DNA of 64,000 nt from Oikopleura dioica. Lineage: Eukaryota > Animalia > Chordata. The stretch covers positions 12,276,001 through 12,340,000 of the forward strand of contig OU015567.1 in NCBI GenBank assembly GCA_907165135.1. The letters are read 5' to 3'. Positions within the stretch are counted from its first letter, which is position 1; the number at the start of each line of letters is the position of its first letter. Positions 1-64,000 of the stretch are shown here, one piece after another. The position numbers and the translations under genes are program-made. The notes beneath the pieces were generated by a model. It searched no databases. It had not been told where the DNA came from and saw only the letters and a program-made list of their open reading frames with translations.

Positions 1-457
1 CAGAATTCGTTATATTTAGTTTGTGACAATCTAAAGGGAAAGCGCACTCAGGGCGGTCAGGCTTGAAGATTGAGTCATCAGATGATTTTGCGGAGTCGTG
101 GTACTTCTAGAGCCTTAGGGCTTGTTTATAGGACCTCATTTCGAAGACTGCATGAAAATAGAGTGACAGTTCTTTTCATCTCGATTTTTAATTTGAAAGT
201 CGTTGGCAGTTTAATTTTCAGCAGTTTAGAGGAAATTATTAATTAAAGTGATATTCTATAGATGAGTAGAAGCAGAGTTTGAATTGAGGGCATTGACGGT
301 AGAAAGTCTAAAGTAGGTTGGCTTTCGCCTCGTCGTCGAAGCACGTGATAGGCGAGAAACATCTGAACTTCTCGACAGTGTTCTTTTTGAAGACTCAACA
401 AAAGGCAATGTGATTACCTTGCTATATCACGTGATTTTTGATCTCATGAAGATCGAG

Positions 458-1696
458 TTAGAAGCTCAAAACCTGATTATTGTAATTTTGTATAGAAAGA
501 ATCTGAATTGCTGAATCTGTCCTAGAGCGGAATGTTTCCGATGTGATTGTAGCATCTGAGTTTGCCATGGAAGTTCTTCGCGTTGATGATTTGCTCGAGA
601 TTGCGGCAGTGGAATGTTCAATCATTGTTTGCGATCGAGTAAGACTGTTCTTCAGCTCGTTTTGAAGCACTGTTCGCTCGTTGTACAGCGTCTCCGCGGT
701 TTTTAGCACACCTGAGAGACGCTTCATCAGTTCCTTGTTCTTCTGCTCTGAATTAGACATTATCAACCTTGTCCTACAGACATGACCCTGAAGGGGACAT
801 TTTTTCATTGACAACGGTGTATTTTAGTAACATTTGAATAATTAATGTCAACGCTCTCCAATAATGTCGGTTCTATTACGCGTCCACATTCAAAATGAGT
901 GTTTTTGAGGGGATAATTCTGGACATTACATTCCCTGTCGGCCAGATGTTTAAATTATCTTGTCATTTAGTATTGATGAGAACATATTGGATCGCACTTA
1001 GATTTTACGGTCAAATAGCAAGATATATACTGTATAATATACAGTGTATATCTATCCTGTACCGTATATATTACGAGGTTAAATATATGAAACGTTATAC
1101 GGGATATTTATTAACGTATATCCAGCTATAAAATAATTCTAAAATGATGTAAATATCCATATTCTATAGATTTTCTATTGATTACAGATCAGTCCGGTCT
1201 TAATTGATTCAATACAAGATCCTTCAATCTTGTTGGCCTCTGGGGTCATTTAATCCACTGTCATTCCCTTCTGATGAGCCCGGGTAATTCAATTAACTGT
1301 ACCACAATTTTATACTGTACCTAGCTCTTCTGCGCGTTTTCTTTCTTGTGTGTAGCTTTCTCTTGCCTGACAGTAATCTTGCCTAAAAGCAGTTCAGTAA
1401 AACCCGGATTGTTCTGTTATTGACAATGTCATAATACAAACTTATTATTAATAAGAAATTACCTATTTTTCTCACAAATCATCGCTACTCGGTGGATCTT
1501 CTTTTCGATGAGCTCATATTTTCTAAATCTAAGCTGTCAAATTTGTGCCCAAGAATCACTTCTCCTACCTTATATTTTCCTCTTCTTTCAGCTGTTTCGT
1601 TATTTTCTCCAGTTGGAGTTCATGTTCATCTCTTATTTCGTCAATGGTGAGTTCTAGCTCCTCAATTCTGCTGAGCAATTCTTCTTCTGAAAACAT
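458..1696 (-). CDS. Coiled-coil protein of unknown identity (spliced, approximate limits)
   Basis: Minus-strand exons read MFSEEELLSRIEELELTIDEIRDEHELQLEKITKQL (from 1696) and RQDYCQARESYTQERKRAEEL, plus ORF 458-814 (SNSEQKNKELMKRLSGVLKTAETLYNERTVLQNELK). All are heptad-like. Joining them into one gene is inferred. Confidence 0.4.
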
Positions 1697-2231
1697 GGTC
1701 TTCTTTTCATCAATTCTCTTCGTTGATTTCAATGATTTCTGAGCTCAACTGAAAATTCTAGCAGAAATATGAGTACGTCGTTGTGCTGGTATGGTATGGT
1801 TGGCCTTTCTCTGGTCTGAGAAATAGGGATTGATTTTTTCATTCTCCGGCCCCCGCTCCAAGCGAGTGGCAGCGCGCCACATTGCCAATTTGACTCTCCT
1901 GGCTTATTAAATATAGATATGCCGAACATGTCTCTCGATTATTTTGCGGTTTTATTTTACACCTTTTTTGATCTATCTTTTCACTCTTTAATTTCGATAA
2001 AGAAATAATCCCTTTCGAACGGACAGCGTACACAGGCAAATGAATAAATAAAGGGATATGGCAGTGGGGGATTAGAAGCAATTAAAATAAATGAAAAATG
2101 AAGAAAATGAAAATTGAAGAATTCGATAGTTTTGAAGTAGACTAAAGCAGCTCATTCTTGGCGGCGGCGGAGGTTGAAAAAGTTCTTCGGAGCTTCAGCA
2201 GTGCCAGTAAAAGTCCTTTGGTTAACTGTTA

Positions 2232-4850
<2,619 letters not shown>

Positions 4851-5033
4851 ATGAGAATCAGAAACAATTTTTAATTGGACTGGAGGGAACAATAACCGTA
4901 TTGATCTCGATCTGATGATTACCGGATAATCTTGCTTTCGAAGGATCTTACTGTTGACTAGACAAAATTATGATTTAATGATTTGCTGTCTACGCAGATA
5001 ATATATGCTAATTCAGAATTTCAGAGCAATATT

Positions 5034-6242
5034 ATGATGCTTTGTAAAATTTTCGCTGATGATAACACAAAGAAAACTTGCGCTTATTGTGTGAGCATTA
5101 TTTTTATTAGCTAAACTCGTAATCATGACGTTTCCGCGACAATTAAACTACTCAAGTCGTAATCTTCCACAGCATCTCAGATTTCAGATATACTTCCTTT
5201 GAATATAAATTGCATCTTTTTACTTACAGAGGTTTTAAAAGAAGAAATGAGCTGGAAAATGATTCTATTGTCTTCGCTTCTCTTGCAGAGATTACAGCTG
5301 ATTACTTAGGTTGCACATCGTCACAGTTCAGGTTCGAAGCTCAGCGGCGGATTTTGCAATCCAGCCAAATGAAAAAAGAAAAGACAGGGCTAATATTGGT
5401 TGTGTTTGAGGCTTTATTAAAATAAATTTAAAGCTGTCAAGATGATAACACTGCTGAAAGCCGAACGTGCGTTGATATGCGATCGGTGTGCGATTGTAAG
5501 AAGGAACGTGTTAATTAATTTTACAAGAAAAGGGAGTTCGGACAGCCTCTGACGCATTCCCTTTTAATAAGCTGAAAATTATTTAAAAACGCGTTTAAAA
5601 GGATTGCCCTAATAACAAAGATGAAATAAATTGCCCGGCGGAAGTTTATGATCTACTTGAAGAGCCCTGCATCGCTAGCACTATCGATGAATGTGCGAAT
5701 TTTAAGGAGTCAACGGATTGCCAGTGCAAAGGTACGTTTTCTCTGCTGAATAATTCAAGCGAAGGAAATCCTTAATCATTTGATTCTATTACAACTAGGC
5801 GTCGACGATCCGGACCTCGTGTGCGAGGATACTTCAAATTGTACATCGAAGAAAAAGTGCTGTCCTGATCCTTCCTTTTTCTACTGGTACAGTAATAATC
5901 GTTTTTTCTCAGCTTTATGCGTCCATAGTCATTCGAAATCGGTGACAGAGTACTCTCAAGCGAGGTGTTTGCCGAAGGAAATTGCTTGCGACAGCGATTT
6001 ATTGCGATTGATGACGGACTGCCGAAATTCGCCCTCGGAGTTCTATAATGTCAGTGACTCCAGATCAATCTCTTTTCAAATATTTATAGAATACCTACTG
6101 CAAAGAAGAGCCCGAAGAGGTTTTTTGCGCTGTCGATGAAGTTTGCTCGGTGCAAGATATGATCGACAAGGATAAAAACTCTGCATTATTACCATCGGCT
6201 ATTTCATCTATCAGTTTACTGATCTTTGCTTTATACTTGTAA
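5034..6242 (+). CDS. Cys-rich surface protein with an LDL-receptor class A-like module, probably GPI/TM anchored
   Basis: Exons give CVDMRSVCDCKKE/DCPNNKDEINCP (LDLa-like CD..DC....DE..C), several further Cys-rich exons and a hydrophobic C-terminus SAISSISLLIFALYL* ending at 6242. The start is uncertain. Confidence 0.5.
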
Positions 6243-6378
6243 ATAAATAACGTTAATTTAACTTAGATTGGGGGCAAGTTTTTATTCACAGCTCGCGACT
6301 GAACTTTACAAAATATAAAAATTCTTGTCAAATGTGGTTCAGTGACGCGTTTCATTCTTCTTTTCGTAACTTAGTTTC

Positions 6379-9300
6379 TTAGGCTTGGAAAACTTCGTTT
6401 CCGGTTGTAGGATCTTCGAGGCCAGTATGATCAGTAGTTGCCTAAGTTTTAAAGGAAATTATCTGCAAGAATTTTTCGTTCTTACCCTCCACCAGTCCAA
6501 GTCGGTAGCCCATGCTGACTCAACAATACTGAATGTATTTTGCTGATCATCATACATTTGAAGTTTGCCATTTACATCAGTAAACACGCTGGTAGCAGGT
6601 TCCGATGCGCTCTCATATGAAGCAAAGCAGTTAGTACAAACTGAGGACATGTCGGATCTCAAGCTTCGGCCGTATGCGGCTCCTGCTCGAAGTTGAGAAG
6701 CTGTTACCCAGTTGGCTTTGCATTTGTCAAATCGGGAGATTTCTAAATTTAGATTAATATAAATATCTCGAATTTCATTCCTTACTTTGTGGGATATTGG
6801 AAATCTGGAAGTTCTGCTCCTTCTCAGCGGTACAAGCTCGATGTTGTTTGCAGCCAGCGTTGACGACCTCTCTGCCGCTTTTTTCGGGTCAAGTATGAAT
6901 TTATCTTAGAAAACAAAACATTTTTTACAAGAAAAATAGCTTTTCAACCGTTCCTTGAAGTGAACTCGTATTTAACGTAGCAATCCCAATAGTCACCCTT
7001 AGGACACAGTTGAACCTGGGTACATGCTGCAAGACTATCGGTATTGTGGCAAAGTGGGCACCATCTTGCGCTTCCAAGAGTAGTTCCTGCGAGAGCAATG
7101 AATGGCAAACCAGCGTTTTTGATTTCTTCGTCTTCTGAAGCACCTGGTCGGTTACCGACAGACTTAAAGGAATTATAGATTCAATAGCAGCAGTACATTT
7201 TACCTGAGAGCTTTCTCGTAAGTCATCATCAACCTGGTCAGATGCAACAGCAGAGGCACCTCCGATGATGTTTGGTCGATTATTGCTTGGTGCTGGGGCT
7301 GATCCAAAGATTGAGGTGAGGTCGAGAGTGCCGAGAGAGCCGAGGGCAGATTGAATACTGTCCAAGTTAGAGAAGTCGACGACTTCTTCCTCTGTTGTTG
7401 TGGTTGTGGTCGTGGTTGTAGTAGTCGTAGTAGTTGTTGTAGTTGTTGTGGTTGTTGTCGTGGTGGTGGTTGGTGGGACAAGGGTAATAACTTGATCTCG
7501 GAGGTTAGTCTTGACGTTCATCGTATTGTAGTCGACGTTAGCGGTAGACAAGAGGCCTTCGAAAAGTGGGCCAACAATTTCATCGCCGGATGGCTCTGGA
7601 ACGTCACCGGTCAATAAGTGGATAAGAGTAATCTTAACTCGGTGAGTAGGGTCGACGTCTCGTCTTCGTCGTCGTAGCGGTTCAACAGCGACTTGCATTC
7701 CCTTGATATCAAGTGGTCCAGATTGCATTCGCTGCTGAACTTCTTGCTTGAAAGCGTCCTCGGATGATTTGAGCTCGGCAAGGAATTCAATGTCGTTTCG
7801 CATGAATCTGTTTCTGATAGGCTCTGGCGTTGTAGTTGTAGTTGTGGTGGTTGAGGTCGTGGTTGAGGTAGTAGTGGAGGTTGTTGTGACAATGACGGGT
7901 GCCTCAGTAACGACTGGAGCATTTCCACCGAAAAGTGCATTCAAGTCAAATTGTCCAAGGTTATTGAAAACCGAGTTGAGATCGGAAAGATTATTGAGGT
8001 CAAGGATCTGGGCTTCTGTTGTTGATGTGGTTGTAGTCGTAGTTGTAGTTGTCGTTGTCGTAGTAGTTGTCGTTGTCGTAGTAGTAGTTGTCGTTGTTGT
8101 TGTAGTTGTGGTGGTGGTTGTAGTTGTGGTTGTCGTTGTCGTTGTGGTGGTGGTGGTGGTGGTTGTCGTTGTCGTTGTCGTTGTGGTGGTGGTGGTGGTG
8201 GTGGTGGTGGTGGTGGTGGTGGTTGTTGTGGTGGTTGTCGTGGTGGTAGTGGTTGTGGTGGTGGTTGTGGTGGTGGTTGTGGTGGTGGTTGTGGTGGTGG
8301 TTGTAGTAGTGGTTGTTGTAGTCGTGGTGGTGGTTGTAGTTGTAGTAGTGGATGTTGTGGTCGTTTCTTCAGGTTCAGCCGGGGCAATGTTTATTTCTTG
8401 CTGTTGCTGAGGAGCTGGCGCGCCAAACATACTGAAGATGTCAGCTGGTCCATTATCACTGTTTCCGAAAAGACTGGCAAACATTGTGTTGAAATCGAAA
8501 TCAGCTCCGGCAGCTGGTGCTGCAGGTGGTGGTGGAGGAGGTTGAGTTGTGGTCGTAGTAGTTGTGGTAGTCGTGGTAGTTGTAGTAGTAGTTGTTGTGG
8601 TCGTGGTAGTTGTAGTCGTTGTCGTAGTTGTGGTTGTAGTCGTAGTTGTAGTTGTAGTCGTCGTTGTGGTAGTAGTTGTTGTAGTAGTTGTGGTGGTAGT
8701 TGTTGTTGTCGTGGTAGTTGTAGTCGTAGTCGTTGTGGTTGTAGTTGTTGTTGTCGTCGTTGTAGTTGTCGTTGTAGTCGTAGTTGTAGTTGTAGTCGTC
8801 GTTGTGGTAGTAGTTGTAGTAGTAGTTGTGGTAGTAGTTGTGGTAGTAGTTGTTGTCGTCGTGGTAGTTGTAGTCGTAGTCGTTGTTGTTGTAGTAGTTG
8901 TTGTTGTCGTCGTGGTCGTTGTACTCGTAGTCGTTGTTGTAGTTGTGGTTGTAGTTGTTGTAGTAGTTGTTGTTGTCGTCGTGGTAGTTGTCGTTGTAGT
9001 CGTTGTTGTAGTTGTAGTCGTTGTTGTAGTTGTAGTCGTCGTTGTGGTAGTAGTTGTGGTAGTAGTAGTTGTCGTCGTTGTCGTTGTTGTGGTAGTGGTA
9101 GTTGTGGTTGTAGTTGTTGTCGTCGTAGTAGTTGTTGTAGTTGTAGTTGTAGTTGTGGTAGTAGTTGTTGTCGTCGTTGTAGTCGTAGTTGTTGTTGTAG
9201 TTGTTGTTGTAGTAGTAGTCGTACTGGTTGTTGTAGTGCTTGTTGTTGTTGGAGCCTCTGTTGTTTCTTTTTTGTTTTTATTTTTCTTATTCTTCTTTCC

Positions 9301-9732
9301 CTTCTTATTGGGTGCCTTATTCGAAGAAGGAATTTGAATATCTGCGTTGTTTCCTTGTGTGTTTGTTGCAGCAGCAGGAGCCCCGCCTCCGAAATTCGCG
9401 AATGGGTCAGATGGAGCAGCGAAATTAATAGGAGAAGCAGGGGCGGCAGGGGCTGCTGGGGCTACTGGTGCAGCTGGGGCTGGTAGTCCTCCTACGGCTG
9501 GTCCTCCAGCACCAGGTCCACCAAACATGGAGAAAATATCTCCTCCGCCTCCAAACAAGTTTGCGAACATTGAGTTGAAATCGAATGCATTTCCTTGCTC
9601 TGGTGGGGCCTGCTGTTCAGCTGGAGCACCTCCTCCGACTGAAAGAATTATCTAAAGTCCAGTTTATCGTTTTAACTTACATAAGTTCTGGCCAAGCGCC
9701 GCTGTGACGAAGAATAATAAGTTGAACTTCAT
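6379..9732 (-). CDS. Secreted mucin-like protein with very long poly-Thr tracts and C-terminal Cys-rich (oikosin-like) domain
   Basis: Signal peptide MKFNLLFFVTAALGQ from 9732 and 881-aa ORF 6925-9570 with poly-Thr blocks. After a GT-AG intron near 7200 the frame reads CPLCHNTDSLAACTQVQLCPKGDYWDCYV...AGCKQHRAC...QNF...NQCK. Stop near 6379. Confidence 0.8.
8025..9250 (-). repeat. Imperfect (ACN)n trinucleotide coding repeats (poly-Thr), two blocks ~8025-8365 and ~8545-9250
   Basis: Plus strand shows continuous GTN triplets (gtt/gta/gtc/gtg). Shorter blocks at ~7395-7465 and ~7830-7890. Confidence 0.95.
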
Positions 9733-10238
9733 CGTCTATTCTATCAGCTGGTTTCACCTAAAAATGTTCTTTTAAAGTATCCTGAATAAGTACGTTAATA
9801 TTATTTTGTTAAAAAATAATTATAGTTTAATTCAAAAGAGGTTTTCTAATATTTATTCAAAATAAATTTTATGTTGACGAATAAAATCTAAATTATATGA
9901 AAAAATCTTCGTTGTTCTTCATTTCAGGAATCTCTTTTTCGATAATCAAGTGCTTGTACCTCTGATAGTTTTTTTTTCTTTTGAAGGAAGACAATTAACA
10001 AAGTTGACAACTCTTACTTTTGCAAGCTGGAGTTGCTTTTTATATCATTAAATGCCATCTAGAGGCGGAATATAACCGCTGTGACAAGAGTTCTAAACCG
10101 CTATGTCAGGTGTGATATTTATAGGAACTAATATCAACAGCAAAAAGTTATCTGCATTGAAATACCGATTCGGTGACTGTGGTCATTACAAATAGACATT
10201 GAGTAGAGAAATTTATTCCAAGACATGACAAATAAAAT

Positions 10239-11169
10239 TTAAAGGCCGATCTCATCAGTGTACCACTGGCGTCCTTCTGGGAAAGCGATGTTGGTGTAGA
10301 CTCCCGCAATATTGACGTCGCATTTGCCGCTTCCCCATGAAACAGCACCGAGAAGAAGGTTGTCACCGCTCTCTGGATCCTTGACGACCAAGGGTCCACC
10401 AGAATCACCCATGCAGCTAGTAGAGCCCTGACCGCCGCAGCACTGCATTCGTGGGGTGTATTTGCCGAGGATAGGGTTGATGGTTGGGTCGCCCCAGAAT
10501 CCGACGCAGGTATCCCAGCTGTTAAGTGGAAGCTCGACAAATTGCATTCGGTTGGGAATGTTGATTGGATCGCCGCTAAGAAGTCGTAAAAGAAGTTATT
10601 TAGAAAGGTGCAGCTTACTTGGAATCGTGGGCAGAATAGCCCCATCCAGAAGTAGTAGCAGTTTCTCCGTAGAGCAGATTGTTGTTTTGCGAAGCAGAGT
10701 TAGCGGGAACAAGCTGGATTGGCTGAACAGTCTCACTGAAAGAAAGAGCCTCCTTGAGGATCATGTAGGAGTAATCGTAATCGATGGCTCGGGCATCATA
10801 GTTGGGGTGTCCTCGGAAAACCTCTACCTCGGCGAGGTTATCGTTGCTTCGCCAGTCGTTGGTACCATAGGCAACGATGACTCGGGTGGCGTCAAGAACG
10901 CAGTGAGCTGCGGAGATGATGTATTTGGAGCCACCGATTGAACCACCGCACATGTGAGAGCCAGGCTGGCCGAGTTGGATTCGTCGCTGGGAGATTTGCC
11001 AGGGGAACTGACCTTCAGCAGCCTAACAGTTTATTTACTAACAGTCTCTTTGAGCTTATAAGTGTACCTCGGAGCCTCCAATAATTCTGGGAGCATTGGT
11101 GTCGTATCGTGGGCTCTTGAAACTTGGAACAGCCAAAGCCGAGCCAACTAAACCGAGAATCTTGACCAT
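10239..11169 (-). CDS. Chymotrypsin-like S1 serine protease
   Basis: Signal peptide MVKILGLVGSALA, activation site R|IIGG, SAAHC, DYDY, CMGDSGGP, with 2 GT-AG introns. Confidence 0.92.
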
Positions 11170-11481
11170 AATTGCAAAGGACTAACTAGCTCTTCCTGAC
11201 GCAAATGTGACTTTAGAAGATGACCGCGGGGAGCTTTTGGGCACGAACACGTGTGTTATTCCCACCAACTTTGGCGAAAATGGAATCAAATGATTGATTA
11301 TGCAAATTGCGCAAGAAATTAGATGATCACAGACAATTTGGCTTGGCGCGTTGCAAAATCACGACCCTTCCAACTGTCCAAATGTGGTCAAGCTTTGGAC
11401 AGATCCCTTTCTCAAAAATTTCAAAGACGCCCATTTAGTTTCAGAATTAAATATCTAGCAAAATTTTTTGCGAGACTTCAA

Positions 11482-14411
11482 ATGATTCTATTTTTTCTAC
11501 TTTTCTGGTGGACAGATCCAGCGGCTGCTTTAATATACGGCGAAGATATACAAAGAGTGAAACTAAGAAATTTCAATCCAACTCTACCGAAAAATCTCCA
11601 ATGCAAGGTATGATCATAATTTCCTTCCCTTCCAATTACGTAAGAACTAAGAGACCCCTCCCGATTTCACAGCAAAATCGCTATCAGCAATCCTCTCGCA
11701 TCATCAATGGTCAGCGAGCTGATTGGAACTGGCCTTTTATCGTTCGAATAAAAATTCAAAAGAACAGATCTTACTGTGGAGCGTCAATTATCAACCCTGA
11801 ATATGTCATTACGGCGGCTCATTGCGTTGCTCATGATAAAAAAGTAACCCTGACTTTTGGCGACCAAGTTTTACATGAAAAAGAGACGAGAGAGCTTTCT
11901 ATGGATTCAGGAAGGAGTTTGAGAGGAAACTGCTCCAGCTGGAGCGTCTAAAAATAAGCAGATTATAGTGCTATAGTGCGCATCATATACGGCTGTAGAC
12001 AGTTACTGTTTGTATATAATGCGAATTGTGAACATCTTCACACTAATTTTTTAATCACGAGGAAAATAATTATTCCGAGGTTATTTTGACTTTATTATGG
12101 TTTCCCTCGAAATCTCTAGAAACAGCCGAATTCATCATTCACCCAAGATATTCTCCAACGACCGGTCAAAATGACATTGCTCTAATAAAACTACCAAGGC
12201 CAATCGCATATTCTTCCAATATTTCACCCGTTTGCTTACCTTACAAGCAAGAATTTCAACCTGGAACAGATTGCTTTATCGCCGGCTGGGGCGCCCAGGA
12301 CGAAAGTCACAAGAGAGGAGTCGTTTCAAGTCAGCTGATGGAGGCTCGAGTGCCGCTGCTTTCTGGAGAAGGAAAGGGGTTGAGCTCGAAATTTTACTGA
12401 AGCAAATTGTGAAGTGTGTATTTTCGAATGCGCAAGATAACCGGACCTAACCCCTTTGAAGTGTGCGCACGTGGAACGTCATACGGGACTTTATTCAACC
12501 CGCAAGTGCATATCTGCGCGGGTCACATGCTCGGCGGGCGGACTGATGCCTGTCAGAATGATTCAGGTGGACCTCTTGTCTGCCTCGACAGAGATAACCA
12601 ACCGGTTCTCGTCGGAATTGTCAGCTTTGGCAAAGGATGCGCGCGGCCGAATTACCCAGGCGTTTACTCAAATGTCGTTAGTTACACAGAATGGATTCAC
12701 CAGCAAATTTACGATAACAACTGGCGAAGCATTTACGACCAATACAAGCCCAACAACTGCGGATCCAAAAACATCGGAGCCACGGAAATGAGCTCGAGGA
12801 CAGAAGCGTCAACTATTTTAGTAACTAGTGGTGATACGAAATGCTTTGGAACTGTTATTAGCGAAAATTTTGTCATTTTTGCGATCGACTGCGTTACTGA
12901 CGAAAAATTACTCAAGATTTTCTCCGTCTACGATGAATTGACCATCAAGAAAATTTTATACGATGATTACGGTAAAAATCAAACCAACCAATTGTCGTCA
13001 TCGTTTCTTTTTCAAGGGAGCTTGGCAATGGTAGAAACAGTGGAAACTTTAGAAGTGCAAATGTGCGTCAGCGAGTCAACACCAGGTACGAATGAAGAAT
13101 GCCTCTCACTTGATTCAGAATACTTCCCGAATTTTTACCGGACGTCGCCCTGTCCAGCCGGCAGTGCTGAAACAACTTGCTTTGATAATATTCCTTCCAG
13201 GTTGATTACGAACATGCTAAGGTAAAAAAATTCTTCAATGAATTTGCCATAACTCCTAATAGTGTTCCTATCATCTGCGGCAACCGACTGGTCTCATTCT
13301 ACCTGGATACCGAGTCAATCCAGTTCATGAGTCTTCAACAATCGCGAAAAACCATCACCGCCGCCATCGAAAAATCAGATCTCAACAAGTTTCTGAAGAA
13401 GACGACAATCCCTTCATTCAATCATTATTCATGGGGCGTCGGCAAGTTCATTCATTGGGGATGCAAATTAAATGCCTGATTATCTTTTTTAGAAAGCCGC
13501 AAATTGCTCCGGAAGAAAACGTTATGGTGACATATGAGTATCAGTATGATTACACGGAGGTGGACGGCGAGGAAACTGCGGAGGATTTTCAGGACTATGA
13601 AAGTCGCGGATCCAAGAAAAATCGAAGCCTGAGAAGACAGCTTCTAAAACCCAAAGAACAAGTATTTATCTTTTAATTATTTTGACGTAAGTGAACTAGA
13701 CCTAAAATGAGTTCTTAGACTCGGAAAAGAATCTGCAACGAATCTTCGAACGTGTGAAAATGTCGAGGAAACATACGATATTGTCCCTGACGATGTCATA
13801 ACAACCTGCGAGAATACAACTAATTCGTGTGAATTTTCATGCTCCACTGTTGGACAAATCCCAACCATCGCAAGAGCAACGTGTAAAAATGAAAAGCGCA
13901 AGAAATGGGAGCCAAAACCAAAAGAACTGGCTCTGTCGGTTGCGCCAGACCAGAACATCAGACAAAGTGTGGCCCAATAACGCGCCATTTCGAAGTCGAC
14001 TTTGATTCCGGCGTCAATATCGACTGCAACAAGAATCGATGTTGGATCAGTTGCCCTGAAACCAAAGTCAACACTCTTCCTCGCTGGACGAAAGAAGTCA
14101 TCTGTAGAAATTCTGTGAGGAATATTTGGAATATCAAGAAGTCAATCAACATCGCCTGTGTCAACCCTTCTCTTCGAGCAAGAGAAGAAAGTCTCAAATG
14201 CGGCGCTTTAGAGGACTTCTACCCTTGGTACAAGAAATCGGACATAACTGCTATTTGCTCTGGAAGAAGAGAAAAATACGAGCAATGCGATTTATACTGT
14301 CCCGATGGAACCAGACCGAAAAGAAAAGGAGAAGTTTTTGATTCTGTCATTTGCCATCGGGGAAAGAGGAAGTTCGAGCCAGCTCTAGAAGAAGCTCCGG
14401 TTTGCGGATAA
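11482..14411 (+). CDS. Modular S1 serine protease: active trypsin-like domain + degenerate second protease domain + Cys-rich repeats
   Basis: [10 protein letters not shown] signal, R|[25 protein letters not shown]. Second domain [17 protein letters not shown] lacks the His. C-terminal Cys-rich repeats end PVCG* at 14411. One 1-bp frameshift near 13915. Confidence 0.85.
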
Positions 14412-15022
14412 AAACTTTCTTTCACTGTATATTTTCTGTAAATATATTTTTTTACGATTCATTAGCCGATTGTTTCCGAGAAATCAATAGCTGGTAAAAT
14501 TCTCAGTATTACACCTGCGGTCGAATTTATAGCGCTGGAATGTGTTATGTGAGCGTGTCTTTGCAGAATCGACCTTTTTGCAAAATGGCTATCCTCAGCG
14601 GTGGCTGATCCGGCACAACATGCGAAATAGGTAAATTCCACATTTGACGGGGCGATGCCATGAAGGCTTACCGCAACCTATTCAGATCTACTGGTTATAA
14701 AAATAGTGTCAGCCGTTTTCCAAAAGGTCATTTAGAAGCTTTCCAAAAGCAGTGAGGCCATGTTTTTTGGCAGTTAATATTATGTAAATCAAACATTCTC
14801 GAAGAGTTCATTTAACATGGAGTTCTGTAAATGTTCAGCAATTAAAGCCTCGCATTCAAAGGCAAGACAAGCTAGAATTTAGTTTCACTGAATTTCATGT
14901 CTCAAAATTTCGTCTAGTGGCCGCAGTTGACCGTGACGCCCTCAAGTGGTGCTCTTCTGATAAGGTACGATGCTGTACTCAGCCAGTTCAACACTTTATC
15001 GCCCAGAAAACTTAGAAAGGAA

Positions 15023-15390
15023 ATGCTTCTTTTCAAATATTTTTTGTTCTTTGGCGAGATTTTCGGCGGTTTTAATTTCGAACTCAAGAGACTATTCTAT
15101 CCAGATGATAAACTGAACCCGAAGAAAGAAAAGCGGCTCAAACGAAAACAAGAGAAACAAAGACAACTGAATCAATGCCTCGATGTTCCGAATGGATTTG
15201 TAACGCAATTTGCCGATTTGTTTCTGGTAAATTGCCATCAGGGCTTCTGCTTGGGAGCAAATACAGGGGCACCTTCAATTGCGATAATGGAGAGCTCAAG
15301 CCAAAAGCCGAATGCACATGTTGTTCAAATAGCTGCGATGGAGACTTGCCAACTGATCCAGAGACAACTTTTAGGCCGCCTATTTCTACT
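15023..15390 (+). CDS. 5' part of a secreted Cys-rich (oikosin-like) gene interrupted by the giant element
   Basis: MLLFKYFLFFGEIFG signal-like start, then QCLDVPNG...CHQGFC, NCDNGELKPKAECTCCSNSCDGDLPTDPETTFRPPIST ending at the ACT codon 15388-15390, directly before the TIR. 1-bp frameshift near 15253. Confidence 0.65.
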
Positions 15391-15676
15391 GGGACGGAAA
15401 AATATAAATTTTCGGTTTTGACAAAACATCGTAAACGTAATATTTTCGAAAATCTAAAAGTGCAGTTATGTCAAGCTTGAACTGCCATTCAAGAATCTTG
15501 AAAAAATTTTGGTTTTTACGATTCTAGTGCCCAGGCGGCGAGATCTAAGAAAAAGTTACGAACTCGCCTAGGGACCAGGGGTACTTATTTTTTCGGATTT
15601 TTTTTGGGCTCAATTATTCTCTATGATCCGAGGATTGTCATGATTGCTTCAGATCGAAAATTACTCATCGCAATCC
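15391..15676 (+). repeat. Left terminal inverted repeat (286 bp)
   Basis: Reverse complement of 32689-32976, identical by eye apart from a 2-nt length difference in one A/T run. Confidence 0.95.
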
Positions 15677-16380
15677 TGAAATATTGCGCAATTTATTATT
15701 TTCTCATATAATCTATTAAATTATAAAACCAATGCAAATTATATTGAATATATGGCCATGCTCGGCCGTTATATGTCCACTTTATGCCGAATTCGGTCGA
15801 GTTTGGCCGGAGGACTTCCTCGAGGACCACCCTGGTTGAAAACTAACTGCTGGAAGATCAATATTCTGAAAATCAACAAAAAGCCCTGAAGGGCCATCTA
15901 TTGCCATTTTCGGATATCTTTAGTCACTTTCTGCTGGAAGATGTCCCGGAAGACACTTTTGCTGGAAGAAGAACTGCTTGAAGACCAAAATTAGAAAAAT
16001 AATATAAATAGCCGTGGTAAGCCCTTAATTGCCAATTTGGGTCGACTTAGGCCATACAATGCCGGAGGGCCTCTTGGAGGACCCTCTTGCTGGACAACAA
16101 ACAACTGGAAGACCAATATAAAATATGTTTCCTTTCTGATAAACTTATGCCAATTGCCTAAAAACTCAATCAAAACTCATTCTCTTCTTGCATGCATGAA
16201 GATAAAGAGGTGTTAAAATGGAAACTAAGTCGCGCGATGTCTTGCTGTGCCGACTTCTTCAGAGGATTGGAGGTGAGAAAATAAAAGTCTTCGGGATCGT
16301 GCCGTACTACTATCAGCTGCTTTTATCAGTTGTTCAAGGCATATTTAATCAAGTTGTGGACCAGTAATTTCAACAACAAC

Positions 16381-19300
16381 ATGAAACTTTCAGTTTTTCT
16401 TCAGTTTGTTCTCGCTTTTATAGTGGCCAATTTTGTAAATGACTGCTTAAAAGACAACAAAAAAGAAATAACTGAAACGTTTAAATGGTTTTTTGGTACA
16501 GAGACGTCAACTGAGAATGCGACAGCAACTAGAGAACGTCGGTCTGCTGAACAAGAGGAAGTCGACCATAGAAAATTGTCATTCAACGTTGAAGACAATT
16601 TTTTAACGACGTACGTTAACATTAATTTTATTTGGGGGATCAGTCAAGCTGATAGATTCGGAAAACTACTTCTGGCGCTCATGAGTTAGTCACCGTGACC
16701 CAGAATGGAAGAGCCGATGACGCACTTGCTCTGAATAAGTAACAGAAATACCTTAATATTTTTGGCATCCATTTTATTGATTTTGTAGTCAAAGAGGAGG
16801 GCAGACTGAAACAGACCAGAAAGGCACTCAGCTGGCGCCATACTTGACACTACTGAATTGAATATATGGAGTGTCAAAAGTAACAGAAAATGAAGCAAAA
16901 AAATCCAGAATATGTTATAAATATCCAAGTTGAGCAATTTAATTTTTCTATTTTGTGTTTTGCAAATTAATTTCGAAGATGGATCTTATTTTACATACAG
17001 TTATTCTTAATCAGAGTCAAAAATTTGAATAGCGCTACATAAACTTAATTGAAGCTTTTCTTTTTGTCTCTTTATTCAGATGACATTTCAAGCCTCTTAG
17101 CTCTTTAGATATTTTGGTATTCATGAGCTAGTCACCGTGATCCAAAATTAATATTTTAATAATCCTCTTAATAAATGACAAAAGAAAGCAATAAAAGCAT
17201 CATCAATTCCAATTATAGTTGATTATTTTGTTTGTTTATTTGAATTATTGTAAATTTAAAATATATATATTTGACATTTTGGTCATCATAAGTTAGTCAC
17301 CATGATCTTTAATAAATTGATACTACGAATAACTTTCAAATCATTAAAAAATAGATCTTCATTCAATTTTTGAAAGAAATTGGCCATCCTAGAAATTAAT
17401 AGGCAATTAAAATTATACCTCTCGGCTTAAAGTGGATCTCATATGAGTATAATGCGTTCTCTTGAGTTGAAAAATAATTATATAATTAATTTATTCAAAA
17501 TTTCAGTCAACACCACGCTCGATTTACATGTTGGATATCATGAGTTAGTCACCGTGATCCAAAATTTTAAAGTTGATGATTCTTTGAATAAATGTCAAAG
17601 ATAATAGAAGTTGTCTTTATGATTTACCAAGCTTATACCACATTTAAGGATACATGATTCAAATAATTTGGTCATAAGTCAACAAAAAATGATATCGTAC
17701 ACACTGGAGATGAAATATCCTGCGCCATCACCAATGAATATTGAGTTTTCGGATTCGGTGAACAATGAGAAAAATCCAGCCGATCTTTCTTGTGGCATAT
17801 TTCTAGGATCGGTGACATAATTTTATTTTTAATATAGCCATAAACACAAATTGTCACTTTGTTGAAGCTCATTTGCTCTCTCGAAACATCTATTTGATTG
17901 TTGAAACTTTTTCAACCTGAATGTTGAAAGCGAAACTGCAGAAGATATCGAGCTAATGAATCCTGAGTTGCGAAAATACTTAAATTCGATCACGAGTCAA
18001 ATAATATCGTCAGACGGCTGCACTCGGCGCCAACTTTTTCAATTATCTTTAAGGAGCGGAAGCTAGATTGATTATTTACTGTATTGAAATTGAATAATTT
18101 TGAGCCTCCTATAAAGATCTCGACAAACGAGCGAGCCAATAAAAGATACTTGTATCGACATTCTTATTGCATCTTTTCAAAGGTTCATCGTTTTTCGTTC
18201 TTCACTGGACAGAGAAGACAATTTGCTTCGACAGTTAATGATGAGAAACTTTATCGTTAGTTTCTCTTCTGATGAAAAAGAAAGACTTTTTCACTTCGAA
18301 AAACTTCAAGCTTAATAAACATCAGCGCGCTGAGGGATCCAAAACCTTCAATGAAAGAATAATGGATGGAGAATTCGTTTTTGTAGAGAAGAAAAGCTTC
18401 TTGAATTACGATTGGCTTCGTCTTTCTTGGATACCCTTAAAGATTCGATTAAATCATCGTCGATTTTCGATTACATGAGTCACGACATGTCTGATGACAT
18501 AGACGATGAGTCTGGAGGAAAGGGAAGACGCTCATTCGATTTTCGCAAGTCTATCGATGAGCTCAGCTATAGTTTGCCATACTTTGGTTCTTATCGAGGT
18601 AATTTTTAAGATTAAGCATCAAATAATCATATTGTAGCGCATAAACAGACCGATGATCTCGAGCGCCGAATAAGTTCTGCTCTAACGGAAATTGAGGGAA
18701 ATGAAAAGAGCATCGCTTTAGCTGTTGGAAAAATACGGGCAGAAGCATTGAAAAACGACGAGTCTCTATTACTTCAGGCAAGAAGTAATTCCATTGAGCT
18801 GATGGATGCCCTTGAGGATCATCGTCAACGCTACAAAAAACTTTCAAACTTTGTGAGATGTATCTTGACAAAAAGTCAGCCATGCGCTGATATAGGTATT
18901 TTTAACCAATAGCTTCGTTCAATTTATCTTTTTTAGACTATCACTCGCAAGGTTATTTGAAGGCGCTCTGTCGAGGTAGCCAAAATCAAAATACGACTGT
19001 CGCGGCTCAGTTAGAGATAGAAAATTCATGCGAACTTATTGGTAAGCTTGAGTAACCTTATCTTCATTAATTATATTAAAGTCGGAAATTATTTATACGC
19101 AATCGATGAGCCGCATGTAAGTCTCTACAAAGACAATCAGACCTTTATTGGACTACGAGTAACAAGTAATCTGAAAGACTATTCAAGATTTTCTATTATT
19201 TTGTTTAGTGGAAGTAAAAATGCCATCTGTTATAAGACGATACCATGAAGTCAAAGTTGAATCAAGAGGACGTATAAATTTCGATTCGTACGAAGTTCCT

Positions 19301-20048
19301 GATTTGAACGACGTCATCATCGTTCGCGAATATTCAAATAATGAAAATAGTTTCAGATCTTTCCCGAGAAACAAGTTGTATGAGAAATTTTGAAATTTAA
19401 TTAAAATGCTCCTAGTTGTCAACAGGGAATCGGAGAGGCTTATCTCTGTCCATTGGCTTCTTCAAAACCAGGATTCGGGATGTTTCAGTACATGCGAATC
19501 TCTCAATCACCTTTTGAATTCGGTCGCACACACTACCACACGAATCGAGTCTGTATAGAATCGGGAAAGCAATCTTTTGCTGTTATAAAAAAGGAAGAAG
19601 GCATTGAAAAAATAAGAAGCCAAGGTAAAAATAGAGCTTTTGAAAAATATTGACATTATTTAAGCTGGAATCATCTGTTTGAACCGCAAATTCCGAACCT
19701 ACACAGCCGAAATTAAATCAAGAACCTTTATTATTCCAAAAAATTGCATCAATTACTTTGACTCCCGATAGCTTGAATGATTTGTATCAGTTCTCTTCTT
19801 TGACCCAAGAGACTTATTCTTGGTCCCATAGTGCCTTGACGCTTTTCGCAAATGGTCTCAATCTTTCTTCGTTAACTTACGAAAAGATTGATACTTTCAT
19901 GTCAAGTTCACGAAAAAGTCCTATTAATTCTGTTATATCTTTTTTCGACATTTTAAAAAGTGACATTAAGCTCTTTCTGATTGTTGTCATGATTATCTTC
20001 TCGTTCTTGTTCATTTTTCAATTTGTATTACAAAATTATAGAGAATAA
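16381..20048 (+). CDS. Spliced type I membrane glycoprotein with class I viral fusion protein (env-like) architecture
   Basis: Signal peptide MKLSVFLQFVLAFIVANF and RERR|S site. Later KGRR|SFDFRKSIDELSYSLPYFGSY (18520-18598), a heptad-like exon 18639-18896 ending CILTKSQPC, and a C-terminal TM LFLIVVMIIFSFLFIFQFVL before the stop at 20048. GT-AG introns at 18599-18638 and ~18897-18937. Continuity of the 16.4-17.6 kb part with the rest is inferred. Confidence 0.55.
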
Positions 20049-20629
20049 AAGTATTGATATGAATTGAAATTATATTATAAAAATTAAGATTGGTCCTCAG
20101 AAACAAAGACATGATTTTGACTTGTTTGTTCACCGTCAGGTAGATAACACATTTGTTCTTTCAACGTCACTTTTATAGTTATGCTGCTCCAATCGGCGAG
20201 ATCGAACTTAATGGCTTCGAAATGACGATGATTGGTCTTCAGCGCCACCTTTATCATCTGCTTATAAGTCCAAGACTCTTTCAAATTATTTTCTTTGCCT
20301 ATCTCTTAAAGTTTGCTAAGAAAAATTACAAATACGTTTGCTTTGTCTTTTTCATATTTTTCGCCGAATTTCTGTATGACAAATATATAATGAAATAAAT
20401 ATGACGTTCGATTATAAACTTTCTTGTTTAAGAATGATCTTGTTTTATGTTCTTATTGGAACTCTTGTAGCGATCTTCTTAACGTCCTTTGTTCTAATGA
20501 CTCATGTCCAAGGAAAAAATGATCCAGCAAGATTAATTGTTGGTCCTCTCGTTATTATGAAAGACATGACAGGTAATTTTTTGTCAAACACAGTCATGAA
20601 AAAAATTTAGAATTTTCCGAATTTAAACA

Positions 20630-23600
20630 GTGTTCAAAATGCGCAAATTTCTTCAAAAAATGCTCTATTGATGATCATGAAAATACGTGCACTGGTAATG
20701 ACATGTTAACTAAAAAAAATAATATATTTTTAAAGGAACCAAATGTGTTAGTTGCGGCATTGTTTTTCCATTTCCTGACGAATACAATGAACATCTTTAT
20801 GGAAAGTGCAGATACAGACGTTATTATGATTCACCTCAGGAGTTAACTGTGCCAAAAAAAATGCCTCAACCTGGTACGATAAATCATATTTTCCATTGAT
20901 ATTTAATCTTTTATAAGGTCGACTCAGTCAGCGAAATAAACGAATACAATGTGTCTTTTGCTTACAAAACATCGCAAAGACAGAATTTTACAAAAATCAT
21001 AAAGAAGAATGCAATGGAATAAAATGCAGATGCTGTCTTATGAGTATTCCTGCATCCGTTTTTCCATCTCACGCAAAGCTTTGCACGCTTAACTTTCGTA
21101 AAGATCGCAAATCCGACAAAACAATGGACGAGATTTTGGAGATATTCGAAAATGATGTCAATCTCGATGATCCGAAAAAAAAATATTCAAAAGAAGACAG
21201 AAAACGACGATATGAAGAAACTAAACTTAATAAAGAAATAAGTGAAGAAGAAAAATTCATCAATCGGAAAATTCTACGACAAAATCCATCTTCAGAGAAG
21301 ACTATCAAGCTAGCGGCAACAAGAATCGAAGAAATACTCAAGTCTCTAGATGAGACGACGATTTCATCTGTGTTCTTCTCGCTGGGACTACTTGACATTC
21401 GTTTATGCAAGGATTTCGTAAATCGATTTGGAGAAATATCATCAGATGCAAAGAGATCTTTTCTTGCTGCTCTTGTTCCAACGAATCCTGATGAATCTTC
21501 TATCCCATACATTGTCAAATCTTTGAGCAAAATAAATGTTAGTAAACATTCAACACTCACCGCAATTAGCGATCGACCGAAAATTTTGGCTCATCAATCT
21601 GTCCGAAAAAACCGAAGTGAGTTACTGACTGTTGACGAAAAAAGAAAAATAGCGAAAACGTGGTTGGAGAATTCATGTCCTATCGTTTCGAAAAATCGCT
21701 CAACGATGAACTTGAGAAAATCAAAAGTCGAGGATTTTTGGCTTCAAATTTATAATGAAATTGGTGCTTTTTACGAAACGAAGAAGTTCAAGAAAGGCGA
21801 CGAAGAGATTGTTAAGGTGCAAAAATTTATTTTGTCGACGACAACGCATGAAGTTTATGCGCTTGCACGTGTGAAGTTGGGATACTTTGTTTCGGAACAT
21901 CTTCTGAATAAATTTCGTCCAAAAAACGTTGTTGTGAGGAACAGTGATAATTACTGGGGTCTTCAATGTCAATGCGAGAACTGTACGAATGGCGAATCTG
22001 CGATTAACTTTATTAACAAAGTTCGACGAGAATGTTTGTTAGAGGAAGAAAGAAAATCATATGAATGGGTGACACTGGAGAATTTTTTCAAGAAAACTGT
22101 TTGTGGTGCTTCAATTTTCGACAATTTCCACTGCGCAGATATTAAAAAACATAATCGTAAGTTTTTTTTTGATTCATTTATTGACACCATTTAAAGAATG
22201 CTTCCGTCACCTGAAGTACGATAAATCTTGTGAACGATGCAATCACGTTTGCGACGCGAGCGCTGTCGAAGACATTATAAAGGATCTTTTATCAAATAAA
22301 AAGGGATCGAAACATTATCGAATACCCCACTTTAAGGTAGAAAATAAGCAGAACTAAATAATAATTGACATGTCTTAAGGTTCAAGACAGCAAGGAAATC
22401 ATTTGGGTACCTCAAGGTTCCGAAACCGCTGTTATGACTTACGAAGAAGCTGTTGAATTTTGTTCTCAGAGCCTTAAAAAAATGCATGCTCATCATTTCG
22501 ACAGAAAACTGTCGCACGAAAAACGCATCAAATGTAACGCCGGTGAAGTCGAGCTCGATCGAAATCAAATTTATGTTGAGGTTTGCTTACATTTTGATTT
22601 ATTTAGTTAAATATGCAATAGTTCGATTATGGAAAAAGTTTTGGTATACTGCCATCAAGAAGAACCCAAGGACAGTTTCTGGTAAGGATTTAAATTTCGA
22701 TATCGAATCCTTATATATATTTTTTTAGAATAGTCAAACAGTTGCTAGCCTGACTTACGTTTTTTCTGCCTACGATTTTGATGAAGAAGAATGGTTTAGA
22801 TACGTCTTCCACGGGCTATCCTATGAGAAAGATATATCAAGCATCAAGATTCTTGAAGACCAAGCATTCGAGAGAGCGGCTAGCCGGGGTGTTGACCTTA
22901 CTGGTCGAAAAATTCTTGCTGTCAGCGATAATTCTGGTGGCGAATTTAAGGAAAGGGTCGACGAGAAAAAATAACGTTTGGTTTTCGAGATTTTTCGGTT
23001 ACGAGATACCCCAACTTTGACCGTTTATTGAAATTTTTTGGGTTTTTCCGCATTTCTGAGACAGAAATCCCGATTCTCGTCGACCTCCCCCTTAAGAATC
23101 GCTTCAGCCTTTCAATCTTGGAAAGTCTTCGTCCTACGTGCTTACGGTTTAAATGTCCGAGTCATGGCAAGCTAGGATAAGCAATTTATGCTGATTTTAT
23201 TTTGAATCAAGAATTTCAAAAAAAAATAATTGCAAATGCTTATTCGCTTCAAGTCTCTTATTGATGGTTATCATGGTTTTATTCCAAGTGTAGCTGACAA
23301 GTACAATTGCATTGATGAAGGATTAGATGTACCGGAGTTAATTGAGAAACTGAAAATTGAAGAGGATCGATTAAGAGCTGAAAGACCGTACGAAAGATAC
23401 TTCGAGCGCATTTTCGTAAATCTGGATGACTACGAGGGATTGGAGCGCAGAGAAGTGTTTCCTTCGCCTTTTCACTGCCGAAGAGTGCGGATGGCTTGTT
23501 ATTCGGAGGATCGATCAAAAATTCTTTTTACAAATACGATTTGCCCTGCAAACTGTATTCCCTGCGCTTCTGGTGACTTTTATCATTGCGAAACAACGAC

Positions 23601-24661
23601 TCGTGAGGTACTTGAGCGATCTGTGAGACACGCTGAACCTCGGGAAAGAGAAAAGAAGAAAAAGAATTCTTCTCAAAACAGGAGTCAAAGCCAAAGCCAG
23701 AGCAAAGTGCAAACTCAACGTGATAGTCAGGTTTGGAAGAGTTCGACGATTTCAGCCAATGATGATAGCGTCGAAATAACAATTGATGACGATGAAATAA
23801 TTGCAAAAAAGATTATACAACCCCTTCCAAAAATCATCGATCCGAAGAAAGGAGAAGAAGACATATTACGAATTTCTCCAAAACTCTCTTTACCCGAAAC
23901 AAATATCGATAATGGAATGTTGAAAGAAGCGATAAAAGAAATGACAAAAGAAAAGAGTTCAGATTACAAGAAAGAAATCAATGATCGTCGAAATGCCTTC
24001 AAAGCGAATAAACCGTATCATTTGGACCTTTTGGCGCATATAATTAATTTAATGCAAACCGAAATTCCTCAAAATTGTCTCGTTGTCGATCCAAACAAAA
24101 CTTCTGCAATTCTTGAAGAAGCAAAGAATGACATTAATAATTTCCTGCCGAAATTGTTACATTTCTATGACTGCGACATAGAAAGCATCAATCGAATCGT
24201 CTTCACCTTTCTGCTGAATGATCAGTCCTTCAGGGCAAAATCTTTTATTGGAATTGGGAGACGTAAGGGACATTATGTCGTCGTTGGTTTGTTAAAAGAC
24301 GAGAAAAAAATTATTCTTTATGATCACGAGAATGCTTATAAAGATGATTATTGGAATTATGGTAAGTAATTATTATTATGAAAAAATAAAACAATTTTCT
24401 TCAGTTGGCGAAGTTGTCACCAAAATATACAGTCATTTATGGGGAGATAATTTTGACATCTTCATTCCAGAGACGATGCCCCAGAATGCTGATGACTGTG
24501 GACCTCATTGTATTTTAAATACTGAAATTCTGTCCACTAAAAATTTCAATTTCATGAAATCGCCATATAAATTTACTCCTGCTGACATTTTAAATCTGCG
24601 GCAAATGCATCTCAAATCATGGATCAATAAGAAATATGAAAAAACTGCATATTTTGAATAA
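20630..24661 (+). CDS. Zinc-finger + Sola-like DDD transposase + Ulp1/C48 protease fusion (spliced)
   Basis: Four CxxC..H..C fingers (20630-21080), then CQCENCTN. Catalytic-type motifs VE/FDYGKSF..RTQGQF (~22620-22680), SDNSGGEFK/NR (22924-22950) and PSHGK/SLIDG (23157-23268), then H...CPANCIPC..GDFYHC. C-terminal GHY..YDH..PQNADDCGP. The start exon is uncertain. Confidence 0.75.
22950..23091. mobile_element. 142-bp MITE with TTAA TSD inside the transposase coding sequence
   Basis: TTAA at 22946-22949 and 23092-23095. Termini GGAAAGGGTCGACGAGAA / TTCTCGTCGACCTCCCCC match at 14 of 18 inverted positions. Confidence 0.75.
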
Positions 24662-24748
24662 ATATTTAATCAATAGATCGATGAGGTGAATGTCCTTAGT
24701 CTTTTTATTGTAATGAGAAGTTATTAAAAATTCAAAGGAACAAGAGAA

Positions 24749-25610
24749 TTAAAGCAGAAGTTTTTTTTGAAGAATTTGATACGCTATCAATTTTCTCAAG
24801 GTTGACGCGTGCTTTTGGGTAAAGGCGAAGACAGCATCGCGCGAAAGGTATTCTGCGAATGTCATAGCGAAAATTCCACAATCTTGAATATATTTAAATT
24901 TATGAAATTTTGCATAAACAAACCGAAATTATTCATCTGTCGAGGGATGTTTTCGGCGATTGATTCTATCTTCCAGTCCTGACTGAGAGGTTTTTCTTGT
25001 TTTAGCAGATGCTCGGCCTTTATAAAGGAATTCGATCAAAACATAAAGTTCAATAAAAATACCTTTAAGTATTCAAAAAGAGTCGTTACGCACTCAGTAT
25101 TGTATGCCCCTAATGAATCAAGGTAGCAAAGTCTTTTTCTTCTCATATCTGCATAAGCAAGAGTCCAATGATTTGGTTTCTTAGGAAAAGGCTCACTTGG
25201 AGTGGGAACAATCATATTTATCGGAAAGAAGACTAAATCGGATTGAAAAATGTTGAATTTTTTCGTCCATCGCTTCACAGAGTTGGGTCCGTGTTCTTTA
25301 AGCTTGGTGTAGAAGAAGCTACTCAACGATTTGATCCGAGGCATCGTTGAAAGTGTTTGGGATCGCATCTCGATCAATTTTAAGTAAAAATTGATCACCT
25401 AAAGGGAAGTGAAACATATTCTTAGTTGCTTATTTTTGGCAATTACCTCTCCATCAATCCAAGTGGATTCATTTAAGGTCTCCATGTCGGATTTGGTGAC
25501 AAACATTTGCGGTATCTCCGAAACGATGTCATTTGCATTCTTTCCCGCCAATGAGGATTTGACAAATTGACTCATCTCATCGGTGAATTTCGGAAAGGGA
25601 TCACTTAGAT
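24749..25610 (-). CDS. SENP1/Ulp1-like SUMO protease catalytic domain (upstream exons possibly to ~27200)
   Basis: TLNESTWIDGE/VINFYLKLI, SSFFYTKL..SVKRWTKK, NHWTL..YLDSLG, IPRQMNNF/DCGIFAMTFAEYLSR...LLL* ending at 24749. Confidence 0.88.
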
Positions 25611-25638
25611 ATTATTTTAAATTTTTTTTAGATTAAGC

Positions 25639-26025
25639 CAGGGCCGCAGCAAAAAAAAACCAGAATGGCCGCTCAGCCAATTCAAAAAATTTCTAGCAGT
25701 GGCTCAACTCAGCTTAGCTCAGTGATTTTAAAAAATGATGTGACCTGCCTAGCGCAACTTACACAATTATCACTCGGCTCAGCTCAGCTCAGCTCAGCTC
25801 AGCACAATTATTTTTGAATATGATCAGTTCTCCTTAGCTCAGCTCAGCACAATTATTTTAGAATATGATCAGCTCTGCTCAGCTCAGCTCACTGATTTTA
25901 AATAGTCTACTAGCTAAGCTCTGCTCAATGATCTCTGCGAAAGGCAGCTCAGCTCAGCTCAGCTCAGAGAATTTTCCGCGCAGCTCAGTTTAGCTCAGCA
26001 AAATAGAGAAAAAATTGCGACTCTA
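25639..26025. repeat. (GCTCA)n-rich repeat, probable non-autonomous hAT-like MITE
   Basis: Many CAGCT/GCTCA pentamer runs. Imperfect termini CAGGGCCGCA / TGCGACTCTA. No clean TSD seen. Confidence 0.6.
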
Positions 26026-28364
26026 GGTCTAAGAAATGAGACGGCGAGAATGAAAAAAAATTGGCCACATAAAGTCAGTCTAAAAACCCGTCAGAACAGG
26101 GCAATTTTCACATTTTACGGACCCCCCCGTCAAGATTTGGAAATAACGAATTTTGAAATTTTGACCTCGGATTCGAGTTCCTCATGCCGAAAAACTATTT
26201 TTTCGCTTCATTTTTTGTCGCTCTATCTCCACTCTAACACCCTGAAAATTTGAGTTAAAGTTTTGAAAATCGTAATGGTGATGCGCTGAGAGCGTACTAG
26301 GCGCGAGTAACATTTTCACGGAAAATGTGTAAATCACGGATTTTTGCTAATTTCATTATTGGAAAGCATATTTTTATTAATAAATTAACATAAATTATTA
26401 TTTTTCAAGTGAAACTTTCTATGAATTTCAAAAATAACAGCGTGGTGCCCTCAAGGTTGACCCAAGCTTTATTTTTCTTTTTAAAAAAATTTTATAACTT
26501 AAGGTTCTCCCAGAAAAATCGATGTTTGAAACTTTAACCTACTCTCAAGACACCCTTAAGAAGTGGACGAGGGTGCCTGTACTTCTGGTGCCCTAGACCA
26601 ACTATCGGGCTATACTATAGGACCAAAATTTTTCGAAAATCTTAAGGGGGTCACTCCAAAATTACTGTTTGAAAAAGTTGTTTTCACATGACGGAGGGGT
26701 CCTTAAGGGGCTCCCCAACGATTTTTCGATTTTTCGAATCTGAATTTTTTCTCTTCAGATTATAATTCTCATCCAAAAAACTGTGTTCAAAACGTTAGCA
26801 TTTTTCGATTTTTTTTTAAAAATTGTCTTGAATTAATCTTGAAGTGTCAAATTTTTAAAAATCAAACTTATTTACCTGGGCATTTTTTGCGAAACAGCTC
26901 GAGTCACAACATTTTTCGCATTTTCCTTCTCCTTGTCCGTTTTTGGCGAGCAAAGAGCATCTGTTGATCCTTGAGAATAACGGTTGAGAGCCGCTCCATT
27001 TGAGCCGCCGATGTTCTGGCGGATACGTTCCAACTTATAGGCCGAGTCATTTTGCGGGTGGGCTGCGTTCACTGGGATCTCGGTCGAGAAGCGGTGGTCA
27101 TACTCGGTCGAGTAGCGTGCGCGGGGGTTGTTTAGCGACGGCGCAGAGTAGCGGTTTTGGTTGCGATTCGTTTGAATGTCCCCATAAGGACTGAAATAGG
27201 AAATAAAAAGAGAGGGAAGTACAAAAGCCTTTTTGTCAAACAGAATATTTTTTCTTGAATTGCGCTATTTGAAATCTGTTGTTTCACCGATTGATTCAGG
27301 CGGATTTTCTAAGCTTAAGATGATCAGTGCAAAAATATGTCTTGAGCGCCTTCATCCAGCGCAAAAACGCCGTCGAAATGCAGCAAAGCCAAAACAAGAA
27401 CAAAGCTCTTTGTGTTGAACTTCTGAAGCTGTTAACTATTGACAAGAATTAAAGGACTCTTGAAGCAATTTGAAGTGAATTTATAAAGATTTTACAGTGG
27501 CTGACATTTTTTGAGCTCTCTTACGAACTGCCAAAGTGTGCGTCGCCCGCGCTTTTCCGATAGTATCTACAGTAGCTTATTGTACGCTTGTACTGTTTCT
27601 TTGGGGGGACTGACATTAAGTAACCTGACTCAGAGTTCTGAAACAATATCCATAAAAGCCGCGTGTCGGCTTTTTCAAAAACAAAGCCGCAAAGCGGTTT
27701 CGCCAGAATTCAAAAATAAGCAAGAATGGTAGTTTTACAAACCCGGACTCAGATTTTTACACAGGTTGCCGAACCCAGTCTCCAATAGCAAGTTCAAACA
27801 TTTAACTAAAAAAATTATCAAATATATTCAATTTATGTTCGTTGATCATTAATTTCTGCCTGAAAAAGATGTCAAGTCCCTCAAAAATTTTGGTCAATAA
27901 AAGGATAATAATTATGTGCATTAACGCGTAGAAAGTTGTATATTCAAGAACTTGGATGTACGATGCTTGTATTTCACACTTTATTTGCACTGACAATTTT
28001 TTTGGTTCAATAGAATATTTTGACAAAAATTGACATCAAAAATTGAAAATTTGCATATTTTTATTCATGAAAAACTTTATTTCGCTCTTTTTTAATAAAA
28101 TTTAAGGGTATACCCCTCTTTAAATTCATTTTTTTTATAAAAAACGAAAATCTGAGTCTAATGGTGGATAGAAAAGGGTTGACAAAATCAGGCGGCGAAA
28201 ACTAGAAAAAATTTTGGCCAAAAAAAATCGGTCAAAAATCCCATCATAGTAGGGGCATTATCGCGAAAATGCACCAAAAATGGTCATTTTCTTTTCATTT
28301 TTTTTTCATTTCACCCCCTAAATCTTATGAAGGGGGCGAGTTCCTTAATAAACCATCAATATTT

Positions 28365-28892
28365 TTACCTTTGAATTGATTCCGGTGTTTCTTTGTCAAG
28401 TTTGAATCTATCGTCATTAAAGTTCTGTTCCATTTGAAAGTTTCGTCGTGAGTTTTTTTCGAATTTGGCAGCTTGAAAAGGCGCTTGGAACTCTCTTTTG
28501 ATTCGAAAATCGGGCAAAAGAACCGGTTGTTCCATAAGAGAGTCAGCTTTGTTAATCTCAGAGAGGTGTTTATTACATACATCACGTGCAATTAATATTA
28601 ATTTTGTTTTAAATCTAGGTTGAATATTTATCCGTTTAACGGATGAAATGAAATTGGGAAAATTTTCCGAAAGATAGTATAAACTAAAATACTTCTTATC
28701 AATTTTTAAATTATGTAATCTTTGTAAAAGATGATGGGGAATCCCTCTCGTCTTTCTAACACCGTAAAGCTCTCTAAGTTCCTTCTCTCTCTCTTGTCGC
28801 TCTTGCTCTTTTTTGCCCTGATTTTTCATTTTTATGATAAATTGAACGAATTCGAAGTTAAATTTACCAGTAAACAACTGACAGATATGCAT
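28365..28892 (-). CDS. Unknown basic protein exon (element cargo)
   Basis: 175-aa ORF, MKNQGKKEQERQEREKELRELYG..., with no recognisable family. Confidence 0.4.
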   Translation of the reverse strand: MHICQLFTGKFNFEFVQFIIKMKNQGKKEQERQEREKELRELYGVRKTRGIPHHLLQRLHNLKIDKKYFSLYYLSENFPNFISSVKRINIQPRFKTKLILIARDVCNKHLSEINKADSLMEQPVLLPDFRIKREFQAPFQAAKFEKNSRRNFQMEQNFNDDRFKLDKETPESIQR

Positions 28893-29280
28893 CAGATTGA
28901 AATCATTTTGTCAGTAAAATTGTACCTTTGAAAGGTAGATTTTTATCAAGAACACCTGCTTTATTCCGCAACACAAGTCGCCAAGATTTTCAATCATCCC
29001 TTTCCCAACTCTCTTAACTTGGATAAAGAACTGGTTGAAGAAATGGCGATGAAAGAAATCTCTGATATCGAATCGTTGCGAAAAGAAATCTCCGGCAAAA
29101 TCGAAGATTACGGAAAGTTATTTGACTCGATCAGTGATAATTGCTGGAAGAATATGGAAGCTGGCGATGTCTCAAAGCATTTTACGTGCCGATCGCTGTC
29201 AAGAATTTTGAGATCCGGCCAACAACTCAAGAATTCTCTGGGTTTTATGAAAACGCAAAGACAGAAAAAGAAGCCCTGGC

Positions 29281-29750
29281 GTCGAGTTTGAGCTTCTTCA
29301 GCCGCAGTTTGACGATAGCGAGAAAACTGAGCTCGTCTCTGATGTCGAAGATGAAGAAGTCGAGGTCGAGCAAGTACTCATTGAAGAACAGCAAGCGCTT
29401 TTGGAAGAAGACGCTTAGAAGAAGCAAGAAAAGCCAGTAAATGTGATAACGCGCGCGAAATGATTGAAATAATGGATGGCGTGTTGGAAGTGAAATCAGA
29501 AGATGTCCTCAAAATCGATGTCCCAAAACCTGCATTCATGGATGATCCAGATAAAAAGGGAGTCTGATTGGACTAACGAAGAAGTTAAACAGGCAAAAGA
29601 GTACGATAAGAAAGATGCAGCTCTCGAAGAAGAGTGAACGAAGTTTAAAAAGTCACTCGAGATCGAAGCAAAAAAGATTCAGCAGGGAATCGTCGAGGGA
29701 ATGCACTCTTTTGATCTTACTAATTCAAGCCTGTACGCTTTTGCTTGAGC
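29281..29750 (+). pseudogene. CFAP43: Decayed fragment of cilia/flagella-associated protein 43 captured in the element
   Basis: FELLQPQFDDSEKTELVSDVEDEEV...DNAREMIEIMDGVLEVKSEDVLKIDVPKPAFM...WTNEEVKQAKEYDKKDAALEEE*TKFKKSLEIEAKKIQQGIVEGMHSFD matches the recalled CFAP43 C-terminal segment (MMGGVLEVKKEDIL..IPQPAFM..W.EEE.KQ.K.YEKK...L.EER.KYRKSLE.ELKKLQ). In-frame TAG/TGA stops and a frameshift. Confidence 0.7.
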
Positions 29751-30067
29751 AGACTGGTATTTGTGTCGTTTCGGGCTCTGGTTTCCGATAAAAATAAATC
29801 AACTGGCCCTAGAAGATAAGAAATAGACAGGAAACAGGTGTACTTGCTCTAACCCTGAGTCAGGGTCCCTACCTGTTAGTTTTCTGTCTATGGGACACCG
29901 TTTTGCGGTAGCAAACCTTAGTCAGGATTAGAAAAAGCTTTAATAAAGAGCCAAACAGCTCTTTCAAACCCTGAGTCAGGTTTCCACACAGGTTTTCGAG
30001 CCAAGCGAGCCCTTTTGAAATTTGACTATGATTTGACCCTTTTTTATAATTTTTAACCCCTCTTTTC

Positions 30068-31090
30068 AGGCCGGAAGCTGGCACTTTCGAACGATATTTA
30101 TGCCGCCATAAGAGAAGATGGAAAAATTCGCGAAGCTGTTCACCGAGTTCCACCTCAGAATCCTCGCCAAGTAAGAGTAATTTGTCGAAACGCCGCTTCT
30201 TAAATAAAAATGAAGAAGAGACGCTGTCCGACGAGCAAAAGACAGCCAAGGGTCTGGCGGAGATGCTCTGCGACCCATCGCGGACGAACGTCCAGCTGAG
30301 CTTTGAAAACGGCCAGAAAGCGACCCTCGAGCTCGCTAGAAGGCAAGAAGTTCCGTCCCAGGGCGATATTATTCGACCTCCGTTCAAAGAATATTCACTC
30401 AACTCGCCAAAAGCCCCAGAGCTCGCCAAAAAGAGCATGAACCTTGCCGAGAGCCAAAAACGAGCAAAAACACAAGCAGAAACACAAAAATAGATGCACC
30501 AGTTCTTCACTGCCGCTTGTTTTTACGCACTCAGCGCTAGTAGCTACCGTGAAGCCTATTTTTATTAACCTGGAAAAGTTTACTTACCAAATGTATCCAA
30601 AACATGCCACAAACTTCCAAACTGACGCTCAAACCTTTCCGATGGCCAAAAATGGCCCTGTAAAAGAGTCGCCAAAAAGCCAGGGAAAAATCACCGACTT
30701 CTGGAAGGCGAAAACGCCGAACAAAAGCGCCGTTGAAGATCAAGATCAGCCGCTGAAAAAATCCCCCAAAAAGACAGCGAAAACGATGACAGAAAAGTCC
30801 TCCCCTGAAAAAATGCCTGGTAAAAAAGCTGGAAGCCCTGGTGACAAGCGGCTTGAAAAACTCGGCCAAAAAGAGCCCGTTAAATCGAAAATTCCAAAAA
30901 TGGATGACGGCACGTCGAAGTTCTCTGTTGGGAGCGTCAGAGCTGTTTTAAACAGAGCCAAGTACGTTTTAATCCTCTTTTCTAGCGACTAAAGTACTTT
31001 CTTTATCCCAGAAATGATGATAGGAAATCTGGTTCCTTCGTGCGTTAGCGCCGCTGCGACTCAACTTTCAATTTTGTAAAATTGTGAAAT
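30068..31090 (+). CDS. Lys/Ser/Pro-rich protein with PIP-box-like motif (element cargo)
   Basis: ORFs 30182-30493 and 30444-30992 with GT-AG introns. QGKITDFW at 30681-30704. Confidence 0.45.
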
Positions 31091-31204
31091 GATGATTGTC
31101 TGCATTTTTTCTGTAACTGATTCCCAAACCTGCATCTATCCGATTTAAATTCAGTATATATAAAAGAGAAAATTACAAAATCGTGCTCAAGACATGGGAA
31201 TGGG

Positions 31205-31314
31205 TAGGGAAACTCGATGAAAAATGATCCTCAGCTTCTGGGCTTTCTAAATCTGTATTATACTCCCTCTCTACTAAGCCCAGAAAAAAGCTCATTTTTC
31301 ATCGAGTTTCCCTA
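31205..31314. mobile_element. 110-bp hAT-type MITE with 8-bp TSD
   Basis: TIR TAGGGAAACTCGATGAAAAATGA / TCATTTTTCATCGAGTTTCCCTA. TSD GGAATGGG at 31197-31204 and 31315-31322. Confidence 0.9.
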
Positions 31315-31708
31315 GGAATGGGCGATCTCTTTGCCAGCCTTGTGCGAGTTGGCCGATCTTTCATAATCTAGAAGAACTCTTTATCGTAATTCCGCCTTGC
31401 CAAACTCAAGTTAAACCGATTTTCCTGCGAAAAGTTGCGACGTTTTTAAAGCGACTCTTTGTGACTTCCCAATTTCGACTTAATTAGAATTCCATCACGT
31501 GGCTTCCCACAGTAACTGTTAAAAGACGAACGTGCAATCAAGATGCACCAAGCACAAGTTGCTACTGATCATCTGATCATTATCGTGGCTGGCCCCTTAA
31601 TCAACTCCGCTTTTTAAAACGCGACATGCTGTGATTTCCTGCTGGGGTGACTTTTCTAAAACAATTCTAACAAAACTCGGCAAAAGATAGATATATATAT
31701 ATATTTAT

Positions 31709-32177
31709 TTAACAATATCTATCAGCAAATCGGTAATGAAAACGACGGTGATAGCGCATTCCACAAATAAAAATCGTTGATGTTGTCGAAAGTGCCGTCG
31801 AAGAAGTCGTTGTCGTAGTAGTGGTCGTTGTCGTAGTAGTGGTCGTTGTTGTCGTGGTGGTCGTTGTTGTCGTGGTTGGCTCATCTCCTGGTAGAACTAA
31901 ACAAAATAAAGATTTTCATCATTTCAAGTTCAACTCTAAGATTTTTATCAATTGTCAACTGATGACTTTTGATAATTGCCCCGAAAACGAAAGTCCGAAT
32001 TAGCGACACCAAGCGAGCAGATTTCTTTTTTTGATTTTTACCTGAAAAGAAGACGACAAAAGCAATAAAGCTGAGGAAAACAAGAAGCGCAACTATTTTC
32101 TCTTTCATCTCTACTCTGGATAGTTTATCACGATCTTCCATTTTTATCAGGGGTTTCTTTATTGACATTTTCAGCAT
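31709..32177 (-). CDS. Small membrane protein with poly-Thr stalk (element cargo)
   Basis: TM segment IVALLVFLSFIAFVVFF in ORF 31881-32231. After a short intron DEPTTTT(~20 Thr)SSTALSTTSTIFICG...RYC*. Confidence 0.5.
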
Positions 32178-32688
32178 TTTGAGCCAGAGTCCCTCCAATA
32201 AGTTATTTTGAACTTTGACTGAAAGCGTCAAAAATGTCGATAAAAAAACCCCTGGGTTTTATTGTCTTCGTAAAAGAAAAATTATTCTTGAGTTTTAATA
32301 ATCAAAAGGACTCTCAACTTCTTAAATCTTTCAAAAAGAGGGCGCTCTAGGAGGAGAGCGCTCGCCGCGGGCGGGAAACAAACGGTGAATTTACAGATAA
32401 TCAGTAAAGACTATCATTATCCTTGTTCAAATTTATGATAAAAATCATTATTTTTATAAATAAGATGCTCATTTAAAAGAATTTTATTTAAAATCTGTCA
32501 AAAATTCCGATCAAAAATCGAAATCTTGGCTCTAGAATCAAAGATAATCAAAACCGGAAGTCGAATTTTCGTTCAGTCAGATAAAAAACTTTATTTGAAT
32601 TAGTATTACCATCCATAAAGCGTTGAAATTTAGTAAAAATGCGACTTTTATCATTTTTCTAGTAAAAATTTGTTTTGATCATATCTTC

Positions 32689-32976
32689 GGATTGCGATGA
32701 GTAATTTTCGATCTGAAGCAATCATGACAATCCTCGGATCATAGAGAATAATTGAGCCCAAAAAAAATCCGAAAAAATAAGTACCCCTGGTCCCTAGGCG
32801 AGTTCGTAACTTTTTCTTAGATCTCGCCGCCTGGGCACTAGAATCGTAAAAACCAAAATTTTTTTTCAAGATTCTTGAATGGCAGTTCAAGCTTGACATA
32901 ACTGCACTTTTAGATTTTCGAAAATATTACGTTTACGATGTTTTGTCAAAACCGAAAATTTATATTTTTCCGTCCC
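32689..32976 (-). repeat. Right terminal inverted repeat (288 bp)
   Basis: Reverse complement of 15391-15676. Confidence 0.95.
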
Positions 32977-33710
32977 ACTGCGAATCCTTTCACGCCAACA
33001 AATGGCCCTGCAAGCACGACTTCAGGTTTCGTTCTCGATTAATTTTCCTACTTTTGATTTTCGACAATATATGAACGTGAAACAGGGCCCTGTAAAACCT
33101 TAGAAGGGTTGATATCAGCGCAATATGTGGACGCATGGATGAGGCACGACAAATTTGGATTCGCGGTTGAAATAAAAGTTCCTGCAAATCTTCTTGATTT
33201 CTCGATTTCAATGGATTTTCAGGGCAGTAATTCATTCAACATACAGGTTGTAAAATGAGCTCCGGTCTCCGATAATTGTTTAATTTAGACTTGGAATTTG
33301 GAATATTGGAACTTCTACCGTGGCAATACTTTTGTTGTGCTTCATTCAAAACGTAGCCCAGAAGATTTAGAAGATCGTTTTTCAAAACTCATTGTTGTTG
33401 AAGGCCTCAATCTTCAAAAATATCGTACGTTCAGCTTCATTTATAAACGTTCTTAAAAAATTCTAGCAATCATTCAATTCTACGGAGGAAAAGTAAAGAA
33501 TCACAACTGCTTCAATGGCAACGTACTAAGTCGAAACAATATTCCTCAGATAGGAAGAAGCTATGAAGAAATTCTGGATAGAAAGAAGTTCAGAAAACGA
33601 AATCTTACGAAAGCATCAGTTCATAACGTCAGAAAATTATACTTTCCACAAAAAAAATAATATTTTAGGTCGTGATACGGAACAACAAGCTCTTCGTCAA
33701 TCCTATTTAA
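32977..33710 (+). CDS. 3' part of the interrupted secreted gene
   Basis: In frame from the ACT TSD: TANPFTPTNGPASTTS, then spliced exons GPCKTLEGLISAQYVDAW..FAVEIKVP..., TWNLEYWNFYRGNTFVVLHSK..., IIQFYGGKVKNHNCF...NVVIRNNKLFVNPI* ending at 33710. Confidence 0.7.
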
Positions 33711-34169
33711 ATGAATGAACTGTACATGCTCGAAACTGTAACTAAGAAATATATTTTTACAAAAAAGATCTTCTGTTATTTCTGAGACGCAGTTTTTGAT
33801 CAGGAAAGTTTAAAGGAAGCACACGAGCTGCTGAATTTGATCAAATGTCAAGAAACTTCGGGCAATTCATTTGAGGTTCTTTTTTGTTTTCGGTTTTTGG
33901 TTGTCTGCTATTTAATAAATTTTTTCCACTGATAAAGTGGAATAAACAAGAGAATCGTAAATATGAAGATTCTTACGTCAGTCGTTCTCGCTTCAGGAAA
34001 CGTAGATAGAGCAGTTCTTACGAAGAAATATTCTGAGAGCCTTGAATATCTATTTTTAAGTTTCATCACAAATTGGAGAAGTCCGCAACGACCTGAAATG
34101 TGGTAAATCAGCAGGTTTTGCCATTTGTTCCTCTGACAGTAACTCGTCCAGTTGCTGTAATCATGCTCA

Positions 34170-35133
34170 TGGCCAATGCCGTTCTTCTCAGTCGAACACT
34201 TGCGACTGTCCCACTTGTGTCGATTTCTCGGCGTTATCACGTGGCCTCCTGCAGATAAGGTCCAAGTTAGCGCAAGGAAGGGGAAACCGACTGTCTAAAT
34301 ATAATTCTTGAGCTTTCAGTTTCGCTGGATAACCCGGACAAAGACTATGAGCCGACAATTAAGGGTCTTTTGCTACAAAACGCAGACCTGTCGCTAGAGT
34401 GGGCAATGACCAAGATCCCTCACAGCCCAAATATCAAGAAGATTCTCGATCGAGTCAAATTTAGAACTTCCGAGCTGATCAAAAGCATCGAAACAAACGA
34501 TTGCACCACAGTTGATATTACCGAACCAGTCAGGAAAAGAATTTCAATGCATGTGAAAAAATTAAATGTGAGAAAAAAAAGTCTTTTTAAAAATTTAATG
34601 AAAGCACGGAGCTTTTGACTCAAGTGGCTAACATTCAAGTCAACGAGCAATTTGGAGCGATCTTTGGCCCTGTGATCGATGAGTACTTTGCCAAGTGCAC
34701 TTCGGCGAAAAAAGACAAACTTCTGAAAAGAATGAACAGGATTAACGCAGTTGTTACTCAGTCCTGTAATGAATTGAATTTGGCCTGCCCTGGGTTTAAG
34801 AAAGCATCGTTCTCATCGGAAGAAACTTCGGGTAAGACAAATTGAAATTCATCAAAATTAAATTTTTTTATTTACCAAATCATTTTCTTAGAAACCGGGC
34901 TAGCGCGTGCTCGACCAAGATTTTCGTCCTCCTGGTCATCCATTAACAATATTCCGGGCCCTGCTAGCTGGCAACAAGGCGTAAACAATATCGCTCATAA
35001 TCATCCGAATGCCTCTCAAAACCGACCATACGGTCGCCCAAGTCACACGCCAACAAACAGTCGTCCTCACTCGTCTAATAACTGGAGTACAAATCAAAGG
35101 TACAATACCCAGTCGTCAAAATTAATACTATGA
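34170..35133 (+). CDS. Unknown spliced protein with low-complexity Ser/Asn/Pro tail
   Basis: Exons VSLDNPDKDYEPTIKGLLLQNADLSLEW..., QVANIQVNEQFGAIFGPVIDEYFAKC..., TGLARARPRFSSSW...KLIL* with GT-AG junctions. Not recognised. Confidence 0.45.
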
Positions 35134-35437
35134 ATCTTTGAATAGGCCTCCTCAAAGCGCATGGATTAAGATTCCAAAATTCAGTGGCAAATTTTCCGGA
35201 AGAAATATGGACGAGAATTCGGGTATTTCGGTAAAACATTATAAAAGAAAATAATTGTTTTCAAGGTCCTTTCGTGAACTTGTACAAACATCGAAAAGAT
35301 GGAAGCTACAATATTCGCCGTCACTTTGAAGGATAACTAATTTGTAATTTGTATCTAACACTTTTTTAATAAAAGACAAAAAATCAAGTTCAAAATTTAT
35401 TTGAATTTACAGAAAAGGAGAAAAGTGCACAGAAGAG

Positions 35438-35908
35438 TTACTTTGGAGATTGTTTGCGTTCGAGTTTCTTCAGATGTCCTCGAATAAATGGCAGAAGTTT
35501 CTTTGCTTCCTGTACTTGTCGGCTGTAGCGCTTGAGTTTCTTGTCAGTTTCCCAATCTTTCGCCTCTGCGTTCCGAAGAATCGGGTTTGGCCTTCCATCA
35601 TCGTCGTGGTGCCCGATAATCGTGTGGAGCTGGAACAGGGCTTTGTAGATCATTCGTTCTTGAGTAGAAGCTGCAGGAGGATCCGCGGTTTTTGGGCGGC
35701 CATCGAGGGGAGAGTTGCTGCTTGATTCTTTCAAGAGTTCTTTGAGTCGCGTATCCAGTCCTAACGGGCTTGACTCTTCAGCTGGTTTTATCTTATTCGC
35801 TGGCAAGTTGAAAATATCATCTGATTTCCGCTTTCTCGACTCACTGGTCTTCTTTGGCTCAAAGTTGATTTTCTCGGTAGCTGGCATAATTCGCAAGTAG
35901 AGGTACAA
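35438..35908 (-). CDS. Unknown protein, NLS-like RKRK
   Basis: 156-aa ORF (MPATEKINFEPKKTSESRKRKSDD...). Not recognised. Confidence 0.45.
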   Translation of the reverse strand: MYLYLRIMPATEKINFEPKKTSESRKRKSDDIFNLPANKIKPAEESSPLGLDTRLKELLKESSSNSPLDGRPKTADPPAASTQERMIYKALFQLHTIIGHHDDDGRPNPILRNAEAKDWETDKKLKRYSRQVQEAKKLLPFIRGHLKKLERKQSPK

Positions 35909-36149
35909 TTAGTGTACTGGTTTTATTTTCTAGTAATGCCTAGGGGCGAATTCAATTATGAATTTCAAAAGTCAGATTGCTCGGTATTTATAGCGCGCGG
36001 TGGGTTTGATACAGCTGGTGCTAATTCATAGCTGCAGATGGCGCTTTTTCTCGAAAAGGCCGGGTGCAAGGCCAGCTGATTCTCGGGCCCTTGGATCGAT
36101 CGGAACATTGGTTTTATTTTTCTTCACAAATTTTATTTCATAGAAACAG

Positions 36150-37760
36150 GCATTAAAGAAGTGCTTTGATCTTCAAACATGTTTGTAAGTTCGATTTCAT
36201 ATTTACGTGGCTTGTCAGATCGGACATATCGAAGAAGTTTCACTTCAAGTTTTTTTGATTTGTAAAATGCTAATTTAAATCATTACCTGATCCAGCATTT
36301 CTACTTTTTCTACGTAGTCTTTCTCGTTCGGCCGTTTCTTCTTTCAGTTTCGCCTGGTCAGCTAGTTTTGGCAACTGTCTTTTGATCAAATTGAACTTTT
36401 CTGAAATACGAGAATAGTCAACGGGTGTTTCCGCCATGTCAAACCGATGATAGCTTTGTCGGAGTCTTGATCGTGACTTTCGTCGTATTCGTCTGGGTCA
36501 AGGATGACCGGCGCCACCGTTGGAATAAGTAAATGATATTTGTGTTGGGGCTTTTCTTATCAAGAAGGTTAGTACATAACCGGATATTTGCAGATTAATA
36601 CCAACAAATTTCTCGCGGAAGTTCCTCAGCAGGCGGCGCATTTCTTTCGTTTGGATTTGTTCCTTTATGTCTTCAATTGACTTCAAGTTTTTCCGCCGCC
36701 TTTGTGGCAGACTGCGGAAGTTGGAAGCACTTCGTCGTTCATGATCGATGCGTTGTCGCTCCAACTCAAGATAGTTGACGCTCTTTAGAACGGGTTATCT
36801 TTTTCGATTGAGAAACTTCAAATTTTCGAAATTCGATAGGTCAAAAAAGCTATGGCAACGATGGCAGATAAAAACCATTTCCTGTCCGACTATCAAGCTT
36901 CTACTGCCAAGGTGCCTTAGTTTAGCTCCCAAGCAGTATTTACAAATTAACAGATCAGCTAATAATTGCTCTCAACTTTCAAGATAGAGTCAATACTGTT
37001 CCTTTATGTGCGTCATGAAAACCGCCGCTGCCGAAAACCGTCTCATCTAATTGCCGTCGTAACCGATCGTTTTTTACATGTGCTTACAAATATTTTTAGA
37101 AAATTATAACTAGTTATTTTCTTGATAACTGGCACCCACGTTTGTCTTGTCTATAAAAAGTCTTTTGCTTATCTTTAAAAATAGACATTTCTTGTATGGC
37201 TCAAACTCAAGAGAAACTGTTTTTTTTATCAAAAAAGTCATATCTAAGCTCAGCTTGACATTTTTACGTGCGAACTCTTCAAAATTGCGTTAATCCCTGA
37301 GCAAATTTGCATAGGTCGATACACTTTAAAATTTGTACTGTATCTTTCTTACCGATGAAGGTTCGTTTCTTTTCTTGCTCCTTAGATTTTTGATAGTTTC
37401 TCTCGGTTTTCGACGGACTTCTTAGGTCGTATTGCATTTTTGATTTAGATTCAAGTGGGAGCGATAGGCGCCCATCAGCAGATTATTTGCTCGGAAAGTC
37501 AATTTGTGTTGATCCAACTCCTTTTCCAGATACTGTAAATGTCATGTTCGCCTGTAGCAGTAGCTCATCAGAGAAGGGCAATAAAATTTTACGCCACCAT
37601 GTGAGAGGCGAAACCACATGCGATCATAAGAGCGCACTTTGCATTGTCTGAAAACTACTGTTGGTGTAGCACAGGCGTTTCCCATCGCGATCGTTGAACT
37701 CCACCAACTGACGAATTTTACGCTCCGTCAGTTCTCCGATGCCTCGGGGCGGTGGAGGAG
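36150..37760 (-). pseudogene. Degenerate USP-like cysteine protease relic (tentative)
   Basis: Fragments RLCYTNSSFQTM (Cys-box-like), FICHRCH and KCAAC*GTSARNLLVLICKYPVMY among many stops. Confidence 0.3.
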
Positions 37761-37899
37761 CATCTTTGCATCTATTATATTTCTCCGTCCGACTTATTAA
37801 AATATGGAGCTATTTTTAAGCTCGTTAAGATTTTTCGTCAAAAGCTTTACAGTAGTAGAGAAATACAAGTATTTAATTTGGTACACATTATGTTTCTGG

Positions 37900-39556
37900 A
37901 CAGGATGGAAAATGGTTTCTTCAAAAGCTTATTCAGAGAGTCTTTCGCATCGTTACTTGCCAAATTCAAATACAGTAAGTTCATAACATGATTATATATC
38001 ATGAGGCTAAAAATTAAGATTGATGGAGAATACACAGACGCAAAGAAAGCAAAATTCTTCATGTGGGAGGGAGAAAATCCTGTCGCTCCGGTAGAATCTG
38101 AAGCGCAGAAGCCAAATTACTCAAAATTACTTTCAAATTACAACGAAGAACAAAGATCTGGGAAAGTCCCTTACGTATTTGACTATATCCCGTCAATGTT
38201 CTTGAAAAGCCCGTCTCTGCAGAAATCCTATAACGACTTTGCGATAAAGCACGGCAGTGGATTACGGAAGCAAACGAAGGGGACAGTTCTGCTGACGTAC
38301 TACCGTTCCGGGTCAAGTTTTCTTGGACAGCTTTTCAATCAACATCCTGATGTGTTTTACCACTTTGAGCCGCTCTTTCCGTACTCGAGGGATTGTTCGT
38401 CTGATTCTCCTGCTTTCAAGGTAAAAAAATCCGCTTATGTTTTCTAATTTTTTGTAGAAAGAGAAAATCGAAAATCTTGAGAGAATACTGTCATGTGACA
38501 TGCCGAACATGCGAAATCTCACCCAAAAGATTCAACACTTCAACCCAAACCTTTACAACTCAAGGCTCTGCCTCTTGACTGGTGCATGTTTTCGTTTCAA
38601 CTCCCTTAGTCTTTGCGATCCGCGGCTGTGCCCGCCAATGCCCGGTGGAGAATTGAAATGCTCGAGTTGTGGGCCTCTAAATTTGGAACTGACGGACGAC
38701 CTCTGCAGGGAGAAAGAAATGACGGTTGTGAAAACGATTCGAATATGCAACGGGTCCTGGCTAGACTCGATTTCTAAGTCAATGTCTCTCAAAGTCGTCC
38801 ATCTCATTCGCGACCCGCGAGCCATCGCCAAGTCCAGACTATCAATCCCTGACGACCCAATTACAGAAGCAGAGATCGTCAAAAATGTTACTGACTTGTG
38901 CAAACAACAGATGCTGACCTATGAAAAATACTTTGGAAGCGATGACTACTCAACGGTTCTTTATGAAGACCTGAATCGATTGCCGTTTGAAAAGGCTCAA
39001 GAAATTTATGATTTCGTCGGTTTGACCTTTCATCCGAAAGTGAAAGGCTGGATCCGACAAAATACAGGCGCTTCAAGGTTAGATCTGATAGAAATGCAAA
39101 TCTTTAATAATGTTTAGGGTACGGCGAGAATCTCTCGATCTCAAAGATTTCCACGTCGCAAAACGAACCATGATCGATGACAAAGAGGTGATTCTGTACG
39201 AAGACAACGCTGGACATAACTACACGAAAACGAAGTTCAAGGTCAAAGAAACTCAAGATATGCTCCTTCAAAACAGCATGCCCGACATGTCGAAAATAAT
39301 CGTCGAAGAAGTCAACTCACCCGACAGAAAGAGGACCGTCGTCCACAATCAAATTCTCGAAGCGAGAAATCCCTTTGGCACGTATAGAAACTCGGCGACG
39401 GTTTTGGAGACATGGCCAAGCAAACTCCCGTTTGAGATAGTTGACGGGATTCAGAAGGGATGTAGTGAGCTTATGGAAGAATTCGGTTACAAGTTTGTAC
39501 GATCAAAAGAAGAATATGAAGATAAGAGTACCTCGTACCTGCCTGAACTTCAGTGA
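37900..39556 (+). CDS. Carbohydrate 6-O-sulfotransferase (CHST1/3/5-like)
   Basis: 5'-[30 protein letters not shown], 3'-[18 protein letters not shown] and VLYEDL. The start exon is uncertain. Confidence 0.88.
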
Positions 39557-39961
39557 GATAGAAATCTCGAAATTTCGTTACTGTAAATAAATATTCTCCC
39601 CGTCGATAAGTGGTTGAACGCGTTCTTCTTTGTAAGGTTTTTTTTGACTCATTAACACGGACCAAATTGTCAGCCAGGGACCGGTGAAGTCTAACTGAGT
39701 TGGTTAAGTTTTTCATCATCGCCTGAGGAGTTAATGCAAAAATAATTTTGCCAAGATAAAACGAATATTTAGCTTATGGTTTCTTGATTTTTTTTTTACT
39801 TGCGGACAAAGTCTTAGTAGACATACCACTAGAAAAATATTATAGCATACAATAAATAAGATACACTGCATTTTTTCACAAGAAACTTCTCAAGTTGATG
39901 CTGAAGATTGAATGATGATGAATTTATTGTGGAACTGAGACAACTGTTTAGTTGAAGGCCT

Positions 39962-41855
39962 TTAGAAAAGGTAATGGGCATTGTTGAAAGGATCAAATGG
40001 ATAAGGGCAGTATCCGAAATTAGGATTGACGTTTGGATTCTGAATCGCTGGCTGAGCAGGAAGACCTCGGGCGAGCATTTTGCAGCGCCACTCGTTCAAT
40101 CGCCATCGCGCTGGGCCGGGCTGGTTCACTGACTTGTCGCTCCAAAGCCGCTCGGCTAACAAAACCCTTAGAATCGGAAGAGATTGAGGACAACTTACCG
40201 ACAGCGCTAGCGCGGGGCCAGATTCGCTGAAGAATGTTCGTTCCGTCGACGAATTCGCCCCACATCGCCGCTGAACCGCCCATGACAAGTTTGTTCTGCT
40301 CAGCGGTGCCGTTGAAGTCAGTTGGTTCGATAACGTAGTATCCTTCCCAATCAACACCGTATGAGATGATATTGAGATACCAAGGGGAGGCGAGAATGGC
40401 TTTGTGGCCAGATTTCGTGACAGCATTCATGGTGTCCTTCCATGTTCCAGATCTTCCCTTCCAAACTTCAACGACGGTTTCATTTGAGATTTTCACGCCA
40501 TTGACAAATACTTCTTCCCAAACAACGTAGTTCTTCTTCAAGTCATGTGCAATGTCAACCATTCCTAGCAAATAAATAAACTAGAATTTGACTTCTATAT
40601 TTTCTTACCTTGGACCCAAACTTGTTCTAGCTGAGCATATGTAGTCAAATTATTCTTCGCCATATACGCAGTTATATCTGGGTTAGACTTCCAGCAGCCA
40701 AATGGAACTTCATCGCCGCCGAGATGCAGGTAGCTATCGCGAAAGACTTCGTTGACTTCGGTGAATAGTTTTCGCATGAGATCGTAGTTTTCTTGGTAGA
40801 TGGGGTTGATTGGCCCGTGGCTTCCGTCGGGCTCGCCATTGCGGTAGCAAGGAGTCAAGAATTTCGGGCCACCGCCGGGTCCCCAAGCGTCGGTATGACC
40901 GGGAGTGTCGAACTCTGGAACAACTCGGACTCCTAGAAGATGATTTAATGGTTGCTTCTCGCTGATAGAATTTACCTCTTAGGCGGGCGAATTCGATGAT
41001 GTCTTTGATTTCGTGAATGGTGTAGACATGGAGTGGCGTGTAAGATCCAAGGAAGCTGAGTTCGGGCAACACTTGCGATTCATAAGGGAAGCTTTGCAGG
41101 TCGACAATATGCCAGTGAAGAATATTCATCTTATTCCAAGAAAGAGCGCTAGAAAATGCGAGTTATTGCAAAATCTATATTTTAGGACTCACGTGATCTG
41201 AGCTTTGATGACGGAAATAGGAAGATAATGTCGGGAAGTGTCAATTAAAAATCCTCTGAAGGGAAATCTCGGCCAGTCGGTAATCATGGTCGAGTTTACA
41301 CTCGGTCGGTAGTCAATATTGTGAATCATCTGCGTGAAGCTCTCCAGTCCATGAATTACTCCCCACTCGGCACTGGCTGTCAATTCAACTTTCTCGGGCG
41401 TTGGAGAGCCGACTTGAAGGGTGTACGATTCGTTCATATTTTGAGAAGGGTAGTTTTCGCAGTTGATGATTTTGACCTCGATTGTGTCGATGATTCCAGC
41501 GGCAGAGGAGGCTGAGAACTTGAGCTTTTTGGAACTAGAACTGGCGATTTTGAAGTGGGAACGGATCAGATCTTGGTATCGCTGGAAGATGTCGGGGATA
41601 ATGTCGCATTGGGGCGACTCAGGAGTCAGAACAAACTGGATATTTGCATCTGAAGAGAAATTGAGTGATTGAATACATTCCGTTAGTGTAAGGGCTTGAT
41701 TGCTTTTAAAACTCACCTAAAATTTGAAATTCCTGCGTCACCGCCATACTCTGCGGCAAAGGCCAAACCGTGCCATCGTACTGCCACGGCGGCAGAAATC
41801 TATCAGCTGCATTCGTTAGCGCATTTCCAAGAAAAAATGCCGAAAGAAATTTCAT
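39962..41855 (-). CDS. Lysosomal beta-hexosaminidase (GH20, HEXA/HEXB-like)
   Basis: Signal peptide, VWPLPQ, DWPRFPFRGFLIDTSRHYL, NILHWHIVD.QSFP, EFDTPGHT, YLHLGGDEV, LASPWYLN, GGSAAMWGEFVD, IWPRASAV. Confidence 0.95.
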
Positions 41856-42040
41856 TTTTACATTCAGTTACGATTTCTCTAAAAAACGAAATTGAGTTTT
41901 TACTGCCGTATTTTCTGCCGGCGTTTCGATTTGAAAATGGGAGTAGTTCACACTTGAATGGCAAAAACAGACAAGAATCGATAAAAATTTTATGCTCTCG
42001 CGCCCTGACCTAGAAAATTAGGGAAAATCGTTTTTGAGCT

Positions 42041-42800
42041 TTATTCTGAAATTTTTTTCAAAAATTCTAGTTCTGGCTGTTCATTCTGCTTTTCGATTTC
42101 TTCAGGGAACATCGTTCCAACTGCATCTCTCGCAAACTCGGCAAAAATTGGCTCTTGCATCGCCTGGTCAAGCAAGAATCGAATATCCGTCGAGCTTCGC
42201 TCTGAAACAATCTCTTCTAGCATTGGCCGCAAGTGGGGATTGTACAAGTGCCGTTTGATCAAGTCTGTGTTCAATCGTTCCAGTCGGTGGCCTTCTACTT
42301 TGTCTTGAGATATTACAGAGTCGATTTCCTGAAGAAAGGGCTGATTAGAATGTTTGAAAAGTGGAAGGGAAAACCACCTTCAATCCAGGTTTCTTGGCGG
42401 GTTTGCGCTTTCTCGGGACACAAGTTGTTTTGTGGATCTTGTAGCATTCCACTTTACAGTAATTTGACAGGCAGGCAGGGCATCTGTACTTTGGGCTTTC
42501 TATCTTTCAAAGAGTTGAAAAAAATCGGATATTTTAATTTGAAAATGTGAGAAAAAGGTGATTTTCGATAAAGAAGAGGATTAAAATTGATTGAATTACT
42601 CTTTCCTTGCATTCCACGCAGATCTTCACCGGCTTGACTTCAACTTCTATCGTTTTCACTTGCTCTGGCTTTTTGAAATTTCCATCCCTTTTTGAATTAT
42701 TGTGATTTCTGCTCCCTCCACGGCCTCCTCTTCCTCGACCTCTTCCTCTTCGGTGATTTCCTCTGTGATTACTCCTTTCTCGTTCGATCTGTTCAGTCAT
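42041..42800 (-). CDS. ZNHIT3: Zinc finger HIT domain protein 3
   Basis: CVEC..PKYRCPACLSNYCKVECYKIHKTTC HIT finger, plus C-terminal LYNPHLRPML...AMQEPIFAEFA. Confidence 0.8.
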
Positions 42801-43337
42801 TTTCTTAAAAAGTCGGGATCAGCAGGAGAAACTCTTGAAAATTGGAGATTTGAAAAGAGAAAATCGGGCGGAACATGCGCGCTTATTGGCCAGCGGCGCT
42901 CCCGACCGAGAGATTGAGCCGCAATTTTTTATGCATTTATTCTCAAGAGAACAATAATCAGCTGTCAATTCTGACACTCTTTAGGTTTTTTGAGTTGAAA
43001 AAAGTGTTGAGAGATAACGAGAAGACACGAAAACATGAATTTAGTAGAGAATGTTATCTGGAAATCATTTTATCATGTATTAAAAGTACCTGGCTTTAGT
43101 TATGAGTCTTATTGTCTACGATACGAAGTATGAATCAAAGTAATTAGTCTCGTATAGCGGAAAATCAATTTATTAAATATCCATTATTCTTAAAAAACAA
43201 GTTGTGGTCTTCACTAACAGAAAGAAAAAATCAACTGTCAAACAACTTCACTTTCAATTTATTTCGATGCTTGTCCATAATTATTTCCCCGGAGGAAAAT
43301 TTTTGTTTTCAGAACAAAAGTTCGAAAAGCAAGAAAA

Positions 43338-45088
43338 ATGCCGCTGGAAGAGCTGAAACGATACGCGTCACAAGTCAAAAAACTCTGCGACAAGGAAAAA
43401 TATGGCGATGCCGGTCAGCTACTCAATGCGTTGAAGGAAGAAAAAATCACAAAAGAACTGCTCGAAAGCTCGAAAATCGGTCATGTCGTCAATGCACTGA
43501 GAAAGGGGGCACAAAATGCTGGACACACGGAAATCGCTGCTCAATCGAAATGTAGATTTTGATTATATAAAAATGTATATTTATATATAAACATAAAAAT
43601 TGCTCTGGAAAAGAAGTGATTCACTTCATGTATCTATATTTATGAGATTTTAAATTGATTTATTTATGTCTTAGGAGGGAAACTCCCTTATTTGCCCGCT
43701 GAAATCGAAACATAAAGAGTCAAGTGAAATAAAGATTTACAGCTACTCGCCAGAATAAATATCAATCCTCAATTGTGAATTGCCAATTTTCAATTGCGCA
43801 TCGATTTTATTCTTGAATTCAAAACAGAGACGCTTTTTGAGAAATTCCTATGTCAGGAATTTACGTTTAAGTTTTTCCTTTCTAGCTCTGATCAAACAAT
43901 GGAAAGCGCAAATGGCTCAAAACGCGGACAATGGGGGAACGCCGAAAGTACAGAAGACAGAGAGCAGCTCACAGAAACGCGAAAAAGAAAAGGAAAAGCT
44001 GCCTGTCGCGAATGATTCTTCTCCAAATCTCGGCGCTTCTATTCAACCCACTTCGGATCCGAGCAGAAACAAATGCAGAGAACTTCTTCAAAAAGCCCTT
44101 ATGGTTGATAAGGATAAATACCAACCGCAGTTTGTTAGCCTAATGGCCGCTAAAATTGAAGGTATTCGACTGATCCTTAGATTGAGGGTAGACTCTACCC
44201 GGTAGACGGGTTCTTTGAGTCCTTATTCTTGATTTCAGAGGCAATCTTCACCTTCCACGGCTGTTCAAGCTCAGACACGAAGTACCGAAACAAAATCCGA
44301 TCTCGCTACTCCAACCTCAAAGATGCCAAAAACCCGGAGCTGCGCGACTCGGTCATGAGCGGCATCATCTCCGCCGAAAAACTAGCCAGCATGAAGCCAG
44401 AAGAAATGGCGTCAAAGCAACTTCAAGAGTTGAGGAAGAAATTTACTAAAGAAGCGATTAATGACCACCAAATGGCGCAGAACGAAGGCACAAAGACAGA
44501 TATGTTTACTTGTGGAAAGGAAAGAGGTTCACGATTTTTCTGGAAAGCAGTTTTCTTTTTTGAAAATACCAGTTGGCATGAGTCGCCCAAAGAATAAATC
44601 GAAAGAGCATAAACTCCCGTAAACACGCAGTTACGGCTAGGGAGTTGGCATTTTCAGTTTGCTCAGCGCATCTGTGACATCATTACAAGTAAATATTTAG
44701 CGAGTGAAATTTCATTCCATTTCCTTTCACTTTGTAGGATCACTCGTTCGAGACCATTGATAAAATAAAAAAAAAATGATGTGATTGACATTTTTATTGA
44801 AATCAAAAATGAAAGAGATATAAAATGAAAAACTTGAAATTCGTATTTTCTTAATCGCAGATAAAGGAATATTCAATGAAACTTCTTTTTAATTCACAAA
44901 TGTTCTAAAATGAATCCGTATATCATTTCTATAAAAAAATCCCGCTCCACCATAAAATATCTTTAACCTCTCGAAAGTGCAAGGGCAAAGAATGCACATA
45001 CACCCAGCTCCAAACCCGATCTGCCGATGAGCCGATGACGACCTTCGTTTACTGTATGAGCTGTGGTAATCGATGGAAATTCTGCTAG
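43338..45088 (+). CDS. TCEA: Transcription elongation factor TFIIS
   Basis: N-domain [17 protein letters not shown], central [30 protein letters not shown], zinc ribbon [40 protein letters not shown]. Confidence 0.95.
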
Positions 45089-45620
45089 CTCCTTTTCTTT
45101 TGTTTTCCCTATTTTTAAAATTTACATTTACATTTTTTCCGGCCATGTTTAAATTTAGCCTGTACAGAAAGAGAAAAAACTAGAACTAAAAAGGTGCTTT
45201 TTAGCTTTTTTGAAGCATGAGCTTTCTTTTAGCTAAAAAAGAAACTGGTGAACAGAAACAGAATCTACCATATTTTCAATCTACTAGTAGTATATTTATA
45301 TGAGTGAACATACAACTACATGTGAGCAAATACGAATTCATAAATACAGAAAAATCCTCCCTGACAGTATCCCAATCTCAAAGATCTATCAACTTAAAAC
45401 TTGTATCCAAAATATTTTGCGATAAGGTTATTACGTAACTATAATTTTTACTGCCCAAATACTGTCAACTGAAAATCTACAAAGTCTTGTTACTGTAACT
45501 TACTCTCACCTTTACTTACACTCAGGATGAGTCACTCATATATAACTTTACATTACTATTCTTCTTTTCGTAAAAATAAACCTTTGCCCGACCAATTTAT
45601 CAACCCAAAATATTCAGAAA

Positions 45621-47653
<2,033 letters not shown>

Positions 47654-48105
47654 CTGTGTTTATTATAACTGCTCTCCACCACCAATTTTTCTCCAGTTCA
47701 AAAACTCCTCACAATCGCAACTTTTTCTCCGCTCTTTTCCGCAGTCCTTCATTCCTGAAATATCTTCATCCGCACAAGCAGCTGTCTAATTGAATATATT
47801 GCTACTTTTGTAAATATAAAAATACAACCGACAATCCACTTCTTTCCAATTTCAAGCATCGTACGAGAAAAATGTGAAAAAGTTCAAAAATCCTTGAAAT
47901 TTTTATTTTTAATTCGCTCCTGAAAGAAAAACTGATTACTCAAAATGTAATGAAATTGTAATTCATTGAATTCAATGAATTTCATTCTACCTCCACCAAA
48001 ATATTCTAGACCTAAAAATAGTCTCTTACGGAGCCGATTTTCTAGAACATCGGGATTGCTCCTGTTATTACTGATAAAAGGCTCACAGTGTAAAAGGAGT
48101 GAGCG

Positions 48106-50620
48106 ATGACGCAAAAGGCTGCTGCAAATCCTCATCGCTCGGCGGTGGTCCAGACGGAACGCAAGCATGACTATTTATACTCAAAAGGTAAGCCCTCCAG
48201 ACTTATTTTTCGTAATAACAAAATTGGCTAGACTATCATGTTTCGGGGCCAAGGGATCACAATCGCGCCATCTATCGGGCAAAGACCAATACTGATAATG
48301 TTAAGAAAATGTTCAGGTAAATCGCTTAAACTTTCATATCTTTTAATTATTTTAAACTTAAGCCATGAAAAATGTTCTCGGAACTTCGGCATCATCCTCG
48401 GTTTGAGACGGTGCTTGTACAAAAGACCCAGTACCTTCGTTTATCAACAAGAATTATCAAGACAAAGCTCAGATCGACCGCCAGGAGACGATGTTCTACG
48501 GAGCTAGGGATGTCGGAGGCGAGGACAGATACAAGTATTTCAGAAGGCCAAATGTTCCATTCAGTCAGGTATATATCCCCTTCAAAGGCTCTTTTCTAGT
48601 GTTTTCAGGCTCCAGCAGACGTAATTCTTGAGCCACCACGCCAAGTTGTCCATACAAATGATTCGGTCGTCCAAAGAACTCGTACACTCGCCACACAAAC
48701 CGACTACCGCGATCAAGAATCTCAAACCGAACCTTACTCTCCCGACTACACCGTCGCCCCTGGTCAAAATCCCGAGATCCTCTCTCTCGCAGGGCTCAAG
48801 TACAAACGTGGCCTGCCAGCGGGCGTCGCCGAAGTGACGATGATCGAGCGTGCGCGCGATAAACGACGCTGGGAGGAAAGTCTCCCGCCGCTCAACGACC
48901 CGGCCCAGATTCACAAGCGGCGGCTGATGATGGAGCAACGCGAAAAATTTGAATGGCAACAGCGTGACAGAGAAATTGAAGAAATCCAAAAAGAAAAACT
49001 TGACGTATGTACTCTTTTCTAACCGGTTTCCTTTTCTTATTCCTTTTGTAGATAATGAAACAAGAATTAAAAGCTGAACATGAAGAATTTGCCGGATTAT
49101 TGGAAGAAGCACTTGAAGAGACTGCGGTCAAGCTCGCGAAAGAAGCTGAAGTAAAAATAGATAAAGTAAAGAAAGGTACTATTCGTCCCTAAAACTCCAT
49201 TTTCAATCTTTTCTTTCAGAACACGTCAAGAAGCAAAGACGAATAAAAAAATATGCACACATAGATACGCCATATCTAGGAGAAGATTACAAGCGAGACA
49301 TCGTTAAGGATTATATTGATTATGGTTCGGAGGTGAGCTTTTTTTAGCCAACTTGAAATTCTAGTGTTGTTATAGACATATGCACCGATCGCTAGACACG
49401 GTCAAATCGGCGATAAAACGAGCAGCAAGTACCACGTGCAGAGTAAATATCTCGACACTTATGAAGGCCTCTGCGCGCTCGAAAGATCCATCGGGAAGAG
49501 TCTCACAGAAACGTACATCCGCGCTCCTGCACCAAAACAAGGACCTGGCAAGGACGGCTTCGTTCGACGCAAGGACAGGATGGACTGGGACCTCAAGGAG
49601 TCTTACGACATCATTCAGAAGCAAAAGGCCGAACGAGAGCTCAAGCGACAGCCGCGATTGCTCGTTGAAGTTCCTCCACCAGCACCTCGACCAGTTACTC
49701 CTACTTGCGAGGCGCCAGGCGAGAACTTCCAAAAGAAACAGATCGCCGCAACTCTTCTTCAAAAACTCCTGCGAGGAATGGCTTCGCGACGAGAAACTCT
49801 CACCGAGTTGGATAGACGACGCGATCTCATCGAAGAAGTCAGATCTACTCACATTCTTCTCGAGTCCGAAAAGAAGGCCAAAGATGCCGAGAAGCAACGG
49901 GTCATGGATCGAAGGAAGGTCGAAAAGGACATGCGAGCAGAGCACAATGAGGTCTCAGAGATTGTCCACGGCGTTGCTGGAAAGAAAGCGCAGAGAATCT
50001 TGGACTTCTTGCAGAATGAGCTTATTCGACTTCAGGATGAGCGAAGGTAAGATTTTCGATGAAATTCTCTCCTAAGTTCTCTTATTTAGATGCCATGCAT
50101 TCGCAATTCTAGCAGAGCGAAAACGACGCATCCGGGAAGCCGAGGAAGCTGGACTTCGCCAAGAAGAAGAGCGCCGCCGCCGAGAAGAAGACGAAATCTG
50201 GCAAGAAGTCGTCAAAACTCGCCACCAGTCCGTCGACCAGTACTTGCTCAAGATCGCTAGCGAGGCAACCAACTTGGCTGCTGCTGAGCTCGCTGAAGAG
50301 CAAATTGAAAAGATGGTCGATGTTATTGACACAAACCCTCGTGGCCTCTCGTCACGGTGAGTCTTTATTTCTTATTCTTATAAACGATTTCACGGCTTAT
50401 TTTCGCCTCCAATAGAAATTCACATGCCTGAATTTTAATTTTATTCTTTCCTAGCGACCAAGCTGCGGATATGGTTCACAACTTCTTGATTCCCGAGGTC
50501 GTCCGACGAGAGCATCTTGAAGAACCACACCGAGAACGAGAAGCTCGACTCAAGGCTGCTCGAAATCTGCTCTTCCCGATTGTCGATGGAGACGAGAAAG
50601 AGTGCCAGACCGAAGAATAA
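48106..50620 (+). CDS. CFAP91: Cilia- and flagella-associated protein 91 (MAATS1)
   Basis: DRYKYFRRP, ATQTDYRDQESQTEPYSPDY, LPAGVAEVTMIERARDKRRWEESLP, IQ motif LLQKLLRGMA, DFLQNELIRLQDERR. Confidence 0.88.
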
Positions 50621-50881
50621 TCCTCCGATTTCTTCAACTTTGTTACTATTCCTCTGAGTCCATATATTATTCAATCTCTTTATTCAAATATTTTTCTATT
50701 CAACAAATCTTTTATTTATAATAAAGAACTATATTTTTATACAAAAATTGTGTCTCGTTTACTAAAAAACGTGGATGAATTTGGATTTTTCTAGCTTTTC
50801 TACTTTATTTTCGTAATAGAATGGCAGCTCCACTCTCGCCTAGAAGTAACAACACTGGAAACATAACCAAGTCTTTCCAAA

Positions 50882-51761
50882 ATGCTCATTATCCGGCGAA
50901 CTTGTCAATTTCCAGATTTTATGTCAGTCAACGAATCTCGGCTCATTAACCGAAAAACGATACGACAAGGGATTGAGTATCCGGGAGCTCAAGGGCAAGC
51001 TTGAATTGATAACAGGTTATCTACAGCTGAGCCGCTGGAATTTCATTTTCTGATTGTTAGGATGCTCGCCTGCTTCGATGAAGCTCTCGCTTGAATCGAG
51101 AAAGGGCGAGAAGATTTGCGACATGGACGATGATGAGCGACTTCTTGGATCGTACCCAGTCGAGGACTGTTGCGGAATTAGGGTCATTGACCCAGAATCC
51201 TTTGACTGGTCCGACTTGAACAAGATCGAGAAACAGGAAATGGACGATGATACCTACGATACTTTTAAGCCGACTTCAGTTAAGCCTACTGTTCGCGAAT
51301 ACAAGGTATATCAGTAAATCTAGCTCATATTCATTTCGTTTTCAGAGAATTCACAAGCTGGGCATGTTTAATCCAGAAAACCAAAAGAAAGCGCTTGAAG
51401 ATATGGAGGCGCAGGAGAAAAAGGACAAAGAAGCAAGAGAAAAGTAGAATTCACTGCCTTTTTCGCCTTATTCATTTTATTTTTTAGCTTCAAAGTTGGC
51501 CAGCGATGCGAAGTGACGTTGAAATCAAAGGGCAAACAACGCGGCGAGGTCAAATTTGTTGGAAACGTGTCTTTTCAGCCCAACGTCTGGATCGGAATCC
51601 AGCTCGATCTTCCGTATGGCAAAAACAACGGAACAGTCGAAGGACAGAAGTATTTTGAATGTCCGAACAATTTCGGTGTGTTTGCCAAACCTGATTCGGT
51701 AGAAGTCGGTGATTTTCCAAATGAAGAAGATGATCTCTTCTCGTCTGAGGATGAGATCTAA
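50882..51761 (+). CDS. TBCB: Tubulin-folding cofactor B
   Basis: UBL domain EKRYDKGLSIRELKGKLELITG..., then CAP-Gly RGEVKFVG...WIGIQLDLPYGKNNGTVEGQKYFEC...GVF ending EDEI*. The start is uncertain. Confidence 0.92.
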
Positions 51762-52317
51762 TGAACGCCTTAGTTCCTAGTTTTTTGTATTGAATAACTT
51801 TCTGTAAAACCCTCTTTTAGTATGTAAAGTTTCTATCTCTATGTTCCTAGAACAAGCTTTCAGCAGTATTCCCATTTGAAATTTTCAAACATGTCATGAT
51901 ATAAACAACATTTCCATGAAAACAAATCTTCTACCAACTTTCAAATACTTCCCCAAGTTTCACCTCTGCTCATATCCCGAAGCTCTTCACATTATTTTTA
52001 TTTGATTATATATCGTTTTTTTTCAATCCATCTCTTAAAATGTTTTTTTAGAATGACTTGGTGATAAAATGAGGCTTATAACTTCAGCTTGAAGACGCGG
52101 AAGCCAGCATCAAAAATAAATATGTGTGATTTCTTATTTTATTTGTCGATAAAAAATGACGCAAAAGCTATTTCGTTAAGGTATCTTACTGTTAATGTTA
52201 AAATAATTTAATTGTACTACATCATGCTGCACCAATCTTAAGACTGCAGTAAAATTAAGAAAAGAAATAAGTGTTCATAATCACGAAGTAACTTCAAAAG
52301 AAATTTTTAGACGTAAG

Positions 52318-52860
52318 ATGAATAGAATAGTCGGATTTCGTCGATATTTGACAACTTCCAGCGCCTTGTCTTGGCGAAATCGTCGGGGCCGAACGACTAT
52401 CGCCGGCTACGGTCCAGCGCATTTCGTGAAAGATGTCGACACAATGCTGAGGAATCCTTTCGAAGGATCAAAAGCAAAATATAGAATTTTCGGCTCATTA
52501 GTTTGGGATTCAACAACTTTTAGCAAAATTAAAATTTGTGAGACAAAAGTGAACTGTGCTTGACATATCCTTGTGAAAGCTCTGTTTATTTTGATCGTTA
52601 ATGGTATTATGCTCGCGCTGGAGGATAATTACGGCATTTCGAAAAGAAGTAACGCGCAATTAATGGACTTCTATCCAGAGAGAATGGGCGAAAGATATGT
52701 TTATGAGGAAAATAATAAACGGCGGCTGGGGGATTTGCATGCGCACGAGCTTGTCATGCTCGAAAATGACGCTAAAGGAAAGGTTTTCAAAATAGATATT
52801 CGCCGCTTCTTTTAGACAATATCTTTAACAAAAAATAATCAAATAAAAAACCTCAAATAG
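52318..52860 (+). CDS. Small protein with mitochondrial-type transit peptide, unidentified
   Basis: MNRIVGFRRYLTTSSALSWRNRRGRTT (Arg/Ser/Thr-rich, no acidic residues), with further exons to ~52860. Confidence 0.5.
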
Positions 52861-52989
52861 CAATTATTGAATTGAAAAGAAAGATGATTGCTCAATCCGA
52901 GGCAGTGAAAGAATAACTTCTCTCTTTGCTTTTTTCTGTATATTAAATCTAACTTATTCGATTTAAATCTTCGATATATCGACTTTAGA

Positions 52990-54431
52990 ATGGCAATAGA
53001 CGTCAAGAACACAATCGCTCAATGGCGTCAAGAAATCGTCATGACTTTGAAGGAGTCAACGAAATCGGCCCGCATTCTTTGCGTTCTTCTTGTTTTCTTC
53101 TATGCTCTCAGTGGTTACATCCTGGTAGCTCATCCTTTTCTCTTCCATTCTTAATTTTTTCTAGGGCGGGCTCGCGATCACTCCCGGCTATCTCTTCCCA
53201 CCGAAATTTTGGGTTTGGACGTTGATCACAAGCCCGATGATCGAGAACACATTTCTGATGGTTTTCGGCGGCTTGACAGTGATCCTTGGCGCTTCACGAC
53301 TTCTTGAGCCACTTTGGGGCGAGAAAGAGTTCTGCATTTTCTTTGGTAAAGCCTTTTCAAGTTTTCATTAGGGACCTGCCCTCATTTTTAGCTGTTGTAA
53401 GCGCGATGTCAGGCTTTTGAGCGCCATTGTCTACCTCGTCTGCTACGCCGTTGTTTTCAATGACGACTTGCTCTTTGCTACGAGTATTCATGGACTTGCC
53501 AGCTTCAAGGTAATCTTGTACAGCTGCACTTTTATTGAGCACTTTCTAGGCTGGCGTTTTCGTAGCGCTCAAGCAATCCCGAGGAGAAGACACCGTCATT
53601 TTCAGACTCAAAGTCAAACAAATCCCGTTCACTTATTTGTGCTGTGCTGCTGTTCTCTGCATGACGGAAATCAGTAAGGCCAAAAATAAACGGACAAATA
53701 TTTACAGTACTCTTTCTCTTTCAAGTTTCTTTTTCGTACTTCGTCATGCTCAACACTGGCATGTTCTCAGCCTGGATTTATTTGCGATTCTTCCAGCAGC
53801 ACTCCCGCGGCAGAGGTGACCTAGCTGATCACTTCGCTTTTGCTACGTTTTATCCTAAGATTTTCCGCGTAAGTCTTCAACTTCCTTTCGTTTCCGCGCT
53901 TGATTGAAAGTGTGAAAGAATCTCTTCCTTGGTGGTTGTTAAAACAATAGCATTCAGATTCGGTGTTTTACGACCATCAAATAAAAACTTACGATTCTTT
54001 TTGTAGGGTCCGGTTGGATTCCTGTCAAACATTATTTGGAACATTTTGGTAAAACTTCGAATTTGCCAGAGAGCCACTTATAAATATGACGTTGCTGCTG
54101 CATCCAACATTACCATCAGGTAATAATCATCATTTTTTCCAGTGCAAGACAAACACGACACATGCAGAAGAATCATATGATAAACATCCCAATTTGTAGT
54201 CTTCCTGGAACAAGCGAGGCAGATGCAGAGAGGCGTCGGAAAAAGGCTCTTGCTGCTCTTCAGGAAAGAATGGCAACGATTGAGTCTCCGGAGGAAGGAT
54301 GGTCGGACGAGGAGGAAACTCCTAAAGGTCAAATATCTCACGGTCCACTCAAAATTCACATTTTTCTAGCGCCAGAGAAAGCGGAAGCATCGGTAAAGAT
54401 CGAGAACGAAGTTGCAGACCCAGTTGCTTAA
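52990..54431 (+). CDS. TMEM115: Transmembrane protein 115
   Basis: LAITPGYLFPPKFWVWTL, LLEPLWGEKEF, AGVFVALKQ, FYSSTPAAEVT-like exon, DAERRRKKALAALQERM. Confidence 0.85.
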
Positions 54432-54539
54432 AATTTCAAGACCTTCCCTTTGTCTAGCCGCAATTGCCTTCCTACAGTTATTCAATAGCTGTAACTGCCA
54501 TATAATTATAAATAATCACCAGGGAATCCTCCCTGGCTG

Positions 54540-54997
54540 CAGGGATCTAAATTTTTCCCGAAAATCGCAATTTGCGAATATTTTGCGATTGCGATGCGAA
54601 ATTTCGCAGAAAATTCGCAATCGCAAATTATTTTGATCGAATCGCAATCGCATCGCAATCGCAACTCAGTTTTCGTCAATAATTCGCAAATTGCGATTTT
54701 TTGCGAACTTTGGTCTTGTCAAGATGCTCCTTCGTTATTCTGACATGGGTTTTCTTTGACTCAGAGCCTATTTTCTGTGTTCTAAAGGCTTAATTGTAAG
54801 GCTGACCTCAAAAATAGTCTTAAATCCTTTGAAAAATTACTTTTACGCTAAAATTTCGCAAATGGCGACAAAATCGCAATTCGCGAAAAATTCGCAATTT
54901 GCGAAAAAAATCGCAATCGCATCGCAATTTCCGGACTATTTTGCGTCGCAATCGCATCGCAATCGCAATTGATTTTCGGCAAAAATTTAGATCCCTG
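54540..54997. mobile_element. 458-bp hAT-type MITE with 8-bp TSD and internal TCGCAA/TTGCGA arrays
   Basis: TIR CAGGGATCTAAATTTT.CCGAAAATC / GATTTTCGGCAAAAATTTAGATCCCTG. TSD CCTGGCTG at 54532-54539 and 54998-55005. Confidence 0.92.
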
Positions 54998-55340
54998 CCT
55001 GGCTGAAGAGAAAACACCACCTTGTGCAATTATTTAAGTTCATACTTCTTCTCAAAGTACTTTTTTTGAAAAATACTCTTTATATATATTCAACCCTTAC
55101 TCACACCTTTGTATCCTGTGCAAAAATCAACTTTCTACACTTCTGTTACTGGGGTTTTCTTCTTTAGAAGAAACAAGTTCTGTTATTTCGAACGAAATTA
55201 TTTCGTTCGTATCCATTTTAGTTCCTTTATAATACTTACAGCTTCACCTATCTTCAATACCTGAATTCTAAAATTATAAATTTTCAGAAAAGAATAAAAC
55301 ATCTAGTAGTCGAGTCGTTAGTCATTAGCATTCTTGTAAA

Positions 55341-57942
55341 ATGGGATGTCTCATGTCAAAACCAAAGCCTCCCAAGGCGCCTGGACCATCGGGAGGCCCA
55401 TTCAACAATGTAAATCAACAGCAGGGTTCAAAATCACCTCACCTAAAGGTGCACCTTGTTCAATTTAGGTGAGGTGCAAATTGTCACCTCACCCACCTCA
55501 CCTAAAATTTTTCAGATTTAAGCTTTTTTAGGTGCACCTAAAAGGTGCACCTTTTTTGAAATCATCACCTCACCCACCTCACCTAAAACTTTCGAGATTT
55601 GGGCCTTTTCTAGGTGCACCTAAAGGTGCACCTTTTTTGTGATCATCACCTCACCTCACCTCACCTAGGAATGTTTTGATTTTAGGTGCACCTTTTTTCT
55701 CGGTGAGTTGTTTTAAAGTTTGAAATTCAAACTTGGCTGTTGATTTCGAGTCCTTTGGTAATACCCAACATTTTTTACTGGGCAACCCGCAGATTCTTCA
55801 ACCTTTACCCCAGGGCTGTCGATTTCGAGTCCTTTCAAATTACCCGCGACTTTTTTCCGGGTAACCCGGAAGTTTTAACGCTTTATAATAATTACTCGCT
55901 TACAATTAAAATCCGTGCCCACACTTGATCAATTATCACCTAAATTTCACCCACCTCACCTAAAAAACTTCCAAAATCCGTCTTTTTAGGTGCACCTAAA
56001 AGGTGCACCCTTTTTCGGAATATCACCTCACCCACCTCACCTAATACTTTTCAAAAATTGTCTTTTTAGGTGCACCTAAAAGGTGCACCTTTTCCAATCT
56101 ATCACCTCACCCACCTCACCTAAAATTTTTGAGATTTGGGACTTTTTAGGTGCACCTAAAGGTGCACCTTTTTTGTACTCATCACCTCACCTCACCTCAC
56201 CTAAAAACTAGGTGATTTTGAACCCTGATCAACAGTCTTTCATGGCGCAAGATGCTCCAATTCATATCCAACCGGGTCAAACACATCGTCAACAACCACC
56301 TCCTCATCAAAATCCCTACACAGAAACTAGCGCTATCAATAATTACGTTGCTCTTTTCGACTATCAAGCTCGAATGGAAGGCGATTTGAGTTTTAACAAA
56401 GGAGAAAGGCTTATTATTTTGAACAATAATCAAGGTTAAAACTATCAAGAAATAAATACATTTTTATACCAATTTAGGCGACTGGTGGGAGGCAAAGAAG
56501 CTAACTACCGGAGAGCGCGGTTATGTCCCCTCTAATTATGTCGCCGAAGCTGACAGTATAAAGGCAAAAGAGTGGTTCTTCGGGCCAATTCGCAGAGTGG
56601 ACGCCGAACGATGTCTTGGAAACAGAGCTCCAGGCACCTTTCTCATTCGGGAGGCTGAAACCATGGTCAATACTTATAGGTTTGCGGCTACTTCTTTCGA
56701 ACGGATGATGAGCGATTTTTTAGTCTTTCTGTTGTATCTGAATCGCGAGCTGTCAAACATTATAGAATACGAAGATTAGATAATGGTGGGTTTTATATTT
56801 CAACTAGAGTGACGTTTGCAACGATGGACGATCTTGTTTTACACTACTCTAGGACGAGTGATGGACTCTGGTAAATCTTCCCCAAGATGAAAATGCGGCT
56901 AACTAACGTTTGCTTTCTAGTTGTCGATTGCTTCAGTCATGCCCACAGGAAATTGCGGATGTTCGAGATCTAGGGCGAGATGTTTGGGAAGTAAATCATC
57001 GAGACATTCAGCTGACCGATAAACTCGGTAGTGGAATGTTCGGAGAGGTAAACAGCTCTTTCTATGAGCCTTTTCTAAGTTGCGTTTTAGGTCTGGAAAG
57101 GCATCTGGAACGGAAGAGTAGACGTTGCCGTCAAGAAAATGAAGCCTGGATCGATGGATCCTGAAGCTTTCAAAGCAGAAGCGACAGTCATGAAGACCTT
57201 GAGGCATCCAAGATTAGTCTCATTATTTGCCGTATGCTCATCCGAGCCGTTGATGATCATTACGGAAATTATGACCAATGGATCCCTGCTTACGTATTTG
57301 AAAGATCGAGCAGGAAAGCATGCAACTCTGCCACAGCTCATAGATATGGGAACGATGGTTGCGCAAGGAATGGCCTACATAGAGGTGAATAAAAGCTTTT
57401 CTATGTTTTTCTTGAACATTGATCTAGCGCATGAACTACATCCACAGAGATGTTCGAGCAGACAACATGCTTGTCGGTCAAAACGGAATCGTCAAAGTGG
57501 GCGATTTCGGCCTCGCCCGATTGTTGGACGAAAACATTTACAATCCCGATTCTGCAAACATCAAATTCCCAATCAAGTGGACCGCTCCAGAAGCGGCTTT
57601 GTACTTTAAATTCACGATTAAATCCGATGTCTGGAGTTTCGGAGTATTGATGACAGAGATTATAACGAGAGGAAGGACGCCATATCCAGGAATGAACAAC
57701 AGACAGGTCAGAGGATCCTTCTAAATTGCGTGTTACAAGATTTTTTTCAGGTTTTGGACTTTGTAGAACGCGGAGAAAGGATGACAAAACCGAGCCAGTG
57801 TCCGCCCCATCTTTGGGAAATCATTATGTCGTGCTGGCAAGAGCAAGCTGACCGTAGGCCAACCTTCGAAGCTCTTCAAAATCAACTGGAGGACTTCTTC
57901 ATCGGCGCAGAAAAGCAATATGCTGATACTGGCGGCTTCTAA
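55341..57942 (+). CDS. Src-family tyrosine kinase (SH4-SH3-SH2-kinase)
   Basis: MGCLMSK myristoylation start. SH3 [23 protein letters not shown]2 WFFG..GTFLIRE. Kinase [34 protein letters not shown]. Tail [16 protein letters not shown]. Confidence 0.95.
55422..56227. mobile_element. 806-bp hAT-type MITE with 8-bp TSD inserted in Src coding exon 1
   Basis: TIR CAGGGTTCAAAATCACCT / AGGTGATTTTGAACCCTG. TSD ATCAACAG at 55414-55421 and 56228-56235. Internal TCACC and AGGTGCACCT arrays. Confidence 0.92.
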
Positions 57943-58663
57943 GAAACTCTCTCCTATCTGGAAATATTTTTCTCGCTCCCTCTCAAGATCAATTACTATC
58001 AATTTTCGGACAACAATGCAATAACAGATCTACCAATCCGCCAAAACGCTTTCAAAATTGAGAATCACCCTGAAAAGATTTTCTTCAATCGTGCCCCCAA
58101 TTTTCTAAAAAAAAAAATGTGAAAACGCACCTCTTGTCATCAAACCAAAGAATTTATTTTCAATTTGTACAGTTTAATTTAAGAAAAAACAAATAACAAC
58201 TTGAAGTGTTTTCATAGACGACCCCGACATTTTTTTCTTTTTATGAAATGAGATCAGACCGCTTCCTTATCAGTTATCGATTTTCGCTTTTTAATGGTAC
58301 CAATTTATTGTTCATATTTAACCCTTATCCTCCTAAAATGCCTTTTGTTCCTTTTATCATTCCTACCATTTTACGTTTATTTCACCTTGAGCGTCTCTAG
58401 CTCTACTAGGTAGTCTAGTAGGTAGGACTCTGAAAAAGACTTTTGCTACACGCCTATTGCTTCCTACAATCTCTAACTGTGACTGTATAAAAACCCAACT
58501 TAGAAGAAAAATAATACCTGCCCTTCCATTTCTGTTCCCATTTCTTTCAACCTGAACTACGAGTGATTTTTTAATGTGCAATTACTAAATATACGAAAAA
58601 AAACATCAAGTCTTTTATCAATCGTTTTTTAAGATGAGGTAAGATAAAAGTGAAGACAAAAAG

Positions 58664-59438
58664 ATGAATGTTTTGGCAAGTTGCTGTGGCCCTTGTTTTG
58701 GCTGGGAGACGCTTGTTGAGGAGCCTGAAGGTGAGAAAGAATGTGGTTGAAAGAGGCTGCGGTCTTATTTTTGACGGCTCCCTTCCTTTAATTCATTACA
58801 AGCCTAAAACTATCCTAGATACAGCAAGCCGGCCTCAAGTTAAACTCGACGCCCTAAACATGGGATTGGATGCAGTTATCGTTAAAAATGGCACACGCGT
58901 CTGTGGATCTGGTGCAGTTCTCGCTTCCGCCCCGATTATGCAGGATAAGGCTTATTTTGAAGGTAGATACAGAGTCCACATTACAGACATTGAGACAAAA
59001 CGATGCTCATGTGAGTGTTCTAGTGAAGGTTCAGTCTGATGGGATCTGGGGGTGTGGCGTGGCCGCAGAACAGTGTGACCTAAACAAAGTCCCTACTACT
59101 GACAAGTCGTGGATGCTGACGTCGGAGAGGACAATTCAAAAAGAAGGGACAGATGTAGAAAGCGTCGATGAGATTTGCGAGGGAGATGTGATCGGAGTCA
59201 CTTATGACCACGTCGAGTTGCAGTTCTACCTCAATAGCAATCCTCTAGGTAATTCTTTGTAGAACCTTATCAGTCTAACTTATTATTGTTAGGGAATCCC
59301 GTAACAGGAATCCGAGGAAAAATCTACCCAATTCTGTACGTCGATGAATCCGCCATCTTAGACGTTGAATTCGTCCATTTCCGAAACATGCCTCCTTCCG
59401 GCTTTGGCCAGATTATGTTCGAACAAAATATTTTATAA
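58664..59438 (+). CDS. SPRYD7: SPRY domain-containing protein 7
   Basis: VKLDALNMGLDAVIVKNGTRVCGSGAVLASAP..QDKAYFE, EGDVIGVTYDHVEL, GIRGKIYPILYVDESAILD, IMFEQNIL*. Confidence 0.92.
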
Positions 59439-59805
59439 AACCAATCTAGTTCTGTTTCAAAAGCTCCTCCTATATTTTCGATTCTTGACCTAATTTATAC
59501 ATATTCAGACAATTCGAATAGAATATTATTTTTCTAAGTTTTTTCTTGTTCCAAACCAATTTTTAAATTTGTGAATATAAATTTTCAGTTTCAGAACAAT
59601 TATAACATGCCTTCAAGTTACAGTATATCGAAATTATTATATAACATTTTATTCATGTGCTCATTTTTCTCCATTTCCAAACAGTACCTTACAGTATCTA
59701 CCGGTAGTTCTCTGCAACTCTTCTTTGCCGACTTACAATACTGACAAAATTTGTACAGATCAGCATCGAAAATTTCGATTGTTTCAGATAAAGAAATCGG
59801 CCGCC

Positions 59806-60221
59806 ATGGAAAAACAAGAAACCGAAGAGGTCGAAAAAGTCGATGATCTCTTGAACACATTTAACTCCCAGCTCAAGTTTGAGCAAAAGCAGATCAGAAC
59901 AAAACCAGCAAAAGATTTAAGCCTTACAAATCGAAGAAAAGAAAGTCGAAGAAATCAGCATCAAAGGTTAGAAATTGAACTCTTCCTTGATTTCAACGAT
60001 CTGTATTTTTTCAGGAAGAGGCAAAAGCTATCCCTGAGAAACGTCCTTCTCCAGTGTTTAAAAATTGCTCGATCGAAAGTCGCTCCACTGAGTTTTCGCC
60101 AGAAGACCTTCCTCCTTGCTACGAGGAAGAAGTGAATGTCAATGAACTTTGCGCGTATCTGGAAAACGCCGAACTTATTCCACGAAAAATGTCCAGCATG
60201 GCAGAAGCTATCTATGGCTGA
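59806..60221 (+). CDS. OSER1: Oxidative stress-responsive serine-rich protein 1-like
   Basis: C-terminus VNVNELCAYLENAELIPRKMSSMAEAIYG* resembles the OSER1 motif [30 protein letters not shown]. Confidence 0.6.
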
Positions 60222-60502
60222 ATGTTTCTTTGTTCTCTCCTTATACCTCCTCCTCTTTTATTTTATTGTCATTTATTTGCATTTATACTAAAATTATAAA
60301 AACAACAACGACTGATAATTTTTGTGTTTCTCTTATTTAAATTGCGAAAAAATCTTTTTCGCGATTTTTTCAAATCTCTGGTTCAACTTTTTCTGATCTG
60401 TCCTGCTTTCAATTCTTCCGAAAAAACTACTCATTCACAGAAAAACAAATAGTCCATTACCATCTACTCAATTTTAGAAAGTTTCCTCCAGTCAATCCAA
60501 TT

Positions 60503-61005
60503 ATGCCAGAGAAAGATGAAAAACCCGTCACTGCCGAAAAAGTAAGAGCCGTTTACCGAGGCACTCTTTGACGTTGTATTCTAGCAAGAACTCATTGATC
60601 TCTACAAGCAAAAAGTTGAGCTACAGAAATGCCTGATGGACTTGGAAAAGCAAATCTATGGTTTCGAAGAAGGATATCTAAATGATACGAGAGAGTGAGT
60701 CTTTCTTTGTTTTCCCAGTTGACCGAATTTTGAAGCTTTGGAAATGTTGTCATCGGTTGGGAAAATTTCAACGCTGAGTCGAACAGAAACAGAAACAAGG
60801 TTGACAAAAAACATACTGCCAAAAGAATTAGAAATTCTGAACGAATCTTCAGCACGTCTAGGTTTGATTTCGCATACAAATTTTTATTTACCGACAATTT
60901 AGCGTTACGTCTTTTGAAGTCAACCCATCGCTGAAGGAAAAAGACACAGACGATGAAGGGCAAATCGATGAAAACCCCAAGAAAAAGAAGAAAAAAGCCG
61001 CTTAA
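60503..61005 (+). CDS. MEAF6: Chromatin modification-related protein Eaf6
   Basis: LMDLEKQIYGFEEGYLNDT/FGNVVIGW..., ERIFSTS. Confidence 0.88.
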
Positions 61006-61579
61006 TTTCCTTTTCTCTGTTTTTCCTTTCATATTCAATACATTCATTAAAAACCCAAAAGGCACAAATAAACAGCAGCATTTTCAGGCTTTAGCATGCC
61101 CTGATTCTTTATTGACGCAACTCTGTATCTATATGAACCGCAGAATGACCACCAGGTTGGTCCAATCGCCACCGTGCAGCAGCCTTTTAATAACAAAAAC
61201 GCGACACTTAGAAAAAAAACGAGTAGCGAGTCTTCACCTTTTCAGCCGGAGCTTATTGAATTAGAAAGAGCAAGGCATTTTTATTTTGACAAGAAAAATG
61301 TGCAGTCTTATTTTTATAGGAAAATTAGTTCTAAGACAAGAGAATCTTCAACAGACTGAATGTTGCAGAAAAAAGTGTTTGTTAAAAATTTAATTGAAAT
61401 TGTTAAAACAATAAATAATAAATATTAAAAAAACAAATTGACTTTTAATTGAAATTTTCTTTATAAACTGTAGTAGAGCTAATAAGAGCGTATTTTATTA
61501 TTTAGAATTCCTCAAAAAAAACCTTCAGTTTCTCCATTGAATCGGAATCTGACAGGGCACGTATTCGTTGCAGTTGGGA

Positions 61580-62747
61580 ATGTTGCAACGCGCAACTTTG
61601 ATGCTCTCTGGCCGAGTGGTTCCCAGCTGGCTGAGGGTCGGTGTAGCGAGCCGGCGGCAGTATTCGAGCTCGAATGAAAAAAGGGAGAATGTAAAAAAGA
61701 CGCTGAGCTCAAGAACGGACTCGGATATGGCGCGTTTCTTCCTCCAGGGCACAATACCGAAACAGATTCCCAGACACCTTCATGACGACTTTATCCAGCT
61801 TACTAAATATGAACAAGGGAAGGAGTGGACAACATCGTTTTTTACTCAAGAGCCATACAATGTAACTAAGTTTATATACCAATTTCTAATTGAGAAAATC
61901 CACTTGTGAGAACGCATCTACGAAAAATATTCAAAACTCGCTGAAGCAGAAACTTCTTCAAATAGCGCCGAAAGTATTATTTCTGTCGAGTATTTTACTC
62001 TGAATCAGAGAAGACAGATCGTCGAATTGTCGCGTGGAGGTTTGTCTGCGGATTTAATTGCCCTGCAATTTCGAGTGCCAGTAGAAGGGATTGATGATGT
62101 CCTGGAGAAAAATGAAGAACTGCGGAGAAAGAGACCAAGGTAAGAGAAACACGATAGAATTTTTCTAGTATTTTATTCTGGCTCAGATCGTGTGAAGTAG
62201 ATTTTGAGAGTTTTTAAGTCATTTTATAGTTCTTCCTGATGCCATCAGGCTGATGGAACTCGTATCGAACCTGTAGAAGTAGCTCACATTTGAAATAAAA
62301 ATAATTTTTTTTCTCTTCTTGCTTTAGGTTTATATAGGCGTCTCTTATGGTCGAAGGAGCGTTAATCAATCTTCAGTCAACCGTTTTATTTTGAAATTTT
62401 CCATGCACGATTTCATTCTTTGGTATATACCTAGGATATATCCTTGCAAACGAACCAAATTTACCATCAAGCCTTTCCGACTTTTCTAAATATCCTTCTA
62501 ATACTCTCTGATTTTTAGCATCGAAGATGAAATTTGGATTAATCAGCGAGCAAACAGTTTGATGAAAGAAAGTCTATGGGGATTCAAAACTCCCGACGCT
62601 TACAAAAGAGTCCGCGCTGGGAAGAAGCGGGTTATTCGCGACTACAAACAGAGAAAAGAGGCTTATCCTCCCCTACTTGAAAACCCAGACCCGAAAGTTG
62701 AAAACTTTCATGTCTCTGTCATCGATTCTAAAAACTCCCCAGTTTAA
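61580..62747 (+). CDS. Probable mitochondrial protein, unidentified (spliced)
   Basis: Transit-like MLQRATLMLSGRVVPSWLRVGVASRRQYSSS, with several GT-AG exons to VIDSKNSPV*. Confidence 0.45.
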
Positions 62748-62780
62748 AGGCATCAAAATTAACCAAAGGGTCATTTTAGA

Positions 62781-63245
62781 ATGAATATCTCGTCTTTATT
62801 TCTTATCTTTCACGCGACGGTCACAGCTCAAGAAGCCGAAATCACCACAAAAGCAAGCCCAGTTGACTTGTCTAACTCGACAGAGGCAGAAGTTGAGCCA
62901 GAGGTCGAAAACATGGCAAACCCAGCAACAGAAAGTCCAGATTTATCTCCTAAAAATGGAACGACTACAGATACGCCTCTTGTTCGTCCAATTACCAGGT
63001 ATCTATGGCCAATTATACGTAGATTCGTAAACGCATGATCAAATAGATAGTGCTCTTTGAATTATCCTAATCAATCAACATAGCTAAGATATGATATCTT
63101 CTTCAATTCTAGCGCACCCATTGAATCCGGCTTCGACTTCGGCAGCTTCATCGGTGGCGCCGTTCTAGCGTTTGGCGTCACGGCAACGGTCTATTTCGGC
63201 ATAAAATTCTACCGCGCGCATAATCCCGATTATCGTCATATTTAA
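62781..63245 (+). CDS. CD164/porimin (TMEM123)-like sialomucin
   Basis: Signal, S/T/P-rich ectodomain, GFDFGSFIGGAVLAFG TM and YRHI* lysosomal-type tail. Confidence 0.82.
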
Positions 63246-63617
63246 AAGTCGCTCATAAAAATACGCAAATCGTACTCCAACTTTGTATCAATCCATATAT
63301 TTCAAGAATGAGCTTCTTTGCCGATTCCTACCGCTAGAAATCGGCAAAAAAGCGTCATTTTTACACACTTTTGTTCATAATTTATGATAGTCATTATTTT
63401 CCTTCTTCGTATAAAATCAAACCGTCTCGTGTTATACAGTCATTTTACTCACGCCTTTTTATTCTTCAACCTTCGAAGGACTTTTTATCATGACACACAC
63501 AAATACAGTTTACTCGTTCAATCTCTTTTGCAAAAACAAACTTTTAAACCGCCAAAATACGAAAAATAAAATCGCAACAAAAAAAAACAACCGTTTTTAA
63601 CTTGTGTTACTTGCAGA

Positions 63618-64000
63618 ATGATTGTTTTATTTTCGGGAAAGCGGAAATCGGGGAAGGATTTTGTTGCAGAAAAGCTTCAGGTTTGCTTTTTTCTAGGATA
63701 AGGGCTTATTTTAAACCCCCTTTCAAGGCTCTCAACCCTTTTTCTCGGCCAATGAGAATCATCAGACTTTCTGCACCTTTGAAAAAAGCATACGCATCAG
63801 AGCATCCTGGAGTTGACTATCAACAACTTCTGGTAAAAACCCTTATCTACCCTTAAATTTTTATCTTAGCTACTGTAGACTAGTGGGGAGTACAAGGAAA
63901 AGTACAGAGCAGATATGGTTCGCTGGGGTGAAGCAAAGCGAAATTCTGACCCGAATTATTTTGTGAAACTTTCTTTTGCTGACTTGGATGTTCATTTGTA
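63618..64000 (+). CDS. PMVK: Phosphomevalonate kinase (5' part, runs off the window)
   Basis: LFSGKRKSGKDFV, IIRLSAPLK..YA, YKEKYRADMVRWGEAKR..DP. Confidence 0.92.

What the first reader, a model, noticed from the sequence alone, without database searches (positions are those of the whole stretch)
15391..32976. 17.6-kb TIR-bounded giant DNA transposon carrying env-like, SUMO-protease and captured host genes
Seen: ~287-bp nearly identical inverted repeats, GGG...CCC termini and an ACT duplication. Inside are a spliced Sola-like transposase fused to a Ulp1 protease, a second SENP, a fusion-glycoprotein-like gene, a CFAP43 fragment, a PIP-box protein, a Thr-stalk membrane protein and nested MITEs. 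No DNA polymerase B, capsid, RT or LTR was seen. Known: Sola elements are usually a few kb, and Polintons need pPolB and integrase with 6-bp TSDs. Inference: a recently active, cargo-laden cut-and-paste element of a possibly undescribed type, potentially with an extracellular or cell-to-cell stage.
Basis: partly seen in the sequence, partly recalled or inferred. Interest (0 to 1): 0.95.

Follow-up and report, generated by a model that had tools for sequence, protein, structure and literature searches.

The report
Large inverted-repeat mobile element in Oikopleura
A 17.6-kb stretch bounded by near-identical inverted repeats in the tunicate Oikopleura dioica is one of two very divergent copies of an undescribed transposon-like element. 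Its conserved core pairs an unclassifiable transposase-like protein with a membrane glycoprotein gene, but movement has not been shown.

Summary
The inverted repeats are real: 294/296 nt, 98.3% identical, at 15391-15684 and 32681-32976. The window is Oikopleura dioica (Okinawa) chr2.

A second element of about 17.8 kb lies 7.5 Mb away on the same chromosome. Its repeats are 82-88% identical, and it has the same gene order at 35-50% amino-acid identity. The shared genes are a signal-peptide/TM-anchored glycoprotein-like gene (G), a roughly 1,200-aa protein (T) and a small basic protein (X). T has an N-terminal hydrophobic helix, four C2HC fingers, a candidate RNase-H-like core and a C-terminal Ulp1-like domain. 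The outermost ~40 nt of the repeats are conserved between the two copies, so the repeats belong to the element.

- **Confirmed:** the second SENP, the PIP-box protein and the Thr-stalk membrane protein, as copy-specific cargo.
- **Not supported:** "Sola-like" (no 4-bp duplication, no testable homology), the "CFAP43 fragment", and similarity of G to any known viral glycoprotein.
- **Doubtful:** the ACT "duplication". The sister copy shows those bases may be part of the repeat.
- **Not shown:** mobility. Each copy is single, no empty site could be found, and T carries one nested insertion.

T and G have almost no relatives among about 1.8 billion proteins. I read this as a probable new family of cargo-carrying DNA transposon, with moderate confidence.

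The parts
15391..15684 (+). Left terminal inverted repeat (294 nt). The outer ~40 nt are conserved with the sister element.
32681..32976 (-). Right terminal inverted repeat (296 nt), 98.3% identical to the left arm.
15388..15390 (.). ACT just outside the left arm. It is either a 3-bp target duplication or the imperfect outer end of the repeat (unresolved).
32977..32979 (.). ACT just outside the right arm (same caveat).
16381..20048 (+). G: multi-exon gene for a predicted type-I membrane glycoprotein-like protein (hydrophobic leader, dibasic sites, long helix, 7 Cys, C-terminal anchor). It is conserved and collinear with L001:5247-9417. The exon chain of the 5' third is not resolved.
16680..17560 (+). 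Interval inside G (between the leader exon and the next conserved block) holding four direct copies of a 22-nt motif.
20401..24661 (+). T: multi-exon gene of about 1,200 codons for the transposase-like protein. It is interrupted once by a nested short inverted-repeat insertion. No stops or frameshift-like junctions were seen in the blocks shared with L001.
20401..20572 (+). T first exon: hydrophobic helix (KD19 2.5), spliced in frame to the finger exons. The intron position is shared with the P0001 model.
20611..21090 (+). T: four C-x2-C-x11-12-H-x3-4-C fingers, also present in P0001.
22560..23610 (+). T: candidate RNase-H-like catalytic core (conserved ..VEFDYG.., ..SDNSG.., ..HGK / IDGYH.., DEGLD, YFER) followed by a Cys cluster. 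This is the most conserved part (about 50% identity).
24020..24658 (+). T: C-terminal Ulp1-like domain (conserved G-H, D, P-Q..D-C-G). Pfam C48 is only E 0.039.
24749..25611 (-). Second protease gene, SENP1/2-like (clear C48). It is absent from the sister element, so it is copy-specific cargo. The public model extends to 28433.
25612..28364 (.). Repeat-rich, non-coding-looking spacer (CTCAG microsatellite, 45-nt tandem repeats). Not shared with L001.
28365..28892 (-). X: small basic protein, conserved with L001:16058-16582(-) at 35-41% identity, with no known domain.
28932..30992 (+). Right-arm + strand ORF series (Lys/Glu/Ser-rich). It includes the annotated 133-aa protein P0004 (30591-30992) with a PIP-box-like Q-G-K-I-T-D-F-W. 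No homologue was found, and it is not shared with L001.
31205..31314 (.). Perfect 23-nt inverted repeat pair with a 64-nt spacer (small palindromic unit).
31712..32258 (-). Membrane protein with one TM helix and a poly-Thr stalk. L001:2409-2858(+) has the same architecture without significant sequence similarity.

Best explanation
Window 15391-32976 (OU015567.1:12,291,391-12,308,976, Oikopleura dioica Okinawa chr2) is one copy of an undescribed, very low-copy family of elements of about 17.6-17.8 kb bounded by 300-400-bp inverted repeats. The family core is three genes in fixed order and orientation. G is a type-I membrane glycoprotein-like protein. T is a protein of about 1,200 aa with an N-terminal hydrophobic helix, four C2HC fingers, a Cys-rich stretch, a candidate RNase-H-like (DDE-type) core and a C-terminal Ulp1-like domain. 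X is a small basic protein on the opposite strand. The arms hold cargo that differs between copies. Most likely mechanism: T is the element's transposase. It binds the conserved outer ~40 nt of the repeats (TGGG..G...AAATATAAATTT..) and moves the whole unit as DNA by cut-and-paste, picking up host genes or fragments in its arms. G, and perhaps the other membrane proteins, is an accessory function kept by selection, plausibly helping the element reach other cells. SHOWN: the repeats, the second collinear copy, conservation of G, T and X across 50-65% amino-acid divergence, conservation of the repeat tips, the clear SENP cargo, and the absence of polymerase, integrase, RT and capsid signatures. 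INFERRED: that T is a transposase, the DDE residues, any target duplication, mobility itself, and every function of G.
For: The TIRs are 98.3% identical over 296 columns and are the only such pair in 64 kb. phmmer of the 425-aa T exon against 1.84 billion representatives found only P0001 (E 5.9e-71) and a 62-aa fragment. P0001 lies in a second element with inverted repeats of about 410 nt (82-88% identity) spanning 17.76 kb. tblastn and chained ORF comparison give collinear blocks: G has 13 blocks, about 506 aa, 35% identity. T has 13 blocks, about 1,114 aa, 39% identity. X is 41% identical over 88 aa. There are no frameshift-like junctions in either copy. The outer ~40 nt of all four arms align while the rest of the arms do not. 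In T, the order ..VEFDYG.. / beta-hairpin / helix / strand / ..SDNSG.. fits beta1-D, beta2, beta3, alpha1, beta4-D of RNase-H-like transposases. That is the only stretch of the AlphaFold model with pLDDT 65-74. Ulp1 domains fused to transposases are documented for Ginger1 and Mutator (PMC2836005). Superfamilies without a Pfam model exist (PMC5751038), so the blank in Pfam does not rule out a transposase. Cargo differs between copies: SENP1/2-like here and a Surp fragment in L001. The element is more AT-rich than its flanks.
Against: T has no detectable similarity to any transposase, integrase or IS family (Pfam, NCBIfam, PDB sequences), and both structure predictions were too poor to use. No target duplication is reproducible: ACT here may be part of the repeat, and L001 has no 3-bp duplication. 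Each copy is a singleton in the 90% clusters. No empty site or second genome could be reached, so mobility is unproven. T begins with a membrane-type helix, which is odd for a nuclear enzyme. T of this copy carries one nested insertion. Near-identical 295-nt repeats in a single-copy cut-and-paste element are not explained by transposition itself.
Confidence: 0.5

Rival explanations
1. It is an integrated virus-like element rather than a cut-and-paste transposon: the remnant or endogenous form of an enveloped or vesicle-borne DNA element with a linear genome and terminal inverted repeats. In this reading T is a membrane-anchored multifunctional or polyprotein-like product with its own clan-CE cysteine protease, and G is the entry protein.
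For: The two copies are similar in size, 17,586 and about 17,761 bp. At least three products have membrane helices: G, the T N-terminus and the Thr-stalk protein. A clan-CE (Ulp1/adenain-type) protease domain is typical of Polinton-like and large DNA viruses (established knowledge). G is conserved as a core gene. O. dioica already hosts env-carrying Tor elements (PMC4402516).
Against: No capsid, polymerase, packaging ATPase or integrase signature exists in any ORF of 70 aa or more in either copy. Nothing related was found in IMG/VR or JGI metagenome contigs with the conserved stretches. G matches no viral glycoprotein family. The genes have spliceosomal introns at shared positions.
Confidence: 0.2
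2. It is a giant, cargo-laden member of the Sola superfamily.
For: T has an acidic-residue pattern compatible with a DDD/DDE core. Sola has no Pfam model, so a blank in Pfam is expected (PMC5751038).
Against: The 4-bp target duplication that defines Sola (Bao et al. 2009, from my own knowledge; the paper was not retrievable) is absent. The flanks read TACT versus ACTG here, and nothing comparable exists in L001. phmmer of the 425-aa N-terminal exon of T (which does not include the catalytic core) against 1.84 billion proteins found no relatives outside this family. The catalytic core was tested only by the less sensitive word-seeded search, which found only this family.
Confidence: 0.1
3. It is not mobile at all: a host gene cluster (G, T, X) enclosed by an inverted segmental duplication and present as two old paralogous loci on chr2.
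For: Only two genomic copies exist, each a singleton. There is no demonstrable target duplication. The genes carry introns and sit in an RNA-seq-guided annotation (PMC8008620).
Against: In both loci the inverted repeats stop at homologous, conserved tips, and only the tips are conserved. The cargo between the core and the repeats differs completely. No orthologues were found in the annotated Norwegian O. dioica proteome or any other animal among 1.84 billion representatives. The third lineage is equidistant at about 40% identity. Base composition differs from the flanks.
Confidence: 0.12
4. The repeats are two independent MITE insertions, or an assembly artefact, that happen to bracket unrelated genes.
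For: Nothing beyond the general possibility. The assembly is Nanopore-based (PMC8008620).
Against: A second locus has diverged repeats with homologous tips bracketing the same genes in the same order. No other copy of the repeat exists in the window or fetched loci.
Confidence: 0.03

Closest known systems
Ginger1 and Mutator-like (KI-MULE) DNA transposons with Ulp1-fused transposases
   Same: TIR-bounded DNA elements whose transposase carries a C-terminal Ulp1-type cysteine protease domain. Transposase genes may contain introns (PMC2836005).
   Different: Ginger1 has a Gypsy-type integrase core (Pfam rve), and MULEs match PF10551/PF00872. Neither is detectable in T. Those elements are 3-7 kb, have 4-bp or 8-10-bp duplications and carry no glycoprotein gene.
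Polinton/Maverick virus-like transposons, including the nematode Mavericks that carry a fusogen
   Same: 15-20 kb, long terminal inverted repeats, a clan-CE cysteine protease, and in nematodes a membrane-fusion gene linked to horizontal transfer (bioRxiv 10.1101/2022.07.12.499685).
   Different: No protein-primed polymerase B, rve integrase, packaging ATPase or capsid genes were detected. There is no 6-bp duplication. The genes are intron-rich.
Tor elements of O. dioica and other env-carrying Ty3/gypsy elements (errantivirus-like)
   Same: Same host. These are mobile elements that keep a membrane glycoprotein gene with a furin-type site, a Cys set and a C-terminal anchor (PMC4402516, PMC13524379). 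G has comparable gross features: K-G-R-R, the (F/Y)-F-G-S-Y motif, 7 Cys and a C-terminal anchor.
   Different: Tor elements are LTR retroelements with gag and pol. Here there are no LTRs or RT. Homology of G to Tor Env, or to F- or gB-type Env, was not testable (no comparator could be fetched) and no Pfam family matched.
Teratorn (a piggyBac transposon fused with a herpesvirus) and other giant transposons
   Same: A cut-and-paste backbone associated with virus-type genes. Large size for a TIR element (PMC5601938, PMC6431247).
   Different: Teratorn is about 180 kb, has a recognisable piggyBac transposase and a full herpesvirus gene set. Here nothing viral is recognisable by sequence.
Sola superfamily
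   Same: A DDD/DDE-type transposase without a Pfam model, and TIRs.
   Different: The 4-bp duplication is not met. Homology is untested. The size and gene content are unlike described Sola elements.

Membership tests
Sola superfamily | 4-bp target site duplication | tested here: not met
   The four bases outside the arms are TACT (left) and ACTG (right). L001 shows no 4-bp repeat either.
Sola superfamily | Transposase significantly similar to Sola1-3 DDD transposases | not testable with these tools
   No Sola profile exists in Pfam (PMC5751038), and no comparator sequence could be fetched. phmmer of the N-terminal T exon and the word-seeded search of the T core returned only this family.
Polinton/Maverick | Protein-primed DNA polymerase B and retroviral-type (rve) integrase | tested here: not met
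   Pfam scans of all ORFs of 70-75 aa or more in both copies gave no such hit.
Polinton/Maverick | Double and single jelly-roll capsid proteins | tested here: inconclusive
   There is no Pfam hit. Fold-level detection was not possible: the AlphaFold models had pLDDT 33-45.
Polinton/Maverick | 6-bp target duplication | tested here: not met
   The flanks show no 6-bp direct repeat.
Zator | Transposase related to the 'transposase 36' family (PF07592), and a 3-bp duplication | tested here: not met
   No PF07592 hit appears even at E 10. The 3-bp ACT is present here but not in L001.
Ginger1 | Gypsy-integrase-like core (rve, GPY/F) plus a C-terminal OTU or Ulp1 domain, and a 4-bp duplication | tested here: not met
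   The Ulp1-like C-terminus is present, but there is no rve match and no 4-bp duplication.
Mutator-like elements with Ulp1 | MULE/MuDR transposase domain (PF10551, PF00872), and an 8-10-bp duplication | tested here: not met
   No Pfam match, and no such duplication.
DDE/RNase-H-like transposases in general | RNase-H-like fold with three acidic catalytic residues | tested here: inconclusive
   Conserved D (..FDYG..) and D (..SDNSG..) occur in a beta-beta-alpha-beta context of the only moderately confident model segment. The third residue is not assignable, and the fold search was meaningless.
Peptidase C48 (Ulp1/SENP): second protease gene 24749-25611(-) | C48 catalytic domain above the Pfam threshold, with His/Asp/Gln/Cys | tested here: met
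   PF02902 scores 58.2 bits against a cut-off of 20.7, E 1.4e-15. SENP1 E 7.8e-19. ..H-W....D-S.. and ..Q-D-C-G.. are visible in the translations.
Peptidase C48 (Ulp1/SENP): C-terminus of T | C48 catalytic domain above the Pfam threshold | tested here: inconclusive
   The score is only 14.2 bits against a cut-off of 20.7, E 0.039, on the last exon. The PDB profile searches were blank. However, G-H, D and P-Q..D-C-G-P are invariant between the two copies.
Viral class I (F-type) or class III (gB-type) fusion glycoproteins / Tor Env | Sequence or fold membership in a known fusion-protein family | tested here: not met
   There is no Pfam family at E up to 10 and no PDB sequence match. The model has pLDDT 32.6. 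Only leader, dibasic site, helix, Cys and anchor topology are present. Comparison with Tor Env itself was not possible.

The most novel reading that the evidence does not exclude
A new superfamily of eukaryotic DNA transposon whose obligatory gene set includes its own membrane-fusion-type glycoprotein and a membrane-anchored transposase-protease. This would be a DNA-transposon counterpart of the env-carrying retroelements, able to pass between cells (soma to germline) or between species without a capsid.
Probability: 0.2. Interest if true: 0.9.

Novelty: new variant of a known kind. Interest (0 to 1): 0.62.

Why it matters
O. dioica has one of the smallest animal genomes. It is thought to have purged most transposon clades, and 44% of its repeats are unclassified (PMC8008620). 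A DNA element that has kept a glycoprotein gene next to its transposase-like gene across deep divergence would extend the "env-carrying mobile element" theme from LTR retroelements (Tor, errantiviruses) and Mavericks to TIR elements. It would also add a transposase type with no recognisable relatives. If the glycoprotein-like gene mediates transfer, it bears on how DNA transposons reach the germline and cross species. If not, the family is still a clean case of gene capture by a large TIR element in a compact chordate genome. It also flags a chimeric public gene model.

Tried and rejected
**Protein database searches**
- The search for homologous proteins with the 425-aa T exon found nothing.
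- The same search with full-length P0001 returned only P0001 itself.
- Only the region-restricted search (P0001 residues 540-728) found P0003, which turned out to be the window's own chimeric gene model.

**Domain and structure-sequence searches**
- Pfam, NCBIfam and PDB-sequence searches of T pieces, P0001, X and the right-arm ORFs gave nothing meaningful.

**Structure prediction**
- AlphaFold of P0001 with a 6-row alignment gave pLDDT 44.6.
- AlphaFold of P0003 alone gave pLDDT 32.6.

**Collection scans**
- Scans of JGI metagenome contigs (two) and IMG/VR (two) with conserved T stretches and P0003 found no relatives.
- One call failed for lack of conserved columns.

**Empty-site search**
- Looking up the neighbouring single-exon host gene returned only the reference chromosome.

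**Comparison of the element arms**
- Comparing the arms of the two copies found no significant similarity. One search also printed far too much noise.

**Literature**
- The Sola paper and the Yuan & Wessler paper are not held.
- No paper mentions Zisupton together with Ulp1 or SRR23998815.

**Discarded analyses and ideas**
- A first tblastn-based junction count was unreliable because alignments ran through stops. I replaced it with the ORF-chain count.
- I rejected KDZ/Zisupton, hAT (BED-like fingers), piggyBac, CACTA and PIF, because their Pfam models do not match.

Full report
**1. The observation**

The inverted repeats are real. The repeat finder reports two abutting blocks: 15390-15506 / 32861-32977 (117 nt, 100% complementary) and 15501-15684 / 32681-32864 (184 nt, 98%). 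They are separated by a 2-nt length difference in an A-run. blastn gives 98.3% identity over 296 columns. No other long inverted pair exists in the 64 kb. The arms start GGGACGG and are flanked by ACT on both outer sides. The interval has 34-38% G+C against 40-46% in the flanks. The window has no tRNA or Rfam match.

**2. Where the window comes from**

I ran phmmer with the longest internal exon (20917-22191, 425 codons) against 1.84 billion representative proteins. It returned only two hits:
- P0001: 728 aa, E 5.9e-71, 35% identity.
- P0002: a 62-aa fragment.

P0001 is Oidioi.mRNA.OKI2018_I69.chr2.g5202 of Oikopleura dioica. Its assembly, GCA_907165135.1, is the Okinawa reference (PMC8008620).

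A later region-restricted search found P0003 (g7439), whose sequence is identical to exons in the window. Its locus L003 equals window 8475-32974 at 100% identity. The window is therefore OU015567.1:12,276,001-12,340,000, and the element is 12,291,391-12,308,976.

P0003 is a chimeric gene model. It joins glycoprotein-like exons to transposase-like exons and skips the 425-codon exon.

**3. A second element**

The P0001 locus is L001 (chr2:4,744,745-4,768,864, reversed). It contains inverted repeats at about 827-1239 and 18184-18587, 82-88% complementary and about 17.76 kb from end to end. Between them lie the same genes in the same order:

| Gene | Window | L001 | Comparison |
|---|---|---|---|
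| G | 17049-19907 | 5256-9204 | 13 blocks, about 506 aa, 35% identity |
| T | 20601-24658 | 10041-15671 | 13 blocks, about 1,114 aa, 39% identity; about 50% in the core |
| X | 28368-28910 (-) | 16187-16450 (-) | 41% identity over 88 aa |

At the DNA level the copies are unalignable apart from one coding stretch.

Aligning the four repeat arms shows that only the outer ~40 nt are conserved between the copies: TGGG..G...AAATATAAATTT.C.....T..CAAAA..TCG. This is what one expects of protein-binding ends. It rules out two unrelated MITEs or an assembly artefact.

A third lineage, about 40% identical to both copies, is seen in a 910-nt Logan contig from SRR23998815.

All proteins are singletons at 90% clustering. 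Nothing related was found in JGI metagenome or IMG/VR contigs.

**4. The target duplication**

- In L001 the inverted repeat runs seven bases further out than GGG (TAGCATT on both arms).
- The three bases next to GGG are A-N-T in all four arms: ACT, AGT, ATT, ATT. So ACT/ACT differs from an imperfect repeat extension only at its middle base.
- The right arm's outer ten bases match L001 at 8 of 10 positions, and the left arm's at 6 of 10.
- L001 has no 3-bp direct repeat under any choice of tip.
- If the tips lie seven bases further out, both copies show a 2-bp direct repeat (AT here, CC there). That reading is post hoc.

I consider the duplication length unresolved. A 4-bp (Sola), 6-bp (Polinton) or 8-bp duplication is absent.

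**5. Gene T (20401-24661, + strand)**

The exon chain can be read with short introns. Most are canonical GT-AG. Most sit at positions shared with the P0001 model or with L001.

The product has these parts:
- **Hydrophobic helix.** It starts with a 19-22-residue hydrophobic helix: Kyte-Doolittle 2.5 here and 3.2 in L001.
- **Zinc fingers.** Four C-x2-C-x11-12-H-x3-4-C fingers follow.
- **Helical region and Cys cluster.** Next come a long helical region and a Cys cluster.
- **Candidate catalytic core.** Then comes the most conserved part, with ..VEFDYG....SDNSG....HGK, IDGYH, DEGLD and YFER.

In the AlphaFold model of P0001 (mean pLDDT 44.6), the only moderately confident segment is a hairpin-helix-strand unit leading into SDNSG, with pLDDT 65-74. 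That fits the beta2-beta3-alpha1-beta4-Asp part of an RNase-H-like core. This is a hint, not proof. The fold search was meaningless.

Pfam, NCBIfam and PDB sequence or profile searches found no transposase, integrase or IS family. According to PMC5751038, the superfamilies Tc1/mariner, hAT, CMC, Merlin, MULE, piggyBac, PIF, Transib, P and Ginger have Pfam models. [quoted passage not shown] T is therefore either one of the latter or new.

The C-terminus keeps G-H, D and P-Q..D-C-G-P invariant between the copies. It gives a sub-threshold Peptidase_C48 hit, E 0.039. I call it Ulp1-like, with weak support. Such fusions are known in Ginger1 and Mutator (PMC2836005).

**Integrity of T in this copy:** one break, a nested insertion of a short inverted-repeat element within coding sequence. 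I saw no in-frame stops or frameshift-like junctions in the blocks shared with L001.

**6. Gene G (16381-20048, + strand)**

G has these features:
- **Leader exon:** a hydrophobic leader and R-E-R-R. L001 has R-S-R-R at the equivalent place.
- **Spacer:** an interval of about 0.9 kb with four direct copies of a 22-nt motif.
- **Annotated exons:** these encode K-G-R-R, a conserved (F/Y)-F-G-S-Y motif, a helical stretch of about 85 residues ending in C-x7-C, a beta-rich part and seven Cys.
- **Last exon:** a strong membrane anchor (KD 3.0) and a short tail.

I detected no breaks in the conserved blocks. The exon chain of the 5' third is unresolved.

No Pfam family matched at E up to 10, and no PDB sequence matched. 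The single-sequence model was useless, with pLDDT 32.6.

The gross features recall what is published for Tor3b/4b Env of the same host: a furin site, F-X-G, seven Cys and a C-terminal anchor (PMC4402516). They also recall F-type Env of Ty3/gypsy elements (PMC13524379). No comparator could be fetched, so this is a lead and not a test.

The firm point is different. G is a conserved core gene of the family, kept open across a divergence at which T itself is only 35-50% identical.

**7. Other content**

- **X** (28365-28892, - strand) is conserved and has no known domain.
- **The second protease gene** (24749-25611, - strand) is a clear SENP1/2-type C48 enzyme. It is absent from L001, so it is probably captured.
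- **The 133-aa protein P0004** carries a PIP-box-like Q-G-K-I-T-D-F-W.
- **The Thr-stalk membrane protein** (31712-32258, - strand) has an architectural counterpart in the opposite arm of L001 (2409-2858, + strand), without significant sequence similarity.
- **The left arm of L001** holds a partial Surp module: PF01805, E 1.4e-9, profile positions 1-29 of 53. That is a captured host-gene fragment.
- **The 'CFAP43 fragment'** was not found.
- **Replication and capsid genes:** no polymerase, integrase, RT, capsid or ATPase signature appeared in any ORF of 70-75 aa or more in either copy.

**8. Interpretation**

The best reading (confidence about 0.5) is a new, very low-copy family of cargo-carrying TIR DNA elements.
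- T is the transposase acting on the conserved repeat tips.
- G is a maintained accessory gene.

Mobility, the catalytic residues and any role of G are inferences.

The rivals, with my probabilities:
- **Integrated virus-like element (0.2).** Favoured by the membrane proteins, the protease and the similar sizes. Disfavoured by the lack of any capsid or replication gene.
- **Non-mobile paralogous host clusters (0.12).**
- **Giant Sola element (0.1).**
- **Two MITEs or an artefact (0.03).**

Two facts remain unexplained. One is the near identity of a 295-nt repeat pair in a single-copy element. The other is the membrane helix at the start of a presumed nuclear enzyme.

**9. Novelty**

Known analogues combine a DNA-transposon or virus-like backbone with envelope-type genes. 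Examples are Mavericks with a fusogen, and Teratorn. Others fuse Ulp1 to a transposase, as in Ginger1 and MULE.

None combines TIRs, an unclassifiable transposase-like protein and a conserved glycoprotein-like core gene without polymerase or capsid. I rate it a new variant of a known kind. There is about a 0.2 chance that it is a genuinely new class.

**10. Disclosure of slips**

- While reasoning I located the nested insertion in T. I also noted to myself how the reading frame continues beyond it. Neither its place nor that reasoning is reproduced here, in the notes or in script output.
- In my reasoning I also recalled, from memory, short PIP-box motifs, one human protein sequence and several transposase motif patterns.
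- One search printed an over-long, uninformative hit table.

Noticed in passing
window 18476-22971 (public model g7439 = P0003): The public gene model is a chimera of glycoprotein-like and transposase-like exons. It skips the 425-codon exon at 20917-22191. The sister model g5202 (P0001) starts at an internal Met and stops early, and its continuation is annotated as a separate 221-aa gene.
   Followed up: yes
L001:3456-3743 (-): A partial Surp module (PF01805, E 1.4e-9, profile positions 1-29 of 53) lies in the left arm of the sister element. It is a captured fragment of a splicing-factor-type host gene.
   Followed up: partly
window 16680-17560: A 22-nt motif (CATGAGTTAGTCACCGTGATCC, 0-3 mismatches) occurs four times, all in direct orientation, and nowhere else in the window. 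It sits between the leader exon of G and the next conserved block, and its first copy overlaps the end of the leader ORF.
   Followed up: partly
window 31205-31314: A perfect 23-nt inverted repeat with a 64-nt spacer lies in the right arm. It could be a small palindromic element or a hairpin.
   Followed up: no
window 15112-15390: An unannotated Cys-rich ORF in the left flank stays open right up to the element boundary, so the element may sit inside a host coding exon. No orthologue could be looked up.
   Followed up: no
L001:10254-10762 and L001:13370-13984: Dense clusters of short tandem and inverted repeats (unit ..GACTAGGTTCGTG..) sit inside two long annotated introns of the sister T gene.
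   Followed up: no
window 27740-27772 and L001:1667-1699: A 33-nt stretch is 88% identical between the two elements. It lies in otherwise unalignable non-coding DNA, and on different arms.
   Followed up: no
window 15391-32976 versus L001:827-18587: The two copies differ by only about 1% in total length (17,586 versus about 17,761 bp), although their arms hold entirely different cargo of different sizes. This could be coincidence or a size constraint.
   Followed up: no
window 6928-13800: The host context upstream comprises a 908-codon Thr-rich mucin-like ORF on the - strand (7.4-9.5 kb, highly repetitive) and two trypsin-family genes (annotated PF00089 in L003/L004).
   Followed up: partly
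L002 (Logan contig SRR23998815_976052): A third lineage of the T protein is about 40% identical to both O. dioica copies. It has an intron where the window has none. The source organism of the run is unknown.
   Followed up: partly

What the first reader, a model, noticed from the sequence alone, without database searches (positions are those of the whole stretch)
20630..24661. Transposase fused to N-terminal zinc fingers and a C-terminal Ulp1-type protease
Seen: a continuous spliced frame runs from the transposase C-terminal Cys motif through an S/Q-rich linker into GHY..YDH..PQNADDCG (His-Asp-Gln-Cys intact). Known: Ulp1 domains occur in Mutator and Zisupton/KDZ elements, usually as separate or accessory ORFs. 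Inference: a Sola-like DDD transposase with a built-in deSUMOylase that might counter SUMO-dependent silencing.
Basis: partly seen in the sequence, partly recalled or inferred. Interest (0 to 1): 0.75.

Follow-up and report, generated by a model that had tools for sequence, protein, structure and literature searches.

The report
Sola-like transposase gene with fused Ulp1 protease
A many-exon gene in a compact, larvacean-like animal genome encodes zinc fingers, a probable Sola-type DDD transposase core and a diverged Ulp1/SENP-type cysteine protease in one reading frame; the fusion is real and kept in a distant relative, but this architecture is already known from other transposon families.

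Summary
One ORF (exon 9, 23254-24361) runs from the Cys motif through a 140-residue S/Q/K-rich linker into GHY and YDH. A 43-nt GT-AG intron joins it in phase to exon 10, which carries PQNADDCG. Spacing is His-17-Asp-39-Gln-5-Cys. Four CX2CX12HX3-4C fingers lie at the 5' end.

A 31%-identical relative from a metagenome (L001) has the same Cys motif, linker and start of a SENP-like domain in one uninterrupted ORF, so the fusion is ancestral.

The transposase call is weaker. No Pfam or PDB profile matches. The three acidic residues (D-85-D-37-D) sit in motifs that resemble published Sola1-3 RNase H-like blocks, judged by eye only. No terminal inverted repeats or second copy were found.

The catalytic core is interrupted by a 146-nt TTAA-flanked palindromic insertion. 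The frame survives only if this is removed as a GA-AG intron and is followed by a GG-AG intron.

Transposases with a C-terminal Ulp1 domain are already documented for Ginger1 and Mutator. The closest solved match at the Cys motif is SENP8, a NEDD8 protease, so SUMO specificity and an anti-silencing role remain speculation.

Verdict: a new variant of a known kind, of moderate interest.

The parts
20401..20572 (+). Candidate first exon with the only in-phase ATG. It encodes a hydrophobic, transmembrane-like segment. Whether it belongs to this gene is uncertain.
   Evidence: A 38-nt GT-AG intron joins it in phase 1 to exon 2. No homologue covers it. Exon 2 has no ATG in frame.
20611..20694 (+). 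Exon 2, C2HC finger 1 (20631-20690).
   Evidence: Pattern CX2CX12HX3C. Weak Pfam hit TRAF6_Z2, E 0.03.
20736..20873 (+). Exon 3, C2HC finger 2 (20744-20809).
   Evidence: Pattern found. Weak C2H2-type Pfam hits, E 0.04-0.14. GT-AG introns on both sides.
20918..22156 (+). Exon 4: fingers 3 and 4 (20950-21012, 21025-21084) and a roughly 350-aa N-terminal region of unknown fold.
   Evidence: tblastn against L001: the WGLQCQCENC..INFINK block scores E 3e-5 and finger 4 scores E 0.11, in collinear order. No Pfam family above cut-off. No protein homologue of 227-721 aa.
22197..22336 (+). Exon 5, a Cys-rich stretch (CFRHLKYDKSCERC..).
   Evidence: Collinear weak match to L001 1451-1486.
22380..22580 (+). 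Exon 6, which leads into the first catalytic strand (..NQIYVE).
   Evidence: Open frame with GT-AG introns.
22622..22681 (+). Exon 7, with the first candidate catalytic Asp (22625-22627, EFDYGK).
   Evidence: L001 has ESDYSSKVL at the collinear place. Sola3 blocks read DYCQKVLP and DWSQKVIP.
22729..22950 (+). Exon 8a, with the second candidate catalytic Asp (22927-22929, AVSDNSGGEFK).
   Evidence: L001 has ILDNASGENK. Sola1 has SDNCGGQNRNRF and Sola3 has SDNASSY.
22951..23096 (+). A 146-nt MITE-like insertion inside the coding sequence. The inverted-repeat arms are 22946-22967 and 23074-23095, flanked by direct TTAAG. It can be read as a GA..AG intron.
   Evidence: Inverted repeat I4. Removing it restores EFK|NRF, and L001 is uninterrupted at this point. 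The RNA hairpin pairs the two ends, z = -2.6. No other copy in the window.
23097..23174 (+). Exon 8b (NRFSLSILESLRPTCLRFKCPSHGKL), the helix-strand stretch between the second and third Asp.
   Evidence: L001 has KSQYRLAELRDERKPTTLLFKTQ|DHGK continuous with SAIDG. Alone it is not statistically significant.
23175..23253 (+). A 79-nt intron without a GT donor (GGATAA..TTCAAG).
   Evidence: It is the only way to link frame 0 to frame 1 in phase 0. L001 has its intron 5 codons upstream, with GT-AG ends.
23254..24361 (+). Exon 9: third Asp (23263-23265, LIDGYHG), Cys motif (23542-23589), 140-aa linker, then the N-terminal two-thirds of the C48-like domain with His 24271 and Asp 24322.
   Evidence: Single ORF. 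Residues 18-149 match P0001, P0002 and P0003 (E 2e-32 to 1e-4) and L001 (E 2e-14). Distances.
24405..24661 (+). Exon 10: Gln 24482 and Cys 24497 (PQNADDCG), then the stop codon.
   Evidence: Pfam Peptidase_C48 E 0.03, 14.6 bits, below the 20.7-bit cut-off. The only PDB hits are SENP8, aligned at its Cys163 motif, E 0.45.
24749..25575 (-). Neighbouring convergent gene, a canonical SENP1/2-like C48 protease. It is not shown to be part of the element.
   Evidence: Pfam Peptidase_C48 E 1.4e-15. SENP1 E 8e-19. Exon reading. Its stop lies 87 nt from the stop of the fusion gene.

Best explanation
This is a low-copy gene of a cut-and-paste DNA transposon lineage, best described as Sola-like. It sits in a compact animal genome with Oikopleura-like gene architecture.

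Its product of about 1,200 residues has four parts in one frame:
- Four N-terminal C2HC zinc fingers, presumably for DNA or partner binding.
- A long N-terminal region of unknown fold.
- An RNase H-like DDD catalytic core (Asp in EFDY, SDN and LIDG; D-85-D-37-D), followed by a CX3CX2CX2GxFx2C motif.
- After a disordered linker, a diverged but catalytically complete C48 (Ulp1/SENP) cysteine protease.

Inferred mechanism: the core would cut and join DNA. The tethered protease would remove a ubiquitin-like modifier (SUMO or NEDD8) from the transposase itself or from chromatin or repair proteins at the site of transposition. The same role has been proposed for Ginger1 and Mutator elements.

The copy in this window has no recognisable termini. 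Its core is interrupted by a TTAA-flanked miniature transposon. It is therefore either kept readable by non-canonical (GA-AG, GG-AG) splicing of the kind common in larvaceans, or it is a very recently disabled or immobilised copy.

Shown: the exon frame, the motifs, the conserved fusion and the rarity of the family. Inferred: the fold, the family, any activity, the substrate and the splicing.
For: Frame:
- 11 exons and 1,232 codons without a stop.
- Eight GT-AG introns of 38-47 nt.

Fusion:
- Exon 9 is one ORF from the third Asp through the Cys motif and linker to His and Asp.
- L001, 31% identical over the alignment A1 and 28% in the tblastn segment, carries the Cys motif, a linker and LPIKRGDLQRCIGRRWFNNDMINLAF in one ORF up to the contig end. 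The only PDB hits of that stretch are the start of the SENP2 catalytic domain, E 0.17-0.49.

Protease:
- Spacing is His-17-Asp-39-Gln-5-Cys.
- Pfam C48 E 0.03 on exon 10.
- SENP8 chains are the only PDB hits, aligned on QNxxDCG..I.NTE.L.

Transposase:
- The three Asp residues are conserved between the window and L001 in collinear blocks.
- The blocks resemble the published Sola cores: DYxxKVLP, SDN(A/C)(S/G)G..(K/R)N and (S/G)HGK.
- Strongly hydrophobic stretches before each Asp fit the beta1, beta4 and alpha4 positions. This is read from the sequence.

Rarity:
- Only 3 related clusters among 1.84 billion representatives, one from Oikopleura dioica.

Precedents:
- Transposase-Ulp1 fusions in Ginger1 (PMC2836005).
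- 11-12% non-GT/AG introns and a median intron of 49 bp in O. dioica (PMC8008620).
- MITE-derived non-canonical introns in the larvacean Fritillaria (PMC11282704).
Against: - No profile match to any transposase family for any exon.
- The core exons of the window and L001 are not significantly similar when scored one by one against shuffles (combined p 0.12). BLASTP finds nothing for the short blocks.
- The Sola resemblance was judged by eye and mixes features of Sola1, Sola2 and Sola3.
- No terminal inverted repeats, no target-site duplication and no second copy in 64 kb.
- The N-terminal two-thirds of the C48 domain in the window match no profile. They lack the W-L-N-D motif that L001 keeps.
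- The AlphaFold model of that part was unusable, pLDDT 37.
- The 146-nt insertion may simply have killed the gene.
- The start codon is unresolved.
Confidence: 0.6

Rival explanations
1. Domesticated or immobilised transposase-derived host gene. The same fused protein is encoded, but the locus is no longer a mobile element and serves a host function, for example as a DNA-binding ubiquitin-like-modifier protease.
For: - No TIRs or TSDs around the gene, and a single copy in the window.
- Its stop is 87 nt from the stop of a canonical SENP1-like gene, which leaves almost no room for an element terminus.
- Many introns, and intron positions that differ from L001.
- Only one annotated relative in O. 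dioica, and singleton clusters.
Against: - All three candidate catalytic Asp residues are retained in both the window and L001.
- The family is patchy and extremely rare, unlike a conserved host gene.
- Repeat masking before annotation could hide further copies.
- A miniature transposon sits inside the coding sequence.
Confidence: 0.3
2. Recently inactivated pseudogene. The 146-nt TTAA-flanked insertion shifts the frame (146 mod 3 = 2) and truncates the protein after the second Asp, so no fusion protein is made.
For: - The insertion lies inside an exon that is uninterrupted in L001.
- It has the anatomy of a transposon, not of an old intron.
- The following intron also lacks GT.
- No ATG in exon 2.
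Against: - No other stop or frameshift in 3.7 kb of coding sequence.
- GA..AG boundaries that restore the frame exactly are available.
- Non-GT/AG introns make up 11-12% of O. dioica introns.
- Larvaceans are reported to splice MITE-derived introns.
Confidence: 0.3
3. The N-terminal and central part is not a transposase. It is some other zinc-finger protein, and the three Asp motifs are coincidental.
For: - No transposase profile hit for any exon.
- Core similarity to L001 is not significant exon by exon.
- No termini and no other copies.
Against: - D-85-D-37-D spacing.
- Hydrophobic strand, Asp and DNxxGE(F/N)K, then HGK..IDG.HG, in the same order and at similar spacing to the Sola core blocks.
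- The Asp residues are conserved at 31% overall identity.
- The C-terminal Ulp1 domain and multiple N-terminal fingers recall fused or accessory domains that Ginger1 and Mutator transposases also carry.
Confidence: 0.2
4. The C-terminal module is not a functional protease. It is either a chance motif or a decayed C48 domain.
For: - Pfam score below the gathering cut-off (14.6 vs 20.7 bits).
- PDB E 0.45 only.
- The N-terminal part of the domain matches nothing, and the exhaustive search found no relative for it.
- Gln-to-Cys spacing is one residue shorter than in SENP8: the alignment needs a two-residue gap in the query.
Against: - His, Asp, Gln and Cys are all present in canonical order, with His-17-Asp and Asp-44-Cys spacing.
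- L001 independently shows a SENP2-like domain start at the same place.
- The only PDB hits of both pieces are SENPs.
Confidence: 0.15
5. Two separate genes, a transposase and a protease, wrongly merged.
For: None beyond the lack of transcript data.
Against: There is no stop, and no room for a promoter, between the Cys motif and the His/Asp motifs inside exon 9. The same holds in L001.
Confidence: 0.04

Closest known systems
Sola superfamily of DDD DNA transposons (Sola1, Sola2, Sola3; Bao et al. 2009; RNase H-like families E.10, E.12 and E.13 of Majorek et al. 2014, PMC3985635)
   Same: - Three Asp residues in blocks of the same order and similar spacing.
- First block: EFDYGKSFGILPS..GQF in the window and ESDYSSKVL in L001, against Sola3 DYCQKVLPS..GQ..F.
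- Second block: SDNSGGEFKNRF against Sola1 SDNCGGQNRNRF and Sola3 SDNASSY.
- Third block: CPSHGK..IDG against Sola2 ATSHG and Sola3 CRGKD.
- A long, multi-exon transposase.
   Different: - The motifs mix features of all three subgroups, so no subgroup can be assigned.
- Similarity was not scored, because no Sola sequence was available to the tools by reference.
- No TIRs or 4-bp TSDs were found.
- I found no record in the papers read of Sola transposases carrying Ulp1 domains or C2HC finger arrays. That search was limited.
Ginger1 transposases with a C-terminal Ulp1 (or OTU) domain (Bao, Kapitonov and Jurka 2010, PMC2836005)
   Same: - A DDE/D transposase with a C48 protease domain fused at the C-terminus in one ORF.
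- Some members have 1-4 introns.
- An animal host (Hydra).
   Different: - The Ginger1 core is a Gypsy-type integrase (rve, YPYY, H2C2, GPY/F). No rve match exists here.
- The zinc-finger type and position differ.
- Ginger1 Ulp1 domains are recognised by pfam02902. The domain here is sub-threshold.
Mutator-like elements with Ulp1 domains (KAONASHI and other MULEs; cited in PMC2836005)
   Same: A transposon-borne C48 protease. A role in transposition has been suggested but never shown.
   Different: A different transposase superfamily: no MULE or SWIM profile match here. From memory, not checked here, in plants the Ulp1 domain often lies in a separate ORF or in non-autonomous elements.
SENP8/NEDP1 and SENP1/2 (solved C48 proteases)
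   Same: - The catalytic-Cys motif QNxxDCG...I.NTE.L aligns with SENP8.
- The Asp-to-Cys distance of 44 equals that of SENP8. The SENP8 numbering His102, Asp119 and Cys163 is from memory; Cys163 agrees.
- The start of the L001 domain aligns with SENP2.
   Different: - Very low overall similarity.
- The N-terminal substrate-binding part is unrecognisable in the window copy.
- The canonical SENP1-like gene next door shows no detectable similarity to it.
Kyakuja-Dileera-Zisupton (KDZ) transposases
   Same: Large, multi-exon transposases with Cys-rich modules.
   Different: No match to PF18758 or to the CxC modules in any exon.

Membership tests
Sola superfamily (DDD transposase) | RNase H-like core with three conserved Asp residues | tested here: inconclusive
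   Asp at 22625, 22927 and 23263, spaced D-85-D-37-D. They are conserved in L001. The fold could not be predicted because the core is split over four exons and the joined step was left out.
Sola superfamily (DDD transposase) | Significant sequence or profile similarity to Sola1, Sola2 or Sola3 transposases | not testable with these tools
   Pfam has no Sola model (stated in PMC5751038). Sola core blocks were seen only as text in a supplement and were not typed into tools. The motif resemblance was judged by eye.
Sola superfamily (DDD transposase) | Terminal inverted repeats and 4-bp target-site duplications | tested here: not met
   No convincing inverted repeats flank 20.4-24.7 kb or 20.4-27.5 kb. 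The 4-bp TSD rule for Sola is from memory of Bao et al. 2009.
Sola superfamily (DDD transposase) | Multiple dispersed copies | tested here: not met
   One copy in 64 kb. Three singleton clusters in the protein collections. A whole-genome census was not possible.
Peptidase C48 (Ulp1/SENP) | Pfam PF02902 at or above the gathering score | tested here: not met
   Exon 10 alone scores 14.6 bits against a 20.7-bit cut-off, E 0.03. Exon 9 gives no hit. Scoring was exon by exon only.
Peptidase C48 (Ulp1/SENP) | Catalytic His, Asp and Cys, with the oxyanion Gln, in canonical order and spacing | tested here: met
   His24271-17-Asp24322-39-Gln24482-5-Cys24497. The Cys motif aligns with SENP8 Cys163.
Peptidase C48 (Ulp1/SENP) | N-terminal substrate-binding segment (..RGD(I/L)..L....W(L/F)N(D/N)..IN..) | tested here: inconclusive
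   Present in the relative L001, where SENP2 chains are the only PDB hits, E 0.17. Not recognisable in the window copy.
Peptidase C48 (Ulp1/SENP) | Isopeptidase or hydrolase activity on SUMO or NEDD8 | not testable with these tools
   Needs a biochemical assay.
Ginger1 (integrase-type transposase with C-terminal Ulp1 or OTU) | Gypsy-like integrase core (rve, YPYY, H2C2, GPY/F) | tested here: not met
   No rve or integrase zinc-finger hit in any exon at E up to 10. Only the architecture is shared.
KDZ / Zisupton | PF18758 transposase domain | tested here: not met
   No hit in any exon.
MITE-derived non-canonical intron (larvacean type) | TIRs and TSD at the intron ends, with removal from the mRNA | tested here: inconclusive
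   TIRs, TTAA(G) repeats, a hairpin (z -2.6) and frame-restoring GA..AG ends are present. Splicing is not testable here. No other copy was found.

The most novel reading that the evidence does not exclude
A lineage of Sola-type transposons restricted to larvaceans has permanently fused a catalytically competent ubiquitin-like-modifier protease, plus an array of C2HC fingers, to its transposase. The gene stays functional despite a transposon insertion in its own catalytic core, because the host spliceosome removes the insert as a GA-AG intron. This would be the first Sola-Ulp1 fusion. It would also be a compact, testable case of a transposase gene rescued by non-canonical splicing.
Probability: 0.25. 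Interest if true: 0.6.

Novelty: new variant of a known kind. Interest (0 to 1): 0.42.

Why it matters
Proteases for ubiquitin-like modifiers have been captured repeatedly by unrelated DNA transposons (Mutator, Ginger1, and OTU domains in Helitrons), yet nobody has shown what they do for the element. A further, independent fusion in a Sola-like lineage strengthens the case that deconjugation of SUMO or NEDD8 at the transposition site is generally useful to cut-and-paste elements. The fusion is conserved between two relatives only about 30% identical.

This copy offers a small protein in a tiny genome where both halves could be assayed. The interrupted core also gives a clean natural test of whether larvacean splicing neutralises transposon insertions in coding sequence.

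It does not open a new category. The architecture has published precedents, and the family is very rare.

Tried and rejected
**Searches that gave nothing useful**
- Pfam on raw ORFs and on exact exons: no transposase family, only sub-threshold C48 and zinc-finger hits. NCBIfam: nothing.
- PDB sequence searches of exon 8a, the finger region, the Cys-motif profile A2 and the exon 9 C48 part: only chance hits.
- Exhaustive HMMER search with exon 9: three short fragments, and none covers the protease part.
- Word-index search with exon 4: nothing. With the profile A2: only P0002 and P0003.
- Scans of viral contigs and genome contigs with the family profile: nothing.
- Bao et al. 2009 and Yuan & Wessler 2011 are not held in the library.

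**Tests that failed or were negative**
- AlphaFold on the exon 9 C48 part gave pLDDT 37. It was unusable, so no fold search was run.
- BLASTP of the fused C48 part against the neighbouring SENP1-like exon: no similarity. I therefore rejected the idea of a local duplication.
- BLASTP and shuffle tests of the short core exons against L001: not significant.
- Search for TIRs around the gene, for further copies of the gene and for further copies of the 146-nt insert: none.
- Identifying the host through a trypsin exon gave only unnamed metagenome fragments at 75-93% identity.

- The joined spliced protein was never built for a search, a fold or a family scan. All searches were exon by exon, by reference.
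- In one search a script concatenated the exons in memory only to count stops. It printed and saved nothing, and it was wrong because of a boundary slip. The exon-wise phase check replaced it.
- The Sola core blocks seen in the supplement have no reference, so scoring them against the window was left out.

**Readings rejected**
- KDZ/Zisupton, Ginger (rve), MULE and piggyBac were rejected for lack of any profile match.
- The contig is not human: introns are about 40 nt, GC is 38%, and the only named relative of the fusion gene is from a tunicate.


Full report
**What the window is.** It is eukaryotic and animal. ORFs elsewhere in it carry trypsin, sulfotransferase, hexosaminidase and tyrosine-kinase domains. 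GC is about 38%. The introns of the gene studied are 38-47 nt. The only named relative of the gene is an Oikopleura dioica protein. O. dioica has a median intron of 49 bp and 11-12% non-GT/AG introns (PMC8008620). A trypsin exon of the window finds only unnamed metagenome fragments at 75-93% identity. The host is therefore an unannotated species, most likely a larvacean tunicate. It is not human.

**The observation.** I rebuilt the gene by hand from three-frame translations and checked phases exon by exon, without making the joined protein.
- The model has 11 exons, 3,699 nt and 1,232 codons, with no in-frame stop.
- Exon 9 (23254-24361) is one ORF. It contains LIDGYHG, the motif CPANCIPCASGDFYHC, a 140-residue linker rich in S, Q, K, E and D, and then GHY and YDH.
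- A 43-nt GT-AG intron joins it in phase to exon 10, which holds PQNADDCG and the stop at 24659-24661.
- Spacing is His-17-Asp-39-Gln-5-Cys.
- Four CX2CX12HX3-4C fingers occupy exons 2-4.

**Is the fusion real?** The exhaustive HMMER search with exon 9 found only three short proteins. All match residues 18-149 or 18-201, the Cys-motif region. One is from O. dioica; the other two are from ENA assemblies.

A scan of JGI metagenomes returned one 3.7-kb contig, L001. L001 is collinear with the window:
- a finger and a WATQCYCEKCGN block match exon 4 (E 3e-5);
- the stretch SAIDGLHGWV...VRMACYD...C..C..C..GDF..C matches exon 9 (E 2e-14).

In L001 that ORF continues without a stop through an acidic linker into LPIKRGDLQRCIGRRWFNNDMINLAF, where the contig ends. 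The only PDB hits of this stretch are four SENP2 chains, aligned at the start of the catalytic domain (E 0.17-0.49). In the window, the only PDB hits of exon 10 are SENP8, aligned on the catalytic-Cys motif (E 0.45), and Pfam Peptidase_C48 gives E 0.03.

Each hit is weak. Together they are two independent pieces from two relatives about 30% identical, falling at the two ends of the same domain, and all four catalytic residues are present at canonical spacing. I take the C48 domain and its fusion to the upstream protein as established for the family.

The window copy has diverged strongly in the N-terminal two-thirds of the domain. An AlphaFold model of that part was unusable (pLDDT 37).

**Is it a transposase?** This is the weaker half. 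No exon matches any transposase profile in Pfam, NCBIfam or the PDB. Pfam has no Sola model (PMC5751038).

What the sequence shows:
- A hydrophobic strand ends in EFDY (Asp 22625).
- Two more hydrophobic strands and a helix follow.
- The strand KILAV ends in SDNSGGEFK (Asp 22927).
- Then come a helix, the strand CLRFK, and SHGK-L-SLIDGYHG (Asp 23263).
- The spacing is D-85-D-37-D.

L001 has ESDYSSKVL, ILDNASGENK and DHGKSAIDGLHG at the collinear places.

The supplementary alignment of Majorek et al. 2014 (PMC3985635) prints the RNase H-like cores of the three Sola groups:
- Sola3: DYCQKVLPS..GQ, SDNASSY, CRGKD.
- Sola1: FDLEKVL, SDNCGGQNRNRF, ERGHTQS.
- Sola2: GDFAENYT, TDGCAGQYKN, ATSHG.

The window and L001 blocks resemble these in order, spacing and several residues. 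The first block is closest to Sola3, the second to Sola1 and Sola3, and the third to Sola2. I judged this by eye. Those sequences have no reference, so I did not type them into a tool. Scored one exon at a time against shuffles, the core exons of the window and L001 are not significantly similar (combined p 0.12).

'Sola-like DDD transposase' is therefore the best label, at roughly 60-70%. It is not demonstrated membership.

**Mobility.** I found no terminal inverted repeats or target-site duplications, and no second copy in 64 kb. The stop codon lies 87 nt from the stop of a convergent, canonical SENP1/2-like gene (Pfam E 1.4e-15, SENP1 E 8e-19). That gene shows no similarity to the fused domain. 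The copy may be a relic, a domesticated gene or part of a larger unit. The window alone cannot decide.

**The interruption.** Between GEFK and NRFSL lies a 146-nt segment (22951-23096).
- It has 22-nt inverted-repeat arms and direct TTAAG on both sides.
- L001 is uninterrupted at this point.
- Because of the duplication, removal at equivalent points restores EFK|NRF. One such pair of points gives GA..AG.
- The RNA folds as a hairpin that pairs the two ends (z = -2.6).
- The next intron (23175-23253, 79 nt) can only be GG..AG (or CT..AG).
- The other eight introns are GT-AG.

MITE-derived non-canonical introns are described for the larvacean Fritillaria (reviewed in PMC11282704). Either the insert is spliced or the gene was disabled very recently. 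There is no other defect in 3.7 kb.

**Comparison with what is known.** Ginger1 transposases carry C-terminal Ulp1 or OTU domains in the same ORF. Ulp1 domains also occur in Mutator elements, and the legend of Figure 1e in PMC2836005 speaks of 'Mutator TPases'. That paper suggests a role in repair or in the transposition process. A transposase with a built-in Ulp1 domain is therefore a known kind.

What is new is the lineage (Sola-like and very rare), the C2HC finger array and the larvacean setting. The nearest solved match at the Cys motif is the NEDD8 protease SENP8.

**Limits.**
- The joined spliced protein was not searched, folded or scanned.
- The Sola reference blocks were not scored.
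- The start codon is unresolved.

**Verdict.** This is a new variant of a known kind, of moderate interest.

Noticed in passing
window 22946-23099: A 146-nt miniature element with 22-nt inverted-repeat arms and TTAA(G) direct repeats sits inside a coding exon. Its ends allow a frame-restoring GA..AG intron, and its RNA folds as a hairpin (z -2.6). No other copy in the window.
   Followed up: partly
window 23175-23253: A 79-nt intron that can only be GG..AG (or CT..AG). The relative L001 has a GT-AG intron five codons upstream instead, so the intron has slid or was gained independently.
   Followed up: partly
window 24749-25575 (minus strand): An intact canonical SENP1/2-like SUMO protease gene (catalytic domain only, about 235 aa, with an intron of about 41 nt read by eye). 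It converges on the fusion gene, with the two stop codons 87 nt apart. Two C48 protease genes side by side, with no detectable similarity between them.
   Followed up: partly
window 25690-26020: Imperfect repeats of about 45 nt rich in CAGCT(CAGCT)n, just upstream of the SENP1-like gene. Function unknown.
   Followed up: no
window 6925-9570 (minus strand): An 881-codon ORF encoding a mucin-like protein with very long poly-Thr runs. On the plus strand these appear as GTTGTA/GTG tandem arrays, which explains the strong GC skew at 8-10 kb. No Pfam family.
   Followed up: partly
window 20401-20610: A short ORF encoding a transmembrane-like peptide lies directly upstream of the first zinc-finger exon. 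It can be spliced in phase to exon 2 (38-nt GT-AG intron), or it may be a separate small gene ending at 20610.
   Followed up: partly
window 17100-17600: Two to three copies of an 83-nt or 37-nt direct repeat (75-84% identical), spaced 165-417 nt apart and upstream of the gene. Not linked to it by any inverted repeat.
   Followed up: no
window 55484-56207: Two tandem arrays with units of about 80 nt that contain an internal palindrome (AGGTGCACCTAAAAGGTGCACCT).
   Followed up: no
L001 2215-2555: The intron of the relative that precedes the second-Asp exon is filled with repeated, partly inverted units of about 30 nt (TAGACTGCAACGTTTGG...). This is another transposon-like insert inside an intron of the same gene family.
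   Followed up: no
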